A stretch of DNA of 64,000 bases from an uncultured Poribacteria bacterium (GTDB lineage: Bacteria > Poribacteria > WGA-4E > WGA-3G). Shown here one piece after another: positions 1-64,000 of the stretch. Position 1 is the first letter of the stretch. Each line of letters starts with the position of its first letter. Below the pieces are notes generated by a model. It was not told where the DNA came from, ran no database searches, and saw nothing but the letters and a program-made list of their open reading frames with translations. A program made the translations under genes and the position numbers. The DNA is taken from positions 352,001 to 416,000 of the forward strand of contig OX638351.1 of NCBI GenBank assembly GCA_951813565.1, given 5' to 3'.

Positions 1-494
1 GGCAATTCAAGCATGTTTGCTTCAGCAGGTGTCGCATTTGGCTCCTGTTCCTTGATCTCAGGAAGGTCGCCAACGATAAAGTTTTGCGGGTTGGAGACAC
101 CGTTTGGTGTGATAAGACGTATTTGATGGTTGCCTAAAGGGGCTTCAGGTGCAATTTGGAATGAAATAACTAAGCGAGGATTGTTTGGAATGTTGCCAGA
201 AATACCTGATCCATTAAAACGGACTCTTGCTGCTGGAGATTTTTTCTTTATTTTTGCTGTGATTCCTTCCTTACTAAACCATATCTCAGCATTCTCGTTG
301 ATGTTTTTGCCTTCAAGTGTAATATCAATGGTTTGTCCGCGCTGTGCTGCGCGAGGTGAAACACTTGTCAGCTGCGGTGCGACCTGTGCATGTGCTAAAC
401 CTACAATAAAAAAAAGAGACAGAACTCCTTGAATTAGAAAATTTTGACGTTTGTGTCCTGTTTTTGTTTGTTTACAAAATAGTGTATCAGGCAT
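1..494 (-). CDS. Secreted PPC/IPT-like domain protein typical of DUF1501-DUF1549 clusters (3' end beyond window)
   Basis: Not in ORF track; manual translation from ATG at 494 (RBS GAGG upstream): MPDTLF...FFIVGLAHAQVAPQLTSVSPRAAQRGQTIDITLEGKN...GVSNPQNFIVGDLPEIKEQEPNATPAEA, open to window edge. Confidence 0.8.
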   Translation of the reverse strand, partial: MPDTLFCKQTKTGHKRQNFLIQGVLSLFFIVGLAHAQVAPQLTSVSPRAAQRGQTIDITLEGKNINENAEIWFSKEGITAKIKKKSPAARVRFNGSGISGNIPNNPRLVISFQIAPEAPLGNHQIRLITPNGVSNPQNFIVGDLPEIKEQEPNATPAEANMLEL

Positions 495-623
495 ATTTTA
501 TTACCTCTTTACCGGTGCAGTCGTTTACTGCGTCAAATAAAATTGTGATATTGATTTGCTTAAGAAGTGTGGGTAATATCAGGGATCTGAACCTGAAACT
601 ACAGTATTAGGTTTAAACTATCT

Positions 624-861
624 ATAGGTTGGGTTGAACACCGTGAACCTATAGGCGTCAATTTAAGGATTTATTTCAGGTTTCACACATTTTAACCAAA
701 ACAACACCGCAACCCCGATTGTAGGGGCGGGTCCCTGTGCCCGCCCGTTGTTTAAATACATCAGATATGGCGGGGCACAGGGACCCCGCCCTACAATGTG
801 TGACGGGATTTGCCCACTAAATTGACGCCTATGGGTTTCGCTATTGCTCTACCCAACCTAT
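624..861. repeat. Three-level nested palindromic element (REP pair > MITE > GTAG-type REP pair)
   Basis: Outer IR ATAGGTTGGGT 624-634 / ACCCAACCTAT 851-861; middle IR ATAGGCGTCAATTTA 651-665 / TAAATTGACGCCTAT 818-832; inner GTAGGGGCGGGTCCCTGTGCCCGCC 721-745 with inverted partner ending about 794. Confidence 0.85.
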
Positions 862-958
862 GAAGTACCGGTGAGTATTGCTAAATTTCGCCATATATTA
901 GAAAACCTGTGCTTGAACTTCAATCGTCCAAACACAGGTTTCAGTATTAGAACTAAAT

Positions 959-2407
959 TTAGAATATCCCTGTAATCACTTCGCCTTTGACCAATTCACG
1001 TGGTTGGTCTAAGTGGTTCATTACGATTGTGTGCGGGTCAATACCGAGCGTATGGTAAATCGTAGCGAGGATATCCCGCGGATGCACCGGATTTTCAAGT
1101 GGTGTTGAACCTGTTGCATCAGACTTACCGTAAACCTGACCACCTTTGACACCAGCACCAGCGATTAAACCGGTATAGCAATACGGCCAGTGATCACGAC
1201 CATCAGGCGCGTTTCCGTTTCCTGATGTGCTAATACCCATACGAGGTGAGCGACCAAATTCACCAATAGCGAGCACAAGCGTTTCCTCTAACATACCCTT
1301 CTGATCTAAATCTTCGAGCAGTGAAGAAACTGCACTATCTAACTTGGGACAGTGAAGGTTTTTCAGCGGACCGAAGTTGGCTGCGTGGGTATCCCATGCC
1401 GTAGTATTTGGGTTGCCGTTCGCAACAGAAGGCCAGTTCACCTGTACAAATCGTGTGCCAGCTTCAACCAATCGACGTGCAAGAAGTGCACTCTGACCAA
1501 ATGTATGGCGACCATATTTGTCACGCATTTCATCAGCCTCCTGCGACAAATCAAACGCATTACGTGCTTTCTGTGACAAGATGAGGTCATACGCTTTTTC
1601 ATAGTATTCGTTCAGTGCGTAGGAATCCGCTACCTTGTCAATTTCAGGCATATTGGCGTTAATCGTTTCAAGAAGCGTTTTCCGCCGCTGTAACCGAGCA
1701 GGTGGAATTTCTGGACGGAGCGTCAAATCATCAAGATTTATCTCCGTATTGGGATCCTGGAAGAGAAAATATGGGTCATACGCTCTACCGAGGAAACCCG
1801 CATTTCCACCTTTACCGATGATACCACTTTCCTGCATTGGACGCGGGAGTTGGACTGCTGCCAACATCGGTTCATCTGGTGGTCTGAACTTGGAAATATG
1901 TGCTGCAGCATTTGGATGATCGGCAGGAGAAGGTGGGTCAAGCTGCCCCGAAGGTGCAACCTTGTCCGGTGTTTCGCCTGTAACCATTTGATACATGGCA
2001 GCGGTGTGATTGAAAAGTCCTGCTGGCGTGTAGCTTACTGAACGGATAAGACATGCTTTATCCATCTGTTTTGCCAAAAGCGGCATTGTCTCTGACAATT
2101 GAATGCCGTCAACATTTGTTGGGATAGGATTAAATTCACCACGGATATTAGAAGGTGCATCTGGCTTTGGATCCCAGATATCAATGTGACTTGGTCCGCC
2201 TTGCAAGAACAGCAAAATGACAGAATTGGCTTTGCCCCAACCGTTTAGAGGCTTCGCGGGGTCAACTGTCGTGCTTGCCTTGGCTTGGAGTGACAATACT
2301 TGTGGTAGGCTAATGCCCAGCATCGCCGCGCCACCTACGCGGAGAAATTCCCTACGTGAGAACCCATCACATAATCTTCCGGGTGCTTGTGGTAACGATA
2401 ACATCAA
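959..2407 (-). CDS. DUF1501 domain protein with Tat-like motif
   Basis: SRREFLRVG, FLQGGPSHIDIWDPKP, ARRLVEAGTRFV, WDTH, GEFGRSP and GRDHWP motifs. Confidence 0.92.
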   Translation of the reverse strand: MMLSLPQAPGRLCDGFSRREFLRVGGAAMLGISLPQVLSLQAKASTTVDPAKPLNGWGKANSVILLFLQGGPSHIDIWDPKPDAPSNIRGEFNPIPTNVDGIQLSETMPLLAKQMDKACLIRSVSYTPAGLFNHTAAMYQMVTGETPDKVAPSGQLDPPSPADHPNAAAHISKFRPPDEPMLAAVQLPRPMQESGIIGKGGNAGFLGRAYDPYFLFQDPNTEINLDDLTLRPEIPPARLQRRKTLLETINANMPEIDKVADSYALNEYYEKAYDLILSQKARNAFDLSQEADEMRDKYGRHTFGQSALLARRLVEAGTRFVQVNWPSVANGNPNTTAWDTHAANFGPLKNLHCPKLDSAVSSLLEDLDQKGMLEETLVLAIGEFGRSPRMGISTSGNGNAPDGRDHWPYCYTGLIAGAGVKGGQVYGKSDATGSTPLENPVHPRDILATIYHTLGIDPHTIVMNHLDQPRELVKGEVITGIF

Positions 2408-2468
2408 TTATATCCTCCATTATTTGCGCTAACTTCCGTTTTTTGAAGCGCACAAATCGGTTTCGGGC

Positions 2469-4958
2469 TTATCGGTTGAATAAGAACGCGGGACTATTAA
2501 TCAGTGCCCACATTAAATCTTGCGCGCCTTCCTCTTTTGATTCAGCCTTTGCAAGATATTCAACTGCTGTCTTATATTCATTTTCTTGCGGTAACCGAGC
2601 AAATGTTGCCAGGTACATCTCTTCAATGAGTGTACGATCATCCTCATTAGCTTTAATGAGTTTAGCAATTCGTCCATTAGGATCAATAATCGCATTTGCA
2701 ACTGTCGGTCCGTTGATAAGGTTCATCGCATGGGCGAGGCTTACTTCTGTTGTTCTTTCACATTCACATGAACTTTCACGTTCTGGACGACCAAACAATT
2801 TCAAAAATCCGTCATCCTTCACTTTGCTGTCCGGTAGTTGAACAGCGCGAAAATCTTTCGGTACACCTTCGAACTTCGGCTGACTTCCCGTAGCAACACC
2901 GATTGCATCTAACAACTGTTCTGCTGTCAAACGTCGTGCGGTTGCATATGAGAAATTAATGGTATCTGCTTTATTCCATTTGTTCGTTTTGATACTCTGT
3001 TGATAGGTTCGGGAACGAGCGATTGTTTTCATGATATGTTTCATGTCAAACCCGCTCTCCACGAAATCTTTTGTCAGCGCATCAAGCAATTCCGGATTGA
3101 CAGGCGGGTTGCTTGTTCTGATATCATCAACCGGTTCAATGATACCGCGTCCCATGAAGTAACTCCATATACGGTTTACACCTGCTTTTGCGAACATCGG
3201 ATTCTCAGAGGATGTGAGCCATTCTGCCAGGGATTCACGTTTATCAGCTGCATCTTTCTTTGTTTCACCAAATGGCACTGATGCATCAACAACCGCTAAA
3301 GTTCGCGGATGCTTCACTGGAGTTGGACTGAAACTTGCGTATACAACCTCTTCACCCGGCAATCGTCCGTTTTTCACTTTAACATCTGAGAAAAATGCCC
3401 CCAATTCATAGTATTGATTCTGGGTCCATACTTCAAACGGATGATCGTGGCATTTGTTACAAGAGAATCGAACGCCAAGGAAAAGTTGAGTCGTATTTTC
3501 CACAGCAGCGGTGTATTCACGCGAGACACGGAAATAATTTGCTGCTGGATTAGCATAAGCACTACCAGTAGCAGTAATCAGGTCATGCACGAATTGGTTA
3601 TATGGACGATTTTCTGCAATTGACTCCTGTATCCACTGCTGGAAAAGCCACATGCCGCGTTCACCGAGGAATTTACGGTTCGACTGCAACAAGTCACCCC
3701 ATTTATGTGTCCAATGGTCAACAAATTCGGGGGTTTCAGCCAATACATCAATCAATTTTTCCCGTTTTTCCTTAGACGGTGTTTCATCCATAAGGAAACT
3801 TCGCACCTTTTCTGGTCCTGGCGGAAGCCCTGTCATATCAAAGTAAATACGGCGAACAAACTCTTCATCTGTGCATAGTTCAGATGGCAAAATCTTCAAC
3901 CGTTTCAGTTTGTTATGGACATGTGTATCAATGTAGTTGTATTCTGGCGTTTCAACCCATTCGAAACCACTTCTGTCACCCATAACGATGATACCGTTCG
4001 TGCTATAGGCACCCTCATATCGGGTTAGGATAGCAGTTTCACCACGACGTTCCGCTGTTACGACACCTTCATCAGTTACTTTCGCGACCTCATTCACACT
4101 ACTGGTGAATTTTGCTTCACGGGTAACATCGCGTGTTGTTCCATCAGGATAGTGCGCAATAACTATCAACTGCTGCTTATTTCCGGGCATAGACAATTCC
4201 GCGGATCCTGGAATCACCTCTAACCTTTCAACTCGCTGCGTTGTTTCCACGTCAGATGCTACACCTTCACTTATCCACTGATGGATAAGTTTGTAATCAC
4301 GCGTACCTGGGGCGATCACCTGTCCGCCTTTGTGTGGAACCTCCGATGTCGTTTTGAGCAGCATCAGACTCTGTTCGGGAAATGCACGATTGAAGCGGCG
4401 ACCAGATATATCTTCAATCAGAAGTTCGTAATCAAATTCTGGATCGTATCCGCGAAGTGAGAGTTTAAAACCGTTTTTACCTTTTGCAGCGCCGTGGCAC
4501 GTGCCGTTATTGCAACCTGCATGGCTCAAGATTGGCATCACATCTCGCACAAAACTCACTGGCGGTGCATCAATGCTCTTGATGGTTACAGGTAATTCTA
4601 TGCTGACATTCTTGACTGTAACCTTAATCGCTGCAGTTCCAACTGAATTCGGAAAGATGTAACCATCTTCATGCACTTTTACCCCTTCTGATGTAGGTTT
4701 TAGCACTGCCCAAGACGACACATCGACCCAATTTCCATCTTTCGTTTGCCCCGAAACAAGCACACGGCGACCATCGCGCGCATGTTCCAAAGTTAGCGAC
4801 TCAGGGTGAGTTTTTAACGCTTTAATCTCGGGAATATCTACACTCGGTGCGGTCTCCTCCATCTGACTCCAGCTTGAATACTGAAACATTAAACAGCAGG
4901 AGAATGCGATAAGGAGTGTAGCAACCAAGTTATAACTGAGTTTCACATTAACCTCCAT
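2469..4958 (-). CDS. DUF1549/DUF1553 domain protein with Ig-like domains
   Basis: SFVRDVMPIL..GCNNGTCHG, CNKCHDHP, VNRIWSYFMGRGIIEPVDD, CECER, C-terminal WALINSPAFLFNR. Confidence 0.92.
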   Translation of the reverse strand: MEVNVKLSYNLVATLLIAFSCCLMFQYSSWSQMEETAPSVDIPEIKALKTHPESLTLEHARDGRRVLVSGQTKDGNWVDVSSWAVLKPTSEGVKVHEDGYIFPNSVGTAAIKVTVKNVSIELPVTIKSIDAPPVSFVRDVMPILSHAGCNNGTCHGAAKGKNGFKLSLRGYDPEFDYELLIEDISGRRFNRAFPEQSLMLLKTTSEVPHKGGQVIAPGTRDYKLIHQWISEGVASDVETTQRVERLEVIPGSAELSMPGNKQQLIVIAHYPDGTTRDVTREAKFTSSVNEVAKVTDEGVVTAERRGETAILTRYEGAYSTNGIIVMGDRSGFEWVETPEYNYIDTHVHNKLKRLKILPSELCTDEEFVRRIYFDMTGLPPGPEKVRSFLMDETPSKEKREKLIDVLAETPEFVDHWTHKWGDLLQSNRKFLGERGMWLFQQWIQESIAENRPYNQFVHDLITATGSAYANPAANYFRVSREYTAAVENTTQLFLGVRFSCNKCHDHPFEVWTQNQYYELGAFFSDVKVKNGRLPGEEVVYASFSPTPVKHPRTLAVVDASVPFGETKKDAADKRESLAEWLTSSENPMFAKAGVNRIWSYFMGRGIIEPVDDIRTSNPPVNPELLDALTKDFVESGFDMKHIMKTIARSRTYQQSIKTNKWNKADTINFSYATARRLTAEQLLDAIGVATGSQPKFEGVPKDFRAVQLPDSKVKDDGFLKLFGRPERESSCECERTTEVSLAHAMNLINGPTVANAIIDPNGRIAKLIKANEDDRTLIEEMYLATFARLPQENEYKTAVEYLAKAESKEEGAQDLMWALINSPAFLFNR

Positions 4959-5030
4959 AAGTGGTATGAAACTTAACTTTGCGGCGTAACCCGCCTATTT
5001 ACTTTAGTTAACTCTGATTTTGGATTATGT

Positions 5031-5849
5031 CTACCTCTGATTTTTTAAATGTCCCCAGGCTACCGGCAACTTGCCGTATGAGGATACATCTAAATATGCT
5101 GATTCACTTGCTAACCAATTTATAACATTTTCTGTGAGTTGTTCTAACTGGTCAATACTTTTGTTATTCGCATGGTAATTTGGAAGCCGCCAATTCATAT
5201 TAAACACTTTGCCGTCTCCTGCTTCCCAATAACCGAAAGCTGCAACCTTATCGCCCCAATCGTTCGCTGGAGGCCCCCAAGTGTTCGCGAGCGTAATAAA
5301 ATTTTTCCAAAGATCGTAGTAGTCACCGCTTTTTGGAAACCCAGTTGAATTAACCTGAATCCTATCACCAACTTCGGGGGTATCACCATCAATATTTTTT
5401 AGTTCTTTAACCAAGTCATGGTCAAGTGTTTCCTGGAGCACGGTAATGCCTACATTTTGTCCATCATCTGCTTCGGGACCGAATTGACGTGCTTCAGCAT
5501 CCTCCAATCCCATCGGTGTAGCATATCGGATAGCCCAACCTGTCAAAAGGACAGCACCACCACTTTCTGCGTAGTCCAAGAACGCGTCAATTTCTGCATT
5601 GGACAATGCTCCAGGGTCGGTATCCCCTTCGTGCCACCATACAACGGCAAACTTTTTGAATTTATCACTCTTTATGTCACCTTTTCCCAATACCGTTGTA
5701 CTAAATGTGGCTTTAGCAAATTCCAGTGCAGGTTTCGTAAATGGACCGTTATCACCCAGATAGAGAAAACCTACCTCAATTGCAGCATTTCCTATATTTA
5801 AACCACATATTAGCATAAAAGTCAAGCAAAATACAAATTTTCGGGACAT
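5031..5849 (-). CDS. Secreted protein, probable class I glutamine amidotransferase-like fold, with C-terminal GKLxxxWGxLK tail
   Basis: Signal peptide; VVWWH and YAESGGAVLLTG motifs; tail AYLDVSSYGKLPVAWGHLKNQR. Confidence 0.7.
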   Translation of the reverse strand: MSRKFVFCLTFMLICGLNIGNAAIEVGFLYLGDNGPFTKPALEFAKATFSTTVLGKGDIKSDKFKKFAVVWWHEGDTDPGALSNAEIDAFLDYAESGGAVLLTGWAIRYATPMGLEDAEARQFGPEADDGQNVGITVLQETLDHDLVKELKNIDGDTPEVGDRIQVNSTGFPKSGDYYDLWKNFITLANTWGPPANDWGDKVAAFGYWEAGDGKVFNMNWRLPNYHANNKSIDQLEQLTENVINWLASESAYLDVSSYGKLPVAWGHLKNQR

Positions 5850-5949
5850 TTTTCCTCCTAATTACGACAAACTTTCGTTTGTTTCATCTGGGAGATTCTC
5901 ATTTCGGATTGAAATGTGCAGAATGTCGTGTAGCATTCTGCATGTTAGG

Positions 5950-6330
5950 TTATTCAGACACTACTAAAAAAAGCGCAACCACCGCAACTACAAAACTCGA
6001 AATTGCCAAAATAGTTCCAACTGTGTCGTTATTTGATGGGTAGTGCGAAGATGTTTCAGATGATGAAGGTAGAATAACTTTATTAATAGACGAGGAACTT
6101 GTAGAAACCGTTGTCCGAACTTTACGAACAAGCCGCATCTCCATGATGCCGGTATTCGGGTTTTCTACCAACTTCCATTCTTCCACAGTTGTATCTGATC
6201 CAACTATTGGTCCTTGTTCCGTAGAAATTGTATGTGTTGCCCCTGAACAACCGTAAAGGAATATTAAGGCAAAAACAATACCTATGCAATAACAAACTGA
6301 TAAAACGCTACTGTGTCTGATCTTTTTCAT
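5950..6330 (-). CDS. Hypothetical lipoprotein with C-terminal TM helix
   Basis: MKKIRH start, lipobox LYGC, Ser-rich linker, hydrophobic C-terminus. Confidence 0.6.
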   Translation of the reverse strand: MKKIRHSSVLSVCYCIGIVFALIFLYGCSGATHTISTEQGPIVGSDTTVEEWKLVENPNTGIMEMRLVRKVRTTVSTSSSSINKVILPSSSETSSHYPSNNDTVGTILAISSFVVAVVALFLVVSE

Positions 6331-6476
6331 GTTATTACTCCCGTTTCGAATTGCTTCTCGCAAAATGTTGTTGGTATATCACAATATATCAAGAATGTTT
6401 CAAAGAGAATTGGTTCATATTATTAATTATCACACTTTATACGAAAATGGGCAACTAATTTCTGAGATAGACTCTA

Positions 6477-7943
6477 TTACATCGGTCCTACGCGTTCAGG
6501 GCCCCTGTCTATAGCAAACATAGACGCATCAAAATTTCTTTTTAACAAATCTAATTTAGTCTTTTGCTTTTCTTGTGTGTGCCAAAGATTGTTGAACTCA
6601 TCAGGGTCATCAACTAAATCGTAAAGTTCTCCTGCTTCATGTCCGTGATAAACTATTAACTTATAACGCTTATCTCGGTACATTGTTGCGAATGTCCGGT
6701 CACGCATACCAAGTGCATCGTAATATTCACATCGGACGAAGTCCCGATGCTGGTTTGCATCTGATTCGCCTCGGAGGATAGATAATAATGATCGTCCGTG
6801 CATCTGCTCAGGAACAGGCAAGCCCGCTAATTCCAACAGTGTCGGAACTTTGTCAACAAGTTCAACGAGCGCATCACTTTTTAAACCGCTTTCAAAATGC
6901 CCTTGCCACGAGAAAATCAACGGCACTCTGACCAATCCTTCATAAAACCGACATCCTTTTTGTATCAGTCCGTGATCGCCAAGCATCTCGCCATGGTCGC
7001 TTGTGAAGATGATAACGGTGTTTTCACGTTGTCCTGTTTCGTTGAGCACTTCCAGAATTCGACCTAACTGATCGTCAATCAGTTTTATCATTGCATAATA
7101 TGCGGCTTTAAGCGTCTTAGCATCCCTTTCACCCACAATCTCAACTTTGGTTTTACTGCGCGGTGATTGCGCTAAGATCGGATTCCGAATGTCCAATTCA
7201 TCTGGTGTTTGGACTTTCGACTGAAAATCAATCTGACGCAACTTGTGCTGCTGTTCTAAATCACTCTCCTTAAAAAGCGGTTCGGGCATATCCGTTGGAT
7301 TAAACTGTTCCCTATATGACTGCGGCGGATTAAACGGTGGATGCGGGTCATAGATATTGACACTCGTAAGCCAAGGTCCGTCCCGTTCTTCGCGAATGAA
7401 TTCAATCGTCTTTTCTGCACACCAAGTCGTTTGGTGTAATTCTGCTGGCACTCCTTCAGGGTTTTTAGTCAACTCACCGAGTATATATCCTTTTGAACGA
7501 ACCCAATCCGCGTAATCGTGACCTTCCTTCCAATCATCTCGTGGTGCATGGCTATATTGCCAATAGCGATAGCCATCGTTGGCACGTGGTTCTATTCGCC
7601 GAAAAGCACTTGCGAGATGTAGTTTTCCAATTAACCCACAATCGTAACCGATGTCTGCAAGTGTGCGCGTTATAAGCGGATATGTCTCTGGAAAATAGTC
7701 GTTGCCGTTACCACTAACATGTGTAGCACTCGGATACATGCCTGTCAAAAAACTTGCACGACTCGGTGTGCATATAGGGCTTTGACAATAAGCGTGTGTA
7801 AATGCTACGCCATCTGCAACCAAACTATCAATGTTTGGTGTAGATACATACGGATTTCCGAGTGCTCCTATCGTGTCGTAACGCTGTTGGTCTGTGCAAA
7901 TCCATAGGATATTCGGAGTTTCAACAGACATCTTTTCTTTCAT
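6477..7943 (-). CDS. Cys-type (formylglycine) sulfatase
   Basis: PNILWICTDQQR, CTPSRASFLTG, GKLH, DPHPP, SDHGEMLGDHG. Confidence 0.95.
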   Translation of the reverse strand: MKEKMSVETPNILWICTDQQRYDTIGALGNPYVSTPNIDSLVADGVAFTHAYCQSPICTPSRASFLTGMYPSATHVSGNGNDYFPETYPLITRTLADIGYDCGLIGKLHLASAFRRIEPRANDGYRYWQYSHAPRDDWKEGHDYADWVRSKGYILGELTKNPEGVPAELHQTTWCAEKTIEFIREERDGPWLTSVNIYDPHPPFNPPQSYREQFNPTDMPEPLFKESDLEQQHKLRQIDFQSKVQTPDELDIRNPILAQSPRSKTKVEIVGERDAKTLKAAYYAMIKLIDDQLGRILEVLNETGQRENTVIIFTSDHGEMLGDHGLIQKGCRFYEGLVRVPLIFSWQGHFESGLKSDALVELVDKVPTLLELAGLPVPEQMHGRSLLSILRGESDANQHRDFVRCEYYDALGMRDRTFATMYRDKRYKLIVYHGHEAGELYDLVDDPDEFNNLWHTQEKQKTKLDLLKRNFDASMFAIDRGPERVGPM

Positions 7944-9539
7944 TTACTTAGCAGTCGCAGTAAATCCTGCAGTTTTAATTACGTCCGCGAGTTCGTCAAC
8001 CTTAACACTGTTTTTCCGAACCTTAATAATTGCTTGGTCGGGTAAAGAAACTTCAGCGCTAATAACGTTTTGGTGCTTTGTAAGTGCATCCTGCACTTTT
8101 GCAACGCAAGCTCCTCACGTCATACCTGTTACTGTTAAAGTTACATCCTCGCTTGCAGTCGTTTCAATTGGCACGGACATGAAGATGTTCAATTGCTTGC
8201 CAGAATTTGCGCCAAATATACGGATTTTTCCGTCGAAACCACCCGTGGCGAGTTGCGTGCCATCGGGGTGAAATGCAAGTGCAAAAACGCCAACGGTGTC
8301 TCCTTGCATAGATAAAAGCCGTTTTCCATCTACTACGTTATAAATTCGTGCTTCCCCTGAAGAACTACCGACAGCAAATTTGCTCCCATCTACTGAAAAC
8401 GCTACCGCATCAATTGAACCCGACTGCGCTTCATAAGCCTTGATGAGATTGAAATCTGTGTTGCCAACGTCCCTACGGGTTTGACGGAACATTCTGTAAA
8501 GTCGCGGAATGCGATCTTCTCCCACGCTCAAAACTTGGTCAGCCTTCGGGTGCCGCGCAATAGCGTTAATTTCTCCGTAACCTTTGTTGCTTGAGTTAAC
8601 ATCATCTACAAACGAACCCGTATCTACTTCAACCAATTTGAGTGCTGTATCACGACTGCAACTGACAAAATGCGAACCGTCAGTAGAAAAAACTGTGCCA
8701 AAAACCCAGTCGCCATGATTGTCAAATCGGACAAGTTCTTTTTCATCTGTGATAGAGATTACGCGCACCGTTTTATCTGAGGTTCCAAAAGCAATACGAC
8801 TGGCATCAGGTGAGAAAGAGAGTCCATAGATCGTATCATAAGTGGAACGAATAGATTTGATAAGTTTATTTGTAGCAGTGTCCCACAACTGAACCTCGCC
8901 AAATTGTGCGGGGGAACCGCCTGCTATACCAAGTATTTTTCCACCATCAGCATATACAATAGATTGAATACGACGCGCTTTTCCAACCAATCGTGCTTTG
9001 AGTGCAAAACTCTTTGAGTCATACAGCAAAACCTCATTGACACCGGACACTGCAAGTGTGCTTCCATCGGGAGAGTAAGCCATAGCAGAAACTACGGGAG
9101 GCACTGTATAACTTGGATATTCTCCGTTTGTTTCGTCTGCTTCTGCAGGTGTATCGTCTTTTGCACCTTCAAGAATCCAACGTGTGAATAGGTTAATTTC
9201 TTCGGCGGTGAGCGGTTCTTGGTTCTGCGGCATTGCAGGCGGGTCACCCGAAATTAGTTCAATAATGAGACTCTCATCCGGTTTGCCAGGGATGATTGCT
9301 TCTCCTGCCATTCCACCTCGCTTGAGTTCAGCATAAGATGTCACTATCAGGTCAGCATTTGGATCACCGGGATGATGGCATCCTTGACAACTCCGTTTGA
9401 GGATCGGGACAATCTGTTTGTGGTAACTCACTGGTTCTTTTTCCCCATGATTGTCTGCCGCTGCAAACGGACTCCACACAACAGAATAGATCAGAAAAAT
9501 CGAGAAAATACATATAAACTTTAATATTGATATTTTCAT
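7944..9539 (-). CDS. Secreted planctomycete-type cytochrome c + WD40 + HMA domain protein; probable selenoprotein (in-frame UGA at 8115-8117), 531 aa
   Basis: Signal peptide, CQGCH, WD40 repeats; frame continues past TGA as VTGMT-U-GACVAKVQDALTKHQNVISAEVSL...DVIKTAGFTATAK to TAA at 7944-7946. Confidence 0.88.
8075..8114 (-). promoter_or_regulatory. Candidate bacterial SECIS element
   Basis: mRNA after UGA: GGAGCUUGCGUUGCAA-AAGUGCA-GGA-UGCACUU-ACAAAGC; perfect 7-bp stem 8082-8098 with G-starting loop about 23 nt after the UGA. Confidence 0.75.
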
Positions 9540-10166
9540 GCTTGTTGAAAATCCTCTCTCGTTATGGCACGTAATTTTAGTACAATCTACAATGCAATGA
9601 TATTTTAATAGATTTGTAGTAATTATATCACAATTTAATAATAAAATTCAAGAAAACATTAAACATCATTCAGAATCTCGGATTACACGAATTTTGATAA
9701 GTGCTTCTTACAATGTAAGGAGGTGCCATAAATGATACTGTTACAAACGCCACAAATACAGAGAAACGTACAAGTGTTTTAGTTTTATTATTGTTTAACA
9801 TCTTTGTAACATTTGTATCAAGAGTAACGTAATTTTGTTAAACTTGTAATTTTGAAATCTATGACGACAATTTTTTTCGCAATAAGTAGTTTTGGACTTG
9901 CAAAAAGCCCTTAAGCGTTATGGAAATTTATACTTAATAGGGTATGAGAATTCGGAAAAGCACTAAACGGCGAAGACTAATTTCTAACTCTAATCTGCGA
10001 GAACTTCTGCCCCTCCAACTCATATCGGTATAAAAGTTGAGCGCGCTTGATAGATACTTTGCAACGGCAGACAATTCTTCTAATCGTTTTGCCGTTGTGA
10101 TATTAGTGTGGTCCAGCTTGTCAAGACCTTATTCTTTAAGTTCTTCTGCCATCGTTGAGTGAGTCT

Positions 10167-10448
10167 TCATCTCATACTCTCATTGACAAACTTATCAAAA
10201 ATGCTCTCAATGCTCCTATAGTTGTATTTATAGCACGCCTCTGCGACATATAGGGGTGTGTATTCAGTCCAATAGTGGTGATGACTTCCATACCAAGCAC
10301 GTTTGAGAAGTGACCAGAAGCCTTCAATCGTATTGGTATGGACATCACCGTCAACAAATTGTTCTTGATGATCAATGATATGGTGCTTCATCTCTTTACC
10401 GAGTGTGAGATAAGCCTTATACTCATCAGTCATCAACTGCGATTTATC
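10167..10448 (-). pseudogene. IS1595-family transposase, 3' fragment
   Basis: MTDEYKAY...HTNTIEGFWSLLKR...YVAEACYKYNYR; 5' part cut off by MITE/IS982. Confidence 0.85.
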
Positions 10449-10456
10449 TACTTTAA

Positions 10457-10583
10457 CTATACTTTGGACAATTTTAGCTGTTTTCGTGAGGTTGGGTTAG
10501 AGAAAAACATATAGTTTTCATATTGGACACCTAACAGTTTCTCAGCAAGTCCTCGAACAATATGTAAATTGTCCAAACTATAG
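10457..10583. mobile_element. 127-bp MITE with 8-bp target duplication
   Basis: TIR CTATACTTTGGACAATT / AATTGTCCAAACTATAG; TACTTTAA at 10449-10456 and 10584-10591; a solo end recurs near 61043. Confidence 0.8.
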
Positions 10584-10590
10584 TACTTTA

Positions 10591-11601
10591 ACGTGAGTTT
10601 GATAAATAATTAGAAGTTACATATCATTGGCAACTGATAGTCATTTTCCTGGAGTTCTTTGTGTTTGAGTGAAGGTTTCTTCGTCAGACAGGTATAAGCG
10701 ATCAAGGCAGCAACTGTGTTCACTTGAAAGTTAACAGGACTTCTATGCCGTGTGTGTTGTATTTCTGTCTGAGTTTTGAGTTCTTTATTCACCGACTCAA
10801 TGAGCATCCGTTTTCGTAAAAGTGCTGCATCAGCCTGAGACAAAGGTTCAGGTTTCATGTTCTTACGCACCTTGTAAATGAGTGCCACACCGTCTTCTTG
10901 GAGCCTCTCCCGCAGGTTTTTCGCGATGTATCCTTTATCGGCAAAAACTTTGCCAAAGAGCCCTTGACACAACTGTGGCACGGGTTTCCTGTCATCTACG
11001 TTTCCCGCTGTTACCATAGCTGACAAAAGCTCACCTTGGTCGTTGATGACGAGATGGAGTTTGAAACCATAGAACCACCCCATAGAGGTTTTAGAACGCC
11101 CCGCATCATCAGCGAAGACGCGATGCGTTGAAATCCGACGATTGTGGCAGACCGGGAGAGGCGTTGAGTCTATGAAGGAAATCCCGCGACATTCACCGAA
11201 ACGGGTGTTTAGAAGAATAGACAACGGCACCAATACCTCTTGTGAGAGCTGCACAAAACGGCTATAACTGACAAGGTTTGGAAATGCCCAACGCAACTCG
11301 CAGCAAACATAATCCTGATAATAGGCTCTAAAGTTTTTATACCGCTTCTGATGAAAATGAACCAGTATCGTCATGACTTCGCTCGGATGAAGGCGCCTGG
11401 GTCTGCCGCGTGTATTGCCTGTGCCGAGTATTTCCGGCAACTGGTGTTGTGCTCGATATTGTTCATACAAAAGAAAAAAGTCGTCAATTTCACAGAAAAG
11501 TGTTATCATATCCATCAGAGAACTCCTTTGTGAGTATTTGGTATACTTCATAATAACAAAGGGGTTCTCTATTTACCAGTTTTTAATTATCAAACTCACG
11601 T
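10591..11601 (-). mobile_element. IS982-family insertion sequence
   Basis: Perfect IR ACGTGAGTTTGATAA / TTATCAAACTCACGT around a transposase; no matching target duplication. Confidence 0.9.
10610..11551 (-). CDS. IS982-family DDE transposase (start may be the Met at about 11515)
   Basis: FPNLVSYSRF, IDSTPL, GWFYGFKLHL, ADKGY, RMLIESV motifs. Confidence 0.93.
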   Translation of the reverse strand: MKYTKYSQRSSLMDMITLFCEIDDFFLLYEQYRAQHQLPEILGTGNTRGRPRRLHPSEVMTILVHFHQKRYKNFRAYYQDYVCCELRWAFPNLVSYSRFVQLSQEVLVPLSILLNTRFGECRGISFIDSTPLPVCHNRRISTHRVFADDAGRSKTSMGWFYGFKLHLVINDQGELLSAMVTAGNVDDRKPVPQLCQGLFGKVFADKGYIAKNLRERLQEDGVALIYKVRKNMKPEPLSQADAALLRKRMLIESVNKELKTQTEIQHTRHRSPVNFQVNTVAALIAYTCLTKKPSLKHKELQENDYQLPMICNF

Positions 11602-11628
11602 TACCTTTAGGTAGTGGGTACCTATGAC
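11602..11628 (+). mobile_element. Truncated end of an IS200/IS605-type element
   Basis: TACCTTTAGGTAGTGGGTACCTATGAC is the reverse complement (1 mismatch) of 13561-13587. Confidence 0.7.
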
Positions 11629-12455
11629 TGAGACTCTCTTTTTTTGTGAACAGGCGATGCCGATTCCGAGCGTTGTGAGGGCGAACAGATGCTTTGCGAA
11701 CCCGTATCCACTGTGATAGGCGGGGCTGATGATGTAGAGCCACAGCACGAACATGAGGAGATAGATCAGATATTCTTTGAGGTGTTGCTCGGTGTCCGTG
11801 CTACAAAATGTCCAGAGTTCTGTAGCGAGTATGATGAGGACGAAAAGTCCGAAGGCTTCCCAACTCAGACAGCCTAAAAAAACGATGAAGCCGGAGAGGG
11901 CGGTGGCGAGGGATCTGCGCCATCCGGGTGTCATCTGCTCTTTGTAGAGGTAGCTGGTAACAGCAAGGACACCAAGCATCCAGCACCATGCGTCCCTGTC
12001 TCCAAAGCCTGCGGCACTGCGGCTGATGCTACCGGGAAGCGTTGCTAAGAGCAGGGAGACAGTGGTGGCGAAGAGGGGTCCATGGCCCCGCGCGAGGAAA
12101 AGAAAGAGGGCACCGAGCCCGAAGCAAAAGTAGGCGACAGGGAGGTAGCGTTGGATGTCATAGACTCTGAACCAGGGAAAGATTTTGTGCGTATAAGCGA
12201 TGGCATAAGAAAAAAGTGATAGCAGTTGCCCGTTATCTCTACCGAGGGGCAGCCAGCGCTCCATATCGCGGGCGGGTAAGTATCCGTGTTCCGCGATGGT
12301 TTGTGCTTGCTTGTAGTAAAGGTATGCATCGTTGCCTGTGAACTGTCCATCAGGGATCCGTTCCACGCCTTGTATCCGTAGCCAGAAGACGAGGATCAGG
12401 ATGCTGACGAAGCAGGCACCCAAAGGGCTTTTTGAAGAGAAAGGAAGCGTTGCAT
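11629..12455 (-). pseudogene. STT3/PglB-like oligosaccharyltransferase, frameshifted and 3' truncated
   Basis: FTGNDAYLYY, SRSAAGFGDRD, multiple TM helices; ATG at 12455 is out of frame with the 12423 ORF; C-terminal WWDYG domain absent. Confidence 0.7.
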
Positions 12456-12502
12456 AGGTGAGTTCTATGTTTCTTTTTTTCGCTGTCTCTACGGGTTAAT
12501 GA

Positions 12503-13510
12503 TCACTTTTTTAAGTCCAAATACGTAGGGCTATACTGTCCGGTTTTTACATCATAGAAATGTAGTGTGCCCGCCCGGCTGGCAATGACGAGGCGTTCAC
12601 CGTCTTGTGAGAATTTTACGGCAGAGAGATCATAGGTTTTGCGTCTATCTTTTGTCCTGAGCATTTTCTCTCTGTCTATATACGCAGGAAAACGGCACCG
12701 TAGACTGCGGGTGTTCACGTCCCAGAGCGTGAGTGTCTTGTCCGCGCTGGCTGTAGCGAGCGTGTGTCCATCGGGTGAAAAGGCGATATCGCGGATTTCA
12801 CCCGTGTGGGATTTGAGGGATTTTAGGAGGTTGCCGGTATTCACATCCCAGAGATGCGCTGTGAAGTCCCAGCCGCCGCCAGTCGCAAGGAGTTTGCCAT
12901 CGGGTGAAAAACAGATCCGGTTGATGGAGCCTAAGTCTTTATCGGGGGCGTGTCGTAATTCACCGGTGGTGATATCCCAGATCCGTAAGGTGCCTCCTGC
13001 ACTTGCGAGGGTTTTGCTGTCTGGCGAAAAGGCGAGGGCGTTGACCGCCCCTGGATGTCCTGTGAGACTCCGGATATATTTACCGGTGCTGATCTCCCAT
13101 AAACGAACTGTCCAGGTGCCGTCTGCTGTCGCAAGTTTTTTGCGATCGGGTGAAATGGCGAGTGCTGTAATAGAATCGGGGTATTCCTCAAATATAGCGA
13201 GTGCCTTGCCTGTTGCTGTCTCCGAGACGTAAATGCTTTTTCCGTGGGCACTGGCGAGCATGGATGCGTCCGCGGAGAATGTGAAAACCTCCGATGGGGG
13301 CATTTCACCGGGGGCGGGTGCTGTGAACTGTGAGACGGCATCGCCTGTGTGGGCATCGTGGACCGAGATGCCGTCGGACGTTGACACAGCAACACGGGTG
13401 CCGTTCGGTGAAATGATAATGTTCAAGGGCCCTGCCGTGTCCGAGCGGGAGAGTGGCAGGAACCCTAAGATGAAGATGCATGCGATGTAGAGACGCTCCG
13501 CCTTTTTCAT
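12503..13510 (-). CDS. Secreted WD40-repeat protein
   Basis: Signal peptide plus about 7 GH...FSPDG...WD repeats. Confidence 0.9.
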   Translation of the reverse strand: MKKAERLYIACIFILGFLPLSRSDTAGPLNIIISPNGTRVAVSTSDGISVHDAHTGDAVSQFTAPAPGEMPPSEVFTFSADASMLASAHGKSIYVSETATGKALAIFEEYPDSITALAISPDRKKLATADGTWTVRLWEISTGKYIRSLTGHPGAVNALAFSPDSKTLASAGGTLRIWDITTGELRHAPDKDLGSINRICFSPDGKLLATGGGWDFTAHLWDVNTGNLLKSLKSHTGEIRDIAFSPDGHTLATASADKTLTLWDVNTRSLRCRFPAYIDREKMLRTKDRRKTYDLSAVKFSQDGERLVIASRAGTLHFYDVKTGQYSPTYLDLKK

Positions 13511-13560
13511 ACACCTGAACCCCTTTTTTTCGCAAGAGTGCCATTCTGTAAACGTGGTTT

Positions 13561-13965
13561 GTCATAGGTACCCCCTACCTAAAGGTAGGGGCTTGTGCTT
13601 CCTTGCGACTGCGGTTTTCGCTTAGCGTCCACCGTCTTATTGTCGCTCCACTTTAGGCAGCCAAGCCTGCCCGTTTGATTTGTTTTTCGCAATGTCGTGG
13701 GTTGGCTCTGTTTCCACCCATTTTATAGCTGCCCTTTCTACCAGGCACGCCACGCGACAAGTCCTTAGACTTCGGGAGGGGGTGCCTCCGCTCACGCATT
13801 CCAGTCTGCAGTGCTGCAGTGGCTTGATATGGACGCTATCCACCAACTTTATAGGTTTCGTTATAGCGATGGGTTTTATTCCGCTTTCGCTGGACATTTC
13901 GTGCTGTCCATCACATCATTAGCCGTCTACATCCCCTACCTAAAGGCAGGCGGTTTGACGGGGAG
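13561..13965 (-). mobile_element. Non-autonomous IS200/IS605-derived element (about 400 bp)
   Basis: Subterminal hairpins CCCCTACCTAAAGGTAGGGG (13571-13590) and CCCCTACCTAAAGGCAGGCGG (13933-13953) in direct orientation; no convincing ORF. Confidence 0.75.
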
Positions 13966-14074
13966 TGCTAAAGAACGCTGCCGGGGGAAGCTTTTAGTGT
14001 CTGGCAGCGTTCTTTATTTCAGAGGACTGATTCGGCAGCCGCTGGTCGTAAAGCCGACCTGCAGCATGCACTAT

Positions 14075-14366
14075 TTAGTTATCATCGTCATCCTCAACTC
14101 TTTTGAGTTTGCCCTGCCAGTTAATGCCTTCCACGAAACATTCCGATTTCCCCGCTGCAGCTAGCGGACCCGATTCAAAAGCGCATGCAAATACCCAATT
14201 ATTTGCGAATTCTCCCTCATCTTCATCCGCAGGGTCGCAATCCGCGACATCGGCGAAGACTTTGTATGATCCATTCTTGTGTGCATGCAGTGGCACCGTA
14301 GGCGTGGGCTATTTTGACACACACTAGAACGCCGACAATGAGAAGTAAACTGGATAGAATTTTCAT
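14075..14366 (-). pseudogene. Frameshifted secreted hypothetical protein
   Basis: RBS AGGAG plus MKILSSLLLIVGVLVCVKIAHA signal peptide at 14366; protein-like sequence continues in another frame (HKNGSYKVFADVADCDP...). Confidence 0.45.
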
Positions 14367-14471
14367 AAGAATCTCCTTATTTTTCAGAGGGTTTTAACCA
14401 AATAATGATGCAAAAACTGACGGGACCCCTCTAAACCGCCTTGCATCCTAACCAATGACAGAAATGATAAC

Positions 14472-14639
14472 ATATTTGGCAAACGGTTTCAACAAAACAT
14501 TGAACAATTTTTTGTTGAAACCTGCCCAGAAATCTGATACCTTTGACGAAATCAAAACACATCGGAGAAACAAAATGAACTGCCCAAAATGTCAGCATCC
14601 GCACATTGTAAATCTCGGGGGCGGACAGTTTCCAAATAT
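14472..14639 (+). mobile_element. IS1-family remnant keeping the N-terminal Zn-ribbon start
   Basis: MNCPKCQHPHIV at 14575; imperfect IR ATATTTGGCAAACGG / CAGTTTCCAAATAT. Confidence 0.6.
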
Positions 14640-14643
14640 CATT

Positions 14644-14697
14644 AGTTAGTTAACACCTTCATTTTTCATCAGTTAGTTAACACCTTCATTTTTCATC
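14644..14697. repeat. 27-bp tandem duplication spanning the stop codon
   Basis: AGTTAGTTAACACCTTCATTTTTCATC twice, only in unit 1. Confidence 0.9.
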
Positions 14698-15444
14698 GTC
14701 CGTTAGGAACGTTTCGGGGTCATACCCGGCTGTATGCTCTTCAACAAAGTTGATTTCTGGGTATGATGCTTCCACACCATAGAAATAGATTTCTTCGGGT
14801 GTAAAATACCGGTCGTGGGTCCCAACGAGGGTCCTCGGAACACGAATGGTTCTGGGATTATCAGGGGGGGACCTGACCACATGTTTTTTCCACTTTACGT
14901 AAATGGTATCCGGATAGAGTGGATAGACTCTACCGTTACTGTCATCCAAGAAACCATTAATGAAATCGTGATCGCCTTGATTCCAGAGTTTTATCAAGAC
15001 GCGATAGATCATCTCGTGATCATGCATATCGCCTTTTTGATAATTCGGGTACCTATCATCGTCCCACAGGGGTGTCATCGGAAAACCCTCGGGGGTTTCT
15101 GGAAAATCAGCGGGGACTTTTTCCTCTGAACCCATATCGTCAGGTAAAAACGTATCCGCGAGGTCAAAGGTCTCGTTTTCCAACGCCTCTGTCTCCTCGA
15201 CCATCGTTTCTATGTCCGTGTTTTCTTCGGGCGTATTCACAACGCCTTCGGTTTGAAAATCAACAGGTGCGGTGCTTGTCGCCTGCTTGTTTTCGATCAA
15301 CGACACCGCTTGCGGTCTCTTTCCAAACTCGTTTTCAGTCGTGCGTTGGGCGTGCCAAATATATAGCAGGCTGCCCCCAACAACGATGACAAAGAAAGCG
15401 AGACCGGCTTGTATCAAACGACTGGAAAGTAAATTACGAAACAT
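14686..15444 (-). CDS. Membrane-anchored hypothetical protein, paralog 1
   Basis: N-terminal TM helix, acidic linker, globular C-domain; RBS GAGGTG before ATG. Confidence 0.85.
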   Translation of the reverse strand: MFRNLLSSRLIQAGLAFFVIVVGGSLLYIWHAQRTTENEFGKRPQAVSLIENKQATSTAPVDFQTEGVVNTPEENTDIETMVEETEALENETFDLADTFLPDDMGSEEKVPADFPETPEGFPMTPLWDDDRYPNYQKGDMHDHEMIYRVLIKLWNQGDHDFINGFLDDSNGRVYPLYPDTIYVKWKKHVVRSPPDNPRTIRVPRTLVGTHDRYFTPEEIYFYGVEASYPEINFVEEHTAGYDPETFLTDDEK

Positions 15445-15582
15445 ATATATTATCACCTCTCTCTTGGGGTTGATGGAAAAATGCCTGTAAGCAATAGGTA
15501 GGTTTTAACCAAATAATGATGCAAAAACTGACGGGACCCCTCTAAACCGCCTTGCATCCTAACCAATGACAGGAATGATAAC

Positions 15583-15851
15583 ATATTTGGCAAACGGTTT
15601 CAACAAAAAATTGAACAATTTTTTGTTGAAACCTGCCCAGAAATCTGATACCTTTGACGAAATCAAAACACATCGCATCGAGCGTAATAATTGCCAGATG
15701 AGACACTCGTTCGGAAGTTCTAAGCGAAAGTCCATTATTGTTTCAAAAAGCCTTGAGATGGTCGACCTAACGATTGCTTTGTTTGCGAAGTTTCGGGTCA
15801 ATGGAAATGTGTTTGACATTGTAAATCTCGGGGCGGACAGTTTCCAAATAT
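15583..15851 (+). mobile_element. IS1-family remnant keeping the transposase C-terminus
   Basis: THRIERNNCQMRH...KRKSIIVSKSLEMVDLTIALF resembles the InsB C-terminus; same ends as 14472-14639. Confidence 0.65.
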
Positions 15852-15870
15852 CATTAGTTAGTTAACACCT

Positions 15871-16629
15871 TCATTTTTCATCGTCCGTTAGGAACGTTTC
15901 GGGGTCATACCCGGCTGTATGCTTTTCAACAAAGTTGATTTCTGGGTATGATGCTTCCACACCATAGAAATAGAGTTCTTCGGGTGTAAAAAACCGGATG
16001 TGGGTCCCAACCATGCTCCCCGGAACACGAATGGTTCTGGGTTTATCAGGGGGGGACCTGACCACATGTTTTTTCCACTTTACGTAAATGGTATCCGGAT
16101 AGAGTGGATAGACTCTACCGTTACTGGTATCCCTGATACCAGTAATGAAATTGTGATCGCCTTGATTCCAGAGTTTTATCAAGACGCGATAGATCATCTC
16201 GTGACCAGGCATATCGCCTTTTTGATAATTCGGTAACGTATCATCGTCCCACAAGGGTGTCATCGGAAAACCCTCGGGGGTTTCTGGAAAATCAGCGGGG
16301 ACTTTTTCCTCTGAACCCATATCGTCAGGTAAAAACGTATCCGCGAGGTCAAAGGTCTCGTCTTCCAACGCCTCTGTCTCCTCGACCATCGTTTCTATGT
16401 CCGTGTTTTCTTTGGGCGTATTCACAACGCCTTCGGTTTGAAAATCAACAGGTGCGGTGCTTGTCGCCTGCTTGTTTTCGATCAACGACACCGCTTGCGG
16501 TCTCTTTCCAAACTCGTTTTCAGTCGTGCGTTGGGCGTGCCAAATATACAGCAGGCTGCCCCCAACAACGATGACAAAGAAAGCGAGACCGGCTTGTATC
16601 AAACGACTGGAAAGTAAATTACGAAACAT
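15871..16629 (-). CDS. Membrane-anchored hypothetical protein, paralog 2
   Basis: Near-identical to paralog 1 except clustered C-domain substitutions. Confidence 0.85.
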   Translation of the reverse strand: MFRNLLSSRLIQAGLAFFVIVVGGSLLYIWHAQRTTENEFGKRPQAVSLIENKQATSTAPVDFQTEGVVNTPKENTDIETMVEETEALEDETFDLADTFLPDDMGSEEKVPADFPETPEGFPMTPLWDDDTLPNYQKGDMPGHEMIYRVLIKLWNQGDHNFITGIRDTSNGRVYPLYPDTIYVKWKKHVVRSPPDKPRTIRVPGSMVGTHIRFFTPEELYFYGVEASYPEINFVEKHTAGYDPETFLTDDEK

Positions 16630-16700
16630 ATATATTATCACTCCTCTCTTGGGGTTGATGGACAAATGCCTGTAAGCAATAGGTAGGTTTTAACCAAATA

Positions 16701-17196
16701 ACGTGAGTTTGATAAATCCCGTAGGGAATCAACACCGAATGCGCCTACGGCATTCGGTGGGGTAGAACGGAAATGGAGAATAAAAACAGACCGTAAAGAG
16801 AGGTTGTTGACCTATTTGAGGTCGATATTTCCAAAAAAATAAGTGAAACCCAACTCTTTAGGACTGTCAAGACGGTTGAATTGTTGGGTTTCGCTTCGCT
16901 CTACCCATAGGTGTCAACTTAAAAAAAATGCTGGATTTTCTCTTGTGGGAGGGAAACCTTGTCCGCTCGATTTTCTTCTTGTAGGAGCGAGCTCCAGCTC
17001 GCGACCGTTCGTAATATGTCGCGACCAGGAGGTCGCTCCTACAGGAAGATAAAACAGCGCACTTACAACGCGCACCTATCGTCATCTCATAAGTTGGGTA
17101 TTTAGCACGCGTAAATTTCTTTAAGTTTACACCTATGGGTTTCGCTTTGCTCTACCCAACGGACATCTATACTCATTCTAATTATCAAGCTCACGT
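16701..17196. mobile_element. IS982-derived MITE with nested elements
   Basis: Ends ACGTGAGTTTGATAA / TTATCAAGCTCACGT; flanked by TAACCAAATA direct repeats (16691-16700, 17197-17206); empty site visible in the other two units. Confidence 0.92.
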
Positions 17197-17273
17197 TAAC
17201 CAAATAATGATGTAAAAACTGACGGGACCCCTCTAAACCGCCTTGCATCCTAACCAATGACAGGAATGATAAC

Positions 17274-17543
17274 ATATTTGGCAAACGGTTTCAACAAAAA
17301 ATTGAACAATTTTTTGTTGAAACCTGCCCAGAAATCTGATACCTTTGACGAAATCAAAACACATCGCATCGAGCGTAATAATTGCCAGATGAGACACTCG
17401 TTCGGAAGTTCTAAGCGAAAGTCCATTATTGTTTCAAAAAGCCTTGAGATGGTCGACCTAACGATTGCTTTGTTTGCGAAGTTTCGGGTCAATGGAAATG
17501 TGTTTGACATTGTAAATCTCGGGGGCGGACAGTTTCCAAATAT
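17274..17543 (+). mobile_element. IS1-family remnant (copy of 15583-15851)
   Basis: Essentially identical to the unit 2 remnant. Confidence 0.65.
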
Positions 17544-17562
17544 CATTAGTTAGTTAACACCT

Positions 17563-18318
17563 TCATTTTTCATCGTCCGTTAGGAACGTTTCGGGGTCAT
17601 ACCCGGCTGTATGCTTTTCAACAAAGTTGATTTCTGGGTATGATGCTTCCACACCATAGAAATAGAGTTCTTCGGGTGTAAAATACGGGTCGTGGGTCCC
17701 AACGACACCCCTCGGAACACGAATGGTTCTGCGATTATCAGGGGGCCCGACCGTCTGTTCTTTCCACCTTACGTAAAGGGTATCCGGATAGAGTGGATAG
17801 ACTCTACCATTATTGTAATCCAAGAAACCATTAATGAAATCGTGATCGCCTTGATTCCAGAGTTTTATCAAGACGCGATAGATCATCTCGTGATCATGCA
17901 TATCGCCTTTTTGATAATTCGGGAACATATCATCGTCCCACAAGGGTGTCATCGGAAAACCCTCGGGGGTTTCTGGAAAATCAGCGGGGACTTTTTCCTC
18001 TGAACCCATATCGTCAGGTAAAAACGTATCCGCGAGGTCAAAGGTCTCGTTTTCCAACGCCTCTGTCTCCTCGACCATCGTTTCTATGTCCGTGTTTTCT
18101 TCGGGCGTATTCACAACGCCTTCGGTTTGAAAATCAACAGGTGCGGTGCTTGTCGCCTGCTTGTTTTCGATCAACGACACCGCTTGCGGTCTCTTTCCAA
18201 ACTCGTTTTCAGTCGTGCGTTGGGCGTGCCAAATATACAGCAGGCTGCCCCCAACAACGATGACAAAGAAAGCGAGACCGGCTTGTATCAAACGACTGGA
18301 AAGTAAATTACGAAACAT
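17563..18318 (-). CDS. Membrane-anchored hypothetical protein, paralog 3
   Basis: As paralogs 1 and 2. Confidence 0.85.
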   Translation of the reverse strand: MFRNLLSSRLIQAGLAFFVIVVGGSLLYIWHAQRTTENEFGKRPQAVSLIENKQATSTAPVDFQTEGVVNTPEENTDIETMVEETEALENETFDLADTFLPDDMGSEEKVPADFPETPEGFPMTPLWDDDMFPNYQKGDMHDHEMIYRVLIKLWNQGDHDFINGFLDYNNGRVYPLYPDTLYVRWKEQTVGPPDNRRTIRVPRGVVGTHDPYFTPEELYFYGVEASYPEINFVEKHTAGYDPETFLTDDEK

Positions 18319-18429
18319 ATATATTATCACCTCTCTCTTGGGGTTGATGGAAAAATGCCTGTAAGCAATAGATAGGAGAGCGCGGCAATCCTTCCATTAT
18401 TAGGTGCGAACCTACTTGCGGGGTCATTC

Positions 18430-18720
18430 TTACGGGGTTGAATCACCACCACAATTATTATCTGAAGAACAACCGCAGTTAGCGTCAGCATTACCAGGAT
18501 CAAGACAGTCACAGTTGTAGCTACCAGAGCCAGACAATTGATTGGCGCTGCCACAACAGCCACCAGTCACAGTCGTATCTCCCCCGCAACATCCTTTCGC
18601 TGCCTCAGACTCTGAGGTATCCCAACTCCCTGTTAACATGAAAATACAGCCACCAACAAACAGCAAGGCGATCACTAAGTTACCAATCGTCTTTTGATGT
18701 GTTTTCAACATTTTACTCAT
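18430..18720 (-). CDS. Secreted Cys-rich protein, short or truncated variant (96 aa)
   Basis: MSKMLKTHQKTIGNLVIALLFVGGCIF...WDTSESEAAKGCCGG; near-identical to 23738-24211 up to DANCG. Confidence 0.75.
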   Translation of the reverse strand: MSKMLKTHQKTIGNLVIALLFVGGCIFMLTGSWDTSESEAAKGCCGGDTTVTGGCCGSANQLSGSGSYNCDCLDPGNADANCGCSSDNNCGGDSTP

Positions 18721-18861
18721 TATTCTTTCCCATATAGGGGGTTTGTAAAATACAAAAGTTATACAGAGTTTAACTAAAAAATATAAAACTTTACCTGGTC
18801 GCAACGCATGTTTGTGAGGAGACACGCGTAAAGGCATAGGATCAAGTTTCTATGTAAGAAC

Positions 18862-18890
18862 ATGATACCTGAACAGCCTATTTTTGTCAA
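18862..18890 (-). promoter_or_regulatory. Sigma70-type promoter of Cys-rich gene
   Basis: TTGACA-N17-TATCAT. Confidence 0.75.
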
Positions 18891-18976
18891 GTTCTTTTGT
18901 AGAAACATAGACGGAAGGATCAATCGGTAATATTGGAGGGATGGATACTCGTGGTATCGTATCATAGAACCTGATA

Positions 18977-20941
18977 CTACAGATAAGGCGTCATATCCCA
19001 AAGCAGGATAGTGCCATCATAACTACTACTTGCCAGAAGTTTGCAATCCTTTGAAAAAGCGAGATCATGAATGTCTGTGGGATGTCCGCGGAAAGTCGCA
19101 ATGTTTTCGCCACTCGCAACATCCCACAACCGCACCGAGCATTTCTTTATACCCATATTTCGCATCCACGTTGCACCGGAAGCGAAATACCGTCCACACG
19201 GTGAAAATGCGACTGCATACGGGCTCCAACTATCCTTTGGTGGGAGGATACTCAGGACGGTTTCACGATAACTGATATCCCATAAGAGTATTTCCTCTCT
19301 CCGACCAAGGACTATCAAGGTGCTACAAGGTGAAAACGCAAACGCATAAATTCTTTCTGGAAACGCTTCAATCGGTTCACCGCTTTCAACGTCCCACATG
19401 CGGGAATTTAACCCGGACTCTTCTGTCTTGCTCACAATTTTCTTTTCATCTGGGCTAAATCCTATAAAATCGATCCAACCCGTATGCGCTTTGATCTGGT
19501 GTTGTATGTCCTGTTGCTCCACATCCCACACATACATTGTGCCATCACTATCCCCGCATGCCAGCAGGTTGGTTTTGTGTGCGAATACAGACGCTGATAC
19601 TACCAGATGCTCTTGTCCAATAGAAGGTTTTTTCGCGTCGGGAAGAGTGAAAGTAGCAATTGGGGTCTCGTTATTTCCAATGTCCCACACTTCTGCAGTT
19701 TTGCCGTCGATCCCGGTAGCGTAGATTTTTCCTTGTGTCGATGCAGAGACAACATAACTTTCTCCAGGTAGATTGAGACAGGAGGAAAGGGCGGGGAGTT
19801 GGGTCATATCCCATAACCTCACTTTATCGCTCCAATACCCAGCTGCGAGTGTTTTCCCATCTGGTGAAAAAACAAGCGAAATAGGAACACCGGTATGTAA
19901 ATGCTGGAACGAACGCGGTTCAGAATCACCCCTCGTCCATTTTCTAAACTCACGGGGATTGTAGAAAGGCAAAACAAATGGGGTGCCATTAGGAACGTGG
20001 GCACCCTGAAGGACACTCTGCACTTCAAGTGACAGGTCGCATTTTTCACGGAGCACCACATCCCATACGACATAGGTACCGTCAGACTTTTGGGTAGCAT
20101 GCAGAACACCCGATGGTGAATAAAAGACTCGCATATGTCCTGTGCTAAAATCGTGGTAGCTATGTGTCCGCTGCCAATTAGCAACTGACCATACCAAAAC
20201 AGGACCATTCCTTCTACCGGAAGTGAGAAAACAACCACACGGAGAAAAACAGAGACTCTGCACAAAACGCTCGGTATCTGTCAGGCAAGCAAGTTGTTCA
20301 CCGGTCTCTACATCCCATACTGCGATGAAATCGGTAGAACCATCAGGGAAACGAATCTCACCATTAGAGTCTGCACGCACCAAAAGACTTTCATCTGGCA
20401 TTGTACATGCAAATAGACTACCATCTGTAGAAAAAGCAATGGGACGACTGGCGCGACCACGCCATCTGAACTTATTCGGGTCATCGCAAAGTTTGGTGAG
20501 ACATTCCCCAGTTGCTGGATGATAAATGTATAAGAGATAATCTCGGTTGCTGGACACAGCGAGGCGTTGACTATCCGGTGAAAACACAAGTCGTGAAACC
20601 ATATGATAGGATTTCTCATCTTCATCCCGTTCCATCTGCGCAACGCAAACACCCCGCTGTACATCCCATACCTTCACGAGACCGTCGCCATCCCCAGTAG
20701 CCAGCCACCGACCATCTGGAGAAATGGAGACAACGGAAATAATACCACGATCTGTATCCCACAATGCAGTCGGGGTCATGGTGGATAATTCATACCACCA
20801 GACCCCTATAGTACTACCGAATGCAAAGTGTTTCCCATCAGGGGAATATACTATGTCAGACATTATTCCCCCTTGTCCTAATCGGTAAATTGCATCATCA
20901 GGCAATTCCCACATCGGAATCTCGTTTTTTTTATGTTTCAT
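18977..20941 (-). CDS. Cytoplasmic WD40-repeat protein (double propeller size)
   Basis: MWELPDDAIYRLGQG cap, WD repeats, ends LLWDMTPYL; ATG overlaps the end of the upstream Cys-rich gene. Confidence 0.92.
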   Translation of the reverse strand: MKHKKNEIPMWELPDDAIYRLGQGGIMSDIVYSPDGKHFAFGSTIGVWWYELSTMTPTALWDTDRGIISVVSISPDGRWLATGDGDGLVKVWDVQRGVCVAQMERDEDEKSYHMVSRLVFSPDSQRLAVSSNRDYLLYIYHPATGECLTKLCDDPNKFRWRGRASRPIAFSTDGSLFACTMPDESLLVRADSNGEIRFPDGSTDFIAVWDVETGEQLACLTDTERFVQSLCFSPCGCFLTSGRRNGPVLVWSVANWQRTHSYHDFSTGHMRVFYSPSGVLHATQKSDGTYVVWDVVLREKCDLSLEVQSVLQGAHVPNGTPFVLPFYNPREFRKWTRGDSEPRSFQHLHTGVPISLVFSPDGKTLAAGYWSDKVRLWDMTQLPALSSCLNLPGESYVVSASTQGKIYATGIDGKTAEVWDIGNNETPIATFTLPDAKKPSIGQEHLVVSASVFAHKTNLLACGDSDGTMYVWDVEQQDIQHQIKAHTGWIDFIGFSPDEKKIVSKTEESGLNSRMWDVESGEPIEAFPERIYAFAFSPCSTLIVLGRREEILLWDISYRETVLSILPPKDSWSPYAVAFSPCGRYFASGATWMRNMGIKKCSVRLWDVASGENIATFRGHPTDIHDLAFSKDCKLLASSSYDGTILLWDMTPYL

Positions 20942-21374
20942 CACAATCGCCAGCGCATTGATCAGCTCTCGTGCAAATGCTTCTGTCACAACTATTACCT
21001 AAGCACGACCCATCTGTACTTGTATTCTGACAACTTGTTGTTCCGTCACTTTTCTGTGCAGGACAAGCCCGTTTTGGGGTTGCATCGTTACAAGTGTCAT
21101 TGTCTGCGGGGTCACAGTTGTCGGTACTGCAGGATGTAGTAGTAGAAACACACTTACAACTCTCACTATCGCTAACAGTATCTGCTTCACCTCCGCCACA
21201 GCAGCCGCCAGCCAAGACAGCCTCTGTCGTCTTTCCACCGCAGCAACTACTCACAGCCTCAGTCTCTGAGGTATCCCAACTGCCTGTCAGCAAGAAAATA
21301 CAGCCACCAACAAACAATAAAGCGATTATTACGTTTCCAATGGTGTTCTGGTGGGTTTTAAACATTTTAGACAT
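20931..21374 (-). CDS. Secreted Cys-rich protein (147 aa)
   Basis: Conserved leader plus 16 Cys in the mature region; RBS AAAGGA. Confidence 0.85.
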   Translation of the reverse strand: MSKMFKTHQNTIGNVIIALLFVGGCIFLLTGSWDTSETEAVSSCCGGKTTEAVLAGGCCGGGEADTVSDSESCKCVSTTTSCSTDNCDPADNDTCNDATPKRACPAQKSDGTTSCQNTSTDGSCLGNSCDRSICTRADQCAGDCDET

Positions 21375-21605
21375 TATTCTTTCCTTTCCCATATAGGGGG
21401 ATTGTAAATATGAACCCCTAAGAGTTAAACATATTTTAAACAAAAAACATAAAAGATTTTACCTTGCCGAAACGCATGTTTGCGAGGAGACACGCGTAAA
21501 GACATACTATTTTTGTCAAGTATTTTGTAGAAACATAGACGGAAGGATCAATAGGTAGTGATGAAGGGATGGATACTCGTGGCTATCGCATCATAGAACT
21601 TGATA

Positions 21606-23645
21606 CTACAGATAAGGCGTCATATCCCAAAGCAGAATAGTCCCATCAAAACTTCCGCTTGCCAAAATCTTGCCATCCGGTGAGAAAGCGAGATCATCAA
21701 TGTCTGTGGAATGTCCCCAGAAGGTATGGACGTATTCCCCTGTGGCGACCTCCCATAAATGGATGGCCATCTGCTCTAAACCATTTTTCCACCAAGTGCC
21801 GGAAGCGAGATACCGTCCACAAGGTGAAAATGCCAGCCGATAGGTCCGAGAAGCATCTGCGGGTAGCAGTATCGCCATTCGTGTTTCCAAGGTTGCTGCA
21901 TCCCACAGTCTAATCTCATGAGCTATTTCCCATCTCCGTTCGCGAGACAACTTACCGGCAACGAGAGTGCCGCACGGAGAAAACTTGATACTGCCGGGAG
22001 TGACAGCCGCATCAGTTGGCTGCTGCGTCCCCAACTCCTGTTTCCACTCAATGAATTGTTGGATTTCTTGGGATCGCCCTTTATATAGCGATGTATCTTC
22101 TAAGATTGTGTCTAAAGGGAGTGAACCTACCTGTTCACCATTCTCTACATTCCAGACCCGTGCAGTTCTGTCATGGGATCCGGTGACGAGTTGCTTACCA
22201 TCAGGGTGAAATACCATATTTGTAATCTCATCCGTGTGCCCTATGAGTTCGTGCCGCTTCTCCCATTGATGCGTGTCCCATACATAGATCCCATCGGGCA
22301 TAGATCCACTGACCAAACAATCTCCTGCCGGTGAGTAAGCCATCCACTGAACAGTGTTCTCATGTTCAGTCAGTTTAGCAATTAGGGTGCCAGATGTAAT
22401 ATGCCAGACGTTGATAGCGATGTCAGTGCTATGGTTGACTCCTAAGGCAGATGCAGCAAGAAATTCTTCACAAGGGGACAAAACACATTTAAGACCCAAT
22501 CTAATACCCAAAGAGGACTCCTCTGTTTTGGGACGGAAGATTCGTTGTAACTGACGATTCATTACAGACCAGACCAGAAATCCAAATCTGAGTCCACTAA
22601 TCAACGTCTTTCCTTTTTGAGAGAAACGCAACCATCTGACGATGGTTGTATGTGCATCAGGCATAGGCACGACTCTAATTGATTTGTCTGCTGCCCATAC
22701 TCGGAATTCGCGTGCGTTAGCGGCTACGAAATGTGTCGCATCGTCTGAAAAGCAATATAATGTCCTGCGCCTTTCAAATTCCAAAGTGTCTACCTTTTCG
22801 CGCTGCACCGTATCCCACATCACAACCTTTCCCTCATGGACTTCTGCAACACGCAATGTTCCATCAGGCGTATAAGCAAGTTTCATATAAGTCGTGTTGC
22901 ATGCGGAATACACTATTTCTGAGGTAGCGTTGTGAACATTACACACTTGCACATCGCCATTCCTGTGCGCCGATGCAAGGTATTGACCACACGGGGAAAA
23001 TACAAGACCTTGAAATATCAAAGGGGCAGGACAACCAAAGTCTATAATATGTTCACCGGTGTCTATATCTGAAATCGTTATAGTGTCCTGAGGAGACACA
23101 GAAGACACATGCGCGAGTAGATGCCCATTAGGTGAAAAGCAGATAGGCAAGCTATGTCCCTTCGTATCTTCATCATCAATCAGGAACCGCTCGACGGGTT
23201 CATCAGATTTTGTTTGCCAACTGTAGACAGCAGTTCGTCCGCTGCTGGACATAGCAAGATATTGCCCATCCTGCGAAAAGTGGAGCGCATTAACACTGGA
23301 ACCACCCATATTCCCACGGTAGTCTATCTTAGTGATGCACCGCAGGGTTTGTGTGTCCCATACCTTAACGATGCCATCCGCGTTGCCGGTAGCAATCCAC
23401 CGCGCATCCCGAGAAAAGGCGATCATATCAAGCATACCCCGTTCTGTCTCAAACAATGCAAGGGGGGTAAGTGTGGGTAAATCATACAACCAACATCCGA
23501 TGAAAGTTGCGACAGCAAGAGACTTCCCATCGGGTGAAAATGAGATAGCCCGCAGGACACCACGCCCCAATCGAGCAATTGCCCCTTCGGGTAGTTCCCA
23601 TGCTGTCACATCAGTAACGGTAGGTTGCATTTGAGCAGTAACCAT
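21606..23645 (-). CDS. Cytoplasmic WD40-repeat protein (start uncertain)
   Basis: TAWELPEGAIARLGRG cap; near-duplicate of 24472-26547. Confidence 0.92.
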   Translation of the reverse strand: MVTAQMQPTVTDVTAWELPEGAIARLGRGVLRAISFSPDGKSLAVATFIGCWLYDLPTLTPLALFETERGMLDMIAFSRDARWIATGNADGIVKVWDTQTLRCITKIDYRGNMGGSSVNALHFSQDGQYLAMSSSGRTAVYSWQTKSDEPVERFLIDDEDTKGHSLPICFSPNGHLLAHVSSVSPQDTITISDIDTGEHIIDFGCPAPLIFQGLVFSPCGQYLASAHRNGDVQVCNVHNATSEIVYSACNTTYMKLAYTPDGTLRVAEVHEGKVVMWDTVQREKVDTLEFERRRTLYCFSDDATHFVAANAREFRVWAADKSIRVVPMPDAHTTIVRWLRFSQKGKTLISGLRFGFLVWSVMNRQLQRIFRPKTEESSLGIRLGLKCVLSPCEEFLAASALGVNHSTDIAINVWHITSGTLIAKLTEHENTVQWMAYSPAGDCLVSGSMPDGIYVWDTHQWEKRHELIGHTDEITNMVFHPDGKQLVTGSHDRTARVWNVENGEQVGSLPLDTILEDTSLYKGRSQEIQQFIEWKQELGTQQPTDAAVTPGSIKFSPCGTLVAGKLSRERRWEIAHEIRLWDAATLETRMAILLPADASRTYRLAFSPCGRYLASGTWWKNGLEQMAIHLWEVATGEYVHTFWGHSTDIDDLAFSPDGKILASGSFDGTILLWDMTPYL

Positions 23646-23737
23646 AGGCACAAATTTATGCTCTCGTTGATATCTTTCTTGACCAGCTAAAGTAAAGAAA
23701 AGCATGTAAGACCCAAGTTGAAAGACTTAGGTCTTAC

Positions 23738-24211
23738 TTACTCTGTATTACCAGCACAAGTGCCGTCATCCGGGTTGGGTTCGCCAACACAAACACCATC
23801 GTTGTAGAAGTTATCCCTATTACAAACTGTATCCCCAGGTCGTTCTCCATCATCACGCTCTTTATAGCAAAAACCATCAGGCGAACCACAGCTATCACTA
23901 CATCCTGTCTTACATCCCAAAGTTTTAGTTGTGGCACTACAATTATTGCTTTCAGTACACTTACCGCAGTTAGCGTCAGCATTACCAGGATCAAGACAGT
24001 CACAGTTGTAGCTACCAGAGCCAGACAATTGATTGGCGCTGCCACAACAGCCACCAGTCACAGTCGTATCTCCCCCGCAACATCCTTTCGCTGCCTCAGT
24101 CTCTGAGGTATCCCAACTCCCTGTCAGCAGAAAAATACAGCCACCCACAAACAACAAGGCGACCGCTAAGTTTCCAATTGTATTTTGATGTGTTTTCAAC
24201 ATTTTACTCAT
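23738..24211 (-). CDS. Secreted Cys-rich protein (157 aa)
   Basis: Conserved leader plus 16 Cys in the mature region. Confidence 0.85.
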   Translation of the reverse strand: MSKMLKTHQNTIGNLAVALLFVGGCIFLLTGSWDTSETEAAKGCCGGDTTVTGGCCGSANQLSGSGSYNCDCLDPGNADANCGKCTESNNCSATTKTLGCKTGCSDSCGSPDGFCYKERDDGERPGDTVCNRDNFYNDGVCVGEPNPDDGTCAGNTE

Positions 24212-24355
24212 TATTCTTTCCTTTCACATATAGGGTTTGTAAAATACAAAAGTTATACAGAGTTTAACTAAAAAATATAAAACTTTACCTGGTCGCAACG
24301 CATGTTTGTGAGGAGACACGCGTAAAGGCATAGGATCAAGTTTCTATGTAAGAAC

Positions 24356-24384
24356 ATGATACCTGAACAGCCTATTTTTGTCAA
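24356..24384 (-). promoter_or_regulatory. Sigma70-type promoter of Cys-rich gene
   Basis: TTGACA-N17-TATCAT, same as 18862-18890. Confidence 0.75.
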
Positions 24385-24471
24385 GTTTTTTGTAGAAAAT
24401 ATGGACGGAAGGATCAAGAGGTGGTATTGAAGAGATGGATATTCGTGGCGGCTGTATCATAAAACTTGATA

Positions 24472-26547
24472 CTACAGATAAGGCGTCATATCCCATAGCA
24501 GGATAGTGCCATCAAAACTTCCGCTTGCCAAAATCTTGCCATCCGGTGAGAAAGCGAGATCATCAATGTCTGTGGAATGTCCCCAGAAGGTATGGACGTA
24601 TTCCCCTGTGGCGACCTCCCATAAATGGATGGCCATCTGCTCTAAACCATTTTTCCACCAAGTGCCGGAAGCGAGATACCGTCCACAAGGTGAAAATGCC
24701 AGCCGATAGGTACAAGAAGCATCTGCGGGTAGCAGTATCGCCATTCGTGTTTCTAAGGTTGCTGCATCCCACAGTCTAATCTCATTAGCTATTTCCCATC
24801 TCCGTTCGCAAGACAACTTACCGGCAACGAGAGTGCCGCACGGAGAAAACTTGATACTGCCGGGAGTGACAGCCGCATCAGTTGGCTGCTGCGTCCCCAA
24901 CTCCTGTTTCCACTCAATGAATTGTTGGATTTCTTGGGATCGCCCTTTATATAGCGATGTATCTTCTAAGATTGTGTCTAAAGGGAGTGAACCTACCTGT
25001 TCACCATTCTCTACATTCCAGACCCGTGCAGTTCTGTCACGGGATGCGGTGACGAGCTGCTTACCATCAGGGTGAAATACCACATTTGTAATCGCATCCG
25101 TGTGCCCTATGAGTTCGTGCCGCTTCTCCCATTGATGCGTGTCCCATACATAGATCTCACCGGACAGAGATCCACTGACCAAACAATCCCCTGTCGGTGA
25201 GTAAGCTATCCGACTAAAACGTTTCTCATGTCCAGTCAGTTTAGCAATTAGGGTGCCAGATGTAATATGCCAGACGTTGATAGCGATGTCGGTGCTATGG
25301 TGGACTCCTAAGGCAGATGCAGCAAGAAAGTCTTCACAAGCAAGAAATTCTTCACAAGGGGACAAAACACATCTACGACCCAATCTAATACCCAAAGAGG
25401 ACTCCTCTGTTTTGGGACGGAAGATTCGTTGTAACTGACGATTCATTACAGACCAGACCAGAAATCCAAATCTGAGTCCACTAATCAACGTCTTTCCTTT
25501 TTGAGAGAAACGCAACCATCTGACGATGGTTGTATGTGCATCAGGCATAGGCACGACTCTAATTGATTTGTCTGCTGCCCATACTCGGAATTCGCGTGCG
25601 TTAGCGGCTACGAAATGTGTCCCATCGTCTGAAAAGCAATATAATGTCCTGCGCCTTTCAAATTCCAAAGTGTCTACCTTTTCGCGCTGCACCGTATCCC
25701 ACATCACAACCTTTCCCTCATGGACTTCTGCAACACGCAATGTTCCATCAGGCGTATAAGCAAGTTTCATATAAGTCGTGTTGCATGCGGAATACACTAT
25801 TTCTGAGGTAGCGTTGTGAACATTACACACTTGCACATCGCCATTCCTGTGCGCCGATGCAAGGTATTGACCACACGGGGAAAATACAAGACCTTGAAAT
25901 ATCAAAGGGGCAGGACAACCAAAGTCTATAATATGTTCACCGGTGTCTATATCTGAAATCGTTATAGTGTCCTGAGGAGACACAGAAGACACATGCGCGA
26001 GTAGATGCCCATTAGGTGAAAAGCAGATAGGCAAGCTATGTCCCTTCGTATCTTCATCATCAATCAGGAACCGCTCGACGGGTTCATCAGATTTTGTTTG
26101 CCAACTGTAGACAGCAGTTCGTCCGCTGCTGGACATAGCAAGATATTGCCCATCCTGCGAAAAATGGAGCGCATTAACACTGGAACCACCCATATTCCCA
26201 CGGTAGTCTATATTAGTGACGCACCGCAGGGTTTGTGTGTCCCATACCTTAACGATGCCATCCGCGTTGCCGGTAGCAATCCACCGCGCATCCCGAGAAA
26301 AGGCGATCATATCAAGCATACCCCGTTCTGTCTCAAACAATGCAAGGGGGGTAAGTGTGGGTAAATCATACAACCAACATCCGATGAAAGTTGCGACAGC
26401 AAGAGACTTCCCATCGGGTGAAAATGAGATAGCCCGCAGGACACCACGCCCCAATCGGGCAATTGCCCCTTCGGGTAGTTCCCATGCTGTCACATCTGTG
26501 CCGTCAAGTGGTTTCAATGCGTTAGAGAAAGCGTCTCTATTTTCCAT
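24472..26547 (-). CDS. Cytoplasmic WD40-repeat protein
   Basis: RBS AGGAG; WELPEGAIARLG cap; WD repeats. Confidence 0.93.
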   Translation of the reverse strand: MENRDAFSNALKPLDGTDVTAWELPEGAIARLGRGVLRAISFSPDGKSLAVATFIGCWLYDLPTLTPLALFETERGMLDMIAFSRDARWIATGNADGIVKVWDTQTLRCVTNIDYRGNMGGSSVNALHFSQDGQYLAMSSSGRTAVYSWQTKSDEPVERFLIDDEDTKGHSLPICFSPNGHLLAHVSSVSPQDTITISDIDTGEHIIDFGCPAPLIFQGLVFSPCGQYLASAHRNGDVQVCNVHNATSEIVYSACNTTYMKLAYTPDGTLRVAEVHEGKVVMWDTVQREKVDTLEFERRRTLYCFSDDGTHFVAANAREFRVWAADKSIRVVPMPDAHTTIVRWLRFSQKGKTLISGLRFGFLVWSVMNRQLQRIFRPKTEESSLGIRLGRRCVLSPCEEFLACEDFLAASALGVHHSTDIAINVWHITSGTLIAKLTGHEKRFSRIAYSPTGDCLVSGSLSGEIYVWDTHQWEKRHELIGHTDAITNVVFHPDGKQLVTASRDRTARVWNVENGEQVGSLPLDTILEDTSLYKGRSQEIQQFIEWKQELGTQQPTDAAVTPGSIKFSPCGTLVAGKLSCERRWEIANEIRLWDAATLETRMAILLPADASCTYRLAFSPCGRYLASGTWWKNGLEQMAIHLWEVATGEYVHTFWGHSTDIDDLAFSPDGKILASGSFDGTILLWDMTPYL

Positions 26548-26658
26548 GAAATATCTCCTTTATTGCTAATGAGCGCGTGAGGTAAGGCAAACCGCGCTCG
26601 ATGATTTATGCGATGCAAACAGCATCACTGTGTAATAGATAAATTGACTTGATATGCG

Positions 26659-28635
26659 TTATGAACCGATAATAGATTTCACGTCCCATAGCAGGATAGT
26701 GCCATCATAACTACTGCTTGCCAGAAGTTCGCCATCCGGTGAAAAAGCGAGATCCTGCACATCCGATGTATGCCCCCAGAAGGTCTGGATGTTTTCTCCA
26801 GTGGCAACCTCCCATAAACGGATGGAGACTTTGTCTGTTTTGTTCCACCAAGAACCGGAGGCAAGATACCGACCACATGGAGAAAACACCACGACACCAA
26901 CATGGGAGCAACTCTCAGGTAGAATCATCCCCATGTGAGGCTCCAAAGTTGCAGCGTCCCACAGATGAATCCCACCGAATAATCCAGCAGCCAAAAAAGT
27001 ACCGCAAGGTGAAAATGTAATCGAATGGAGATACTTTGAAGGTTTGTAACGTGGCTGGATTTGTCTCTGGATTTGTCGCATATCTCCTTTATATAGGGCA
27101 ACAAAGGTGGAATCTACAGCAGGTGAACCGAGTTGTTCACCACTCGTAATGTCCCAAATAGATATACCATATCTCCCGTCAGCAGTAGCGAATCGCTTTC
27201 CGTTGGGGTGAAAGGCTGTTGCCCGAAGCGGCTCTGCATGCTCTATAAATGCGTGCTGCTTTTCCCAACCTTGGACACGCCACACAACAAGTTTTCCATC
27301 TATATCACCGCTGATGAGGTGTTCCCCTGATGGTGAAAACACCACAGTGGTGATAAGACTTTGGTGTCCGGTGAGTTCTGCTATCTTGGTTCCGGACTTA
27401 ATGTTCCAGACTTCAAGCGTTTGTCCACCTTTTCCGATGAGTGCTAATAATTCTTCACAAGGGGACAGCGCACAACCTCTTTTTCCGCCGCCGATTTTTT
27501 GCGGAATTGGGGGAGGTATCATCTGTTTCTGACCAACATCCCAGAAAACGATACGATGATCGCTCAAGCCCCAGTACTTGCAAACCAGCATCTTACCCGA
27601 TTGATAAAAAAATAGAGAGTCGGGCACACCATTAGGCACTGTGAGTGGTGCTACTATGGTAGGTGAGCCTGCATGCCATACGCGTATCTCGCGTTCAGTT
27701 GCAATTGCACATTGCTGTCCATCATTTGATAAACATTCTACCCGGTACTTTCCTTGATATTCGATGGTGTCAAGTTTTTCATTCTGAGACGCATTCCACA
27801 TTACTATCTTGTCTTCATACACATCTGCCACCTGCAATGCCCCCTCAGGGGAATAGGCGAGAATCACCCGAGTTCCGTTGTAGGCGGTGTAAGTTGTTTC
27901 CAAGGTCTCTTTACCAATATTCCACACTTGCACCTCAATGTTCTCACGTGTAGTCGGGTCCTGAATACTCGCAGCAAGAAACTGACTACAGGGTGAAAAG
28001 GCGAGATCATACACATGTGCTGATTCGCGCAGATGACACAGATAAGCAAAGCATTCTTTCGTTTTTAGGTTTCGGACAGTAATGGTGGTCCAGTCAGAAG
28101 CATAAGCGAGCAGCTGCCCATCGGGTGAAAAGCAGATTGGGAAACGGGCAGGAGAGCGTTCACCTTCCTTCAGTGTGCCTCCCACTTTGAAACTTGCGAC
28201 GTGTGCCCCGGTTTTTGTGCACCAGACGTAAACGTCGCCGTATCCGTGGCCGGATGCGGTAATGTATTGGCTATCTGGTGAGAAGGCAAGTCGAGAGGTA
28301 CCTCCGTGCCAGCCTTGTATCTTCGCGACACGCTGCTGGGTCTCTATTTCTCGCACATTGATGATGCCGTCCCCGTTGCTGGTGGCAACCCATTTTCCAT
28401 CGGGTGAAAGAAGGACATTACCAACTATGCCTCGTTCGGTTTCAAATAATGTGACAGGCTGCATAGTGTTGAGTTCAAACATCCATACCCCGACGCGAGT
28501 CGCCACAGCAAGAGATTTCTTGTTCGGAGCAACCGTTATGTCGTTTATAATTCCTCGTCCTAATCTACTGACTGCCCCTTCGGGCAGTGCCCATGTTGTT
28601 ATATCGCTGTTTGTCTGTGGTCGTCGATTTTCCAT
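26659..28635 (-). CDS. Cytoplasmic WD40-repeat protein
   Basis: WALPEGAVSRLG cap; WD repeats. Confidence 0.93.
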   Translation of the reverse strand: MENRRPQTNSDITTWALPEGAVSRLGRGIINDITVAPNKKSLAVATRVGVWMFELNTMQPVTLFETERGIVGNVLLSPDGKWVATSNGDGIINVREIETQQRVAKIQGWHGGTSRLAFSPDSQYITASGHGYGDVYVWCTKTGAHVASFKVGGTLKEGERSPARFPICFSPDGQLLAYASDWTTITVRNLKTKECFAYLCHLRESAHVYDLAFSPCSQFLAASIQDPTTRENIEVQVWNIGKETLETTYTAYNGTRVILAYSPEGALQVADVYEDKIVMWNASQNEKLDTIEYQGKYRVECLSNDGQQCAIATEREIRVWHAGSPTIVAPLTVPNGVPDSLFFYQSGKMLVCKYWGLSDHRIVFWDVGQKQMIPPPIPQKIGGGKRGCALSPCEELLALIGKGGQTLEVWNIKSGTKIAELTGHQSLITTVVFSPSGEHLISGDIDGKLVVWRVQGWEKQHAFIEHAEPLRATAFHPNGKRFATADGRYGISIWDITSGEQLGSPAVDSTFVALYKGDMRQIQRQIQPRYKPSKYLHSITFSPCGTFLAAGLFGGIHLWDAATLEPHMGMILPESCSHVGVVVFSPCGRYLASGSWWNKTDKVSIRLWEVATGENIQTFWGHTSDVQDLAFSPDGELLASSSYDGTILLWDVKSIIGS

Positions 28636-28670
28636 AAAAAACCTCTAAATTTATTGGGGCGTGAGATGTC

Positions 28671-30713
28671 TTAAGTGCCTATAAACGGTTTCATATCCCA
28701 GAGTAGAAGAGTGCCGTCATAACTGCTGCTTGCCAAAAGTGTGCCATCCGGTGAAAAGACTAAATCCTGCACATCCGATGTATGTCCCCAGAAAGTGTGG
28801 ATGTTTTCACCGGTAGCGACTTTCCACAACTGGATTGGTACTCTATCTGTTTTGCACCACCATGAACCGACAGCGAGATAGTGACCACTTGGGGAAAATG
28901 CAAGTGCGAAAGGTCTTCTACTGGTCTCAGGCAGCCGAATCACCATACGTATTTGCGAAGTATTTGCGTTCCACAATATAACTTCGTCTTCACGTCCACA
29001 GGCGATGACGGCACCGCAGGGAGAAAATGCTACAGCATGAAGAACTGGATCCAAACGTCGCTGATGTTTAGGATTTTCCGCTTCTTGGGTTTCTTGTGAC
29101 TCGCCTTTGTACAGAGGTGAAACGTCTAAAGTTTCTGGCAAGGGAAGCGTAGCAAGATGTTCACCGCTTTCCACATCCCAAACGCGCGCTTTATCGTTAT
29201 GAGAAATAGCGGCAACCTGCTTGCCATCAGGGTGAAATGACACTCTCTTATCTCCCATTCGCCATTGTGCTGCTCCTATGCATTCATTTTCATCTGGCGT
29301 AAGCGAATGTTGTTTTTCCCAACGCTTGGCATCCCATACAAAGAGTTCGCCTTTTTTTCCGGCACTGACAAGGTATTCACCGGTAGGTGAGAAGCTAAAC
29401 GAAATTACATGACTTTCATGCGCGGTGAGTTCAGCGATTAATTTTTCTGAGTCAATGTTCCAGACTTTGATGTTCCCGTCCCTTGTTTCAGCCGCTATAA
29501 GCTCATCAAATGGAGATAGCGCCACCGTCCTTCGTAAAGGAGAGCGTTCTTCGGTCAGGGTTGGGAATATCCGCTGGGTTTTCCTGCTCTCAATATTCCA
29601 AAAGACCTTACCTGCTGTACCCCAGTAACTACTGACCAATGTCTTGCTGTCCTGTGAGAATACTACCGAAAAGGCGTGCGGTTTATATTCAGGGAATAAC
29701 GCTACTCCAGAAGCGGATCCTGCTTTCCATACCTTCAGATTGCCGCTCGTGTTTGCAATTGCGAATTGCGTTGCGTCGGTTGAGAAACACGCTGCAGTCG
29801 TCGTTGTTCCGCGGGAGTCAAAGGTATCCAACTTTTCCTGCTGCGACACATCCCAAATCTGCACCTCGTTCTTGTGAATGTTGGCAATCCTCATTGTGCC
29901 ATCAGACGTATAGGCCAATCTTACCCTATTCCCATTATATGTAGTCGGAGTCATTACATGGGTTTTGTTGTGAATATCCCAGACCTGCACTTCATTGTCT
30001 AAGGTCGCAGTGGCAAGGTCCTGTCCGCAAGGGGAAAAGATGGCGGAATGCACTGGTGCAGTGTGTCCAGTGAGATGAGCAATCTGTTCGCCGGTGTCTA
30101 CGTCTGAAATCGTGACAGCGTCTATAGCGGTCACATACGCGAGCTGGTTACCGACAGGTGAAAAAGAGACAGGAAAACAACGGTCGCCATAATATCCTCT
30201 TAAGTAATCCTTTCTCTTTGCCTTTTCAATAGTGAAACTCATGATAGAGGTGTCGGTGTCTGTACGCCATGTATAGACAGCACTATGTGCGAAGCCTGAT
30301 GTAGCGAGATATTGTCCATCTTGCGAAAAGTGGAGATGTAAAAGGCTATCAAAGTTTCGAGTGCTTCCCCAATCTATTTTCGTAATGCACTGTCCGTTTT
30401 GTGTATCCCATACTTTAACAATGCCGTCTTGATCGCCGGTGGCGATCCATCGCATATCATGCGAGAAGGTAGCAACATTAAGCATCCCGCGCTCTGTGCC
30501 CCACAAAGCCCGAGGAGTCATTGTTGCCATGTCATATATCCAGAACCCGATTTTGGTTGCAACGGCAAGATATGCACCATCGCGCGAATATTCGACACCA
30601 AGTAGTGCCCCCTGTCCCAACCTACCAATTGCCCCTTCAGGTAGTTCCCATGTTGTTACATCCGTGTCGTCAATAGGTCTAAATGCAGGGGTTATAGGTT
30701 TTCTGTTTTCCAT
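28671..30713 (-). CDS. Cytoplasmic WD40-repeat protein
   Basis: WELPEGAIGRLG cap; WD repeats. Confidence 0.93.
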   Translation of the reverse strand: MENRKPITPAFRPIDDTDVTTWELPEGAIGRLGQGALLGVEYSRDGAYLAVATKIGFWIYDMATMTPRALWGTERGMLNVATFSHDMRWIATGDQDGIVKVWDTQNGQCITKIDWGSTRNFDSLLHLHFSQDGQYLATSGFAHSAVYTWRTDTDTSIMSFTIEKAKRKDYLRGYYGDRCFPVSFSPVGNQLAYVTAIDAVTISDVDTGEQIAHLTGHTAPVHSAIFSPCGQDLATATLDNEVQVWDIHNKTHVMTPTTYNGNRVRLAYTSDGTMRIANIHKNEVQIWDVSQQEKLDTFDSRGTTTTAACFSTDATQFAIANTSGNLKVWKAGSASGVALFPEYKPHAFSVVFSQDSKTLVSSYWGTAGKVFWNIESRKTQRIFPTLTEERSPLRRTVALSPFDELIAAETRDGNIKVWNIDSEKLIAELTAHESHVISFSFSPTGEYLVSAGKKGELFVWDAKRWEKQHSLTPDENECIGAAQWRMGDKRVSFHPDGKQVAAISHNDKARVWDVESGEHLATLPLPETLDVSPLYKGESQETQEAENPKHQRRLDPVLHAVAFSPCGAVIACGREDEVILWNANTSQIRMVIRLPETSRRPFALAFSPSGHYLAVGSWWCKTDRVPIQLWKVATGENIHTFWGHTSDVQDLVFSPDGTLLASSSYDGTLLLWDMKPFIGT

Positions 30714-30731
30714 AAAATATCTCCTTGTATT

Positions 30732-32720
30732 CTACAGATAAGGTTTCAGATCCCAGAGGTAAATCGCACCATCATGCCCACCGCTTGCGAGAACAGTGCA
30801 GTCCTGTGAAAATGCGAAGCACTGTACATCAGTGGTGTGTCCCCAGAACGTGGCGATATTCTCACCTGTTGCTATCTTCCACAAACGGATAGGCACTTTC
30901 TGCAAACCACCTTGCCACCATGAACCGGAAAGGAGGTACTCTCCACATGGTGAAAAACATAATGTAATCGGTCGCTGATTTCCTTCAGGTTGTGGAATTG
31001 TCATAAAGATTTTTCCATCTGTTGCATCCCACAACACTATTTCTCCCCACTGACCACCTGCAATTAAGTCTCCACGAGGTGAAAACGTTATTCCTCTGTC
31101 GAAACTTCGGTATTGTCTGGGGCCTGAAGGTGGTGCTAATGGCAGTTCTGTGATCTGTTCTCCTGCATCAACATCCCATAATCTGGCAGTTTTATCTCTT
31201 GATATACTCGCGAGTTGTTTTCCGTCAGGACTGAATGCTACCTCTTCAACATATTCCGTATGTCCAGTGAGACGTACATGCAATTTCCAATCTTCTTTTT
31301 TGTCTTTTTTGTTTGATGCAGATTTACACTTCCATACATAGATGTTATGATCTCTATCTGCGCGCGCTAATCGATCACTTGTTAGTGCAAATGCTTCAGT
31401 ACCTGTGATCGAAGTCAGTTTTTTCTCATGTATCGGAAGTTCTGCGATTGATTCACTATAGCCATTTTCCCACACTTTTAGGAAGTCTTCGTCTCCGCCA
31501 GTAGCGAATATTTTTCCATCAGAGGACAGATAAACATGAAGTGTTCTACTGGAGGGCAAATCTTCTCCGTTTGGACGTCGCGCGCACCTGCGGGAAACAT
31601 CCCAAAAGAGTGCTTTCCAACCCCAATATGTAGCCACAAGGGTCTTTTCGTCCTGTGCAAAGACTAATGAACTGACTGTGCGTGTATGTCCTTTAATGCT
31701 TGGAAGTAATTGAGCGACGGGTTCCTCTTTTGTCCAGAATTTGATTTCACCATCATCAGTATATGCCAATTGTGTACCACTATCCGAAAAACGGACAAAA
31801 TTATGTTTGCTCCCTTTTTCGAACGTCGCCATTTTTTCGTTTCTTTCTAAATCCCAGACTTCAATTTTGGGTTCAGATGGAAAAACCATAGTTGCAATCA
31901 ATCCACCTTCCGAGGGATAATGTGGTGTCATCCGTGCATCTCCATAGCCAGTATAGCTCGCTTCCAAACTTCCGTTTTCCACGTCCCACACATGAATTCT
32001 ACCTTCTGATCCACCGGCAGCAAGAAACCTTCCACACGAAGAAAAACAGAGATTACCCCATCTCTCGGACCATTCAAGACGAGAGATTTGTTCACCTGTT
32101 TTTACGCTCCACACTGCAATGTATTCAGCGGTACGGTTCTTATGATCATAACAAGTGCCTGCCAACAAACTCAAATCTGGAGAAAAGCAGGTGGGATAGA
32201 TGCCATTAATGGATTCGGTTTCTGTTTCACTTAATTTAATTTTTATTTCACTTATTTGCGTGCCGGTGCGCGGGCACCAAGCGTAAACCTTGTTATGCTC
32301 CTTATATGCAACGAGACGTTTTCCATCTTCAGAAAAAACAGGTTTGGAAAGTCCTCTACTATCCTGTTTCTCTCTAAATTCCATCTCAGCAATACAACTC
32401 TTGTTCTGGATGTCCCACACTCTGAGTGCTTGGAGATATGTATATGCCGCAATCCATTGACCATCGGGCGAAAATGTGACTTTATCAATATACCCTCTAT
32501 CCGTCTCCCAGAGCGCAATAGGAGAAAACGCGGGGTATTGGTAGATCCAAAGTCCCATAGTTGATCCAACAACGAAGTACTGTCCATCCGGTGAAAATTC
32601 CATATCCCGTACACTGCCCCGTCCCAATCGGGCAATTGCTCCTTCAGGAAGTTCCCATTTAGATACTTCGCTATCGTCAAAATTAAACGGAGTGGTTGTT
32701 TGTGTTTTTGCAGCTTCCAT
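30732..32720 (-). CDS. Cytoplasmic WD40-repeat protein
   Basis: RBS AGGAG before MEAAKT; WELPEGAIARLG cap; WD repeats. Confidence 0.93.
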   Translation of the reverse strand: MEAAKTQTTTPFNFDDSEVSKWELPEGAIARLGRGSVRDMEFSPDGQYFVVGSTMGLWIYQYPAFSPIALWETDRGYIDKVTFSPDGQWIAAYTYLQALRVWDIQNKSCIAEMEFREKQDSRGLSKPVFSEDGKRLVAYKEHNKVYAWCPRTGTQISEIKIKLSETETESINGIYPTCFSPDLSLLAGTCYDHKNRTAEYIAVWSVKTGEQISRLEWSERWGNLCFSSCGRFLAAGGSEGRIHVWDVENGSLEASYTGYGDARMTPHYPSEGGLIATMVFPSEPKIEVWDLERNEKMATFEKGSKHNFVRFSDSGTQLAYTDDGEIKFWTKEEPVAQLLPSIKGHTRTVSSLVFAQDEKTLVATYWGWKALFWDVSRRCARRPNGEDLPSSRTLHVYLSSDGKIFATGGDEDFLKVWENGYSESIAELPIHEKKLTSITGTEAFALTSDRLARADRDHNIYVWKCKSASNKKDKKEDWKLHVRLTGHTEYVEEVAFSPDGKQLASISRDKTARLWDVDAGEQITELPLAPPSGPRQYRSFDRGITFSPRGDLIAGGQWGEIVLWDATDGKIFMTIPQPEGNQRPITLCFSPCGEYLLSGSWWQGGLQKVPIRLWKIATGENIATFWGHTTDVQCFAFSQDCTVLASGGHDGAIYLWDLKPYL

Positions 32721-33226
32721 TAAATCTCCTTTGTACAATATTTTCTGTAGTCTATCTAAAAACAGTAAGCTTGATTTACGATACGCAGCGTTTATAGACG
32801 CACAATTCATTGTGCGTGATAGGTTGGATTAATACTGTGAAACCGGCAAATTTGGGATTTATCAGATACTTTCTAATAAAATAGACACGTCGAGGCACAG
32901 GCACCCCGCGCTGCAAATGAACAAGGAATGGGGTAGAAAGTTATTCTTTATGTTCAAAGTCAAATGAATAAGGTAATCAACTGAACGCTAATATCAGTAA
33001 CGCCGTGGAGGCGTGAATATAGTCAATAGGATTAAAAGTCTACTCGCAACTATACATATGTTCCCTATTGGGACACATTCGGTGCGATGAAACTAAACAC
33101 AAGTTGAAGATATTTCCTTATAGGTAGGATATTGTTGGGTGGATAATGACAAAACTATGCGAAACCTGATCAAATGTTGGTAGGATGTTAATTAATTTAA
33201 ATGATTGGAGAATTTAGGAAAAGAAA

Positions 33227-33300
33227 TGGGCTTACCTGGAATCGAACCAGGGACCTCGCGCTTATCAGGCGCGCGCTCTAACCTTCTGAGCTATAAGCCC
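33227..33300 (-). tRNA. tRNA-Ile(GAU), CCA not encoded
   Basis: GGGCTTATAGCTCAG...CT-GAT-AA...GGTTCGATTCC...TAAGCCCA cloverleaf. Confidence 0.96.
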
Positions 33301-33413
33301 CTGAGAGAAGTAAGAAAGTATGTTTTTTGAAAGTTAAATAGGAAGTCGTATATGCCTTGTAAAGTTTAGAGCGTAATGAACAAGGAGATTGTGTGAGAAT
33401 ACCCTTGTTATTG

Positions 33414-34973
<1,560 letters not shown>

Positions 34974-35050
34974 AGTATTGAAGTACATCTTCAAATAATT
35001 GAAGCGCACTCACAAGCTATATAATAGGCACGTCACGTTCACTATTTAAC

Positions 35051-35124
35051 TTTCAAAGAACAACTTTACCTTCCTGAAATTGAAAGGTAATCTTAATTAT
35101 ACACTTTAAAAAATGCTTTGTCAA
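35051..35124 (-). promoter_or_regulatory. rRNA promoter and boxA-like site
   Basis: Perfect TTGACA-N17-TATAAT (35124-35096), AT-rich upstream region, TGTTCTTTGAAA at 35062-35051. Confidence 0.88.
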
Positions 35125-35245
35125 ATAAAAATGTAAAAAAATGCATAATTTTGGCAAAATATATGCTTTTTAAGGAATCTAAGCGTTTTTACCGCTTTGC
35201 AAGCAGTATATGTGACTACATGTTCGCGATTTCTAACACATATCT

Positions 35246-35986
35246 TTAATCGTCTATTAACTCTGATCCGTCTATTGCCTCTGTCTCTGTTACAGTAGTT
35301 TCTATCTCGAAGCGCTTTACATCATCTCCTTCAAGCAGAGACGGGTCCAAATCCGAACCAACGACAACATGTACTGGACGACCGCCCTGAGCCTTTGCCT
35401 GATTGAGCAGTGTAAGAACACCCATTAATTGTCTGCGATTTTCCTGTTCCTCTTCAGGTAAAACCTGAATCCATGCTTCAAAAAGTGCTGTTAGATCGTC
35501 GAGTTCAACAGGACCTCCAGACATCTGCCGCAGTCTATCCATTATTGCGTCAACTTCGGATGATTGACCGTATTTCTCGGTGAGATGTGCTTGCGCTCTT
35601 TCAAAGTCTTCTTCTTTTGCATCTTCGTCAAGAAGTGATTTAACTTCTTCAGGGATTCCAAAAGCAGAAAGCAGTTGTGTCGGGTCAAATTCGGATTCAT
35701 CTGTTTTTTCAGCAGATGTTTCTTTATCTTTTATGATGTTATTCGGATCAGACTCAACTACAGGTTTTGGTTCAATCTCAATATTTTCGTTAACTGATTT
35801 TGGTAATAGTGTTGAATTAGATTTTTCGGATGCGGCTTCAGATGGCATAGTGGACTGCGGAGATACCCCAATTTCTGATTCGAAACGTTTGTAACTTCTC
35901 TGTGAGAAAAAATAGGTGCCTGCGAGAAGAAGAATGGCAATAATTACCATACCTCCAATTACTTTGAGATCGAGTTGTTTGAACAT
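35246..35986 (-). CDS. Membrane-anchored hypothetical protein
   Basis: RBS AGGAG, N-terminal TM, acidic helical domain. Confidence 0.8.
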   Translation of the reverse strand: MFKQLDLKVIGGMVIIAILLLAGTYFFSQRSYKRFESEIGVSPQSTMPSEAASEKSNSTLLPKSVNENIEIEPKPVVESDPNNIIKDKETSAEKTDESEFDPTQLLSAFGIPEEVKSLLDEDAKEEDFERAQAHLTEKYGQSSEVDAIMDRLRQMSGGPVELDDLTALFEAWIQVLPEEEQENRRQLMGVLTLLNQAKAQGGRPVHVVVGSDLDPSLLEGDDVKRFEIETTVTETEAIDGSELIDD

Positions 35987-36285
35987 TATCTCTCCTTTTC
36001 TTTACAGTGGTTAATTTGCGGTGGACACTTTTATGTTTGGTTTATGTGTCCTTGATGTACACCGAAGTACTGTAATCACACACTTAGCACACTAAAATGT
36101 TCCAAAATATTGTAGGTGTTTATTGGATAGTTTATACGACACCGCCACTGATGGCAGGAAGGAAATGAAGTTCAACGTTTGCGTCAACGCTTTCGTACAT
36201 GTCTATCCTGATGAAAACGTGTTGACGTAAATACCTATGTCTGATAAGTGCGATTATCTTTACACCTTCGCTTCATTGAAGTTTT

Positions 36286-37074
36286 TTATGGCCAATATGT
36301 TATGTTTTTTCCGGTTGTTTCTGATGCATCAACGTATTGAGCCAGATCACGCAACGCAATGACGGTACAGTTTCTGTCACGCAGATAATCCATGTAAGTC
36401 TTAAACATCTCGGGAGAGACATCAACCCACGGATGTTCAACGGCAGGCACACCGTGAAACGTTAGGACTGCGATCTTTCCGTCCTTAGCCTGTTCAACCG
36501 CCCAAACCAAATCCTCGATTTCGTAGTTCGGACCGGGCACACCTGTTGACGGGATGACTAACGGATGATGGACATCCGGATCGTAAGCTGGTCCACGCCC
36601 ACCTTCTAAATCATAGAGAAACTCCGGCCCAACACCCCGCCGTGCAAAACGATACCTTTTTTCTGTCAACACTTCTACCGCTTCTGGTCCGCGACTATCA
36701 CCAGGATAGCCAAACGTTTCAGGTACAGGGATACCGTATTCTTCACATCTTTTATCAATGTGTATCAAATCCGCAAGGAACTCTTCTTTCGATTGTGTGT
36801 TGATGTTCTTATGATGACGGGTGTGGTTACCGATCTCAAAACTCTCCTCGTGCAATTGACGGATCTCTTCCCATGTGACATAGTGATCTTTGTTGTTCAG
36901 AAAACCGAGACCTTCTGTAATGAAAAAAGTTGCCCCAAAACCGTAACGTTTTAACAGAGGTGCAACGTAAGTATAATCCGACTTGTTGCCATCGTCAAAG
37001 GTAAGGACAATCAACCCGTTAGGGATGGGTTGTAGTGCCTCATCTTGAGATAATTCTTGATTCTGTTTTTGCAT
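36286..37074 (-). CDS. Polysaccharide deacetylase (NodB/CE4)
   Basis: VLTFDDG, GNHTRHH, FGYPG, LTFHG motifs. Confidence 0.92.
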   Translation of the reverse strand: MQKQNQELSQDEALQPIPNGLIVLTFDDGNKSDYTYVAPLLKRYGFGATFFITEGLGFLNNKDHYVTWEEIRQLHEESFEIGNHTRHHKNINTQSKEEFLADLIHIDKRCEEYGIPVPETFGYPGDSRGPEAVEVLTEKRYRFARRGVGPEFLYDLEGGRGPAYDPDVHHPLVIPSTGVPGPNYEIEDLVWAVEQAKDGKIAVLTFHGVPAVEHPWVDVSPEMFKTYMDYLRDRNCTVIALRDLAQYVDASETTGKNITYWP

Positions 37075-37121
37075 TTTTACTCCTAACTATTTAGCTAAGA
37101 ACCTTGACACACTTATTCGCT

Positions 37122-37541
37122 TTACCAACGGCGATGCCCGGTTGAAATTAGAACGGAGATATTACTCGTTTCATCAAGCCATTGGTACCGCGTATATCCA
37201 TCGTGACGATCTTGAAGGGTAAAGGGATATAATAACTCCAATACATCTTTCCAAGACTGACGTGTAAGTTTCCATGTGAAATGGTTTTTAGTATCTGACA
37301 AAACTACTCCAAGCGTATTTAACAAAACTACTCCCAAATTTTGCTCTACAACTTGGGCTGATAGTTTACAACCGTCAACCGATGAGATAAAAGGCAAAGC
37401 GTGAATATCCACTGATGTTCCAGAAACCGAAACCATATCATGTAAAGCTTGGTATAGCTGTTCAGCCTCCCCTGGAACTGACGGCGAAAAAATTAATAAA
37501 GGACAATCTATAGACCCATCTGGTAAGAATTCAAGATACAT
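37122..37541 (-). CDS. Hypothetical protein
   Basis: RBS GGAGGAG before MYLEFLPDG; 139 aa. Confidence 0.7.
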   Translation of the reverse strand: MYLEFLPDGSIDCPLLIFSPSVPGEAEQLYQALHDMVSVSGTSVDIHALPFISSVDGCKLSAQVVEQNLGVVLLNTLGVVLSDTKNHFTWKLTRQSWKDVLELLYPFTLQDRHDGYTRYQWLDETSNISVLISTGHRRW

Positions 37542-37566
37542 AAACTCCTCCACAATGTGCAGAGGT

Positions 37567-37848
37567 TTAATGCGGAGTATCAGCAACACCGCCGCTAATA
37601 GCAGGGAGGAAATGGAGTTCTGCGTCTGCGTCAACGCGTGCGTGCATGCCTACTCTTGTGACAACCCCGTTGATATAAACACCGATGCTGGGATGGATAC
37701 GGTCACCATCGCAAAGTTTCGCTTTTGTTCCTGGATAACGGGCCTCCAAATTATCAATGACCTCGCGGATGGTGGTACCGGGGATTGTGACACTATCTTC
37801 ACCGTTTGTTAGGTTTCGCATGAGTGCTGGAATGGCGACAACTGGCAT
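37567..37848 (-). CDS. MoaD/ThiS-family sulfur carrier
   Basis: Beta-grasp pattern, LHFLPAISGG followed by VADTPH. Confidence 0.9.
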   Translation of the reverse strand: MPVVAIPALMRNLTNGEDSVTIPGTTIREVIDNLEARYPGTKAKLCDGDRIHPSIGVYINGVVTRVGMHARVDADAELHFLPAISGGVADTPH

Positions 37849-37867
37849 TGAGGTAATTCCTGATTTG

Positions 37868-37893
37868 GTAGGCGCGGTTGAAACCGCGCCTAC
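37868..37893. repeat. GTAG-type REP palindrome
   Basis: GTAGGCGCGGTT-GA-AACCGCGCCTAC. Confidence 0.75.
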
Positions 37894-37922
37894 AGATATG
37901 TAGAGATCAAGAATACGATGGC

Positions 37923-40178
37923 TTATATCTTGCCCATCGCTTTCAAGAGTCGGTCAGGTGACATCGGGAGCTCGGTCATGCGGATACCGACAGCATCATA
38001 AATGGCGTTGGCGATCGCAGCGGGTGGCGGAACAATCGGTACTTCACCGACACCACGTACACCGTAAGGGTGCCCCGGATTCGGGACCTCTACAATAACA
38101 GCATCAATCATCGGCAGGTCTAAGCAGGTTGGCATACGGTAATCAAGGAAACTGGCGTTTGTCATTGCGCCTTCGTCGTTGTAGATATATTCCTCATTCA
38201 ATGCCCAACCGATACCTTGTACAACACCACCTTGTATCTGTCCTTCAACGTAACTCGGATGGATGGCTTTGCCAGCATCTTGTGTTGCGGTGTAGCGCAG
38301 AATTTCAACCTTGCCGGTTTCTTCGTCCACTGCCACATCAACAACGTGGGTTGCAAATGCGCCACCAGCACCCGCGGGGTTCATCGTGGCTCTACCAATA
38401 ACGGGTCCCCCAGTTTCACCAAGCCGTGCAGATAGGTCTCGGAAACTAATCTGTTCCTCTTTACCGTTAATAGATGAGAATTCACCATCAGCGAACTGCA
38501 CATTAGCCTCATCAACATCCCAGAGTTTCGCTGCACGTTCAATCATCTGTCGGACAACATCTTGTGCTGCTTCATAGGCGGCATAGCCGGTCGCGTAAGT
38601 TGTACGACTTCCACCTGTCACAGCAGTGTAACCGATGGAATTGGTATCAACAACGGTTGGATTGACCGACTCGGCGGGGATTCCGAGAACTTCCGCTGCT
38701 TGCATCGCAATTGAAGCGCGCGTACCGCCGATGTCTGTAGAGCCTTCTACAAGGTTAACCGTGCCATCGGGATTAACATTAATTGTAACACTGGATTCCA
38801 AGCCGATGTTAAACCAGAAACCTGAAGCGACTCCGCGTCCATGATGTTTTTTGCCATTTGGCGCGGTGTAATGCGGATGTGATTTCGCTGCCTCGACTGT
38901 TTCTATGAAACCGATACGTGGGAAAACGGGTCCATCTGCACGGTGATCTCCCTCTTTTGCACCATTCATGAGACGAATCTCAAGTGGATCTATGTCTAAC
39001 TCTTCCGCGAGTTCGTCAATAACTGTTTCCGATCCGAAAGCTGCATTTGTGGCACCAGGCGCACGATAAGGGGCAGTTTTCGGTTTATTGACGACAACGT
39101 CATAACCATCAATCAGGACGTTTTCAGTGTTGTAAGGCGCGAAAATGCACATTGCCCCTGCGCCGACAGGCGAACCGGGATACGCGCCCGCTTCAAAAAC
39201 CATAGATGTCTGGGCAGCAGTGATTTTACCATCTTTGGTAGCACCCATCTTCACCGTGATATAAGATGCAGGTGTTGGTCCTGTGCCTTCAAATACGTCT
39301 GCGCGGTTCATTAAGACTTTGACCGGCTTGCCTGTTTTCTTCGCAAGCAGTGCGGCAACAGGTTTGATGTACACGTTGATCTTACCACCAAAGCCACCAC
39401 CGATTTCCAATGGAACAACCTTGATTTTGGAAATGGGATATTGCAAAATTTCAGCGAGTTGTTCGCGGACTGTAAATGCACCTTGCGTGCTACACCATAC
39501 CGTCAACTGCCCATCAGGATTGTAAAGTGCTGTTGCGTTATGTGGTTCAATATAACCTTGATGAACGGTACCTGTAACAAATTCGCGTTCAATAACCACA
39601 TCTGCCTCGTCAAAGCCTTTTTCAATATCACCTTTTTTGTGCTGGAGGTGGCTCGCGACGTTGCTCGGTTTGTCCCCTGTTTCACCAAGGGAAGATGTTC
39701 TCAAGTTCTCATGTAGGACAGGTGCATCTGGTTCCATTGCTGCGCGCACTTCTAACACAGGCGGCAGCACCTCATATTCAACATCAATGAGTTCGCATGC
39801 TTCTTCAGCAATGTGCGGATTCGTTGCAGCAACAGCGGCGATGGCGTGTCCCTTATAGAGCGCTTTATCGCTTGCCAAAATGTTATCGCAAAGATATTTG
39901 AGATTAACAGCACCTTCCCCAAGGTCTGCCATTTTGTCCTCTGCCGCGGGCAGGTCTTGTGCAGTAACGACACCTTTAACACCGGGGTGTGCTTCGGCAC
40001 GGCTTGTGTCGATTGAAACGATACGTGCGTGGGCATGTGGACTCCGTAGCACTCTACCGTGCAGGAGTCCGGTAATCTGAAAATCTGCTCCATAAATTGC
40101 CCTACCGGTGACTTTATCAACGCCGTCATGCCGGATGGGCCGAGTTCCGATAACTTTATATTCTTTCTTTTCAGACAT
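37923..40178 (-). CDS. Xanthine dehydrogenase-family molybdopterin-binding large subunit
   Basis: GGGFGGK, PYRAPG, GGSRT, RGVGE motifs. Confidence 0.95.
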   Translation of the reverse strand: MSEKKEYKVIGTRPIRHDGVDKVTGRAIYGADFQITGLLHGRVLRSPHAHARIVSIDTSRAEAHPGVKGVVTAQDLPAAEDKMADLGEGAVNLKYLCDNILASDKALYKGHAIAAVAATNPHIAEEACELIDVEYEVLPPVLEVRAAMEPDAPVLHENLRTSSLGETGDKPSNVASHLQHKKGDIEKGFDEADVVIEREFVTGTVHQGYIEPHNATALYNPDGQLTVWCSTQGAFTVREQLAEILQYPISKIKVVPLEIGGGFGGKINVYIKPVAALLAKKTGKPVKVLMNRADVFEGTGPTPASYITVKMGATKDGKITAAQTSMVFEAGAYPGSPVGAGAMCIFAPYNTENVLIDGYDVVVNKPKTAPYRAPGATNAAFGSETVIDELAEELDIDPLEIRLMNGAKEGDHRADGPVFPRIGFIETVEAAKSHPHYTAPNGKKHHGRGVASGFWFNIGLESSVTINVNPDGTVNLVEGSTDIGGTRASIAMQAAEVLGIPAESVNPTVVDTNSIGYTAVTGGSRTTYATGYAAYEAAQDVVRQMIERAAKLWDVDEANVQFADGEFSSINGKEEQISFRDLSARLGETGGPVIGRATMNPAGAGGAFATHVVDVAVDEETGKVEILRYTATQDAGKAIHPSYVEGQIQGGVVQGIGWALNEEYIYNDEGAMTNASFLDYRMPTCLDLPMIDAVIVEVPNPGHPYGVRGVGEVPIVPPPAAIANAIYDAVGIRMTELPMSPDRLLKAMGKI

Positions 40179-40191
40179 AGGGACGCTCCTT

Positions 40192-40662
40192 TTACGTAGC
40201 TGCGGCTGCATCAAGTACAGCGCGAACGATTTTATCATAACCGGTACAGCGGCATAAATTTCCAGCTAACCAGTATCGGACTTCGTGTTCTGTTGGGTTC
40301 GGGTTTTGATCAAGTAAGGCTTTTGCGCTCATAATAAAGCCAGGTGTGCAAATACCACACTGAAGCGCTGCGTTTTCAAGGAAGGCATCTTGAATCGGGT
40401 GTAATTTATCTGGATCAGCAAGTCCCTCAATGGTTTCGACAGATTTACCATCAGTTTCTACACCGAGGACAAGGCATGAATTGACAAGTCTACCATCAAG
40501 AATAACACTGCAGGCACCACAATTCCCGTTGTTGCATCCCTCTTTTGCGCCAGTGAGGTGGAGTTCGTCTCTGAGGACTTCCAGTAGACTTTGCCGAGGT
40601 TCGCAGAGAAATTCCACCGCTTCACCATTAATTGTGGTTTGAACGTGCGATTTTCTCGCCAT
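40192..40662 (-). CDS. Molybdenum hydroxylase 2Fe-2S small subunit
   Basis: GCNNGNCGAC, QCGICTPG, NLCRCTGY. Confidence 0.95.
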   Translation of the reverse strand: MARKSHVQTTINGEAVEFLCEPRQSLLEVLRDELHLTGAKEGCNNGNCGACSVILDGRLVNSCLVLGVETDGKSVETIEGLADPDKLHPIQDAFLENAALQCGICTPGFIMSAKALLDQNPNPTEHEVRYWLAGNLCRCTGYDKIVRAVLDAAAAT

Positions 40663-40784
40663 AGTATCGGTTCCTTTCGTATTTAGTAAGCCGGAAAAAC
40701 TTTTTCTTTCCGGTAGAGATATAAGGTAATAAATTCCGTTCCGATCTCCTAAAAAATAATCGGTTGGAAGGACAATTGGCAAAA

Positions 40785-41663
40785 TTACGCTGCGTCTTTG
40801 ACTCTCTGAATCGCACCGTTGAGCGCGCGTCGCGTCAGTACGCCCACGAGATGTGTCCGCTGTTCCGCAGTGCCGCGCATATCGCTAATCGGGCGGGCAA
40901 TGGCTTGTGCAGCTTGTGCAGCTTCGTCAATAGTGGCATCAGAGATTTCTTTACCTGCGAGTAGCGCGCTGACCTCTTCAGCAAAGAGGGGTGTGGGCGC
41001 GACAGCGCCGAGTGAGACGCGGGCAGAGACAATACGTTGTTTTGCTTCATCCAGGACAACAGCGGCACCTGCACCGACGACTGCAATATCCATTTCGTTG
41101 CGCGGGATAAATCTAAGATAGTAGGAGCTGGAATTTTGCTGCGGTGCTGGGACTTTTATGGAGACAAGTATCTCACCTTTTCCGAGTACAGTCTGTCCGG
41201 GGCCAGTGCAAAAATCTTCAACAGGTATTTCGCGTTCGCCGTTTGGACCAGCAATGACACAGGTAGCGTTTAAGACAATTAGCGGCGGTATACAATCTGC
41301 AGCAGGCGAGGCGTTGCAAAGGTTGCCCCCTACCGCAGCGCGTCCCTGAATTGCGGTGCCTCCGATAATTTTAGTCGCATCTACTAAACCGGGATATGCC
41401 TCGCAAATGGCATCAACAGCATAAACCTCATAACACGGCACCGCTGCGCCGAGGGTCAACCCTGTTTTGGCGTCATAATCTAATACGTTGACTTCTGGGA
41501 TGGATTTGATGTCTATCATCCAGCCAAGCGTTCTTCTACCCTCTCTTGCTTGAACGATAAGGTCAGTACCACCTGCCAGGATTCGGGCATGGTCTCCCTT
41601 TTCATCAAGCAATGTAACAGCTTCGGATACCGTTTTTGCTGCAATATATTCAAATGCTTGCAT
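40785..41663 (-). CDS. Molybdenum hydroxylase FAD-binding medium subunit
   Basis: ILAGGTDL, VGGNLCNASPAAD. Confidence 0.95.
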   Translation of the reverse strand: MQAFEYIAAKTVSEAVTLLDEKGDHARILAGGTDLIVQAREGRRTLGWMIDIKSIPEVNVLDYDAKTGLTLGAAVPCYEVYAVDAICEAYPGLVDATKIIGGTAIQGRAAVGGNLCNASPAADCIPPLIVLNATCVIAGPNGEREIPVEDFCTGPGQTVLGKGEILVSIKVPAPQQNSSSYYLRFIPRNEMDIAVVGAGAAVVLDEAKQRIVSARVSLGAVAPTPLFAEEVSALLAGKEISDATIDEAAQAAQAIARPISDMRGTAEQRTHLVGVLTRRALNGAIQRVKDAA

Positions 41664-41822
41664 GGGCAACAATCTCCTTTCATTTTGATTTTGGAAAAAC
41701 TGTTATTTTTAGTTAGATTATACCACATATAAGAAAAGATGCAAGTTTTTTCGTTAGTGTCAACCCACATAAATTGGATATTTTTCAGAAGTTATGCTAT
41801 TCTTTAAAAAGAGGAGGGAACT

Positions 41823-42323
41823 ATGCGAAAATTGTGGATAAAGCGCACTGTGCAGATTTGCGGATGTGTTGTGTTCTGCTGTGTATTTGCAGTGGCACAG
41901 AAAAGTGAGGATCCTGTGAAGGAAGGCATTACTTTGGCGGACCTCGGTGTGACACCGGCACAAAAAACCCAAATTGATGCGATGTGGAAACTGAAACGCC
42001 AGAAACATATACAGGCAGTCAAAGATTTGAAAACCTTAAATCGATTTGTAAAAGATACGCTTATTGGTGAGAAAGAGATTAAGGAGACACTGAAGAAATT
42101 CCGAACAAAACGGAAGGAGATGCAGGATGAGATTGATAAGGCAGAAGAAGCGTTAATAAAGACTTTGCCGCCACGGGCACAGCTCCATCTGACAGTTTTA
42201 GGTATTTTGGATAACGGTTTACCACGCCGAACGACGAGGACACAAGCAGATAAAGAGGTAGGACAAAAAAATAGCGATAGTTCAACACCTCTTGAACAAT
42301 CGCCGGACAAAACATCGCAATAA
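41823..42323 (+). CDS. Secreted helical protein, possibly Spy/CpxP-like
   Basis: RBS GGAGG, signal peptide, LGVTPAQK motif, coiled-coil composition. Confidence 0.65.
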   Translation: MRKLWIKRTVQICGCVVFCCVFAVAQKSEDPVKEGITLADLGVTPAQKTQIDAMWKLKRQKHIQAVKDLKTLNRFVKDTLIGEKEIKETLKKFRTKRKEMQDEIDKAEEALIKTLPPRAQLHLTVLGILDNGLPRRTTRTQADKEVGQKNSDSSTPLEQSPDKTSQ

Positions 42324-42326
42324 AAA

Positions 42327-42402
42327 TGGTGGAGGATACCAGACTTGAACTGGTGACCCCTTGCATGCCATGCAAGTGCTCTCCCAACTGAGCTAATCCC
42401 CC
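42327..42402 (-). tRNA. tRNA-Ala(GGC)
   Basis: GGGGGATTAGCTCAG...CTTGC-AT-GGC-AT-GCAAG...ATCCTCCACCA, G3:U70 pair. Confidence 0.96.
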
Positions 42403-42476
42403 ACCTGATTTAACTTTTTTAATGATAACATATATCCGCATAAAAAGCAAATAAATTTGAGTTTTTCAAGAAAATC

Positions 42477-43310
42477 ATGAAAAATAGCGAAACTGATACA
42501 TTTTTTTATTTCGCAGATCAGCCAGATAGTGAAGTTGGACTCGCCATCGGTGCGTTACTTATTGCACAAAGCGAATATCCGGATGTTGTTATTGACGACT
42601 ACCTTCAGAAGTTAGGCGAAATGGCGGATGAAGTGCGGGAGAGGCTATCTGAAACGGCACCACCCCACGAACAGATTGCTGAGTATAATCACTATTTTTT
42701 TGCGGAAAACAGGTTCAAAAGAGAGATTGTCGGTTTTTACGATCCTGCTAACAATTATCTTAACGATGTCATTGATAGAATGACCGGCATTGATGTGACT
42801 CTTTATGTGCTTTATATTGAAATCGGTAGGAAAGCTGGTTTGCCGCTCTCCGCTATTAATGTGCCTTCTTTTTGCATTGTCAAGTATAAATTCAAGCATT
42901 TCGATATTTTCTTAGATTTAGGTGACGAAGGTCGGATTATATCAGAGGAAAGCCTCCGGGATAAATTAGAAATTGTATACGGTGAAGAGGCTGACCTACA
43001 GCGCAGATCGCTTAATGAAGATGCAAATAAGGAGACGTTAGCTCGGATTTTACGTAATCTGGCACGGATATATACTGATGAGAATGAACACGACAAAGCG
43101 ATTCAAGCACTCAAACGCATCACATGGCTTACACCACAATATATGACTCCGTATCGTCGCCTCGGGAACCTCTTTTATCAAGTAGGCAATTACAATGAAG
43201 CATTGACCGCTTTTGAGACATATTTAGATGGTATAGAGAGTCCATCAAACGAAGAACATGTCATTGAAAATATTCGGACGCTTCGCAGGATACTTGCAAA
43301 GATGAATTGA
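42477..43310 (+). CDS. SirB1-family (transglutaminase-like core + TPR) protein
   Basis: FYDPANNYLNDVIDRMTGI, LARILRNL, C-terminal TPR. Confidence 0.85.
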   Translation: MKNSETDTFFYFADQPDSEVGLAIGALLIAQSEYPDVVIDDYLQKLGEMADEVRERLSETAPPHEQIAEYNHYFFAENRFKREIVGFYDPANNYLNDVIDRMTGIDVTLYVLYIEIGRKAGLPLSAINVPSFCIVKYKFKHFDIFLDLGDEGRIISEESLRDKLEIVYGEEADLQRRSLNEDANKETLARILRNLARIYTDENEHDKAIQALKRITWLTPQYMTPYRRLGNLFYQVGNYNEALTAFETYLDGIESPSNEEHVIENIRTLRRILAKMN

Positions 43311-43349
43311 TACGCCTGAAGTTGTCCTAACAAAGCAGCCAATATAATC

Positions 43350-43540
43350 GTAGGTTGGGTAGAGCGATAAAAAAACAAGTTTTATCAAGTTTCTACGAAA
43401 AGTGATTCATTGCTATAGGCGTATTTAGTGTTGATTTGAACAATCAACTAATGTGGATATAAAAAGTGTTGGGTTTCGCTGTCGCTCTACCCTACAGTTT
43501 AAGGTCAATGTCCAAGGCGCAATGAATTGCGCGACTACAA
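43350..43540. repeat. REP pair/REPIN-like element
   Basis: GTAGGTTGGGTAGAGCG ... GGGTTTCGCTGTCGCTCTACCCTAC, same family as 624-861. Confidence 0.7.
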
Positions 43541-43609
43541 ACTTCACAAATGCCAAGAAAGTGACTTAGAATATCTAAACCTTATTTACTACTCCAACAG
43601 GAAGCAACG

Positions 43610-44434
43610 ATGGCTACATTAAACGAACGACTTGAGACATATAAATCTGATGGCTTCACCATCTTTGAAAAAGTTTTTGATGAAACACAGATGGAACTTT
43701 GGAAAGAGAAGCACCAAGAACTTTCTGCAGCGCATAATGGGCAAACATGGTTCGGCAACACGCTTGAATTAGCACCTGAACTGATGTGGCCCGCTGTTTC
43801 ACATCCTACTATTCTTGAATTCATAGAAAAGGTGATGGGACCTTTTGTGCAGTTAGACAACTTGACGCTTGCCGCGTTTGCATCAATTGAACCTGATAAG
43901 GCGAAAGGAAGAGTTTCAGGTTGGCATCGCGATCGGTGGGCGCATGTGCCTTTCACTGACGCGTATCATCGTCCCAATGCAATTAATGCTATTTCATACC
44001 TGCAAGACCTAACGCATGAGTTTGGTCCATTACGTGTCATTGTTGGTTCACACCGAAAACCGATTACTATTGAAGATGCTAACCGCGGAATACCGCATCC
44101 CGACGAAACCATTATCCACATGAAGGCAGGCGATGTCGTCATAACACATAACGGACTCATCCATTCTGGTACACCGAATACTTCTGGACAACTGCGTTAC
44201 TTTTTTAGTATCTACTATAACTTGACTTGGCTGAAACACACCGATCACCACACTGGACAGCATACACAAAAATTGCTTGAAGAAGCAAGAGCTGCAAACA
44301 ATCACCAACTAATGCGCCTCCTCGGTGTTGACGAGCAGCTCCAACCGCGATGTAACTCAGGCTTTCTCCAATCCGACGAAAAACGGTGGGAAGAATGGGC
44401 AACCGCAGACCGCGCCGCTATAAAGGAGAAATAG
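43610..44434 (+). CDS. PhyH-family Fe(II)/2-oxoglutarate dioxygenase
   Basis: GWHRD, GPLRVIVGSH, LIHSG. Confidence 0.9.
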   Translation: MATLNERLETYKSDGFTIFEKVFDETQMELWKEKHQELSAAHNGQTWFGNTLELAPELMWPAVSHPTILEFIEKVMGPFVQLDNLTLAAFASIEPDKAKGRVSGWHRDRWAHVPFTDAYHRPNAINAISYLQDLTHEFGPLRVIVGSHRKPITIEDANRGIPHPDETIIHMKAGDVVITHNGLIHSGTPNTSGQLRYFFSIYYNLTWLKHTDHHTGQHTQKLLEEARAANNHQLMRLLGVDEQLQPRCNSGFLQSDEKRWEEWATADRAAIKEK

Positions 44435-44437
44435 ACG

Positions 44438-45184
44438 ATGGCTGAAGTTCCTGTAGTGCCACCGACGCTCAACGTTGAACTCGACCACCAATTGCAGCAA
44501 GAGGTCAATTTTTTTCTAAAGTGGGGCTACCTTATTGTCAACGATGCCGCGAATCCTGAACAGATTGAGTCACTACGCAACGCGCTTGATGAAAGTTACG
44601 AGAGAAATAACAAAAGCCAATTCATCGGTGAACTGCTTGAAGAGGACGATAGGTTTGCATTTCTACTTGACAATCCGCCTGTGATGAAACGGATGGAAGC
44701 GATATTGGGGACGTGTGTTCAACTTCACAGTGCAACTGCTCGCATCACTGAACCGGGAACGCCTGACCAAAATTGGCATCGTGATGGGCCTTGGCCCGTT
44801 GATCCATTTGGAACGCCCTATGGGTCTCTCCCTGCTCAGATAAACTGTGGATACTACCTTGACGAAGTCACTGACGAAACAGGACCAACCGTTGTTCAGC
44901 CCGGCAGCCATCGTGCTCCATTCCGTCCACCCCCAAGTCCAGTCCAGCTTCCTGATGAAAAACGCGTGTTAGTTTCTCCAGGGCAAGCAGTGATGTTTGA
45001 TGGATGGACGTGGCATCGCGGTGCCGCAAACACTTCTTCACAACGCCGACGTGTTTGTTTGATGTGTTATCAAAATGCGTGGATGAAATCTCGCGAACCG
45101 TTTAATGGACCGCGCGTCACACGACTTCGTGAAGAAGGAACACCGCAACAAAAGTTATTGCTTGGTGCAATTCCAAAATGGTAA
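44438..45184 (+). CDS. PhyH-family Fe(II)/2-oxoglutarate dioxygenase
   Basis: NWHRD, PGSH, WHRGAAN. Confidence 0.9.
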   Translation: MAEVPVVPPTLNVELDHQLQQEVNFFLKWGYLIVNDAANPEQIESLRNALDESYERNNKSQFIGELLEEDDRFAFLLDNPPVMKRMEAILGTCVQLHSATARITEPGTPDQNWHRDGPWPVDPFGTPYGSLPAQINCGYYLDEVTDETGPTVVQPGSHRAPFRPPPSPVQLPDEKRVLVSPGQAVMFDGWTWHRGAANTSSQRRRVCLMCYQNAWMKSREPFNGPRVTRLREEGTPQQKLLLGAIPKW

Positions 45185-45232
45185 TGCAAATAGTAGGCAC
45201 AATCCTTGTGCCGTAACCAACGGAGAAATTAT

Positions 45233-46687
45233 ATGAATATCGCTTACATTGTTATTGACACACTACGCTATGATCACATCGGGGCAAATGGCAACGATTG
45301 GATAGAAACACCGAATATTGATCGCTTTGCATCTAAAGCGTGGGTTTATGATCGCGCTTTTTGCGCCAGTTTTCCGACTATCCCTTATCGTACCGATGTT
45401 ATCACGAGTCAATACGGTGCACCTTTCCATCCGTGGAAACCTCTAAGACATGAACGGCAGACATTACCGTGGACACTTGCACAGCGCGGATATGCCACAC
45501 AACTCATTCACGACACACCACATCTTGTCAACGGCGGACATAACTTTGATTGGCCCTTTCACGCATGGACATTTGTCCGTGGTGCTGAAGTAGATCGGGA
45601 CTGGATTATGGATACCGTTCCGTGGCCAGAAAATTGGGTTAAGGAAGCCCTTTTTGATAGTCTTGATGATGGGGCATTTCAATCAAATATGCTCCGAAGT
45701 TATGCGCGTGCCAACCGAAATCGTAAAAAATTGGAAGATTGGAACTGCGCCAAGCTTTTTAACACAGCTGCGCAATTCCTCAAAGACAACGCAAAACGAG
45801 AGAATTTCTTCCTTTGGGTAGATTGCTTTGATCCGCATGAACCGTGGGATGCCCCACCCGAATTCATGAAAAAATATGACAAACGTCCCGACTACGATGG
45901 CAACATTGACCCTCGCAGTCTCGGTAGTAGAAACAACAATAATCTCTCTGATGAGGCGAGACAACACATCAAGGCACAATATTCTGCGAAGTTAACATGG
46001 ATGGATCACTGCTTCGGACAATTTTTGGATGCGCTTGAATCCACTGGACTTGATAAAAATACTGCTGTCATTTTAACAGGCGATCACGGCACGAATGTCG
46101 GTGAACGCGGTTCGTTTGGTAAAGGACAACCTGTGCGTGAACAGGAAGGACACGTCCCGCTTTTTGTCCGTTTACCAGAAGGAGATTCAGGCCGTAGCGA
46201 CGTTATCGTTCAACCGCAGGATTTCTTCCCGACTATTTTGAGTATTCTTGGCGAAGATTATCCAGAAGGTATTGAAGGACACGATTTTGTAACACCTGCT
46301 CGCGAAGGAAAATCAGGTGAAAGAGAACTGGCACTATCAGGAGGAAGCGTTGAGAGATGGAAACAAGCATCAAATAAAGAAAAATTCATCCTCTTTACCG
46401 CTTTTGATCAAGACTGGAGTTTAGAGGTTGCAGCAAAACCTGAAAATTCCAAACTTGTCAAACTCGGTGAGTTAGAGTACGTTCAGGATCAGCATCAGGA
46501 TATCGTAGCGGAACTACATGCTGCCGCTGTTGATGAAATAGAACGCCGCGGCACTGATCCAGCACTCATCGCGTGGCTCCGAAGTGGTGGGGAGGACGCG
46601 TTTCCTGAAAACCCAAATTATTGGGATGGATATCCTGGTCCTGCTGGGTTTCGCCCCTATTTCGGAAAACTCTATTCTGGAGAGTAG
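45233..46687 (+). CDS. Sulfatase-like hydrolase (alkaline phosphatase superfamily) with TxPxR motif
   Basis: IVIDTLRYDH, PTIPYR, FDPHEPW, TGDHG. Confidence 0.88.
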   Translation: MNIAYIVIDTLRYDHIGANGNDWIETPNIDRFASKAWVYDRAFCASFPTIPYRTDVITSQYGAPFHPWKPLRHERQTLPWTLAQRGYATQLIHDTPHLVNGGHNFDWPFHAWTFVRGAEVDRDWIMDTVPWPENWVKEALFDSLDDGAFQSNMLRSYARANRNRKKLEDWNCAKLFNTAAQFLKDNAKRENFFLWVDCFDPHEPWDAPPEFMKKYDKRPDYDGNIDPRSLGSRNNNNLSDEARQHIKAQYSAKLTWMDHCFGQFLDALESTGLDKNTAVILTGDHGTNVGERGSFGKGQPVREQEGHVPLFVRLPEGDSGRSDVIVQPQDFFPTILSILGEDYPEGIEGHDFVTPAREGKSGERELALSGGSVERWKQASNKEKFILFTAFDQDWSLEVAAKPENSKLVKLGELEYVQDQHQDIVAELHAAAVDEIERRGTDPALIAWLRSGGEDAFPENPNYWDGYPGPAGFRPYFGKLYSGE

Positions 46688-46717
46688 TATTTCCTACATG
46701 GCTACAAAAAGATTTTG

Positions 46718-46745
46718 CTGGCGAGTCTTATCCTCGCCAGTTTTT
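46718..46745 (+). terminator. Rho-independent terminator
   Basis: CTGGCGAG-N7-CTCGCCAG-TTTTT. Confidence 0.8.
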
Positions 46746-46772
46746 ACTTACACACCCGCCCTTAGCGCATCG

Positions 46773-46801
46773 TTGACTTTTTTTCTTAAAAATATTACTA
46801 T
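46773..46801 (+). promoter_or_regulatory. Sigma70-type promoter
   Basis: TTGACT-N17-TACTAT. Confidence 0.6.
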
Positions 46802-46867
46802 GTTTACAATTGAATATACAGCAGCATAGTTTATTATTTTCTCTAAAACATAGAAATAGGAGATGTT

Positions 46868-47725
46868 ATGAACACAGAATCAACGTCGCAAGAACGGCGT
46901 TTTGGCTTGAGCGCAGAAGAACTTTCATTTTGGAACGAAAATGGTTATCTCGTCCGTTTAGATGTATTTACCGCTGAAGAGAATGATGCACTTCGCCAAG
47001 TTGCAGAAGATATTGTTGACGGGAAACGCCCGTTTCCCTCCGCACACATTGATCAGAACGCACTCGTCAGAGACGGGAAAATTGAGGAGCAGGGTATTTA
47101 TGCGATGCACAAGATTCATCATCCAAGTTGTTACTGCCCAGAATTTCTTGCACGTGTGCGTGATACGCGTCTAACCGACCCGCTCGTTGATATGATAGGG
47201 TCAGATATCCTTGGTATCAACAATCTGTTTATCTGGAAAGCACCTAAGATTGGACTCGGTTTTCCTTGGCATCAAGATAAGTTCTATTTTCGGAATAGGT
47301 TTAATACGAAGACGACTATCGGGACATGGACGGCTATTGACCCAGCGGACCGTGAGAACGGTTGTCTTTACGTTATCCCTGGTAGCCACAAAGGCGATAT
47401 TCATGAACATGATGACCTTGAAGGTTCACAACAGCGTGAATTTAAACTGGCACGAGGCGCACGCGATGAAGATGGTGTTGCTGTGGAAGTGCCGCCCGGT
47501 GCTGTTGTCTGGTTTCACAGCCATCTTCTGCATAAGAGTACGGACAATCATAGTCTTCGGTTTCGGCGTAGTTATGTTTCTCATTATCTAAGTGCACAGG
47601 CAGAATGGGCAAAAGGGGACGGAACATATAGAGGGCAACCTGTGATGTGGGTTCGCGGCAAGACTTTTCCGGATAAGGTGCATGAAATTGAACGTGATGT
47701 ATTGCCTGTTCCGGAATCTGAATGA
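46868..47725 (+). CDS. PhyH-family Fe(II)/2-oxoglutarate dioxygenase
   Basis: PWHQD, NGCLYVIPGSH, LLHKS. Confidence 0.92.
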   Translation: MNTESTSQERRFGLSAEELSFWNENGYLVRLDVFTAEENDALRQVAEDIVDGKRPFPSAHIDQNALVRDGKIEEQGIYAMHKIHHPSCYCPEFLARVRDTRLTDPLVDMIGSDILGINNLFIWKAPKIGLGFPWHQDKFYFRNRFNTKTTIGTWTAIDPADRENGCLYVIPGSHKGDIHEHDDLEGSQQREFKLARGARDEDGVAVEVPPGAVVWFHSHLLHKSTDNHSLRFRRSYVSHYLSAQAEWAKGDGTYRGQPVMWVRGKTFPDKVHEIERDVLPVPESE

Positions 47726-47749
47726 TATTTTGCGATGGGAGCGCAACTA

Positions 47750-48196
47750 CTAAGCTGCCGCAGGATGGACAGCGGTAATTCCTTCCAGAGCATAGCGGAT
47801 GAAGTCTGCCGTGTTAAAGGTCAAGATACGTTCTACATTATGGGAAATCATTGATACCACTAACCGTGCATCGTGAACTTTAGTGCCTAACACTTTGTGT
47901 TTCACAACAAGCCGTCTCCATTCGGAATACATTTCGGGTGAATCTGGCATCAAAGGGAAAAGTTGTTCCAATTCTTACAAGAACTGTTCTGTTTCAGATG
48001 GTGGACGCCCGAGACATTCTTTTACATTAGTAGGGGGAGTTGATAAGTTCCAAAATTCCGCTAAATTTTGCGATGTCGTCAGTAGTTGGTGACCTGCTAC
48101 TTTCAATTTTTGCAACTGCATCTTGAACAATTTATAATTTGGATTATCAGGGTGTGAAAATGGCACCAAAACGTCGGTATCAACGAGATAAATCAT
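47750..48196 (-). pseudogene. vapC: VapC/PIN toxin with in-frame TAA at 47975-47977
   Basis: YLVDTDVL...NLAEFW...EQFL*ELEQLF...VHDARLV...LTFNTADF; the two ORFs are in the same frame. Confidence 0.85.
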
Positions 48197-48435
48197 AATT
48201 TTGGATGACCTTCGTATATGCTTTCGCGGCTAATTGCGTAATCGGATAACGGCTTGGCATCAGGACGGTCAAATTTTCTTGATAAGTCTGCGAGTCTCTG
48301 TAATGCAGCTTTGAACTCCTCATGTGATAACTGTTGATTGTTGTCTGTTAACGGCACATCCGTACTTTCAGGAATCTCTATAACTCGACCACTATTAGAG
48401 TAAGTATAAATTGCCATTGTTTTTTTCCTTTTCAT
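48193..48435 (-). CDS. Putative antitoxin
   Basis: Overlaps vapC start by 4 nt; LSDYAISRESIYE tail. Confidence 0.65.
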   Translation of the reverse strand: MKRKKTMAIYTYSNSGRVIEIPESTDVPLTDNNQQLSHEEFKAALQRLADLSRKFDRPDAKPLSDYAISRESIYEGHPKL

Positions 48436-48698
48436 GACGAATTCACGTCCGTATTTATCTCCTCATTTTGCTCTTTTTCCTGCAATCCTGCTCTCGCTTG
48501 TTGATATCAATATCAACTTCTTCTAAAACTTCTGGTTGAATTTCGTTAGGGAATCTAGCTAATCATCTTTCCGATCCACTCAAAAATATACTGCAGATCA
48601 TTCACACCATTCGGTTAAAAACGATGCCGTGTTTATCAATTGTGACACAATATTGAGTTTTTAGCCATTCCAAAGATAAACGGGAAGGGTGTGTAAAA

Positions 48699-48727
48699 TT
48701 GCAAAACACTGCTAAATGTGGTATAAT
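48699..48727 (+). promoter_or_regulatory. Sigma70-type promoter, probably leaderless
   Basis: TTGCAA-N17-TATAAT with extended TG, 6 nt before ATG at 48734. Confidence 0.7.
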
Positions 48728-48733
48728 AGTGAT

Positions 48734-49099
48734 ATGAAAGACTACATATTGCTATTTTTCAACGTTTTATTGACTGTTATGGGGCAAATCTTACTAAAAC
48801 AGGGAGTCAGTAAGGTAGGCGTTATCAAATTTCGAGAATTAGTGCCAAAACTAACACAGGTAATATTGAATCCGTATGTTATCGGTGGTATTTCGGTCTA
48901 CGGTTTTACAACATTTGTCTGGCTCGTTATTCTTTCGCGTGTTAAGCTCAGTATTGCTTACCCAATGTTGAGTTTAGGATATGTCCTGACAATACCATTT
49001 TCATGGTTGTTTTTCAAAGAATCTATCCCCAAAGTTCGTATTATCGGTGCGATTATTATCTGTATCGGTGTTTATCTTGTTGCGCAAGGAGAAACATAA
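48734..49099 (+). CDS. SMR/EamA-type small membrane protein (ArnE/ArnF-like)
   Basis: GQILLKQG, LSIAYPMLSLGY, four TM helices. Confidence 0.85.
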   Translation: MKDYILLFFNVLLTVMGQILLKQGVSKVGVIKFRELVPKLTQVILNPYVIGGISVYGFTTFVWLVILSRVKLSIAYPMLSLGYVLTIPFSWLFFKESIPKVRIIGAIIICIGVYLVAQGET

Positions 49100-49567
49100 T
49101 TGATGCGAGAGCCAGCATCTAATCTTCGCTCAAATAACATTTCTGAAGATAGACAGGACCAGCCTATTCCAGCCCGATCTTATTCTGCGATGATATTGTC
49201 TGTAATTCTTCCCGGACTTGGACAGATATACTTAGGACGATTCATGAAGGGTTGTATAATTTTATTTGTATTTGCTTTAGCAATTGCGCTCTTCTATCTC
49301 AACTCATACCCGGTGAAAGGATGGCGCGATTTAGCACGATTTGGACCCGCTACGCAAGCTGAAACTTCGACTAATGACAACGCAGATGCTGAAATAGATT
49401 CCGAACGTTCAATTCATCTTTGGACACTTGATAGTGGGAAAAAGTTGATGTTTCGCCCTTCTTGGATCCTAAAAATCACTTCCTCTATCCAAGCGATAAT
49501 ATGTTGGATATATGCAGTAAGTGATGGATGGCGTGGCAGAAGTAAATTCAGAGGACCTGAGTTTTGA
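49100..49567 (+). CDS. Hypothetical membrane protein
   Basis: LSVILPGLGQIYLG motif and TM helices. Confidence 0.75.
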   Translation: MMREPASNLRSNNISEDRQDQPIPARSYSAMILSVILPGLGQIYLGRFMKGCIILFVFALAIALFYLNSYPVKGWRDLARFGPATQAETSTNDNADAEIDSERSIHLWTLDSGKKLMFRPSWILKITSSIQAIICWIYAVSDGWRGRSKFRGPEF

Positions 49568-49650
49568 GTAGACGAGATCAAGGGTTATGTTTTCCCTTAC
49601 ATATTTCTAAATACAAACTACCAAATTAACATCACCAAGCGCTGCTAAAA

Positions 49651-51021
49651 ATGATTGATTGGCGCGTTATGCTTATTACAAAACTCAAAATCAAACTGAA
49701 TTGTTTTTTGACAATTTTATGTAGTATTTCTATTGTGCTGCTTGGATGTCAATTTAACTCCTTGAAAAAGAGCGAGGAGTTTCTGGATAGTGGGATGCCA
49801 CAAGAGGCAGTAGAGAAATTGGAGGCTTTTATAGAATCGTCACCTCAGAACCCAGAGGCACGGATGCTGCTCGGAAAAGCGTATAATGAAATAGGGCGTT
49901 ATAATGATGCTATTGGGCAATTCCAAAAGGCTTCACAACTTTATACTGCACAACCAGAAAAACGGATGAATGCCCGTCTTGAATCGGCACGTACCTACCT
50001 CATATTTGGTGATAGAAAGACCGCTTTTCGTATACTCAACATCGTTCAAAAAGGCACTTCAGATTCCAAAATTTTACAAAAAATCATAGAACTGGCAGGA
50101 GATAGTTATAAGACAAAACAACTTACCCGTGGTAATTACGATAACTATTCACCTATCTTCTCCCCGGATGGCACACAAATTGCTTTCTCATCTTTTCGTC
50201 TTGATAATAGTGATATTTATTTGATGGATTTGGAGGGACAGATTCAGCGGCGTGTAACATTTACAACGGATTTCAACGACAGCTCACCTGCATTTCTAAA
50301 GACTCCTAATTATATTTTTTATAGTAGTGAACCCAAATCGTCAAGAGAAGTTAAAATAGTCCTTCAAAGTAGTGGCTCAACCCCGATTTACACAGGTTTT
50401 AACATAACACATATCCACAGCAAAGTTACTCGTCCTATTATACCCATCAGTTTTGGCGCACGCGTACCACGATCCTCTCCTTCAGGAAACCAGATAGTTT
50501 ACGAATCAAATACTGACGGCAACTTGGAATTGTATTTTCTTGATTTAAACGGACTCGACCTTACACAAATAACACCTGAGAAAGTCAATCCGAAACGTCT
50601 TACACACAATGAAACTGACGAAGGAAGTCCTGCCTTCTTTCCAGACGGGAAACGTGTTGTGTTTGTTTCCTCACGAAATGAAGTACATCAACTCTATACA
50701 ATGAATATTGACGGACAAAACGAAAAACATTTTAATCCAAACCGTTATGATTGTTACAACCCTACAGTGTCGCCAGATGGAAAAACAATTGCCTATGTGT
50801 CAGCAAGAGATGGTGACTGGGAAATCTATTTGATTGATACGAATGGAAAAAATGAACGTAAGATCACAAGTGATATCGGCAGGTCTATCCAACCCACATT
50901 TTCCCCGGATGGGCGTTACATCGCTTTTGTTTCCGATAGAAGCGATAACTTTCACATCTATCTAATGGATCTAAAAAAACCTGTTACTCGCGAGGATTTA
51001 GTGAAACGTTTGCAAGAGTAA
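49651..51021 (+). CDS. TPR + TolB-like (PD40) lipoprotein
   Basis: Lipobox LLGC, TPR, repeated P.FSPDG..IAFVS.R. Confidence 0.88.
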   Translation: MIDWRVMLITKLKIKLNCFLTILCSISIVLLGCQFNSLKKSEEFLDSGMPQEAVEKLEAFIESSPQNPEARMLLGKAYNEIGRYNDAIGQFQKASQLYTAQPEKRMNARLESARTYLIFGDRKTAFRILNIVQKGTSDSKILQKIIELAGDSYKTKQLTRGNYDNYSPIFSPDGTQIAFSSFRLDNSDIYLMDLEGQIQRRVTFTTDFNDSSPAFLKTPNYIFYSSEPKSSREVKIVLQSSGSTPIYTGFNITHIHSKVTRPIIPISFGARVPRSSPSGNQIVYESNTDGNLELYFLDLNGLDLTQITPEKVNPKRLTHNETDEGSPAFFPDGKRVVFVSSRNEVHQLYTMNIDGQNEKHFNPNRYDCYNPTVSPDGKTIAYVSARDGDWEIYLIDTNGKNERKITSDIGRSIQPTFSPDGRYIAFVSDRSDNFHIYLMDLKKPVTREDLVKRLQE

Positions 51022-51070
51022 ACTTAATACTTTTTCAGTGACCTAATAGGGTAACCGAGGAGATTAAAAC

Positions 51071-52036
51071 ATGTTTCGGGTAACCAAACCAGAAGGCTTC
51101 GGCAATATCCAATTAGAAGAGGTGCCGATTCCAGAGATAAATACAAACCAAATACGGGTAAAGACAGATACAACCTTAATCAGCCGTGGCTCCGAACTTT
51201 TTAGACGATACATTCTTGAAGAGTCGGTTTCACCTTCAATCATGGGATACTCTCTTACGGGAACTGTGGATGCTGTCGGAAATCAGATCACAGATTATCG
51301 TGTTGGTGATCGGGTCATGGTTGTGGCGCCGCACGCCGAATACGTTGTCGCTGAACCGAATGCAACTGATGGTCGCATCGTCCATCTTCCCACAGATGTT
51401 AGTTTTGAAGAGGGAACTTTTCTTCCGCTTGCGACGAGTTCTGTTGCTTGGGCGGACTCATCCGGTGTCCAAGCTGGAGACACAGTCGTTGTTTTGGGGC
51501 AAGGTTTGGTCGGCAGTTTGATGATGCAGGTCGTCCGTAGTTATTCTCCCGAACGAATTATCACTGTAGATGCGCTGCCATTACGGTGTGAACTTTCTGT
51601 TCGACTTGGGGCAGATGTGTCTATAAACGCTGAAGAAGAGGATCCTATCCAAGCGGTGCGTCGTCTCACCGATGGCAAAGGTGCAGATTTGGTTATAGAT
51701 TGTGTCGGTGGACATGCGGGTGTTAAGTCGTTTGAACAAGCACAGGATATGGTTCGCCAATATGGGATTATTCAACTCATTGCACTCTACCAGCAAAAAC
51801 CGCTCCCTTTACATTCGTCAAAGATGATGAGCAAGCGGCTTGTTGCTGGTATCCTGACTGATGAACCACGTTCAAATATTGCTGCCCGCGCACTGGAAAA
51901 AATACAGAAAGGTGAGATTGGTGCATCTGACATGATTACGCATCGGTTTCACTATACAGAAGCAAAAGCAGCGTTTGATCTACTATGGAATACACCTGGG
52001 GATACGCTTGGTGTATTGATAAAGTGGAAAAAGTAG
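51071..52036 (+). CDS. Medium-chain (zinc-binding family) dehydrogenase
   Basis: ISRGSE, GYS, VLGQGLVG, GADLVIDC. Confidence 0.88.
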   Translation: MFRVTKPEGFGNIQLEEVPIPEINTNQIRVKTDTTLISRGSELFRRYILEESVSPSIMGYSLTGTVDAVGNQITDYRVGDRVMVVAPHAEYVVAEPNATDGRIVHLPTDVSFEEGTFLPLATSSVAWADSSGVQAGDTVVVLGQGLVGSLMMQVVRSYSPERIITVDALPLRCELSVRLGADVSINAEEEDPIQAVRRLTDGKGADLVIDCVGGHAGVKSFEQAQDMVRQYGIIQLIALYQQKPLPLHSSKMMSKRLVAGILTDEPRSNIAARALEKIQKGEIGASDMITHRFHYTEAKAAFDLLWNTPGDTLGVLIKWKK

Positions 52037-52048
52037 AATTTCTATAGT

Positions 52049-52621
52049 ATGACTCCAGACACACAATCTGAAATTACTTTTCGGGCGAAATTGCGCGGAT
52101 TTGACCTTACCTTTACCACCACGTGGGGACTTTTTTCACCAAGAGCAGTTGATGCAGGAACACAAATGTTGATAGAACTGTTAGAAATTGAACAAGGCGA
52201 CACATGCCTTGACCTCGGATGTGGGTACGGCGCCATCGGTGTGGCTATGGCAAAGTGCAAAGAAACTGCGGATGTCTACATGGTAGACAAAGATTTTGTC
52301 GCAGTAGAATATGCAAGTAAAAATGCGAAACAGAATCAACTCTCAAATTGTCATGTCCTTTTAAGCAATGGGTTTAGCCATCTGCCCGATATTCAATTTG
52401 ATGTTATTGCTTCAAACTTACCAGCCAATGTTGGTAAAGAACTCCTGCAGATATTTTTTATAGACGCAAAGCGACATCTGAAACAGAATGGAAGGATGTA
52501 TGTCGTGACAATTTCTGGGCTACGAGAATTTATCAAACGCAATTTTATGGAAGTTTTTGGAAACTATCGGAAGGTTAAACAACGGAATACACATACGGTT
52601 GCGATGGCAACTTTTACTTAA
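52049..52621 (+). CDS. Class I SAM methyltransferase (MTS/RsmC-like)
   Basis: GLFSPRAVDAGT, LDLGCGYG, SNLP. Confidence 0.88.
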   Translation: MTPDTQSEITFRAKLRGFDLTFTTTWGLFSPRAVDAGTQMLIELLEIEQGDTCLDLGCGYGAIGVAMAKCKETADVYMVDKDFVAVEYASKNAKQNQLSNCHVLLSNGFSHLPDIQFDVIASNLPANVGKELLQIFFIDAKRHLKQNGRMYVVTISGLREFIKRNFMEVFGNYRKVKQRNTHTVAMATFT

Positions 52622-52675
52622 TTGAGTGAAATATAGGAATAAATTTGAAAACTAAATTCAATCTATTTATGAGGT

Positions 52676-54175
52676 ATGACGATGAAACTATCACAATTTG
52701 TTTGGGTATCTGCGCTATTGTTGACGGTTTTATGCTTGGTTTGCGAAGCAGCGGAGACTGAACAATTGAAATTTGAAGAAATGTTAAAACATCCCGAAGA
52801 ACATTGGTATGACCTGACCATGCTGGGAATGAAAATAGGGTACCTGCATATATATCTCGAAAAAACCGAGTATCAAGGCGAGGAAATGATTCGAAGTAGA
52901 ACAGATATGGTAATGCAATTTAAAGGGTTTGGGAATAACATGAAAATTGAGATGAACCGTATTGAGTATTCGGATTCCAATTTCATGCCTCGCTATTTTG
53001 TCCTAACCTCTAATGAATCTGGAGAGAAAAAAGTTGAAGGAAAAATCAAAGATAACGTAGCATATATGAAGACGACACTCAACGGTCAAACAACAGAATC
53101 AGAAATTGTTGTTCCCGAGGGCACAATCTCCGATACGGTCGCCGTAAACTATCTCTTATCTAAAGACCAAATGAAAATCGGTGAAAAACTTAACTACCAT
53201 ACCTTCAGTTTTGATCTACTTCAATCCATAAAAACTGAACTCAGCGTTGTAGATGAAGCAAGTTTAACGTATCAATCCGAAGAAAAACAGGTCTATATTT
53301 TGGCACAAAAGCTGGACATTATGGGTGGTATCAACTCACGTTTGTGGGTTACACGTGACGGCACAATGTATAAATCTGCGATAGATATGATGGGGCTAAC
53401 TATGGTAGCAACAAAAACAGATAGAGAAAAAGCCCTTGATGCAGTAGAAGAAGTTGATCTTGTGTTAAGCACTCGTATTATCCCTACAGGCAAAAAACCG
53501 AAACAGGGAACATCGCGGTTTGTTGGCAGCGTACAACTCTCAAAGGGTAACCTCAATGAAGCTATTATGACGAACAGCAGCCAAAAACTTAAGTTGAATT
53601 CCGAACGATCTGGAACTCTTTCTATTGAAATTCCAGAGGTAGAAGACGAAAATTGTGTTGATTTACCGGTTAAGGATCCTGAATTTCAAACTTTTCTTTC
53701 GGCAACTGCATTTATTGAAGCAGCGCATCCGGAGGTACGTGCAAAAGCAATGGAGATCTTAGATGGTGAGGTAAATTCTTGGCGTGCATCAAAGAAGTTG
53801 TGCAAATGGGTTTACAAATCTATCACCGAGAAAAAATTAACTGGTGGTTTCAACTCATCACTGAAAACCCTTGAGTCGCTTTCTGGGGATTGCACAGAAC
53901 ATACTGTGCTGCTGATAGCGATGGCACGTTCAGTCGGAATTCCGGCGCGAATCTGTTCAGGATTAGTTTTTTCAAAAGATGCGTTTTATTACCATTTTTG
54001 GCCAGAAGTATACGTAGGAACATGGGTTCAGATGGATCCTACATTAGGACAGAATATCGCCGATGCGAATCACATTCAACTTCAGGGAAGTATCCTGGAA
54101 TCTGGGACGATGGTTGAATTCACTGAAGGGGTTTTCCGCACTCTCAATCAGCTTGAAATAGATATTGTTGAATGA
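52676..54175 (+). CDS. Secreted transglutaminase-like protein
   Basis: Signal peptide; GDCTEH, YHFWPEV, WVQMDPT catalytic triad. Confidence 0.9.
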   Translation: MTMKLSQFVWVSALLLTVLCLVCEAAETEQLKFEEMLKHPEEHWYDLTMLGMKIGYLHIYLEKTEYQGEEMIRSRTDMVMQFKGFGNNMKIEMNRIEYSDSNFMPRYFVLTSNESGEKKVEGKIKDNVAYMKTTLNGQTTESEIVVPEGTISDTVAVNYLLSKDQMKIGEKLNYHTFSFDLLQSIKTELSVVDEASLTYQSEEKQVYILAQKLDIMGGINSRLWVTRDGTMYKSAIDMMGLTMVATKTDREKALDAVEEVDLVLSTRIIPTGKKPKQGTSRFVGSVQLSKGNLNEAIMTNSSQKLKLNSERSGTLSIEIPEVEDENCVDLPVKDPEFQTFLSATAFIEAAHPEVRAKAMEILDGEVNSWRASKKLCKWVYKSITEKKLTGGFNSSLKTLESLSGDCTEHTVLLIAMARSVGIPARICSGLVFSKDAFYYHFWPEVYVGTWVQMDPTLGQNIADANHIQLQGSILESGTMVEFTEGVFRTLNQLEIDIVE

Positions 54176-54216
54176 CGGATTATTGAAGATTTTAGAACTA
54201 ATTGAACATTGTTAAT

Positions 54217-54406
54217 GGTGCGGTTAGGAAACCGCACCTACCGTCTGTGCCGATGAGACGCAAACTGAATGAAGTTTAAGAAAATAAACCGGTAATTTAG
54301 CGAGGTTAGGAAACCTCGCCAGCAGAGGGCACATCTACCTCGTGCGGACAGAAAATTACCGAAAGAATAAGTTAATCTTCATTTAGTTTGCGTCTCATAA
54401 GGCACA
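54217..54406. mobile_element. REP palindromes and a roughly 146-bp MITE
   Basis: GGTGCGGTTAGGAAACCGCACCTAC; IR ATGAGACGCAAACTGAATGAAG 54253-54274 / CTTCATTTAGTTTGCGTCTCAT 54377-54398. Confidence 0.7.
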
Positions 54407-54613
54407 AACTAAAAGTTTGTGCTACAACTTCTATTGTCCATTATCTTTCCAAGATAAGTTTATCAAAGTGTCCCAATAATTTCAAAGTTCACTATAATCT
54501 TCATAAAGTTTGCGCTACAGCAGTATCCAAGTGATTAAAGGCTTACTATAAACGGCTTTTAAAAGGATAAACCCACTTTCGCAGGTGATACCTGACAACA
54601 GGAGCAATTACGT

Positions 54614-56692
54614 TTGGCTTTTCTTAACCCACTTTTCCTTTTTGGCTTGTTGGCTGCGGCAATTCCACTACTTATTCATCTTTGGAGCCGCCGCCAAGCT
54701 GTGACTGTAGACTTTAGCAGTTTGATGTTTTTGGTTGCAGCACATCGCCAAAATGTCCGCAGGTTACAACTCAAACAACTGCTGATTCTACTTTTACGGA
54801 TGTTAATTGTGGCACTTATTGCCCTCGCTTTGGCACGTCCATTTCTAACACTCGGTCTTCCACTTGCTGCTGTTAGAGCTAAGACTGATGTCGTAATTGT
54901 TTTAGATAACTCTTACAGCATGGGGTATCAAGACGTTGACGGTGTCTGGTTTGAAAAAGCAAAAACTTTGGCAACTGATGTGGTTCGCTCCCTTCGTCAT
55001 GGAGATTCTGCCAGTCTTATTTTAATGTCGGATATTCCGCAACCTGTTTTTCGACAACTCACACCTGATGTTGAAAGTGTTATCACTGCAATACAAAAAG
55101 CAGAGTTATCCTATCGCGCTACAAACGTCCAACCAAGCATTGAACTTGCGCACGAAATTCTTTCTGAGTCAACCCAACAAAATAAAGAACTTTATCTAAT
55201 TTCTGATTTCGCACAGAACGGTTGGGTCAATTGGGGAGTGATTCCAAATAGATCTGGTTCTCGAATTATCTTATTACCTGTTAGTGAAAGAGTTCCACAT
55301 AATACAAATATTGAAGAAATCCTGCCCTCACATCAACTAATCGGTGTTGATTTGCCGTTCCATTTAAACGCAATGATAAAAAATTATTCTGATGTCCCTA
55401 TTTCACAAACAACACTGACGTTTTTTGTGGGAGACCAGAAAAGGAAAACACAGACTTTCTCTGCTACAGCAGATGAATCAATAGTGACCACTTTAACACA
55501 GACTTTTTCAGCACCGGGAACGCATACTGGATACTTTGAGTTAACTAATGATCGCTTGAATGCGGATAATCGTCGATATTTCGCCCTTGAAGCACTCGGT
55601 GAAATTCGAGTGCTTTGTGTCAGTGAACAGACAGAATATCTAAAATTGGCATTGAATCCATTAGAAAACAAGCGGACTGTGGGCGCACTTGTAAAATCAT
55701 CTATGATACAACCGACAGCGTGTACCCCCGCAGAATTTGAGATGTTTCCTCTTGAAGGTTATGATATTATCCTCCTTGCAGATGTGCCAAAAATCTCTAC
55801 AAAGGCACAAGCGCAGTTAAGTGATTTTATCCGTCAAGGGAAAAGTATAATTGTATTCGTTTCTGACAACTACAACCTATCGTGGGCACCAGCGCAATTC
55901 GGTCAACCGATTATATGGCAGATACCGCAACAAGTCAGTAAGTATGAGGAGACACATCCTATCTTTGAGATTTTTTCAGAGAACATCTTTTCAGGTCAAT
56001 ACGGACCACAATTTTATCAAAGTATGACGGCAGCACCTGCTTCTGATGCAACCGTTATTGCACGTTTTGGTGATGATACGCCGTTTCTGATAGAACGACG
56101 TGAAGGAAAAAGTCATATTTTGTTCTTTAACTGTAGTCTCCAACAGCAACCTAATAGTAGTGAATTGCTTGTTAATCCATATTTCTTGCCCCTACTTCAA
56201 CATAGTGTGCTTTATGTAATGCACAGTAACACGCAGAAAAATATAAATGTTGGAGAAGCCTACGTAGAAAGTTTTCCTCAGAATTCTGGAGGGCAGGCAT
56301 GGATCAAAAGACCCGAATCGTCCGGTGAAGATACCATGACAGCGGTTCCGATCAGTGAAGACGGTTCGTTGCGTTTTGAGTCTACAGAACGCCCTGGTAT
56401 CTATCAAGTAGATGTAAAAGCACAGGACAGACTATTTCGAGATTTTTTCGCTGTAAATACCTCAACTGCTGAAGCCGATTTGACTTCAATTCCGCTGCAG
56501 CAGGCATCTGAACGCGTCAACGCACAACCCGGATCAACGAATGAGACAGGTGAATTGGACACTGAAGCATTAGACATCAAAAGACATGGCAGAGAAATTT
56601 GGGGTGAATTGCTTGTTTTGGCTGTCTGTCTCTTACTTCTTGAAGGTTTTCTTTCTAACCGTCAAAGCGTATTGGCGGCAGGTGAAGCATAA
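54614..56692 (+). CDS. BatA N-terminal + vWA domain membrane protein
   Basis: MAFLNPLFL..IPLLIHL, LALARP, MIDAS DNSYSM, C-terminal TM. Confidence 0.88.
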   Translation: MAFLNPLFLFGLLAAAIPLLIHLWSRRQAVTVDFSSLMFLVAAHRQNVRRLQLKQLLILLLRMLIVALIALALARPFLTLGLPLAAVRAKTDVVIVLDNSYSMGYQDVDGVWFEKAKTLATDVVRSLRHGDSASLILMSDIPQPVFRQLTPDVESVITAIQKAELSYRATNVQPSIELAHEILSESTQQNKELYLISDFAQNGWVNWGVIPNRSGSRIILLPVSERVPHNTNIEEILPSHQLIGVDLPFHLNAMIKNYSDVPISQTTLTFFVGDQKRKTQTFSATADESIVTTLTQTFSAPGTHTGYFELTNDRLNADNRRYFALEALGEIRVLCVSEQTEYLKLALNPLENKRTVGALVKSSMIQPTACTPAEFEMFPLEGYDIILLADVPKISTKAQAQLSDFIRQGKSIIVFVSDNYNLSWAPAQFGQPIIWQIPQQVSKYEETHPIFEIFSENIFSGQYGPQFYQSMTAAPASDATVIARFGDDTPFLIERREGKSHILFFNCSLQQQPNSSELLVNPYFLPLLQHSVLYVMHSNTQKNINVGEAYVESFPQNSGGQAWIKRPESSGEDTMTAVPISEDGSLRFESTERPGIYQVDVKAQDRLFRDFFAVNTSTAEADLTSIPLQQASERVNAQPGSTNETGELDTEALDIKRHGREIWGELLVLAVCLLLLEGFLSNRQSVLAAGEA

Positions 56693-58659
56693 TGGTAGAT
56701 TTCAAGGGAATACGCAGTTTTCACAGTACTGTCTGTCTTTATATGCGCCAGTTTTCTACTTGCCTACACTATAGTTTTTTGTTTTTAATGATGATACTTT
56801 GCCTCAACGCACAACCTATTTTTAGTAATCAAGCCAATGTTGTCCGTAGTCTTGTAATAAAGGGTAATCGCTCATTTTCCAGAGAACAAATTCAGAATCT
56901 GATACAAACAAGTGTTGGAGAATCCTATGATGTTGAGATGTTGAAAAAGGATTCTGAAAAGATTACTCGTTTTTTACACAATAAAGGCATCACTTATGCG
57001 AGAGTGACCGAATCTCCAAAAAAATTTGAGGATGGTGTTTATATCAGCATTGCAATAGATGAGGGAATAATTGACGCAATTACACTATCGGGGAATACGA
57101 AAACTAAAGATAATGTCATTTTACGTGAATTGCTATTTCAGAAAGGCGATATCTATGTTGAAGCGGATAAAAAAGAGAGCGAACGTATTCTAAGACAGAA
57201 ACGTTATATCGGTGCCGCAAAGATTGAGTCCAAATGGGATGCAGAATTGCAAAAAGTCGCAATTCATGTTACCGTTACAGAACTGTTTTCTTTAACCGGT
57301 GCGCTTGATCCAGGAATTAACAATCAAAGTGGGTATTTTCTTGCGCAAGTCAGAGAAGCTAATATTTTCGGCTCTGGGCAAGCAGGGCAAATTAGATATG
57401 AACGGATTACTGAAGCAGGAGAGAAAACTCGCGGGCTTTTTACTTGGAAATATAGGATGCCCCGTCTTGTCAATTCTCATTGGAACTTCGATAGTGAATA
57501 CGTCCAGAAGCGTGAAGGTGATTCATGGCGCGTTTTATTGGAGCGACCTCAATATACCTTAAAAAGCCGTTGGAGTGCAAATTTCAGCATCTCTGAATTA
57601 ATTAATGAAGTACGTTGGTACGAAAATGGAGAAAAAACTGATATTTTTGAGCAAACGCTCCACAAAACATCCGGTAATATACTACAGTACTTTGGAGACC
57701 GCCATCATCAAAACTACTTAGGCTTCTGGTTTGACTCACACCGTACAATCTACTTTCCAATTGAGTCTATCAGGGTTTCGGACGCGTCCCCATCTAATCG
57801 TAACATCAAACGCGTAGGTATTACGCTCGGACGGAGAAATGTTGGTTTCCATCAAACACGATTCCTCAGAGGAATGGGAGGAGATGAAGATTTTTTGAGT
57901 GGCTCTCAATTCCACACATCTATTGGATATGCTTCTCCATTATATGGTTCTGAGCGCACTGAATATTATGCAGCCTTTGGTGTTAATGGCGGTTGGGTAA
58001 GTCAAAATCGGTTTTTTGGCACTGCACGCATCACATTTGAAACAAGTTTTACTAACCAGATTGAACGTTCTGTTTTGCAAGCACGAAGTGCGTTATTTTT
58101 TCGAGATGTATTCAACACAGGTGACATTTATAGAGTAGATACAGGATTTCGTGAGAACGGTTTATTTGATTTTCAACAGACGTTTGTCGCACAATTTAAA
58201 TCGGAGATGCAGTTTGGATGGCGTGGTGAAAGCCAAGTTGTTTTAGGTTCTGGCAACGGTTTGCGTGGATACGGACTTCGACAGTTTAACGGTGAAAAAA
58301 TGATGGTGCTAAGTTTAGAAAGCCGCACCCTTTGCGGCGGTGACTTCTTCAGAAAGATTAATGACGGTCTGACCAAGGTGTCTACATTCTTTGCTAAGCC
58401 TTTTATTAAAGATCGCATCGTTGACCTCGGTCTCATCTTGAGTGCGACTGTTTTTACGGATATTGGTTACATCTGGGATAGTTATAATACATTTGATATA
58501 CAAGAAGTAAAATCGAGCGTAGGATTTGGGTTACGCGGTAGTGTTTCTCAGGTAAGCGATGCAGGTATCTTTCGGATTGAACTCGCGTTTCCGCTTGATC
58601 CGCCATTGACCCCACCATTGCGACCACAGATTTTTTATGGCGTTGAGCGAGCTTTCTAA
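56692..58659 (+). CDS. Omp85/BamA-TamA family outer membrane protein with POTRA domains
   Basis: GNTKTKDNVILREL, GLRGY, SVGFGLR, terminal Phe. Confidence 0.85.
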   Translation: MVDFKGIRSFHSTVCLYMRQFSTCLHYSFLFLMMILCLNAQPIFSNQANVVRSLVIKGNRSFSREQIQNLIQTSVGESYDVEMLKKDSEKITRFLHNKGITYARVTESPKKFEDGVYISIAIDEGIIDAITLSGNTKTKDNVILRELLFQKGDIYVEADKKESERILRQKRYIGAAKIESKWDAELQKVAIHVTVTELFSLTGALDPGINNQSGYFLAQVREANIFGSGQAGQIRYERITEAGEKTRGLFTWKYRMPRLVNSHWNFDSEYVQKREGDSWRVLLERPQYTLKSRWSANFSISELINEVRWYENGEKTDIFEQTLHKTSGNILQYFGDRHHQNYLGFWFDSHRTIYFPIESIRVSDASPSNRNIKRVGITLGRRNVGFHQTRFLRGMGGDEDFLSGSQFHTSIGYASPLYGSERTEYYAAFGVNGGWVSQNRFFGTARITFETSFTNQIERSVLQARSALFFRDVFNTGDIYRVDTGFRENGLFDFQQTFVAQFKSEMQFGWRGESQVVLGSGNGLRGYGLRQFNGEKMMVLSLESRTLCGGDFFRKINDGLTKVSTFFAKPFIKDRIVDLGLILSATVFTDIGYIWDSYNTFDIQEVKSSVGFGLRGSVSQVSDAGIFRIELAFPLDPPLTPPLRPQIFYGVERAF

Positions 58660-58687
58660 ATTTCATCAAAAACAATGATACAGATTT

Positions 58688-60595
58688 ATGGACAAACCGC
58701 CACGCGTATCAACCGAAAATATCACATGGCGAGCCATAGTTTTAGGACTGCTAACACTTCCGCTTAATATCTACCTTGTTGTTCAAACAGAAACTGTTTG
58801 GACAACACAATATCCCACCACGATGGCGATTTTTTTCAACGCCGTCTTTACACTTTTCCTTGTCGCAATCTGCAACCTGTTTCTAACACGATATCTTCCA
58901 AAATGGAAACTTACACAAGCAGAAATGCTAACCGTCTATCTCATGGTAACGTTGGCATGTGTTGTCTGCGGACATGATTTGTTGCAGGCAACAATGTGTA
59001 TTCTTGGACACGCCAGTTGGTTTGCTACGCCAGAGAATGAATGGCAATCCCTTTTCTTTCGATACATACCAGACTGGATTGCAGTGATGGACCGCGGGGC
59101 CTTAACAGGTTATTATGAAGGAACATCTAACCTGTTTGAAATGGAACATATTCGGGCATGGCTTACACCTGTCCTGTTTTGGCTACTTTTCTTTTCTGCG
59201 CTCGTTTTTTCCATGATAATGCTCAGTGCGATCCTCCGAAAGCAGTGGATTGAACATGAGAAACTGAGCTACCCGATTATATTGCTCCCTTATGAAATGA
59301 CAAAGGGAAGTGTTTTCTATAAAAACCGACTCCTCTGGGTCGGGTTCGGCGTAGGATTAGGACTTGATCTGCTAAACGGGATGAATTTCCTCTTTCCTTT
59401 CGTTCCCGGGATTCCTATTCGGCATGATATTGGTCGGATGTTCACGGAAAAACCGCTCAACGCTATCGGTTCAACGCCCATCCACTTGAACCCCTATGCA
59501 ATAGGAATAGGTTTTTTAATGCCGCTTGATTTGTCGCTGTCCTGCTGGGTTTTCTACCTATTTTGGAAGGTGCAACTCATTTTCGGATCCATGTCAGGTT
59601 TGAATCAGACACCTGGTTACCCTCATATTGATATGCAATCACTTGGTGCATACTTTGGATTATGTTTCTTTGCGCTCTGGATAACACATAAGCACTTATG
59701 GAAAGTATTCCGAAATATTATCGGCATGAAAACTGACCTTGACTCGTCAAGTGAACCGATTGGGTATCGCGGTGCGTTTTTCGGGTTTTTGATTAGTATT
59801 GCAATTGTGTTTGGATTTTGCCTGACAGCAGGCATGTCATGGTGGGGAATCCTTGGATTCTTCAGCATTCATTTTATACTGGTTTTAGCGTTCACTCGGA
59901 TGCGTGCTGAACTTGGAACACCAACACAGGATTTCTATCGTGCAGGTCCGAGTTTTTTCCTAACCTCACTTTTTGGGTCCAGAAAAATTGGGGCACAAAC
60001 GTTAACAGGGTTCTCGTTCCTATACGGTTTTACCCGCAATTATCGCTCACAACCGATGCCGAATCAACTTGAAGGTTTTAAACTTGCTGAAAAAGGGGCA
60101 ATCAACAACCGCCAACTGCTTTGGGTGATGTGGGGATCATCGGTCATCGGACTATTCATCGGGTTTGTGGCTTTCCTACATGCAGGTTATCTACACGGAA
60201 GTTTAGGAACATGGCGCGGACAAGAAGCGTTCAACGATCTTCAACGTTGGTTGACATTTCCAAGTGATACAGAATGGAGACATCTCGGTTTCTTCGGTTT
60301 TGGAATTGTCCTCACACTGAGCACGCTTTTTATGCGGTTACGGTTTATCTGGTGGCAGCTGCACCCACTTGCCTATCCGCTTGCTGGGAATTGGAACTTC
60401 GGCAGGCTTTGGTTTCCTGTGTTTTTAGCATGGGTGATAAAGTCTATACTTGTTCGACACGGCGGAATTGGCGCGTACCGTAAGGCTCTCCCACTGTTTT
60501 TTGGTGCAATGTTAGGCGAATTTGTTATGGGAAGTTTATGGGCAATTTTGGGTTTGTCTTTAGGACAACGGATGTACTCGTTTAAGCATTGGTAG
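58688..60595 (+). CDS. Polytopic membrane protein (putative transporter, DUF6785/DUF6784-like)
   Basis: Many TM helices; RKQWIEHEKLSYP, RMRAELG, WWQLHPLAY motifs. Confidence 0.75.
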   Translation: MDKPPRVSTENITWRAIVLGLLTLPLNIYLVVQTETVWTTQYPTTMAIFFNAVFTLFLVAICNLFLTRYLPKWKLTQAEMLTVYLMVTLACVVCGHDLLQATMCILGHASWFATPENEWQSLFFRYIPDWIAVMDRGALTGYYEGTSNLFEMEHIRAWLTPVLFWLLFFSALVFSMIMLSAILRKQWIEHEKLSYPIILLPYEMTKGSVFYKNRLLWVGFGVGLGLDLLNGMNFLFPFVPGIPIRHDIGRMFTEKPLNAIGSTPIHLNPYAIGIGFLMPLDLSLSCWVFYLFWKVQLIFGSMSGLNQTPGYPHIDMQSLGAYFGLCFFALWITHKHLWKVFRNIIGMKTDLDSSSEPIGYRGAFFGFLISIAIVFGFCLTAGMSWWGILGFFSIHFILVLAFTRMRAELGTPTQDFYRAGPSFFLTSLFGSRKIGAQTLTGFSFLYGFTRNYRSQPMPNQLEGFKLAEKGAINNRQLLWVMWGSSVIGLFIGFVAFLHAGYLHGSLGTWRGQEAFNDLQRWLTFPSDTEWRHLGFFGFGIVLTLSTLFMRLRFIWWQLHPLAYPLAGNWNFGRLWFPVFLAWVIKSILVRHGGIGAYRKALPLFFGAMLGEFVMGSLWAILGLSLGQRMYSFKHW

Positions 60596-60649
60596 AAACA
60601 GAAAATCTATCAAGTGGAATATTCTTGCTTATAGTGAAACCTAAAAATA

Positions 60650-61007
60650 ACGTGAGTTTGATAATTAGACCCAAATGTAGATGTCCGTTGGGTAGAGCGA
60701 AGCGAAACCCATAACTGTCAACTTAAGAAAAAATGCTGGATATTCTCTTGTGGGAGGGGTTTTTAACCCCTCCCACAAGAAGGTATATCCTTAAATTGAC
60801 GCCTATGGGTAGAGCGAAACCCAACAATTCAACCATCTTGACAGTCCTAAAGAGTTGGGTTTCACTTATTTTTTCAGAAATGTAGACCTCAAATGGGTCA
60901 ACAACCTCTCTTTAGAGGCTGTTTTTATTGCCCATTTTTGTTCTACCCCACCGAATGCCGTAGGCGCATTCGGTGTTGATTCCCTACGGGATTTATCAAA
61001 CTCACGT
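60650..61007. mobile_element. IS982-derived MITE, inverted relative to 16701-17196
   Basis: Same TIR; backbone is the reverse complement of the 16.7 kb copy; nested element at 60711-60806. Confidence 0.9.
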
Positions 61008-61127
61008 TACTATAAAATATTTTTTTCAGTTATCATAACCAACTATAGTTTGGACAATTCTTGTCTCGTCAATGTTGAGTTTCAACGGAAGAACTATTGT
61101 TATACACGCCGCGACCAAGGCGAGGGT

Positions 61128-61592
61128 TTAACGATTAGCAGGTGGAGTTTGTATACCTATACCTCCCTGATCCACCACCTTGAGATTACCTTGCTCGTTA
61201 ATATGAAAGGCACCGTAACCGAAACCCGGAACCTCAATACGCATTTGCGGCACTTCTGACATCCAATTGATAGAAACGGTAACATCGCTCACACTAACCG
61301 CGCCTGAACTCTCCGGCACTAAACCCACGGAAGATATTGATACTGTAGGAGTATCCGTTTTGCGGAGCGTGAATATATCCGTCATTCTGTTCCCATATAA
61401 TATATGATATTCGCGCTTTCGCGTCACCTCATAGTTCTGATCCTTCATATACCAGAGGATTGTGCCTTCTTCCGCAGCTGTATCAGCTCCAAAAATCATT
61501 TGAGGCGGTTGCGAATTTTTGTAGACGTTTATGCCAATCCAACACGTCACAATAACAAGAATCCCAATAACTATCCATCTTAATCGTTTCAT
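61128..61592 (-). CDS. Membrane-anchored hypothetical protein, paralog A
   Basis: RBS GGAGG, N-terminal TM. Confidence 0.8.
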   Translation of the reverse strand: MKRLRWIVIGILVIVTCWIGINVYKNSQPPQMIFGADTAAEEGTILWYMKDQNYEVTRKREYHILYGNRMTDIFTLRKTDTPTVSISSVGLVPESSGAVSVSDVTVSINWMSEVPQMRIEVPGFGYGAFHINEQGNLKVVDQGGIGIQTPPANR

Positions 61593-61851
61593 CTGTCGTC
61601 CTCCATTCTATCAATGCCTTGATTGAAACACCAATCGCGCTAATCAAGTGAACAATTGCCTCGCTACTGCTCTTTATTATCAGTTTTTTTGATTTCAAAT
61701 TTTTTTAATTCAAGCGTTTTCGATTGAAGGGTAGGTATGTCTATAGTAAAGTCTTCCGTATCAGGAATTATTTCTAAAAAGATATGCTGCCTTTCCTGAT
61801 GAGTTTCAACGGAAGAACTATTGTTATACACGCCGCGACTAAAGCGAGGGT

Positions 61852-62346
61852 TTAACGATTAGCAGGTGGGGTTTGTATACCTATATCTCCCTGATCCACC
61901 ACCTTGAGATTACCTTGCTCGTTAATATGAAAGACACCGTAACCGAAACCCGGAACCTCAATACGCATTTGCAGCACTTCTGGCATCCAATTGATAGAAA
62001 CGGTAACATTGTTCACACTAACCGCGCCTGAACTCTCTGGTATTACGCCGAGGGTACTTTCTCTCGGTACTGCCACTGCTGTGGGGTTTACCAATATATC
62101 CGATGGAACAGCGATGTGGTGTAACGTGAACATATCCTGTCTGAATCCGAATAATATAGGATACGTGCTCTTGCGCTCCAGTTTATAGTTATGATACTTC
62201 AGATACCAAAGGATTGTGCCTTCTTCCGCAGCTGTATCAGCTCCAAAAATCACTTGAGGCGGTTGCGAATATTTGTAGACGTTTATGCCAATCCAACACG
62301 TCACAATAACAAGAATCCCAATAACTATCCATCTTAATCGTTTCAT
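61852..62346 (-). CDS. Membrane-anchored hypothetical protein, paralog B
   Basis: RBS GGAGG, N-terminal TM. Confidence 0.8.
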   Translation of the reverse strand: MKRLRWIVIGILVIVTCWIGINVYKYSQPPQVIFGADTAAEEGTILWYLKYHNYKLERKSTYPILFGFRQDMFTLHHIAVPSDILVNPTAVAVPRESTLGVIPESSGAVSVNNVTVSINWMPEVLQMRIEVPGFGYGVFHINEQGNLKVVDQGDIGIQTPPANR

Positions 62347-62417
62347 CTGTCGTCCTCCATTCTATCAATGCCTTGATTGAAACACCAATCGCGCTAATCA
62401 AGTGAACAATTGCCTCG

Positions 62418-63295
62418 CTACTGCTCTTTATTATCAGTTTTTTTGATTTCAAATTTTTTTAATTCAAGCGTTTTCGATTGAAGGGTAGGTATGTCTATAG
62501 TAAAGTCTTCCGTATCAGGAATTATTTCTAAAAAGATATGCTGCCTTTCCTGATGAGTTTTTACGATTCCGATGTTGGGGGCAAACCAGACTGTCGTTAC
62601 AGTTTCACCGGGGGCTTCCGTATTTGAAATCGCGGACCTACCACCGACCCCTACGTGTACAGTTGTTGTATGGTATTTAACTTTCAGACAATCTTTAAAT
62701 GTTCCCGCAGGTGTATTGACATTTTCAGTGCCTAAGACAACTCCTTTCTGATCTATCATGAAATTATAAGTCACTTCACCAATAATATCATCATACAATA
62801 TCTTAATCTTTGCTACAATCTCGGTTGTGTCCCATGCTTCATCAGTCGTAATTGTGTCAGGTAGCAGCAATAAATGGTCTCGTTCTACCACCACCTTATT
62901 CTCAATCTCAAAATCGGGTGTCTCCATCGCTTTTGAGACTTTAGCAAAAATATCTGTATCTTCTTTGAGACGTGCTTTGACAGCTCTCTCAATCTTATCA
63001 CCGACAAGGAGTGTAATCCCTGTCTCACTCACGTAGTATAAAGAAGGGTAGATAAAAGGGCTGTAGTCCGCCCAATCTTCTAGCTTAGGTTCATAGCTGA
63101 AAGCATGATCCGTCTTACCAGCAATCTCCTCACCTTTAGTTGCACGGCGTGTCACCTCGTTTCCATCTTGGTCTTCGTAAACCCAATAACTTCCGAGTGT
63201 GTGTGGAAAGTATTTTTGCGCTGTTTCGTTACCTAACAGGGTAACGCTAAAACTAAATACCAGTAAGAATGTCAATGCTACCCATGATTTTTCAT
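62418..63295 (-). CDS. Secreted hypothetical protein with an apparent frameshift just after the start codon
   Basis: YFPHTLGSYWVY, VNTPAGTFKDCLKV, WFAPNIGIVK; ATG at 63295 with RBS GGAGG is one base out of frame. Confidence 0.75.
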
Positions 63296-63378
63296 TTTAA
63301 ATTCCTCCTATGAAAAATCCCAGACATAGATTTTCTCAGTCTAACAGGAAAAAGAAAAGAGACACAGCGTAGATTTGT

Positions 63379-64000
63379 TCATCTTCTCGTCGGTTGCAGT
63401 TGTTGTAATTCCTCTGGTGGAACCTCGGGAAATCCTAACATTTCTGCCAGGCTCGCGTAGCGGAAATATCTATCAAATTCAGAAGGTATAGGTTCTTCAA
63501 GCGAGTCTTGTAACACCTGAAAATCAACATTGTATGCTATTTCCCCTCCTTCATCATGCGTAATAAAGGTTACGGCACCAGTAAATTGCTCAGTGATACG
63601 TCGACAGGCGTCTTGATATGCAGCTAGCAACGTCTCTGTTCTTTCAATAAATGCGTGTCTTTCAATAAATGCAGCATACTCTTCGGGTGTGAATAATGAT
63701 CCTTGCATTTCCATATCAAGTCCGAGAAGTTCATCTGATTCGCGCTTGAGTCTGTCAAATTCTGGAAAGACCTCCTTGAGCAGGACGATCTTTGGGTCAT
63801 CTTTTGAGGCTTCTTGTGCTTTTGTTGCTGGAAGTGATTCTGTAGGTTCAGTGAATTCCGCTTCTTCGGACACTCCTACTGATTCTGCCATTTCGGTGTC
63901 CCACGGTTCTTTAATGGACGGATCGTCTACAGTGTTCGGTTCAGGTTGAGTCTCGATCTCAGGGGATGCAGTCGGTTCTACCTTCTTAGGCGCTTGCTTG
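63379..64000 (-). CDS. Hypothetical acidic protein (5' end beyond window)
   Basis: Frame of the 63379-63891 ORF appears open to the window edge; Pro/Glu-rich linker. Confidence 0.7.
   Translation of the reverse strand, partial: KQAPKKVEPTASPEIETQPEPNTVDDPSIKEPWDTEMAESVGVSEEAEFTEPTESLPATKAQEASKDDPKIVLLKEVFPEFDRLKRESDELLGLDMEMQGSLFTPEEYAAFIERHAFIERTETLLAAYQDACRRITEQFTGAVTFITHDEGGEIAYNVDFQVLQDSLEEPIPSEFDRYFRYASLAEMLGFPEVPPEELQQLQPTRR

Follow-up and report, generated by a model that had tools for sequence, protein, structure and literature searches.

A candidate selenoprotein of Poribacteria joining a cytochrome c domain, a WD40 propeller and a UxxC heavy-metal-associated domain

In the 64,000-nucleotide stretch of DNA analysed here (the window), the open reading frame of a cytochrome c-WD40 protein appears to end at a TGA codon. 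The predicted chain runs to ...VTLTVTGMT, the TGA follows, and the same frame then continues as GACVAKVQDALTKHQNVISAEVSLPDQAIIKVRKNSVKVDELADVIKTAGFTATAK, a further 56 codons, up to a TAA. The locus therefore raises the question of whether this TGA is a stop or a selenocysteine (Sec) codon at the first ligand position of a heavy-metal-associated (HMA) domain and, if Sec is inserted, what the resulting site may bind and with which other proteins it may act. An earlier note on this DNA had proposed Sec and had described the extended frame as reaching a TAA that abuts the ATG of a sulfatase gene. This description was accurate, with the TGA read at 8117-8115 and the sulfatase ATG at 7943-7941. The ATG of the gene itself is at 9539 on the minus strand, and its stop codon occupies 7944-7946. 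The features of the locus are collected in Table 1.

Table 1. Features of the predicted selenoprotein locus and its neighbours, in window coordinates
Feature	Coordinates	Strand	Remarks
Full coding sequence of the predicted selenoprotein	7944..9539	(-)	531 aa, U = residue 475; translation with TGA = U, full-length one-TGA orthologs
Signal-peptide-like N-terminal segment MKISILKFICIFSIFLIYSVVWSPFAAA	9456..9539	(-)	residues 1-28; from inspection of the translation only
PSCyt1 (Planctomycete cytochrome c) domain	9228..9389	(-)	residues 51-104; Pfam PF07635
Seven-bladed WD40 beta-propeller	8160..9092	(-)	about residues 150-460; Pfam WD40 families
HMA (heavy-metal-associated) domain	7950..8153	(-)	residues 463-530; beta-alpha-beta-beta-alpha-beta fold
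In-frame TGA, predicted selenocysteine codon 475	8115..8117	(-)	first ligand of GMT-U-G-A-C
TGC, Cys478	8106..8108	(-)	second residue of the UxxC site
SECIS-like hairpin AAGUGCA-GGA-UGCACUU	8082..8098	(-)	7-bp stem, 3-nt loop; starts 16 nt past the UGA
Sulfatase gene	6477..7943	(-)	abuts the stop codon; Pfam Sulfatase, 172.6 bits
Conserved partner: Ig-like + CX4CH segment + PSCyt2 (DUF1549) + PSD1 (DUF1553)	2469..4958	(-)	829 aa; Pfam
Conserved partner DUF1501	959..2407	(-)	482 aa, twin-arginine motif SRREFLR; Pfam, 348.8 bits
Fourth conserved gene, start only (PPC/TIG-domain protein)	1..494	(-)	runs off the window

Domain architecture of the extended product

The succession of haem c (PSCyt1), WD40 and HMA domains called in the earlier note was confirmed by Pfam searches and by a fold model. 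The PSCyt1 domain scored 35.3 bits on PF07635 (cut-off, 22) and contained the haem motif C51-Q-G-C54-H55, of the CxxCH type, at 9375-9389. Residues C51, C54 and H55, together with M103, were invariant in the 37 orthologs compared, and cytochrome c assembly genes were found in the same genome. The AF2 model had a mean pLDDT of 85 over the whole protein, with values mostly >85 in the propeller, and residues 2-21 of the signal-peptide-like segment formed a helix. When the whole model was compared with the PDB by Foldseek, the top matches were seven-bladed WD40 propellers (TM score up to 0.91 on the target); these were all generic propellers, and no cytochrome-propeller analogue or HMA-specific one was among them. 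The gene is of the sponge-symbiont type.

Residues 467-526 scored 35.6 bits on the HMA family PF00403 (gathering cut-off, 24.8), U being taken as C for this scoring. A ferredoxin-like arrangement of elements was predicted for the domain (E463-471, H476-487, E492-498, E502-508, H514-523 and E527-530), in which U475 lies in the beta1-alpha1 loop and C478 is placed with U475 at the loop-helix junction. Cys478 was invariant among all of the HMA-bearing orthologs read.

Decoding of the in-frame UGA

An assembly error was ruled out as the origin of the TGA: positions 7900-8400 (501 bases) exhibited 0 differences from the contigs of four public runs from four studies, at depths of 18 to 93, one of these runs possibly being the source of the assembly studied. 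None of the runs listed as carrying the stretch was an RNA run. Conservation of the codon was then examined across the phylum, where an ortholog was found in 133 of 176 genomes. A full-length ortholog with exactly one TGA was present in 23 of the 24 other genomes of the genus, at 78-93% identity. Codon-level reading placed the TGA within GM[TM]-U-xx-C in 24 of 24 genus copies and also in three copies from another family, at 54-56% identity. A codon-by-codon check detected TGA at the same codon in 31 copies from the family of the window and in 5 from other families, and two further orthologs carrying U (G030 and G036) were confirmed in the same manner. Restriction of the TGA to this one assembly, which the earlier note had named as one case against Sec, was not observed; by a count of stops, 113 of the 133 orthologs had one TGA and full coverage.

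The remaining forms of the gene were also informative as to the codon. Nine of the 133 orthologs were full length without a stop, and all five of those read had Cys at this position (TGC or TGT), within the motifs GMTCGAC, GMSCGAC or GMTCDAC; nine of the 133 had no HMA tail. Homologs had been expected to keep TGA or Cys, and this was the pattern detected, with TGA retained down to 54% identity and TGC/TGT in a minority lineage. Loss of the Sec trait was rejected as the cause of the Cys forms, as selA was present in four of five Cys-form genomes, the fifth, assembled in 730 contigs, having a fragment at the end of one contig; selA was likewise present in all five Sec-form genomes tested. A 37-row tree built on the cytochrome-propeller body indicated at least five changes among the Sec, Cys and no-tail states, the tree being midpoint rooted only and no direction of Sec/Cys change being claimed.

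Purifying selection downstream of the TGA was the next check proposed for a Sec codon, and the 56-codon tail had a dN/dS of 0.12 (0.123, or 0.104 without the hairpin codons), compared to 0.070 for the body, over 253 pairs. By this measure, the tail is under purifying selection. The hairpin-forming codons, +6 to +12, had the least synonymous variation of all 459 seven-codon windows, with a value of 0.076 compared to a gene mean of 1.03, and dS was 0.088 at these codons and 1.3-1.6 elsewhere in the gene. Judged by this depletion of synonymous change, the hairpin region shows RNA-level constraint. The conserved peptide KVQDAL could account for part of the hairpin conservation.

The hairpin itself, reported in the earlier note as perfect, was found at the distance from the UGA stated there (Table 1). 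Its stem was 96% paired over 38 sites. The loop had GG in all 36 distinct Sec sites of the orthologs, with codon +9 always GNN, and an A at the second loop position in five of five Cys forms, with the codon there being ANN. A core of the form TGCAGG-N1-2-YGCRC had only 13 occurrences in the 5.43-Mb genome, counting both strands, and 2 of these 13 were located exactly 19 nt past the in-frame TGA of GMT-U-xx-C sites. The Sec machinery was complete in the same one-contig genome, with all four of the selA, selB, selC and selD genes that had been proposed as a check being present. SelA, SelB and SelD scored 607, 344 and 372 bits, respectively, each above its curated cut-off. The selB gene adjoins the tRNA-Sec gene, which scored 78 bits (cut-off, 47) and was given the anticodon tca by ARAGORN, and selD itself has one in-frame TGA. 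The machinery, the conserved TGA or Cys, the selection on the tail and the constraint on the hairpin codons support the proposal that the UGA encodes Sec, and we consider it almost certain that codon 475 is decoded in this way. SelB and Sec-tRNA(Sec) would bind the hairpin (GUGCA-GGN-UGCAC, with the loop G) 16 nt downstream, and this complex would insert selenocysteine at codon 475.

Other measures of the hairpin were unremarkable. The minimum free energy was -12.5 kcal/mol (z = -0.69), 45 of 200 shuffles folding equally well, and covariation in the near-invariant stem did not exceed that of shuffles, 76 of 500 reaching the same score, with a single compensatory cell in the alignment. An Rfam scan of 7900-8300 at E <= 10 returned a chance lncRNA match only and no SECIS family, and no similar hairpin was detected in the UGA context of selD of the same genome. 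The lack of an Rfam SECIS match and the ordinary energy and covariation would suit a read-through of the UGA that does not involve Sec, whether by a near-cognate tRNA inserting Trp or Cys or by a lineage-wide reassignment of the codon. We regard such a read-through as very improbable, as the Sec machinery is present in full, the codon occupies the exact position of a Cys ligand that is Cys in homologs, and both the loss of synonymous variation and the loop G go with the Sec forms alone. Furthermore, TGA doubles as the true stop after the tail in 4 of the 30 orthologs read, and hence the codon has not been reassigned. Least credible of all is a true stop at the TGA, with a protein ending at residue 474 and an HMA-like frame that is either a remnant in decay or a small ORF of its own: standard gene callers do stop at this codon in all of the 120 best public matches, a 50-aa ORF exists from a GTG at 8096 and nine orthologs function without any HMA tail, but the tail is in frame and free of other stops in 113 plus 2 genomes, its dN/dS over the 253 pairs is low, the Cys-form orthologs are continuous, and a separate ORF would miss beta-strand 1 and the first HMA ligand. 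The 120 calls also bear out the statement that standard annotation truncates the protein; a protein conserved across an uncultured phylum is shortened in public records, and its predicted metal site is invisible to their users.

Proposed metal site and four-gene module

With Sec at codon 475, the product would be a 531-aa protein, exported through its predicted signal peptide and carrying one c-type haem at CQGCH, the distal ligand of which is likely to be Met103. The seven-bladed WD40 propeller would form a scaffold and the HMA domain the C terminus, and the U475-x-x-C478 loop of this domain would bind a soft metal ion. The HMA domain probably serves as a soft-metal (Cu-type) site outside the cytoplasm. 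Metal binding, as opposed to a pure redox function, is favoured with moderate confidence as the role of UxxC, and copper is put forward tentatively as the metal, Cu(I) being the best guess because the sequence resembles Cu-ATPase and CopZ domains. Among solved structures, those most similar in sequence were ATP7B/ATP7A, CopA, CopZ (6ff2), MerP (1afi) and NmerA (2kt2). The tail scored 37.1 bits on the CopZ model NF033795 (curated cut-off, 91) and 31.4 bits on the MerP model TIGR02052 (92.55), and on the UxxU_metal_bind model NF041115 (95) the full protein scored 35.6 bits and the tail alone 41. As no curated NCBIfam cut-off was reached by the tail, the metal cannot be assigned.

Two lipoproteins of the same genome have the motifs GMTUGNC and GMTUGSC and the same hairpin, and the only Cys-type HMA in the genome is the cytoplasmic N terminus of a P1B ATPase. 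All three Sec-HMA proteins of the genome appear to be exported. This natural contrast within one genome, in which the apparently exported HMAs have Sec and the cytoplasmic one has Cys, can be used for asking what benefit selenium brings to a metal site. The same contrast is compatible with a reading in which Sec is inserted and UxxC acts as a redox-active selenylsulfide couple, similar to that of a thiol oxidoreductase, which exchanges electrons with the haem and forms no metal site; tethering of the HMA domain to a c-type cytochrome and the further CxxCH-type motifs of a partner protein also point in this direction. We consider a redox couple unlikely, while giving it some weight, because the fold and motif are those of a canonical HMA domain (GMTxxxC, ferredoxin-like), the closest solved relatives (ATP7A/B, CopA, CopZ, MerP and NmerA) are all metal binding and annotation treats the known Sec-HMA families as metal proteins.

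A second alternative is that the Sec-containing domain is a MerP-like extracytoplasmic trap for Hg(II), using the very high Se-Hg affinity, and not a copper site. Weak matches of the tail to MerP and MerTP models (31-34 bits) were detected, one of the paralogous lipoproteins scored 51.8 bits on TIGR02052 MerP and has a MerP-like C-P past the second ligand, and passages of reviews (PMC13188914) connect resistance to Hg and As with Sec transporter proteins. Against this, the best solved matches were Cu(I) domains and mer genes were absent from the neighbourhood. A canonical mer system was rejected, as MerA was below the cut-off (best score, 398 compared to 454 bits) and MerT was not found in this 95%-complete genome. 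A mercury trap is doubtful, and a Cu-type soft-metal site remains the preferred reading of the domain.

The neighbouring genes were examined for conserved partners. The sulfatase adjoined the gene on its downstream side only within the genus, in most of its loci, and never in those of other families, and it did not lie between the cytochrome-propeller and PSCyt2-PSD1 genes in L055-L058 and L060. It was rejected as a functional partner, its adjacency being limited to part of the genus and the gene being absent from this position in five other loci; on gene order, the sulfatase is a genus-level insertion and not a conserved partner, a point that the earlier note did not make. The PSCyt2-PSD1 gene directly followed the cytochrome-propeller gene in five of the six other loci examined, while a 3-kb insertion separates the two in the window. 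The four-gene order was kept in five of six further loci, from three families. The DUF1501 protein was 81-93% identical across families, and the fragment of the fourth gene was 66% identical to the N terminus of an 837-aa PPC protein of L060, Pfam PPC/TIG domains being present in relatives. Among the long representatives scanned, PSCyt1, WD40 and PSCyt2 occurred in one chain in 10 of 10, with PSD1 also present in 8. Because of this conserved gene order and the fusion proteins found elsewhere, the cytochrome-propeller protein is likely to belong to a four-gene module.

This predicted extracytoplasmic module would consist of the cytochrome-propeller protein, the PSCyt2-PSD1 protein, in which two more CxxCH-type motifs occur, a DUF1501 protein exported by the Tat route and a PPC/TIG protein. 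Within the module, the HMA tail would be an optional accessory, which most Poribacteria have in the Sec form, one lineage has in the Cys form and others lack. Overall, the best explanation of the locus, and in our view a highly probable one, is a real selenoprotein gene encoding an exported haem/WD40/Sec-HMA product, which would have a soft-metal site and a place in the four-gene module. A more speculative proposal, which we rate as improbable, is that the tail is the metal-entry or electron-entry point of an extracytoplasmic multi-haem machine (PSCyt1-WD40, CX4CH/PSCyt2-PSD1, DUF1501 and PPC/TIG). If true, the abundant DUF1549/DUF1553/DUF1501 systems would perform metal-linked redox chemistry, such as oxidising or reducing a bound soft metal via the haems, and Poribacteria would have added a selenium ligand because a selenol outperforms a thiol outside the cytoplasm of an aerobe. 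The Sec-HMA tail is found on one half of a split system beside DUF1501, and this link of the PSCyt1-WD40/PSCyt2-PSD1 and DUF1501 families to a metal-binding domain hence provides a concrete, testable lead on their function.

Comparison with known systems

Sec-HMA domains as such are already known, and the exported haem-c/WD40 carrier is a variant architecture; the earlier statement that these domains exist elsewhere was borne out by passages of reviews. By title or abstract, the literature found on selenoproteins or selenocysteine in Poribacteria includes a paper on hydrogenases and none on the cytochrome c-WD40-HMA protein. The main text on BSepDB has no mention of HMA, heavy metal, copper, WD40, cytochrome c or Poribacteria, although its supplements or entries could list the family. 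The known Sec-HMA pump domains resemble the Poribacteria domain in having Sec for the first Cys of the GMTCxxC loop, and they too are genomics predictions only, truncated or miscalled in databases. The pump domain is a cytoplasmic N terminus, whereas the Poribacteria domain is the C terminus of an exported haem-c/WD40 protein, and Sec-for-Cys replacement in HMA sites would thereby be extended from cytoplasmic pump domains to exported proteins. The families NF041115 ('UxxU_metal_bind') and NF045683 ('MerT/CopZ fusion-like heavy metal transport selenoprotein') also comprise small HMA-type proteins that have Sec in their binding loop. These models were matched by the tail and by both paralogous lipoproteins at E values of 1e-8 to 3e-14, with scores of 36-53 bits, far under the curated 95 and 375 bits. 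The Poribacteria motif is UxxC, compared to UxxU in NF041115, and the architecture also differs.

The Cys-type HMA domains of ATP7B/ATP7A, CopA, CopZ, MerP and NmerA have the same fold and motif, and the order of secondary-structure elements in the model is identical to theirs. The solved examples exhibit Cys-Cys ligation throughout, and neither a cytochrome nor a propeller is attached to any of them.

In the E. coli fdhF gene, the hairpin includes a bulged U as well as a long lower stem. The fdhF gene of K-12 (NC_000913.3) reads TGA, 11 nt and then GGTTGCAGGTCTGCACC, and the likeness drawn in the earlier note to the fdhF SECIS core holds, with TGCAGG...TGCAC common to the two sequences. In both genes, the hairpin lies just 3' of the UGA, with the UGCAGG...UGCAC core and a G in the apical loop. 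The hairpin starts 11 nt past the UGA in fdhF and 16 nt past it in the Poribacteria gene, the distance from the UGA to TGCAGG is 14 and 19 nt, respectively, and a 4-nt loop (GGUC) in fdhF compares to a 3-nt loop. A conserved lower stem was not seen in the Poribacteria hairpin.

Counterparts of the whole unit are fused proteins (P0138, P0144, P0172, P0193, P0197, P0206, P0216 and P0189) in which PSCyt1, WD40, PSCyt2 and PSD1 form one chain. Their N-terminal 450-470 residues are 38-44% identical to the window protein, and the C-terminal part matches the family of the neighbouring protein. The fused proteins have no HMA domain at E <= 1e-6, whereas the Poribacteria unit is split into two genes, the first of which ends in a Sec-HMA domain.

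Reading frame and domains

The earlier note had described a hidden cytochrome c-WD40-HMA selenoprotein with a UxxC motif, in which an in-frame TGA is followed by an open frame up to the sulfatase ATG and by a perfect hairpin. Both the continuation and the hairpin were borne out on the minus strand. Translation with the TGA as U yielded a 531-aa read-through product, and Pfam detected the haem c, propeller and HMA parts that had been proposed: PSCyt1 at residues 51 to 104 (35.3 bits versus a cut-off of 22), a WD40 propeller at residues of about 150 to 460 and HMA at residues 467 to 526 (35.6 bits versus 24.8). The TGA coincides exactly with the position of the first Cys in the metal loop GMTCxxC. 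In an AlphaFold2 model built from an alignment of 37 orthologs (mean pLDDT, 85.1; pTM, 0.68), the tail adopted the beta-alpha-beta-beta-alpha-beta fold that is canonical for HMA domains, and U475 lay where strand 1 gives way to helix 1. Judged by eye, the protein begins with a signal-peptide-like segment, and cytochrome c assembly genes are present in the window's genome.

Features of the predicted selenoprotein gene, its neighbours and the related tandem genes (window positions unless a locus or contig is named)
Feature	Position	Strand	Basis
ORF start ATG	9539	minus	frame reading
In-frame TGA, directly after ...VTLTVTGMT	8117-8115	minus	frame reading
Hairpin AAGTGCA-GGA-TGCACTT, 16 nt after TGA	8098-8082	minus	sequence
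TAA stop after 56 sense codons beyond TGA	7946-7944	minus	frame reading
Sulfatase ATG abutting selenoprotein TAA	7943	minus	frame reading
Inserted sulfatase and two ORFs (137 and 272 aa)	5031-7943	minus	between cytochrome-propeller gene and conserved partners
PSCyt2-PSD1 gene	2469-4958	minus	conserved order
DUF1501 gene	959-2407		conserved order
PPC/TIG gene	from 494 off window edge		conserved order
Tandem lipoprotein-like genes	L052 (extracted locus) 1465-1857 and 2035-2451 = G000:C1:4462057-4462800 (window's genome)	minus	in-frame TGA in GMT-U-G-[NS]-C of HMA

The truncation by standard annotation that had been foreseen was apparent in a 5.8-billion-protein collection. The best 120 matches were 446 to 494 aa long and covered no more than 89% of the query, so all 120 gene calls end at the TGA. 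Names among them were "hypothetical protein [Candidatus Poribacteria bacterium]" or "WD40 repeat protein".

The TGA and its hairpin

A full-length ortholog with exactly one TGA (78 to 93% identity) was found in 23 of 24 other same-genus genomes, the sole exception being a 300-contig assembly. Codons were read in 30 extracted loci: the TGA occupied the same codon position, within GM[TM]-U-xx-C, in 24/24 genus copies and in 3 copies of another family (54 to 56% identity), while one copy (60% identity) had TGC and 2 stopped after the propeller. Across the phylum, orthologs (E <= 1e-90) were present in 133 of 176 genomes. One TGA, with the alignment reaching the end, was found in 113 of these, namely, 110 from the window's family, which counts 112 genomes, and three from outside it; codon reading added a U tail in two more. 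Nine orthologs were full length without a stop, and all 5 read were Cys forms (GMTCGAC, GMSCGAC or GMTCDAC); another 9 entirely lacked the HMA tail. The tree of the cytochrome-propeller body required no fewer than five switches between the Sec, Cys and tail-less states and, because it is unrooted, gave no direction of change. One ortholog, in L068 (G064:C1:396065-398888, another genome of the phylum), has two tandem HMA domains with one TGA in each and would be a two-selenocysteine variant; GMTUGAC occurs twice at about 1860-2132, each HMA with its own GTGCAGGTCGCAC hairpin.

The 501 bases around the TGA were identical in contigs from 4 public runs of 4 studies (depth, 18 to 93), one of which may be the source of the assembly itself; because the TGA is conserved across orthologs, a sequence error is impossible. 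Reassignment of UGA as a sense codon was ruled out, since TGA serves as the true stop past the tail in 4 of the first 30 orthologs. The window's genome (one contig, 5.43 Mb, 95% complete) encodes a tRNA-Sec (78 bits versus a cut-off of 47; anticodon tca by ARAGORN), an adjoining selB (344 bits), selA (607 bits) and selD (372 bits), the last with one in-frame TGA of its own. This selD is at G000:C1:4610940-4611866 (minus strand, locus L019), its TGA has the context ...VKCAG-U-ASK..., and no HMA-type hairpin was found after it.

Selection was examined in 253 pairs from 23 genus sequences, one 5'-truncated copy having been dropped. The dN/dS value was 0.070 before the TGA and 0.123 after it, or 0.104 after it once the hairpin codons were left out; from this low value the tail past the TGA is predicted to be translated. 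The earlier note had named Sec machinery, TGA or Cys at this codon in homologs and purifying selection beyond it as checks, and with these found, its reading of the UGA as Sec in an exported haem, propeller and HMA protein was supported. Sec decoding is predicted as very likely.

The hairpin codons K-V-Q-D-A-L-T (+6 to +12) had the lowest synonymous variation among the 459 seven-codon windows of the gene, with a mean synonymous entropy of 0.076 versus 1.03 and a dS of 0.088 versus 1.3 to 1.6 elsewhere. Such a freeze is what an RNA element embedded in the reading frame would leave, and it falls where a bacterial SECIS would be expected to lie. Across 38 Sec sites (36 distinct ortholog sites and two paralogs), 96.2% of stem cells were paired. 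Because the stem is nearly invariant, covariation was no better than in shuffles (score reached in 76 of 500), with one compensatory cell, A-U to G-C. Folding energy was unremarkable (z = -0.69), and Rfam had no match for the region. The loop was GUGCA-GG-N in 36/36 ortholog Sec sites, which fixes the overlapping codon as GNN (Asp, Gly, Ala or Val). All 5 Cys forms had A at the second loop position, giving ANN codons (Asn, Thr or Ser), and their 3' arm read GCG in place of GCA. The proposed similarity to the E. coli fdhF SECIS core was confirmed on NC_000913.3, which reads TGA, 11 nt and GGTTGCAGGTCTGCACC. The synonymous freeze, the loop G and this likeness speak for hairpin function. The window's genome contains 13 copies of the core TGCAGG-N1-2-YGCRC, 2 of them at GMT-U sites, 19 nt past the TGA.

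Three of the four HMA matches in the window's genome carry a TGA: the window's gene and the two tandem lipoprotein-like genes, which have lipobox-type N-termini, GMTUGNC and GMTUGSC motifs and, beginning 17 nt past each TGA, a hairpin AGTGCA-GNN-TGCACT close to the window's. These two are probably further exported Sec-HMA proteins. The fourth match, at the N-terminus of a P1B-type ATPase, is a Cys form (GMHCEGC), so Sec is used in the apparently exported HMA domains and Cys in the cytoplasmic one. Two other frames are possible additional selenoprotein genes: an FAD-oxidoreductase-like frame with 1 TGA and a weak MerA-model match (72.7 bits) at G000:C1:1322712-1323392 (plus strand) and a frame at G000:C1:679517 (plus strand) with a TGCAGG..GCAC core 23 nt past a TGA.

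Gene neighbourhood and a proposed split cytochrome system

The conserved order was cytochrome-propeller(-HMA), an ~830-aa Ig-like/PSCyt2 (DUF1549)/PSD1 (DUF1553) protein, DUF1501 and an ~780- to 850-aa PPC/TIG protein, and it was found in 5 of 6 further loci from three families, the Cys form included. The partners directly adjoin the cytochrome-propeller gene in other families and in the same-genus genome of locus L060. The sulfatase was rejected as a conserved partner, being found downstream in the majority of same-genus loci, though not in all, and in no other family; the 272-aa inserted ORF has a weak DUF4960 match. Some 1 kb upstream of the cytochrome-propeller-HMA gene is a DDE transposase (10610-11551, minus strand; DDE_Tnp_1_3, 228.6 bits); beyond it come an STT3-like ORF that looks truncated and, at 12503-13510, another WD40 protein.

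DUF1501 has a twin-arginine motif and is 81 to 93% identical across families. The PSCyt2-PSD1 protein has two invariant motifs, C-x4-C-H and C-x2-C-H: G-C-N-A-G-T-C-H-G at residues 149-155, between Ig-like domains and missed by Pfam, and C-N-K-C-H at residues 500-504, inside PSCyt2. Both are possible extra haem sites. We know of no function assigned to DUF1549, DUF1553 or DUF1501.

Among PSCyt2 proteins in the window's genome, three have their own PSCyt1 and four do not, and a PSCyt1-WD40 gene adjoins 2 of these four. At G000:C1:2880359-2883140 (minus strand), a PSCyt2 protein without PSCyt1 stands beside a 456-aa PSCyt1-WD40 paralog that lacks an HMA tail and shares 25% identity with the window protein. 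In a 1.84-billion-representative library, PSCyt1, propeller and PSCyt2 were joined in one polypeptide in 10/10 long relatives scanned (995 to 1957 aa), 8 of them also with PSD1, and none of the 19 relatives scanned had an HMA domain. Since single chains exist elsewhere, the window protein represents half of a system that is split here, and the Sec-HMA tail is an addition specific to Poribacteria, placed where the chain is split.

Role of the tail and known Sec-HMA proteins

The function of the selenoprotein is one that we infer. Among solved structures, the tail was nearest in sequence to the Cu(I)-binding ATP7B/ATP7A and CopA domains, then to CopZ, then to MerP and NmerA; the tail reached no curated NCBIfam cut-off, and neither MerA above cut-off nor MerT was found in the window's genome. 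On these grounds a Cu-type soft-metal site is favoured, as a low-confidence prediction. A purely redox U/C pair coupled to the haem is a serious rival to this Cu-type site.

The passages searched of PMC9312934, PMC13188914 and PMC1976440 and of the NCBIfam Sec-HMA models NF041115 and NF045683 make no mention of a cytochrome-WD40-HMA protein or of Poribacteria; Sec-HMA proteins as such are already in the tables of the three papers. This analysis adds a tally of Sec, Cys and tail-less forms for the whole phylum, the tie of the loop G to Sec forms, the double-Sec ortholog and the four-gene module backed by fusion proteins.

Follow-up and report, generated by a model that had tools for sequence, protein, structure and literature searches.

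Poribacteria are dominant symbionts of sponges and are uncultivated. In a 64-kb stretch of one poribacterial genome (the window, i.e. the whole stretch of DNA that was analysed), cysteine-rich genes with a common beginning and a variable remainder are found, two of them directly followed by a gene for a large WD40 protein. This raises the question of what kind of system such a pair represents, and whether its two products belong together.

Results

According to the ORF map of the 64-kb window, all features of the locus are encoded on the minus strand. A promoter-like region, a 43-residue N-terminus and the CCGG...GGCCG that follows are common to three genes, denoted CysA, CysB and CysC. CysA (23738..24211, 157 aa) encodes a basic tail of 11 aa, a hydrophobic helix, an acidic linker, CCGG and GGCCG motifs, and a variable 12-Cys domain. 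CysB (20931..21374 when counted from the MSKMF start, 147 aa) has the same leader and CC motifs followed by a divergent 12-Cys domain, and aligns with CysA at 48% identity. CysC (18430..18720) is a 96-aa short form ending in ...NCGGDSTP. The CysA stop is separated by 32 nt from an annotated WD40 gene (21606..23705), the 699-aa product of which is a double propeller that matches PF00400 and many propeller families and has no N-terminal hydrophobic segment (maximum Kyte–Doolittle score 1.17). A second double propeller (18977..20989; ORF map and family match) starts within the 3' end of CysB, and its orthologs (59–65% identity) sit after Cys genes in the sister genus. Conversely, the gene after CysC is not a WD40 gene but encodes a 255-aa single-helix membrane protein without family match (17563..18330), the first of three tandem paralogs (15871–16665 and 14686–15456 being the others). 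The preliminary description, in which a unit of promoter/leader, Cys-rich gene and downstream gene occurs three times, is confirmed. As the CysC short form recurs in two other genomes (L006 and L007), each time with this 255-aa gene behind it, it is a conserved variant and no fresh truncation.

Upstream of CysA lies a WD40 paralog without Cys partner (24472..26547), with an N-terminus of the MENR type and a body 96% identical to that of 21606–23705; the two share DNA blocks of 99% (D7) and 94% (D8) identity, and the gene is a chimera. Three more paralogs stand in tandem beyond it, likewise lacking a Cys partner (26659–28635, 28671–30713 and 30732–32810), although orthologs of the first (79% identity) do carry upstream Cys genes in a relative, G036. 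PF00400 is matched by all six WD40 genes of the window at 145–179 bits against a cut-off of 27, together with many two-propeller families. The preliminary statement that no modifying enzymes are nearby needs a correction: a cut STT3-like gene (11596..12423, 275 aa) adjoins a DDE transposase (10610–11551) 6 kb downstream of the Cys units. In relatives, full-length orthologs of 767–804 aa flank Cys–WD40 units, and the gene in the window is a remnant of this conserved flank.

The common beginning of the three Cys genes is evident in the DNA as a leader block of 181 nt (75–82% identical among three copies) and an upstream block of 63 nt (86–100% identical, likewise in three copies); the 5' halves and upstream DNA of CysC and CysA are 90–92% identical. 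Shared leader and promoter region are therefore real, as first described, and the same unit recurs in relatives beyond chance. Distal sigma-70-like promoter candidates, each TTGACA-17-TATCAT with 11/12 consensus matches, precede CysA (24356..24384) and CysC (18862..18890). The CysA candidate is the joint best of 22 sites in a scan that as a whole did not exceed shuffled sequence (16.2 +/- 4.7), and its block is kept in copies within the genus. Closer to the start codon of CysA, a conserved block (24212..24280) includes a Shine–Dalgarno-like AAGGAA. Across 21 aligned upstream regions of two genera, a near-invariant block is found that ends ...GaAAGGAAagAAt..AATG; our interpretation of this alignment is that the proximal block of CysA may hold a −35/−10 pair. 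A conserved upstream block and a Shine–Dalgarno-like site accompany every single Cys copy.

Translational coupling within the unit had been proposed from the overlap in CysB. This overlap is indeed 11 nt if the WD40 gene starts at ATG 20941 (59 nt with GTG 20989), but the arrangement is not general. Distances from the Cys stop to the WD40 entry motif vary between 13 and 544 nt, and strong hairpins that may uncouple expression lie in several of these spacers. A terminator-like hairpin of 13 base pairs, with a T-rich run behind it, lies in the interval from the CysA stop to the annotated ATG of the WD40 gene (23706..23737). In two relatives, L027 and L023, the orthologous units keep its stem, while the loop differs in one.

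In the Cys-rich protein, residues 11–29 form a hydrophobic segment with Kyte–Doolittle(19) scores of 2.25–2.43, preceded by an 11-residue tail with a net charge of +2/+3 and followed by a segment of −2/−3; the outward part has a net charge of −13. By comparison, the WD40 N-termini never exceed 1.17 on the same scale and contain no hydrophobic segment. Judged by hydropathy and charge only, the variable domain is most likely located outside the cytoplasmic membrane. The helix of 22 residues may act as a signal-anchor; alternatively, it may represent a long signal peptide, for which there is a conserved [ST]-x-A site directly ahead of the first CC. A bacterial lipoprotein was considered in view of L-F-V-G-G-C in the window's genus and rejected, as the Cys is replaced (F, A, V or G) in sister-genus and divergent members and hydrophobic residues continue past it. 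The protein was likewise rejected as a substrate of STT3-type N-glycosylation: 78 N-x-S/T sequons were observed against 87.4 +/- 8.0 in shuffles, and extended D/E-x-N-x-S/T sequons were not enriched either (7 against 12.6 +/- 3.3).

The C-terminal parts, said earlier to diverge completely, retain a cysteine framework in which only the loops change fast; nine columns (C70, C72, C85, C91, C100, C108, C115, C130 and C141) are kept throughout alignment A1. CysA and CysB have 17 cysteines each, and the 16 originally reported for the entire proteins are those beyond the membrane helix. Sixteen is also the most frequent number in mature domains of the family (32/59), and even counts (41) outnumber odd ones (18). 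A count of 16 suggests eight disulfides. Mature domains consist of 15.7% G, 14.6% C, 10.2% S and 10.2% D, with CC and CxC motifs and few aromatic residues (Y 1.7, F 1.3, W 0.1%).

The Cys-rich family has no match in Pfam, NCBIfam, PADLOC or PDB. No Pfam family was obtained for CysA, CysB or CysC at E<=0.01, and with PADLOC the Cys proteins were unmatched and the WD40 proteins gave generic repeat matches only. Members were found in a single family of Candidatus Poribacteria only, in 61 of the 112 genomes searched there, and as 38 clusters among 1.84 billion representatives. Five members are present in the genome of the window, and G036 carries about 13 alternating Cys–WD40 units. At the C-terminus of two distant members, P0170 and P0195, a further conserved block of about 70 aa is present. 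The suggestion of an undescribed polymorphic two-gene system holds; no described system corresponds to the Cys–WD40 unit.

As anticipated, homologs of the leader preferentially adjoin this WD40 subfamily, which supplies the next gene for 34 of the 35 evaluable genes other than short forms: 17/17 in a first long-form set (one settled by further neighbourhood data), 15/16 among further genes including single-copy loci of the sister genus, and 2/2 for divergent copies elsewhere in the window's genome. None of seven short solo homologs has an adjacent WD40 gene. Co-phylogeny was also borne out, as Cys divergence tracks that of the downstream WD40 with a Mantel r of 0.74 (n = 25; 0 of 5000 permutations as high), or, by genus, 0.77 for that of the window (n = 11) and 0.70 for the sister genus (n = 13). 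For six units with WD40 genes on both sides, r is 0.85 for the downstream versus 0.08 for the upstream neighbour. The pair has been inherited, duplicated and diversified as one unit. Still, its co-divergence is compatible with specificity and also with co-duplication, which can produce it alone.

The two halves of the Cys gene evolve differently. Among 105 gene pairs, 41 were usable for dN/dS, with medians of 0.15 in the leader and 0.48 in the mature part; the four least-saturated pairs gave 0.71–0.97. As none of the usable pairs exceeded 1, positive selection is not demonstrated. Two units of G036 have a p-distance of 0.08 between their WD40 proteins and 0.54 between their Cys domains. Leader dS is discordant with mature-domain dS, which, together with the chimeric WD40 gene 24472–26547, makes gene conversion evident.

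In the sister genus, the pair is part of a larger cluster of an ECF sigma factor (six loci), Cys gene, WD40 gene, MacB-type permease, outer-membrane-like protein and STT3-like enzyme. The gene after WD40 encodes a 429-aa MacB_PCD+FtsX permease in 15/16 evaluable units, often followed by the outer-membrane-like protein. The sigma gene is found upstream in 6 of 20 loci (L066–L085), five of them with the order sigma–Cys–WD40, the Cys gene lying directly behind the sigma gene, and one with the sigma gene divergently oriented. A 342-aa neighbour resembles PF13557-type outer-membrane transporters in 27 of 30 hits based on language-model features. Neither Cys nor WD40 divergence is matched by that of the MacB-type protein (r = −0.10 and −0.33, n = 7), which is also far better conserved (mean p-distance 0.33 versus 0.58 for each of the two). 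Units of the window's genus have no MacB-type gene, and no ortholog of the sister-genus sigma factor was found there (best 24–35% identity); it is thus the relatives that provide the envelope context. Some proteins of the window's genome consist of an ECF sigma domain, one membrane helix and then a WD40 propeller that has the entry motif of the units; this WD40 family thus serves in envelope signalling.

Discussion

We tentatively read each unit, at somewhat less than an even chance, as a small operon within an envelope module that is lineage-specific and diversifying. The first gene would encode a protein of ~150 aa. Its basic tail of 11 residues would face the cytoplasm and lead into a hydrophobic helix of 22 residues that is strongly conserved; an acidic linker, the vicinal cysteines of CCGG and GGCCG, and a domain of ~100 residues would follow. 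Gly, Cys, Ser, Asp, Thr and Asn abound in this domain, the loops of which change fast around fixed cysteines. This domain would be exported, disulfide-bonded and located outside the cytoplasmic membrane. The second gene would provide a double WD40 propeller of 650–700 aa without export signal, probably a cytoplasmic scaffold or adaptor. The ancestral setting may have comprised an ECF sigma factor (in some loci), Cys, WD40, MacB-type permease, an outer-membrane barrel-like protein and an STT3-like enzyme, a context that places the function at the cell envelope. The Cys-rich protein could then be the variable, outward-facing component that binds, shields or is exported, and the WD40 protein its inward-facing partner within the same machine, possibly in physical contact. 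Tandem arrays would constitute the symbiont's repertoire of variants facing host, phage or competitors.

Another and more novel reading, which we consider rather unlikely, is a bacterial receptor repertoire. Each disulfide-braced ectodomain would recognise its own ligand from host, phage or a neighbouring microbe and signal via the invariant helix and tail to its own co-diversifying cytoplasmic WD40, as an expandable, matched sensor–adaptor array and a split relative of the sigma–helix–WD40 sensors in this genome. That sigma factor, single-helix Cys protein and WD40 literally form a split sensor controlling the sigma factor is very unlikely. The sister-genus gene order mirrors the domain order of fused ECF57-like proteins (five loci and one divergent), and fusions with the same entry motif occur in the window's genome. 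ECF57 sigma factors with WD40-like extensions are described in PMC8999054; the units resemble them in WD40 subfamily and entry motif, and in the free ECF sigma gene that precedes the pair in the sister genus. However, the genes are separate here, the fused WD40 lies beyond the membrane helix while the unit WD40 has no export signal, and helix and linker of the fusions are neither like the Cys family nor Cys-rich. Most loci lack the sigma gene, as does the window's genus. A role as ECF anti-sigma factor was also rejected: the cytoplasmic domain before the membrane helix of an anti-sigma factor has some 50–90 residues, and the tail of 11 (about 12 in sister-genus forms) is too short for a known domain of this kind.

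The preliminary description named, among other possibilities, toxin with immunity protein and ligand with receptor, pairings that need direct contact. With the variable domain predicted outside the membrane and the WD40 lacking an export signal, the difference in compartments, albeit derived from hydropathy and charge only, argues against either. It is highly improbable that the Cys protein is a toxin to which the WD40 provides cognate immunity, or a RiPP precursor with genes for its maturation enzymes elsewhere. The polymorphic C-terminus behind a conserved N-terminus, the gene directly downstream and the arrays of variants are reminiscent of CDI, Rhs and similar polymorphic toxin cassettes, but Pfam revealed no toxin domain among the window's proteins, PADLOC no defence family, and a Cys partner is found for no more than 4 of the genome's WD40 paralogs, which number at least 27. 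Moreover, known immunity proteins do not resemble a 650–700-aa propeller, and a leader that includes a hydrophobic helix, along with a ~110-aa core, is atypical of RiPP precursors. No RiPP leader-recognising or modifying enzymes were found among the scanned window ORFs, and the single PqqD-like domain in the genome, at 3.44 Mb, is far from all five Cys-family members.

A secreted, bacteriocin-like antimicrobial appears quite unlikely. Its released disulfide-rich domain would hit competitors, with MacB-type permease and outer-membrane protein for export or protection, ECF sigma control and an accessory WD40. A conserved leader, hypervariable mature part and fixed cysteine scaffold are the pattern of toxin and defensin families, and pumps of the MacB type are exporters of a disulfide-rich enterotoxin and confer protection from peptides. 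The extension of P0170 and P0195 gives a weak hit to Ntox24, below significance (E = 0.12, 13 bits, cut-off 24), and this extension was found in none of the 112 genomes searched within the Poribacteria family and in no other protein. Against such an activity, the domain is strongly acidic, unlike most membrane-active peptides; neither a double-glycine leader nor a C39 peptidase nor a small immunity gene appears in the ORF maps, and units of the window's genus have no MacB-type gene. The cluster shares MacB_PCD+FtsX permease and outer-membrane-like neighbour with Type VII ABC systems (MacB/LolCE/FtsX), but no ATPase or adaptor gene was seen in its ORF maps. Conopeptide superfamilies, defensins and legume NCR peptides share with the Cys family a conserved N-terminal targeting region, fixed cysteines, fast loops and multiple paralogs. 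Those families are eukaryotic, small, released and without obligatory neighbour gene, whereas the hydrophobic segment of the Cys family is long enough for a membrane anchor and a WD40 gene is nearly always next.

We further regard it as unlikely that the protein is an extracytoplasmic metallothionein whose cysteines, including CCGG and GGCCG, bind Cu(I) or other soft metals, with the His/Met-rich outer-membrane protein and the MacB-type permease moving metal out and tandem copies raising capacity. As in metallothioneins, conservation is limited to cysteine positions, the domain is Cys-rich (strongly acidic here) with very few hydrophobic residues, and copies are in tandem; metal stress can amplify metallothionein genes, e.g. 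yeast CUP1. The 342-aa neighbour contains invariant His/Met-rich stretches, and CorE, an ECF sigma factor with a cysteine-rich domain, responds to copper (PMC8999054). Yet the copies are old and strongly diverged (p-distance 0.24–0.73) rather than recent identical amplicons, and no metal-resistance family was found among the scanned neighbours in window and relatives. The 14.6% Cys is below the usual content of metallothioneins, which have CxC, CC and CxxC clusters and few or no aromatics. The preference for even cysteine numbers fits disulfides at least equally, these being normal for a protein exported to an oxidising compartment, and the near-obligate WD40 partner remains unexplained.

Absence of any functional coupling is comparably unlikely. 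The Cys gene would have arisen inside one WD40 locus and spread by tandem duplication of the WD40 array and gene conversion, its product being independent. Consistent with this, 23 of 26 motif-bearing WD40 ORFs in the window's genome have no Cys gene, solo short homologs and the CysC form occur without WD40, terminator-like or REP-like hairpins separate the genes in several units, gene conversion did occur, and co-duplication alone would give the observed co-divergence. However, adjacency persists across two genera at Cys-domain divergence of up to about 70% and in 15/16 sister-genus single-copy loci, several units have spacers of 13–64 nt or overlapping ORFs, and the Cys–WD40–MacB order is fixed in the sister genus.

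Conclusions

WD40 and other eukaryote-like repeat proteins of Poribacteria have been counted (PMC3909097) but left unexplained. Part of this WD40 expansion now gains a fixed partner, an unannotated, fast-evolving and predicted-exported Cys-rich protein. Together with a conserved envelope gene cluster, this partner makes a module that can be tested out of what was a list of repeat proteins. If the Cys proteins bind metal, they would bear on metal handling in sponges. Should the ectodomains face host or phages, their arrays would exemplify in a bacterium the repertoire evolution that is otherwise familiar from cysteine-rich peptide families of animals and plants.

Locus organisation

The genome that carries the window consists of one contig of 5.43 Mb. 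Directly after a complete 16S rRNA gene with tRNA-Ile(GAT) (33227–34973, minus strand) stands an array of six tandem WD40 genes, likewise on the minus strand and encoding proteins of 658–699 aa. Neither a 23S nor a 5S gene lies within the window, and the rRNA genes thus look unlinked. Three small cysteine-rich genes, denoted CysA, CysB and CysC, are interleaved with the last WD40 genes of the array. CysA (23738–24211, minus strand, 157 aa) ends 32 nt before the WD40 gene at 21606–23705 begins, and CysB (20931–21374, minus strand, 147 aa) overlaps the start of the WD40 gene at 18977–20989, by 11 nt if the ATG at 20941 is used. CysC (18430–18720, minus strand, 96 aa) is followed by the gene of a 255-aa membrane protein, itself triplicated. 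The pairing of Cys gene and WD40 gene put forward in the preliminary description applies to CysA and CysB, but not to CysC.

The 255-aa protein, encoded by three tandem paralogs (14686–18330, minus strand), has a single helix at its N-terminus, is acidic in its middle part and matches no family. Stretches of 300 nt that separate the paralogs reach up to 100% identity, and in two other genomes, too, a CysC-type gene is paired with this gene. Elsewhere in the window, a DDE transposase gene abuts an STT3-like gene shortened to 275 aa (10610–12423, minus strand). A stretch of higher G+C content (0.53) encodes a single-propeller WD40 protein that clearly starts with a signal peptide (12503–13510, minus strand). 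A DUF1501 gene adjoins a PSCyt2/PSD1 (DUF1549/DUF1553) gene (959–4958, minus strand), a pairing common in Planctomycetes-like genomes, with a sulfatase gene nearby (6477–7943). A short hairpin, GTATCA...TGATAC, occurs at 24450–24475 (minus strand) and at other WD40 3′ ends, beginning in the stop codon region (CTGTAG).

The cysteine-rich family

The description of CysA, CysB and CysC as three copies with a common leader was borne out. DNA repeats common to all three extend across the leader and the upstream region, and the proteins share MSKM(L/F)KTHQ(N/K)TIGN, a hydrophobic stretch, WDTSE(T/S)EA and CCGG...GGCCG. CysA and CysB contain 17 cysteines each, one inside the hydrophobic stretch and 16 beyond it; the 16 reported earlier for both full-length copies is hence correct for the latter part only. 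Moreover, the cysteine framework is kept along the alignment of the variable part, at odds with a complete divergence after the core. Among 59 distinct mature domains (the part beyond the leader), 16 is the commonest cysteine count (32/59), and their composition is dominated by Gly (15.7%), Cys (14.6%), Ser (10.2%), Asp (10.2%), Thr (9.2%) and Asn (7.4%).

Residues 11–29 of the Cys proteins reach Kyte–Doolittle values of 2.25–2.43 (19-residue window). Because this hydrophobic segment is preceded by a basic tail and followed by an acidic stretch, the protein is predicted to have its tail inside and its domain outside. The segment may anchor the protein permanently or serve as a long signal peptide; in our reading, both genera conserve an [ST]-x-A directly ahead of the first CC. 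The N-termini of the WD40 partners have no hydrophobic segment (maximum 1.17). A lipoprotein was rejected, as the lipobox cysteine varies among members, and N-glycosylation was discarded given that sequons are not enriched in the mature domains. Structure prediction for CysA from a 44-row alignment yielded no usable fold (mean pLDDT 44.3).

None of the three proteins matched Pfam, NCBIfam, PADLOC or, in a profile search, any PDB sequence, and a search of a language-model protein atlas with CysA gave no usable match. Our literature searches turned up no account of the Cys-rich family or of its pairing with WD40. A word-indexed search retrieved 45 relatives, and when 1.84 billion representative proteins were searched exhaustively with a profile, only 38 clusters came up at E ≤ 0.001. 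With a narrow profile, matches were obtained in 35 of 176 genomes of the phylum, all from one taxonomic family (34 of the 111 others there), and in none of 64 genomes from ten other families. A broader profile, built to include divergent members, matched 61 of the 112 genomes of that family, in five of six genera, the number of matches in a genome ranging from 1 to 12.

Besides CysA, CysB and CysC, the window's genome holds two divergent members at 1.56 Mb (G000:C1:1560001–1567000; 153 and 145 aa, 13 Cys, CC motifs lacking), so that it has five in all; a first search with CysA had missed the divergent two. At their locus each Cys gene directly precedes a WD40 gene, with a 342-aa outer-membrane-like gene next. 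In two metagenome relatives, P0170 and P0195, the C-terminus is extended by a conserved block of about 70 aa that was not found in the Poribacteria-family genomes searched.

Association with WD40 genes

Adjacency was evaluated in two sets. The first comprised 29 distinct family ORFs. All 17 ORFs of at least 130 aa are followed by a WD40 gene of this subfamily, one of these cases being masked by ORF overlap at first and resolved afterwards. The three CysC-type genes each have the 255-aa protein gene next. Three other mid-length ORFs (100–114 aa) behave differently from one another: one is followed by WD40; one, at the end of a large array in a relative genome (G036), has only a WD40 fragment next, ahead of the 342-aa gene; and one of 108 aa (locus L013) has a different neighbour. 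Six short forms (85–88 aa) lie beside a conserved dehydrogenase-like gene, without WD40. Five of the 22 ORFs in the second set repeat genes of the first; the remaining 17 all belong to the sister genus, a second genus of the same family. Here, WD40 is next in 15 of 16 evaluable cases, the exception (L067) having another gene and one further ORF lying at a contig end. Both divergent copies at 1.56 Mb are directly upstream of WD40 genes. Combined, WD40 follows 34 of 35 evaluable non-short Cys genes; the pairing is real, and the expected preference of leader homologs for this WD40 subfamily is found in relatives. The converse fails, as only 3 of 26 ORFs with the WD40 entry motif in the window's genome have a Cys gene upstream; a fourth pair there involves a WD40 protein with a divergent entry motif. 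In G036, a stretch of 40 kb holds about 13 alternating Cys–WD40 units as well as remnants of the leader alone.

In the sister genus, a recurrent cluster surrounds the pair. Of the 20 loci retrieved, 6 have an ECF sigma gene ahead of the pair, which in one of them is divergently oriented; the Cys gene and then WD40 follow. The WD40 gene precedes a 429-aa MacB_PCD+FtsX permease in 15 of 16 evaluable units. Often next is a 342-aa His/Met-rich protein with a signal peptide and an all-beta prediction, and after it an STT3-like protein of 767–804 aa with xWDYG or xWNYG in relatives; the oligosaccharyltransferase motif is WWDYG. The 342-aa protein has no Pfam match even at E ≤ 10, and its structure was predicted at a pLDDT of 31.3. 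In language-model comparisons, 27 of its 30 hits belong to PF13557-type outer-membrane transporters. Its His/Met-rich stretches are invariant and its C-terminus is aromatic (L023, 771–1799, and orthologs), hinting at an outer-membrane barrel that handles metal. The window's genome keeps pieces of this cluster, namely the shortened STT3-like gene in the window and the 342-aa gene at 1.56 Mb. In the window's genus no MacB-type gene occurs inside the units and no ortholog of the sister-genus sigma factor was found. The MacB-type protein is far more conserved than Cys or WD40, and co-variation of the trio was not seen (n = 7).

Divergence within and between units

The further apart two units are in their mature Cys domains, the more their downstream WD40 proteins differ (r = 0.74, 25 pairs, 0/5000 permutations as high); r is 0.77 in the window's genus and 0.70 in the sister genus. 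In six units flanked by WD40 on both sides, Cys correlates with the downstream (r = 0.85) but not the upstream neighbour (r = 0.08), defining Cys plus downstream WD40 as the co-duplicating unit.

Nei–Gojobori estimates for 15 genes (41 of 105 pairs usable) gave a median dN/dS of 0.15 for the leader and 0.48 for the mature domain, the latter rising to 0.71–0.97 in the four least-saturated pairs; no usable pair exceeded 1. Synonymous distances of leader and mature part disagree, which points to gene conversion. In two G036 units the WD40 genes are 8% apart and the Cys domains 54%. The WD40 gene at 24472–26547 is a chimera with an N-terminus of the unpartnered type (no Cys gene upstream) and a body 96% identical to the partnered gene at 21606–23705; nearly identical bodies with differing N-termini suggest gene conversion between these paralogs as well.

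Signals for expression

An alignment of 21 upstream regions contains a block conserved across genera that ends, ahead of the ATG, with a ribosome site of the AAGGAA type. Within 17400–27000, the two best promoter-like sites (TTGACA-17-TATCAT, 11/12 matches) lie upstream of CysA and CysC. The CysA–WD40 spacer is taken up by a 13-base-pair hairpin that two orthologous units retain, while other units show different strong hairpins or hardly any spacer. Judged from these differences, coupling of Cys and WD40 expression appears to vary among units; the translational coupling proposed earlier would suit the CysB overlap, given its ATG at 20941, but not the units at large. Stop-codon read-through fusing Cys to WD40 was dismissed: in only 4 of 26 units do both ORFs lie in one frame, separated by a single stop, and the relative frames are distributed 6, 13 and 7.

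All four sequencing runs compared consist of contigs and are evidence neither for nor against transcription. X1, RNA by record, gave two pieces, both within WD40 genes (22160–22896, with 28 mismatches and 25 gaps over 752 positions, and 18981–19024, 44 nt); they probably derive from a relative. For X2 and X3, RNA only by guess, a contig joins two leader regions (24149–24192 and 21357–21391) and a piece covers 23823–24019 inside CysA, respectively.

Interpretation

A toxin–immunity or ligand–receptor pair, as proposed in the preliminary description, is disfavoured because the predicted compartments of the two proteins differ, which speaks against direct binding. Co-folding of CysA with WD40 21606–23705, each with its own alignment, scored 0.00 without controls and is evidence neither way. 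A toxin lead from the P0170/P0195 block gained no strength: the similarity to Ntox24 is sub-threshold (E = 0.12), and further searches added nothing. The RiPP reading found no support in the window's genome, which has one PqqD-like domain, far from all family members. The Cys-rich protein could be a released antimicrobial or bind metal, both being possible. Mere hitch-hiking of the Cys gene with WD40 is possible too; co-divergence alone falls short of proving functional co-evolution.

Another possibility is a split sigma-sensor. Inspection of 11 sigma-bearing long ORFs in the window's genome revealed a hydrophobic helix after the sigma domain in nine, one of which (at 1302795) fits the WD40 entry-motif pattern; a second sigma ORF (at 1944899) has a variant of the motif that falls outside the pattern. 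In each of these two ORFs (G000:C1 near 1302795, plus strand, and 1944899, minus strand; 949–1082 aa) one hydrophobic helix joins an ECF sigma domain to a WD40 propeller whose entry motif, save for the variant, is that of the window's WD40 genes. By comparison, helix and linker of the fusions are unrelated to the Cys family. The other sigma–helix ORFs have different C-terminal regions.

In summary, the Cys–WD40 unit best fits a lineage-specific module with a presumed role at the envelope. A component predicted to face outward, and presumably rich in disulfides, would diversify quickly, and a WD40 partner, predicted to be cytoplasmic, would be duplicated with it and diverge alongside.
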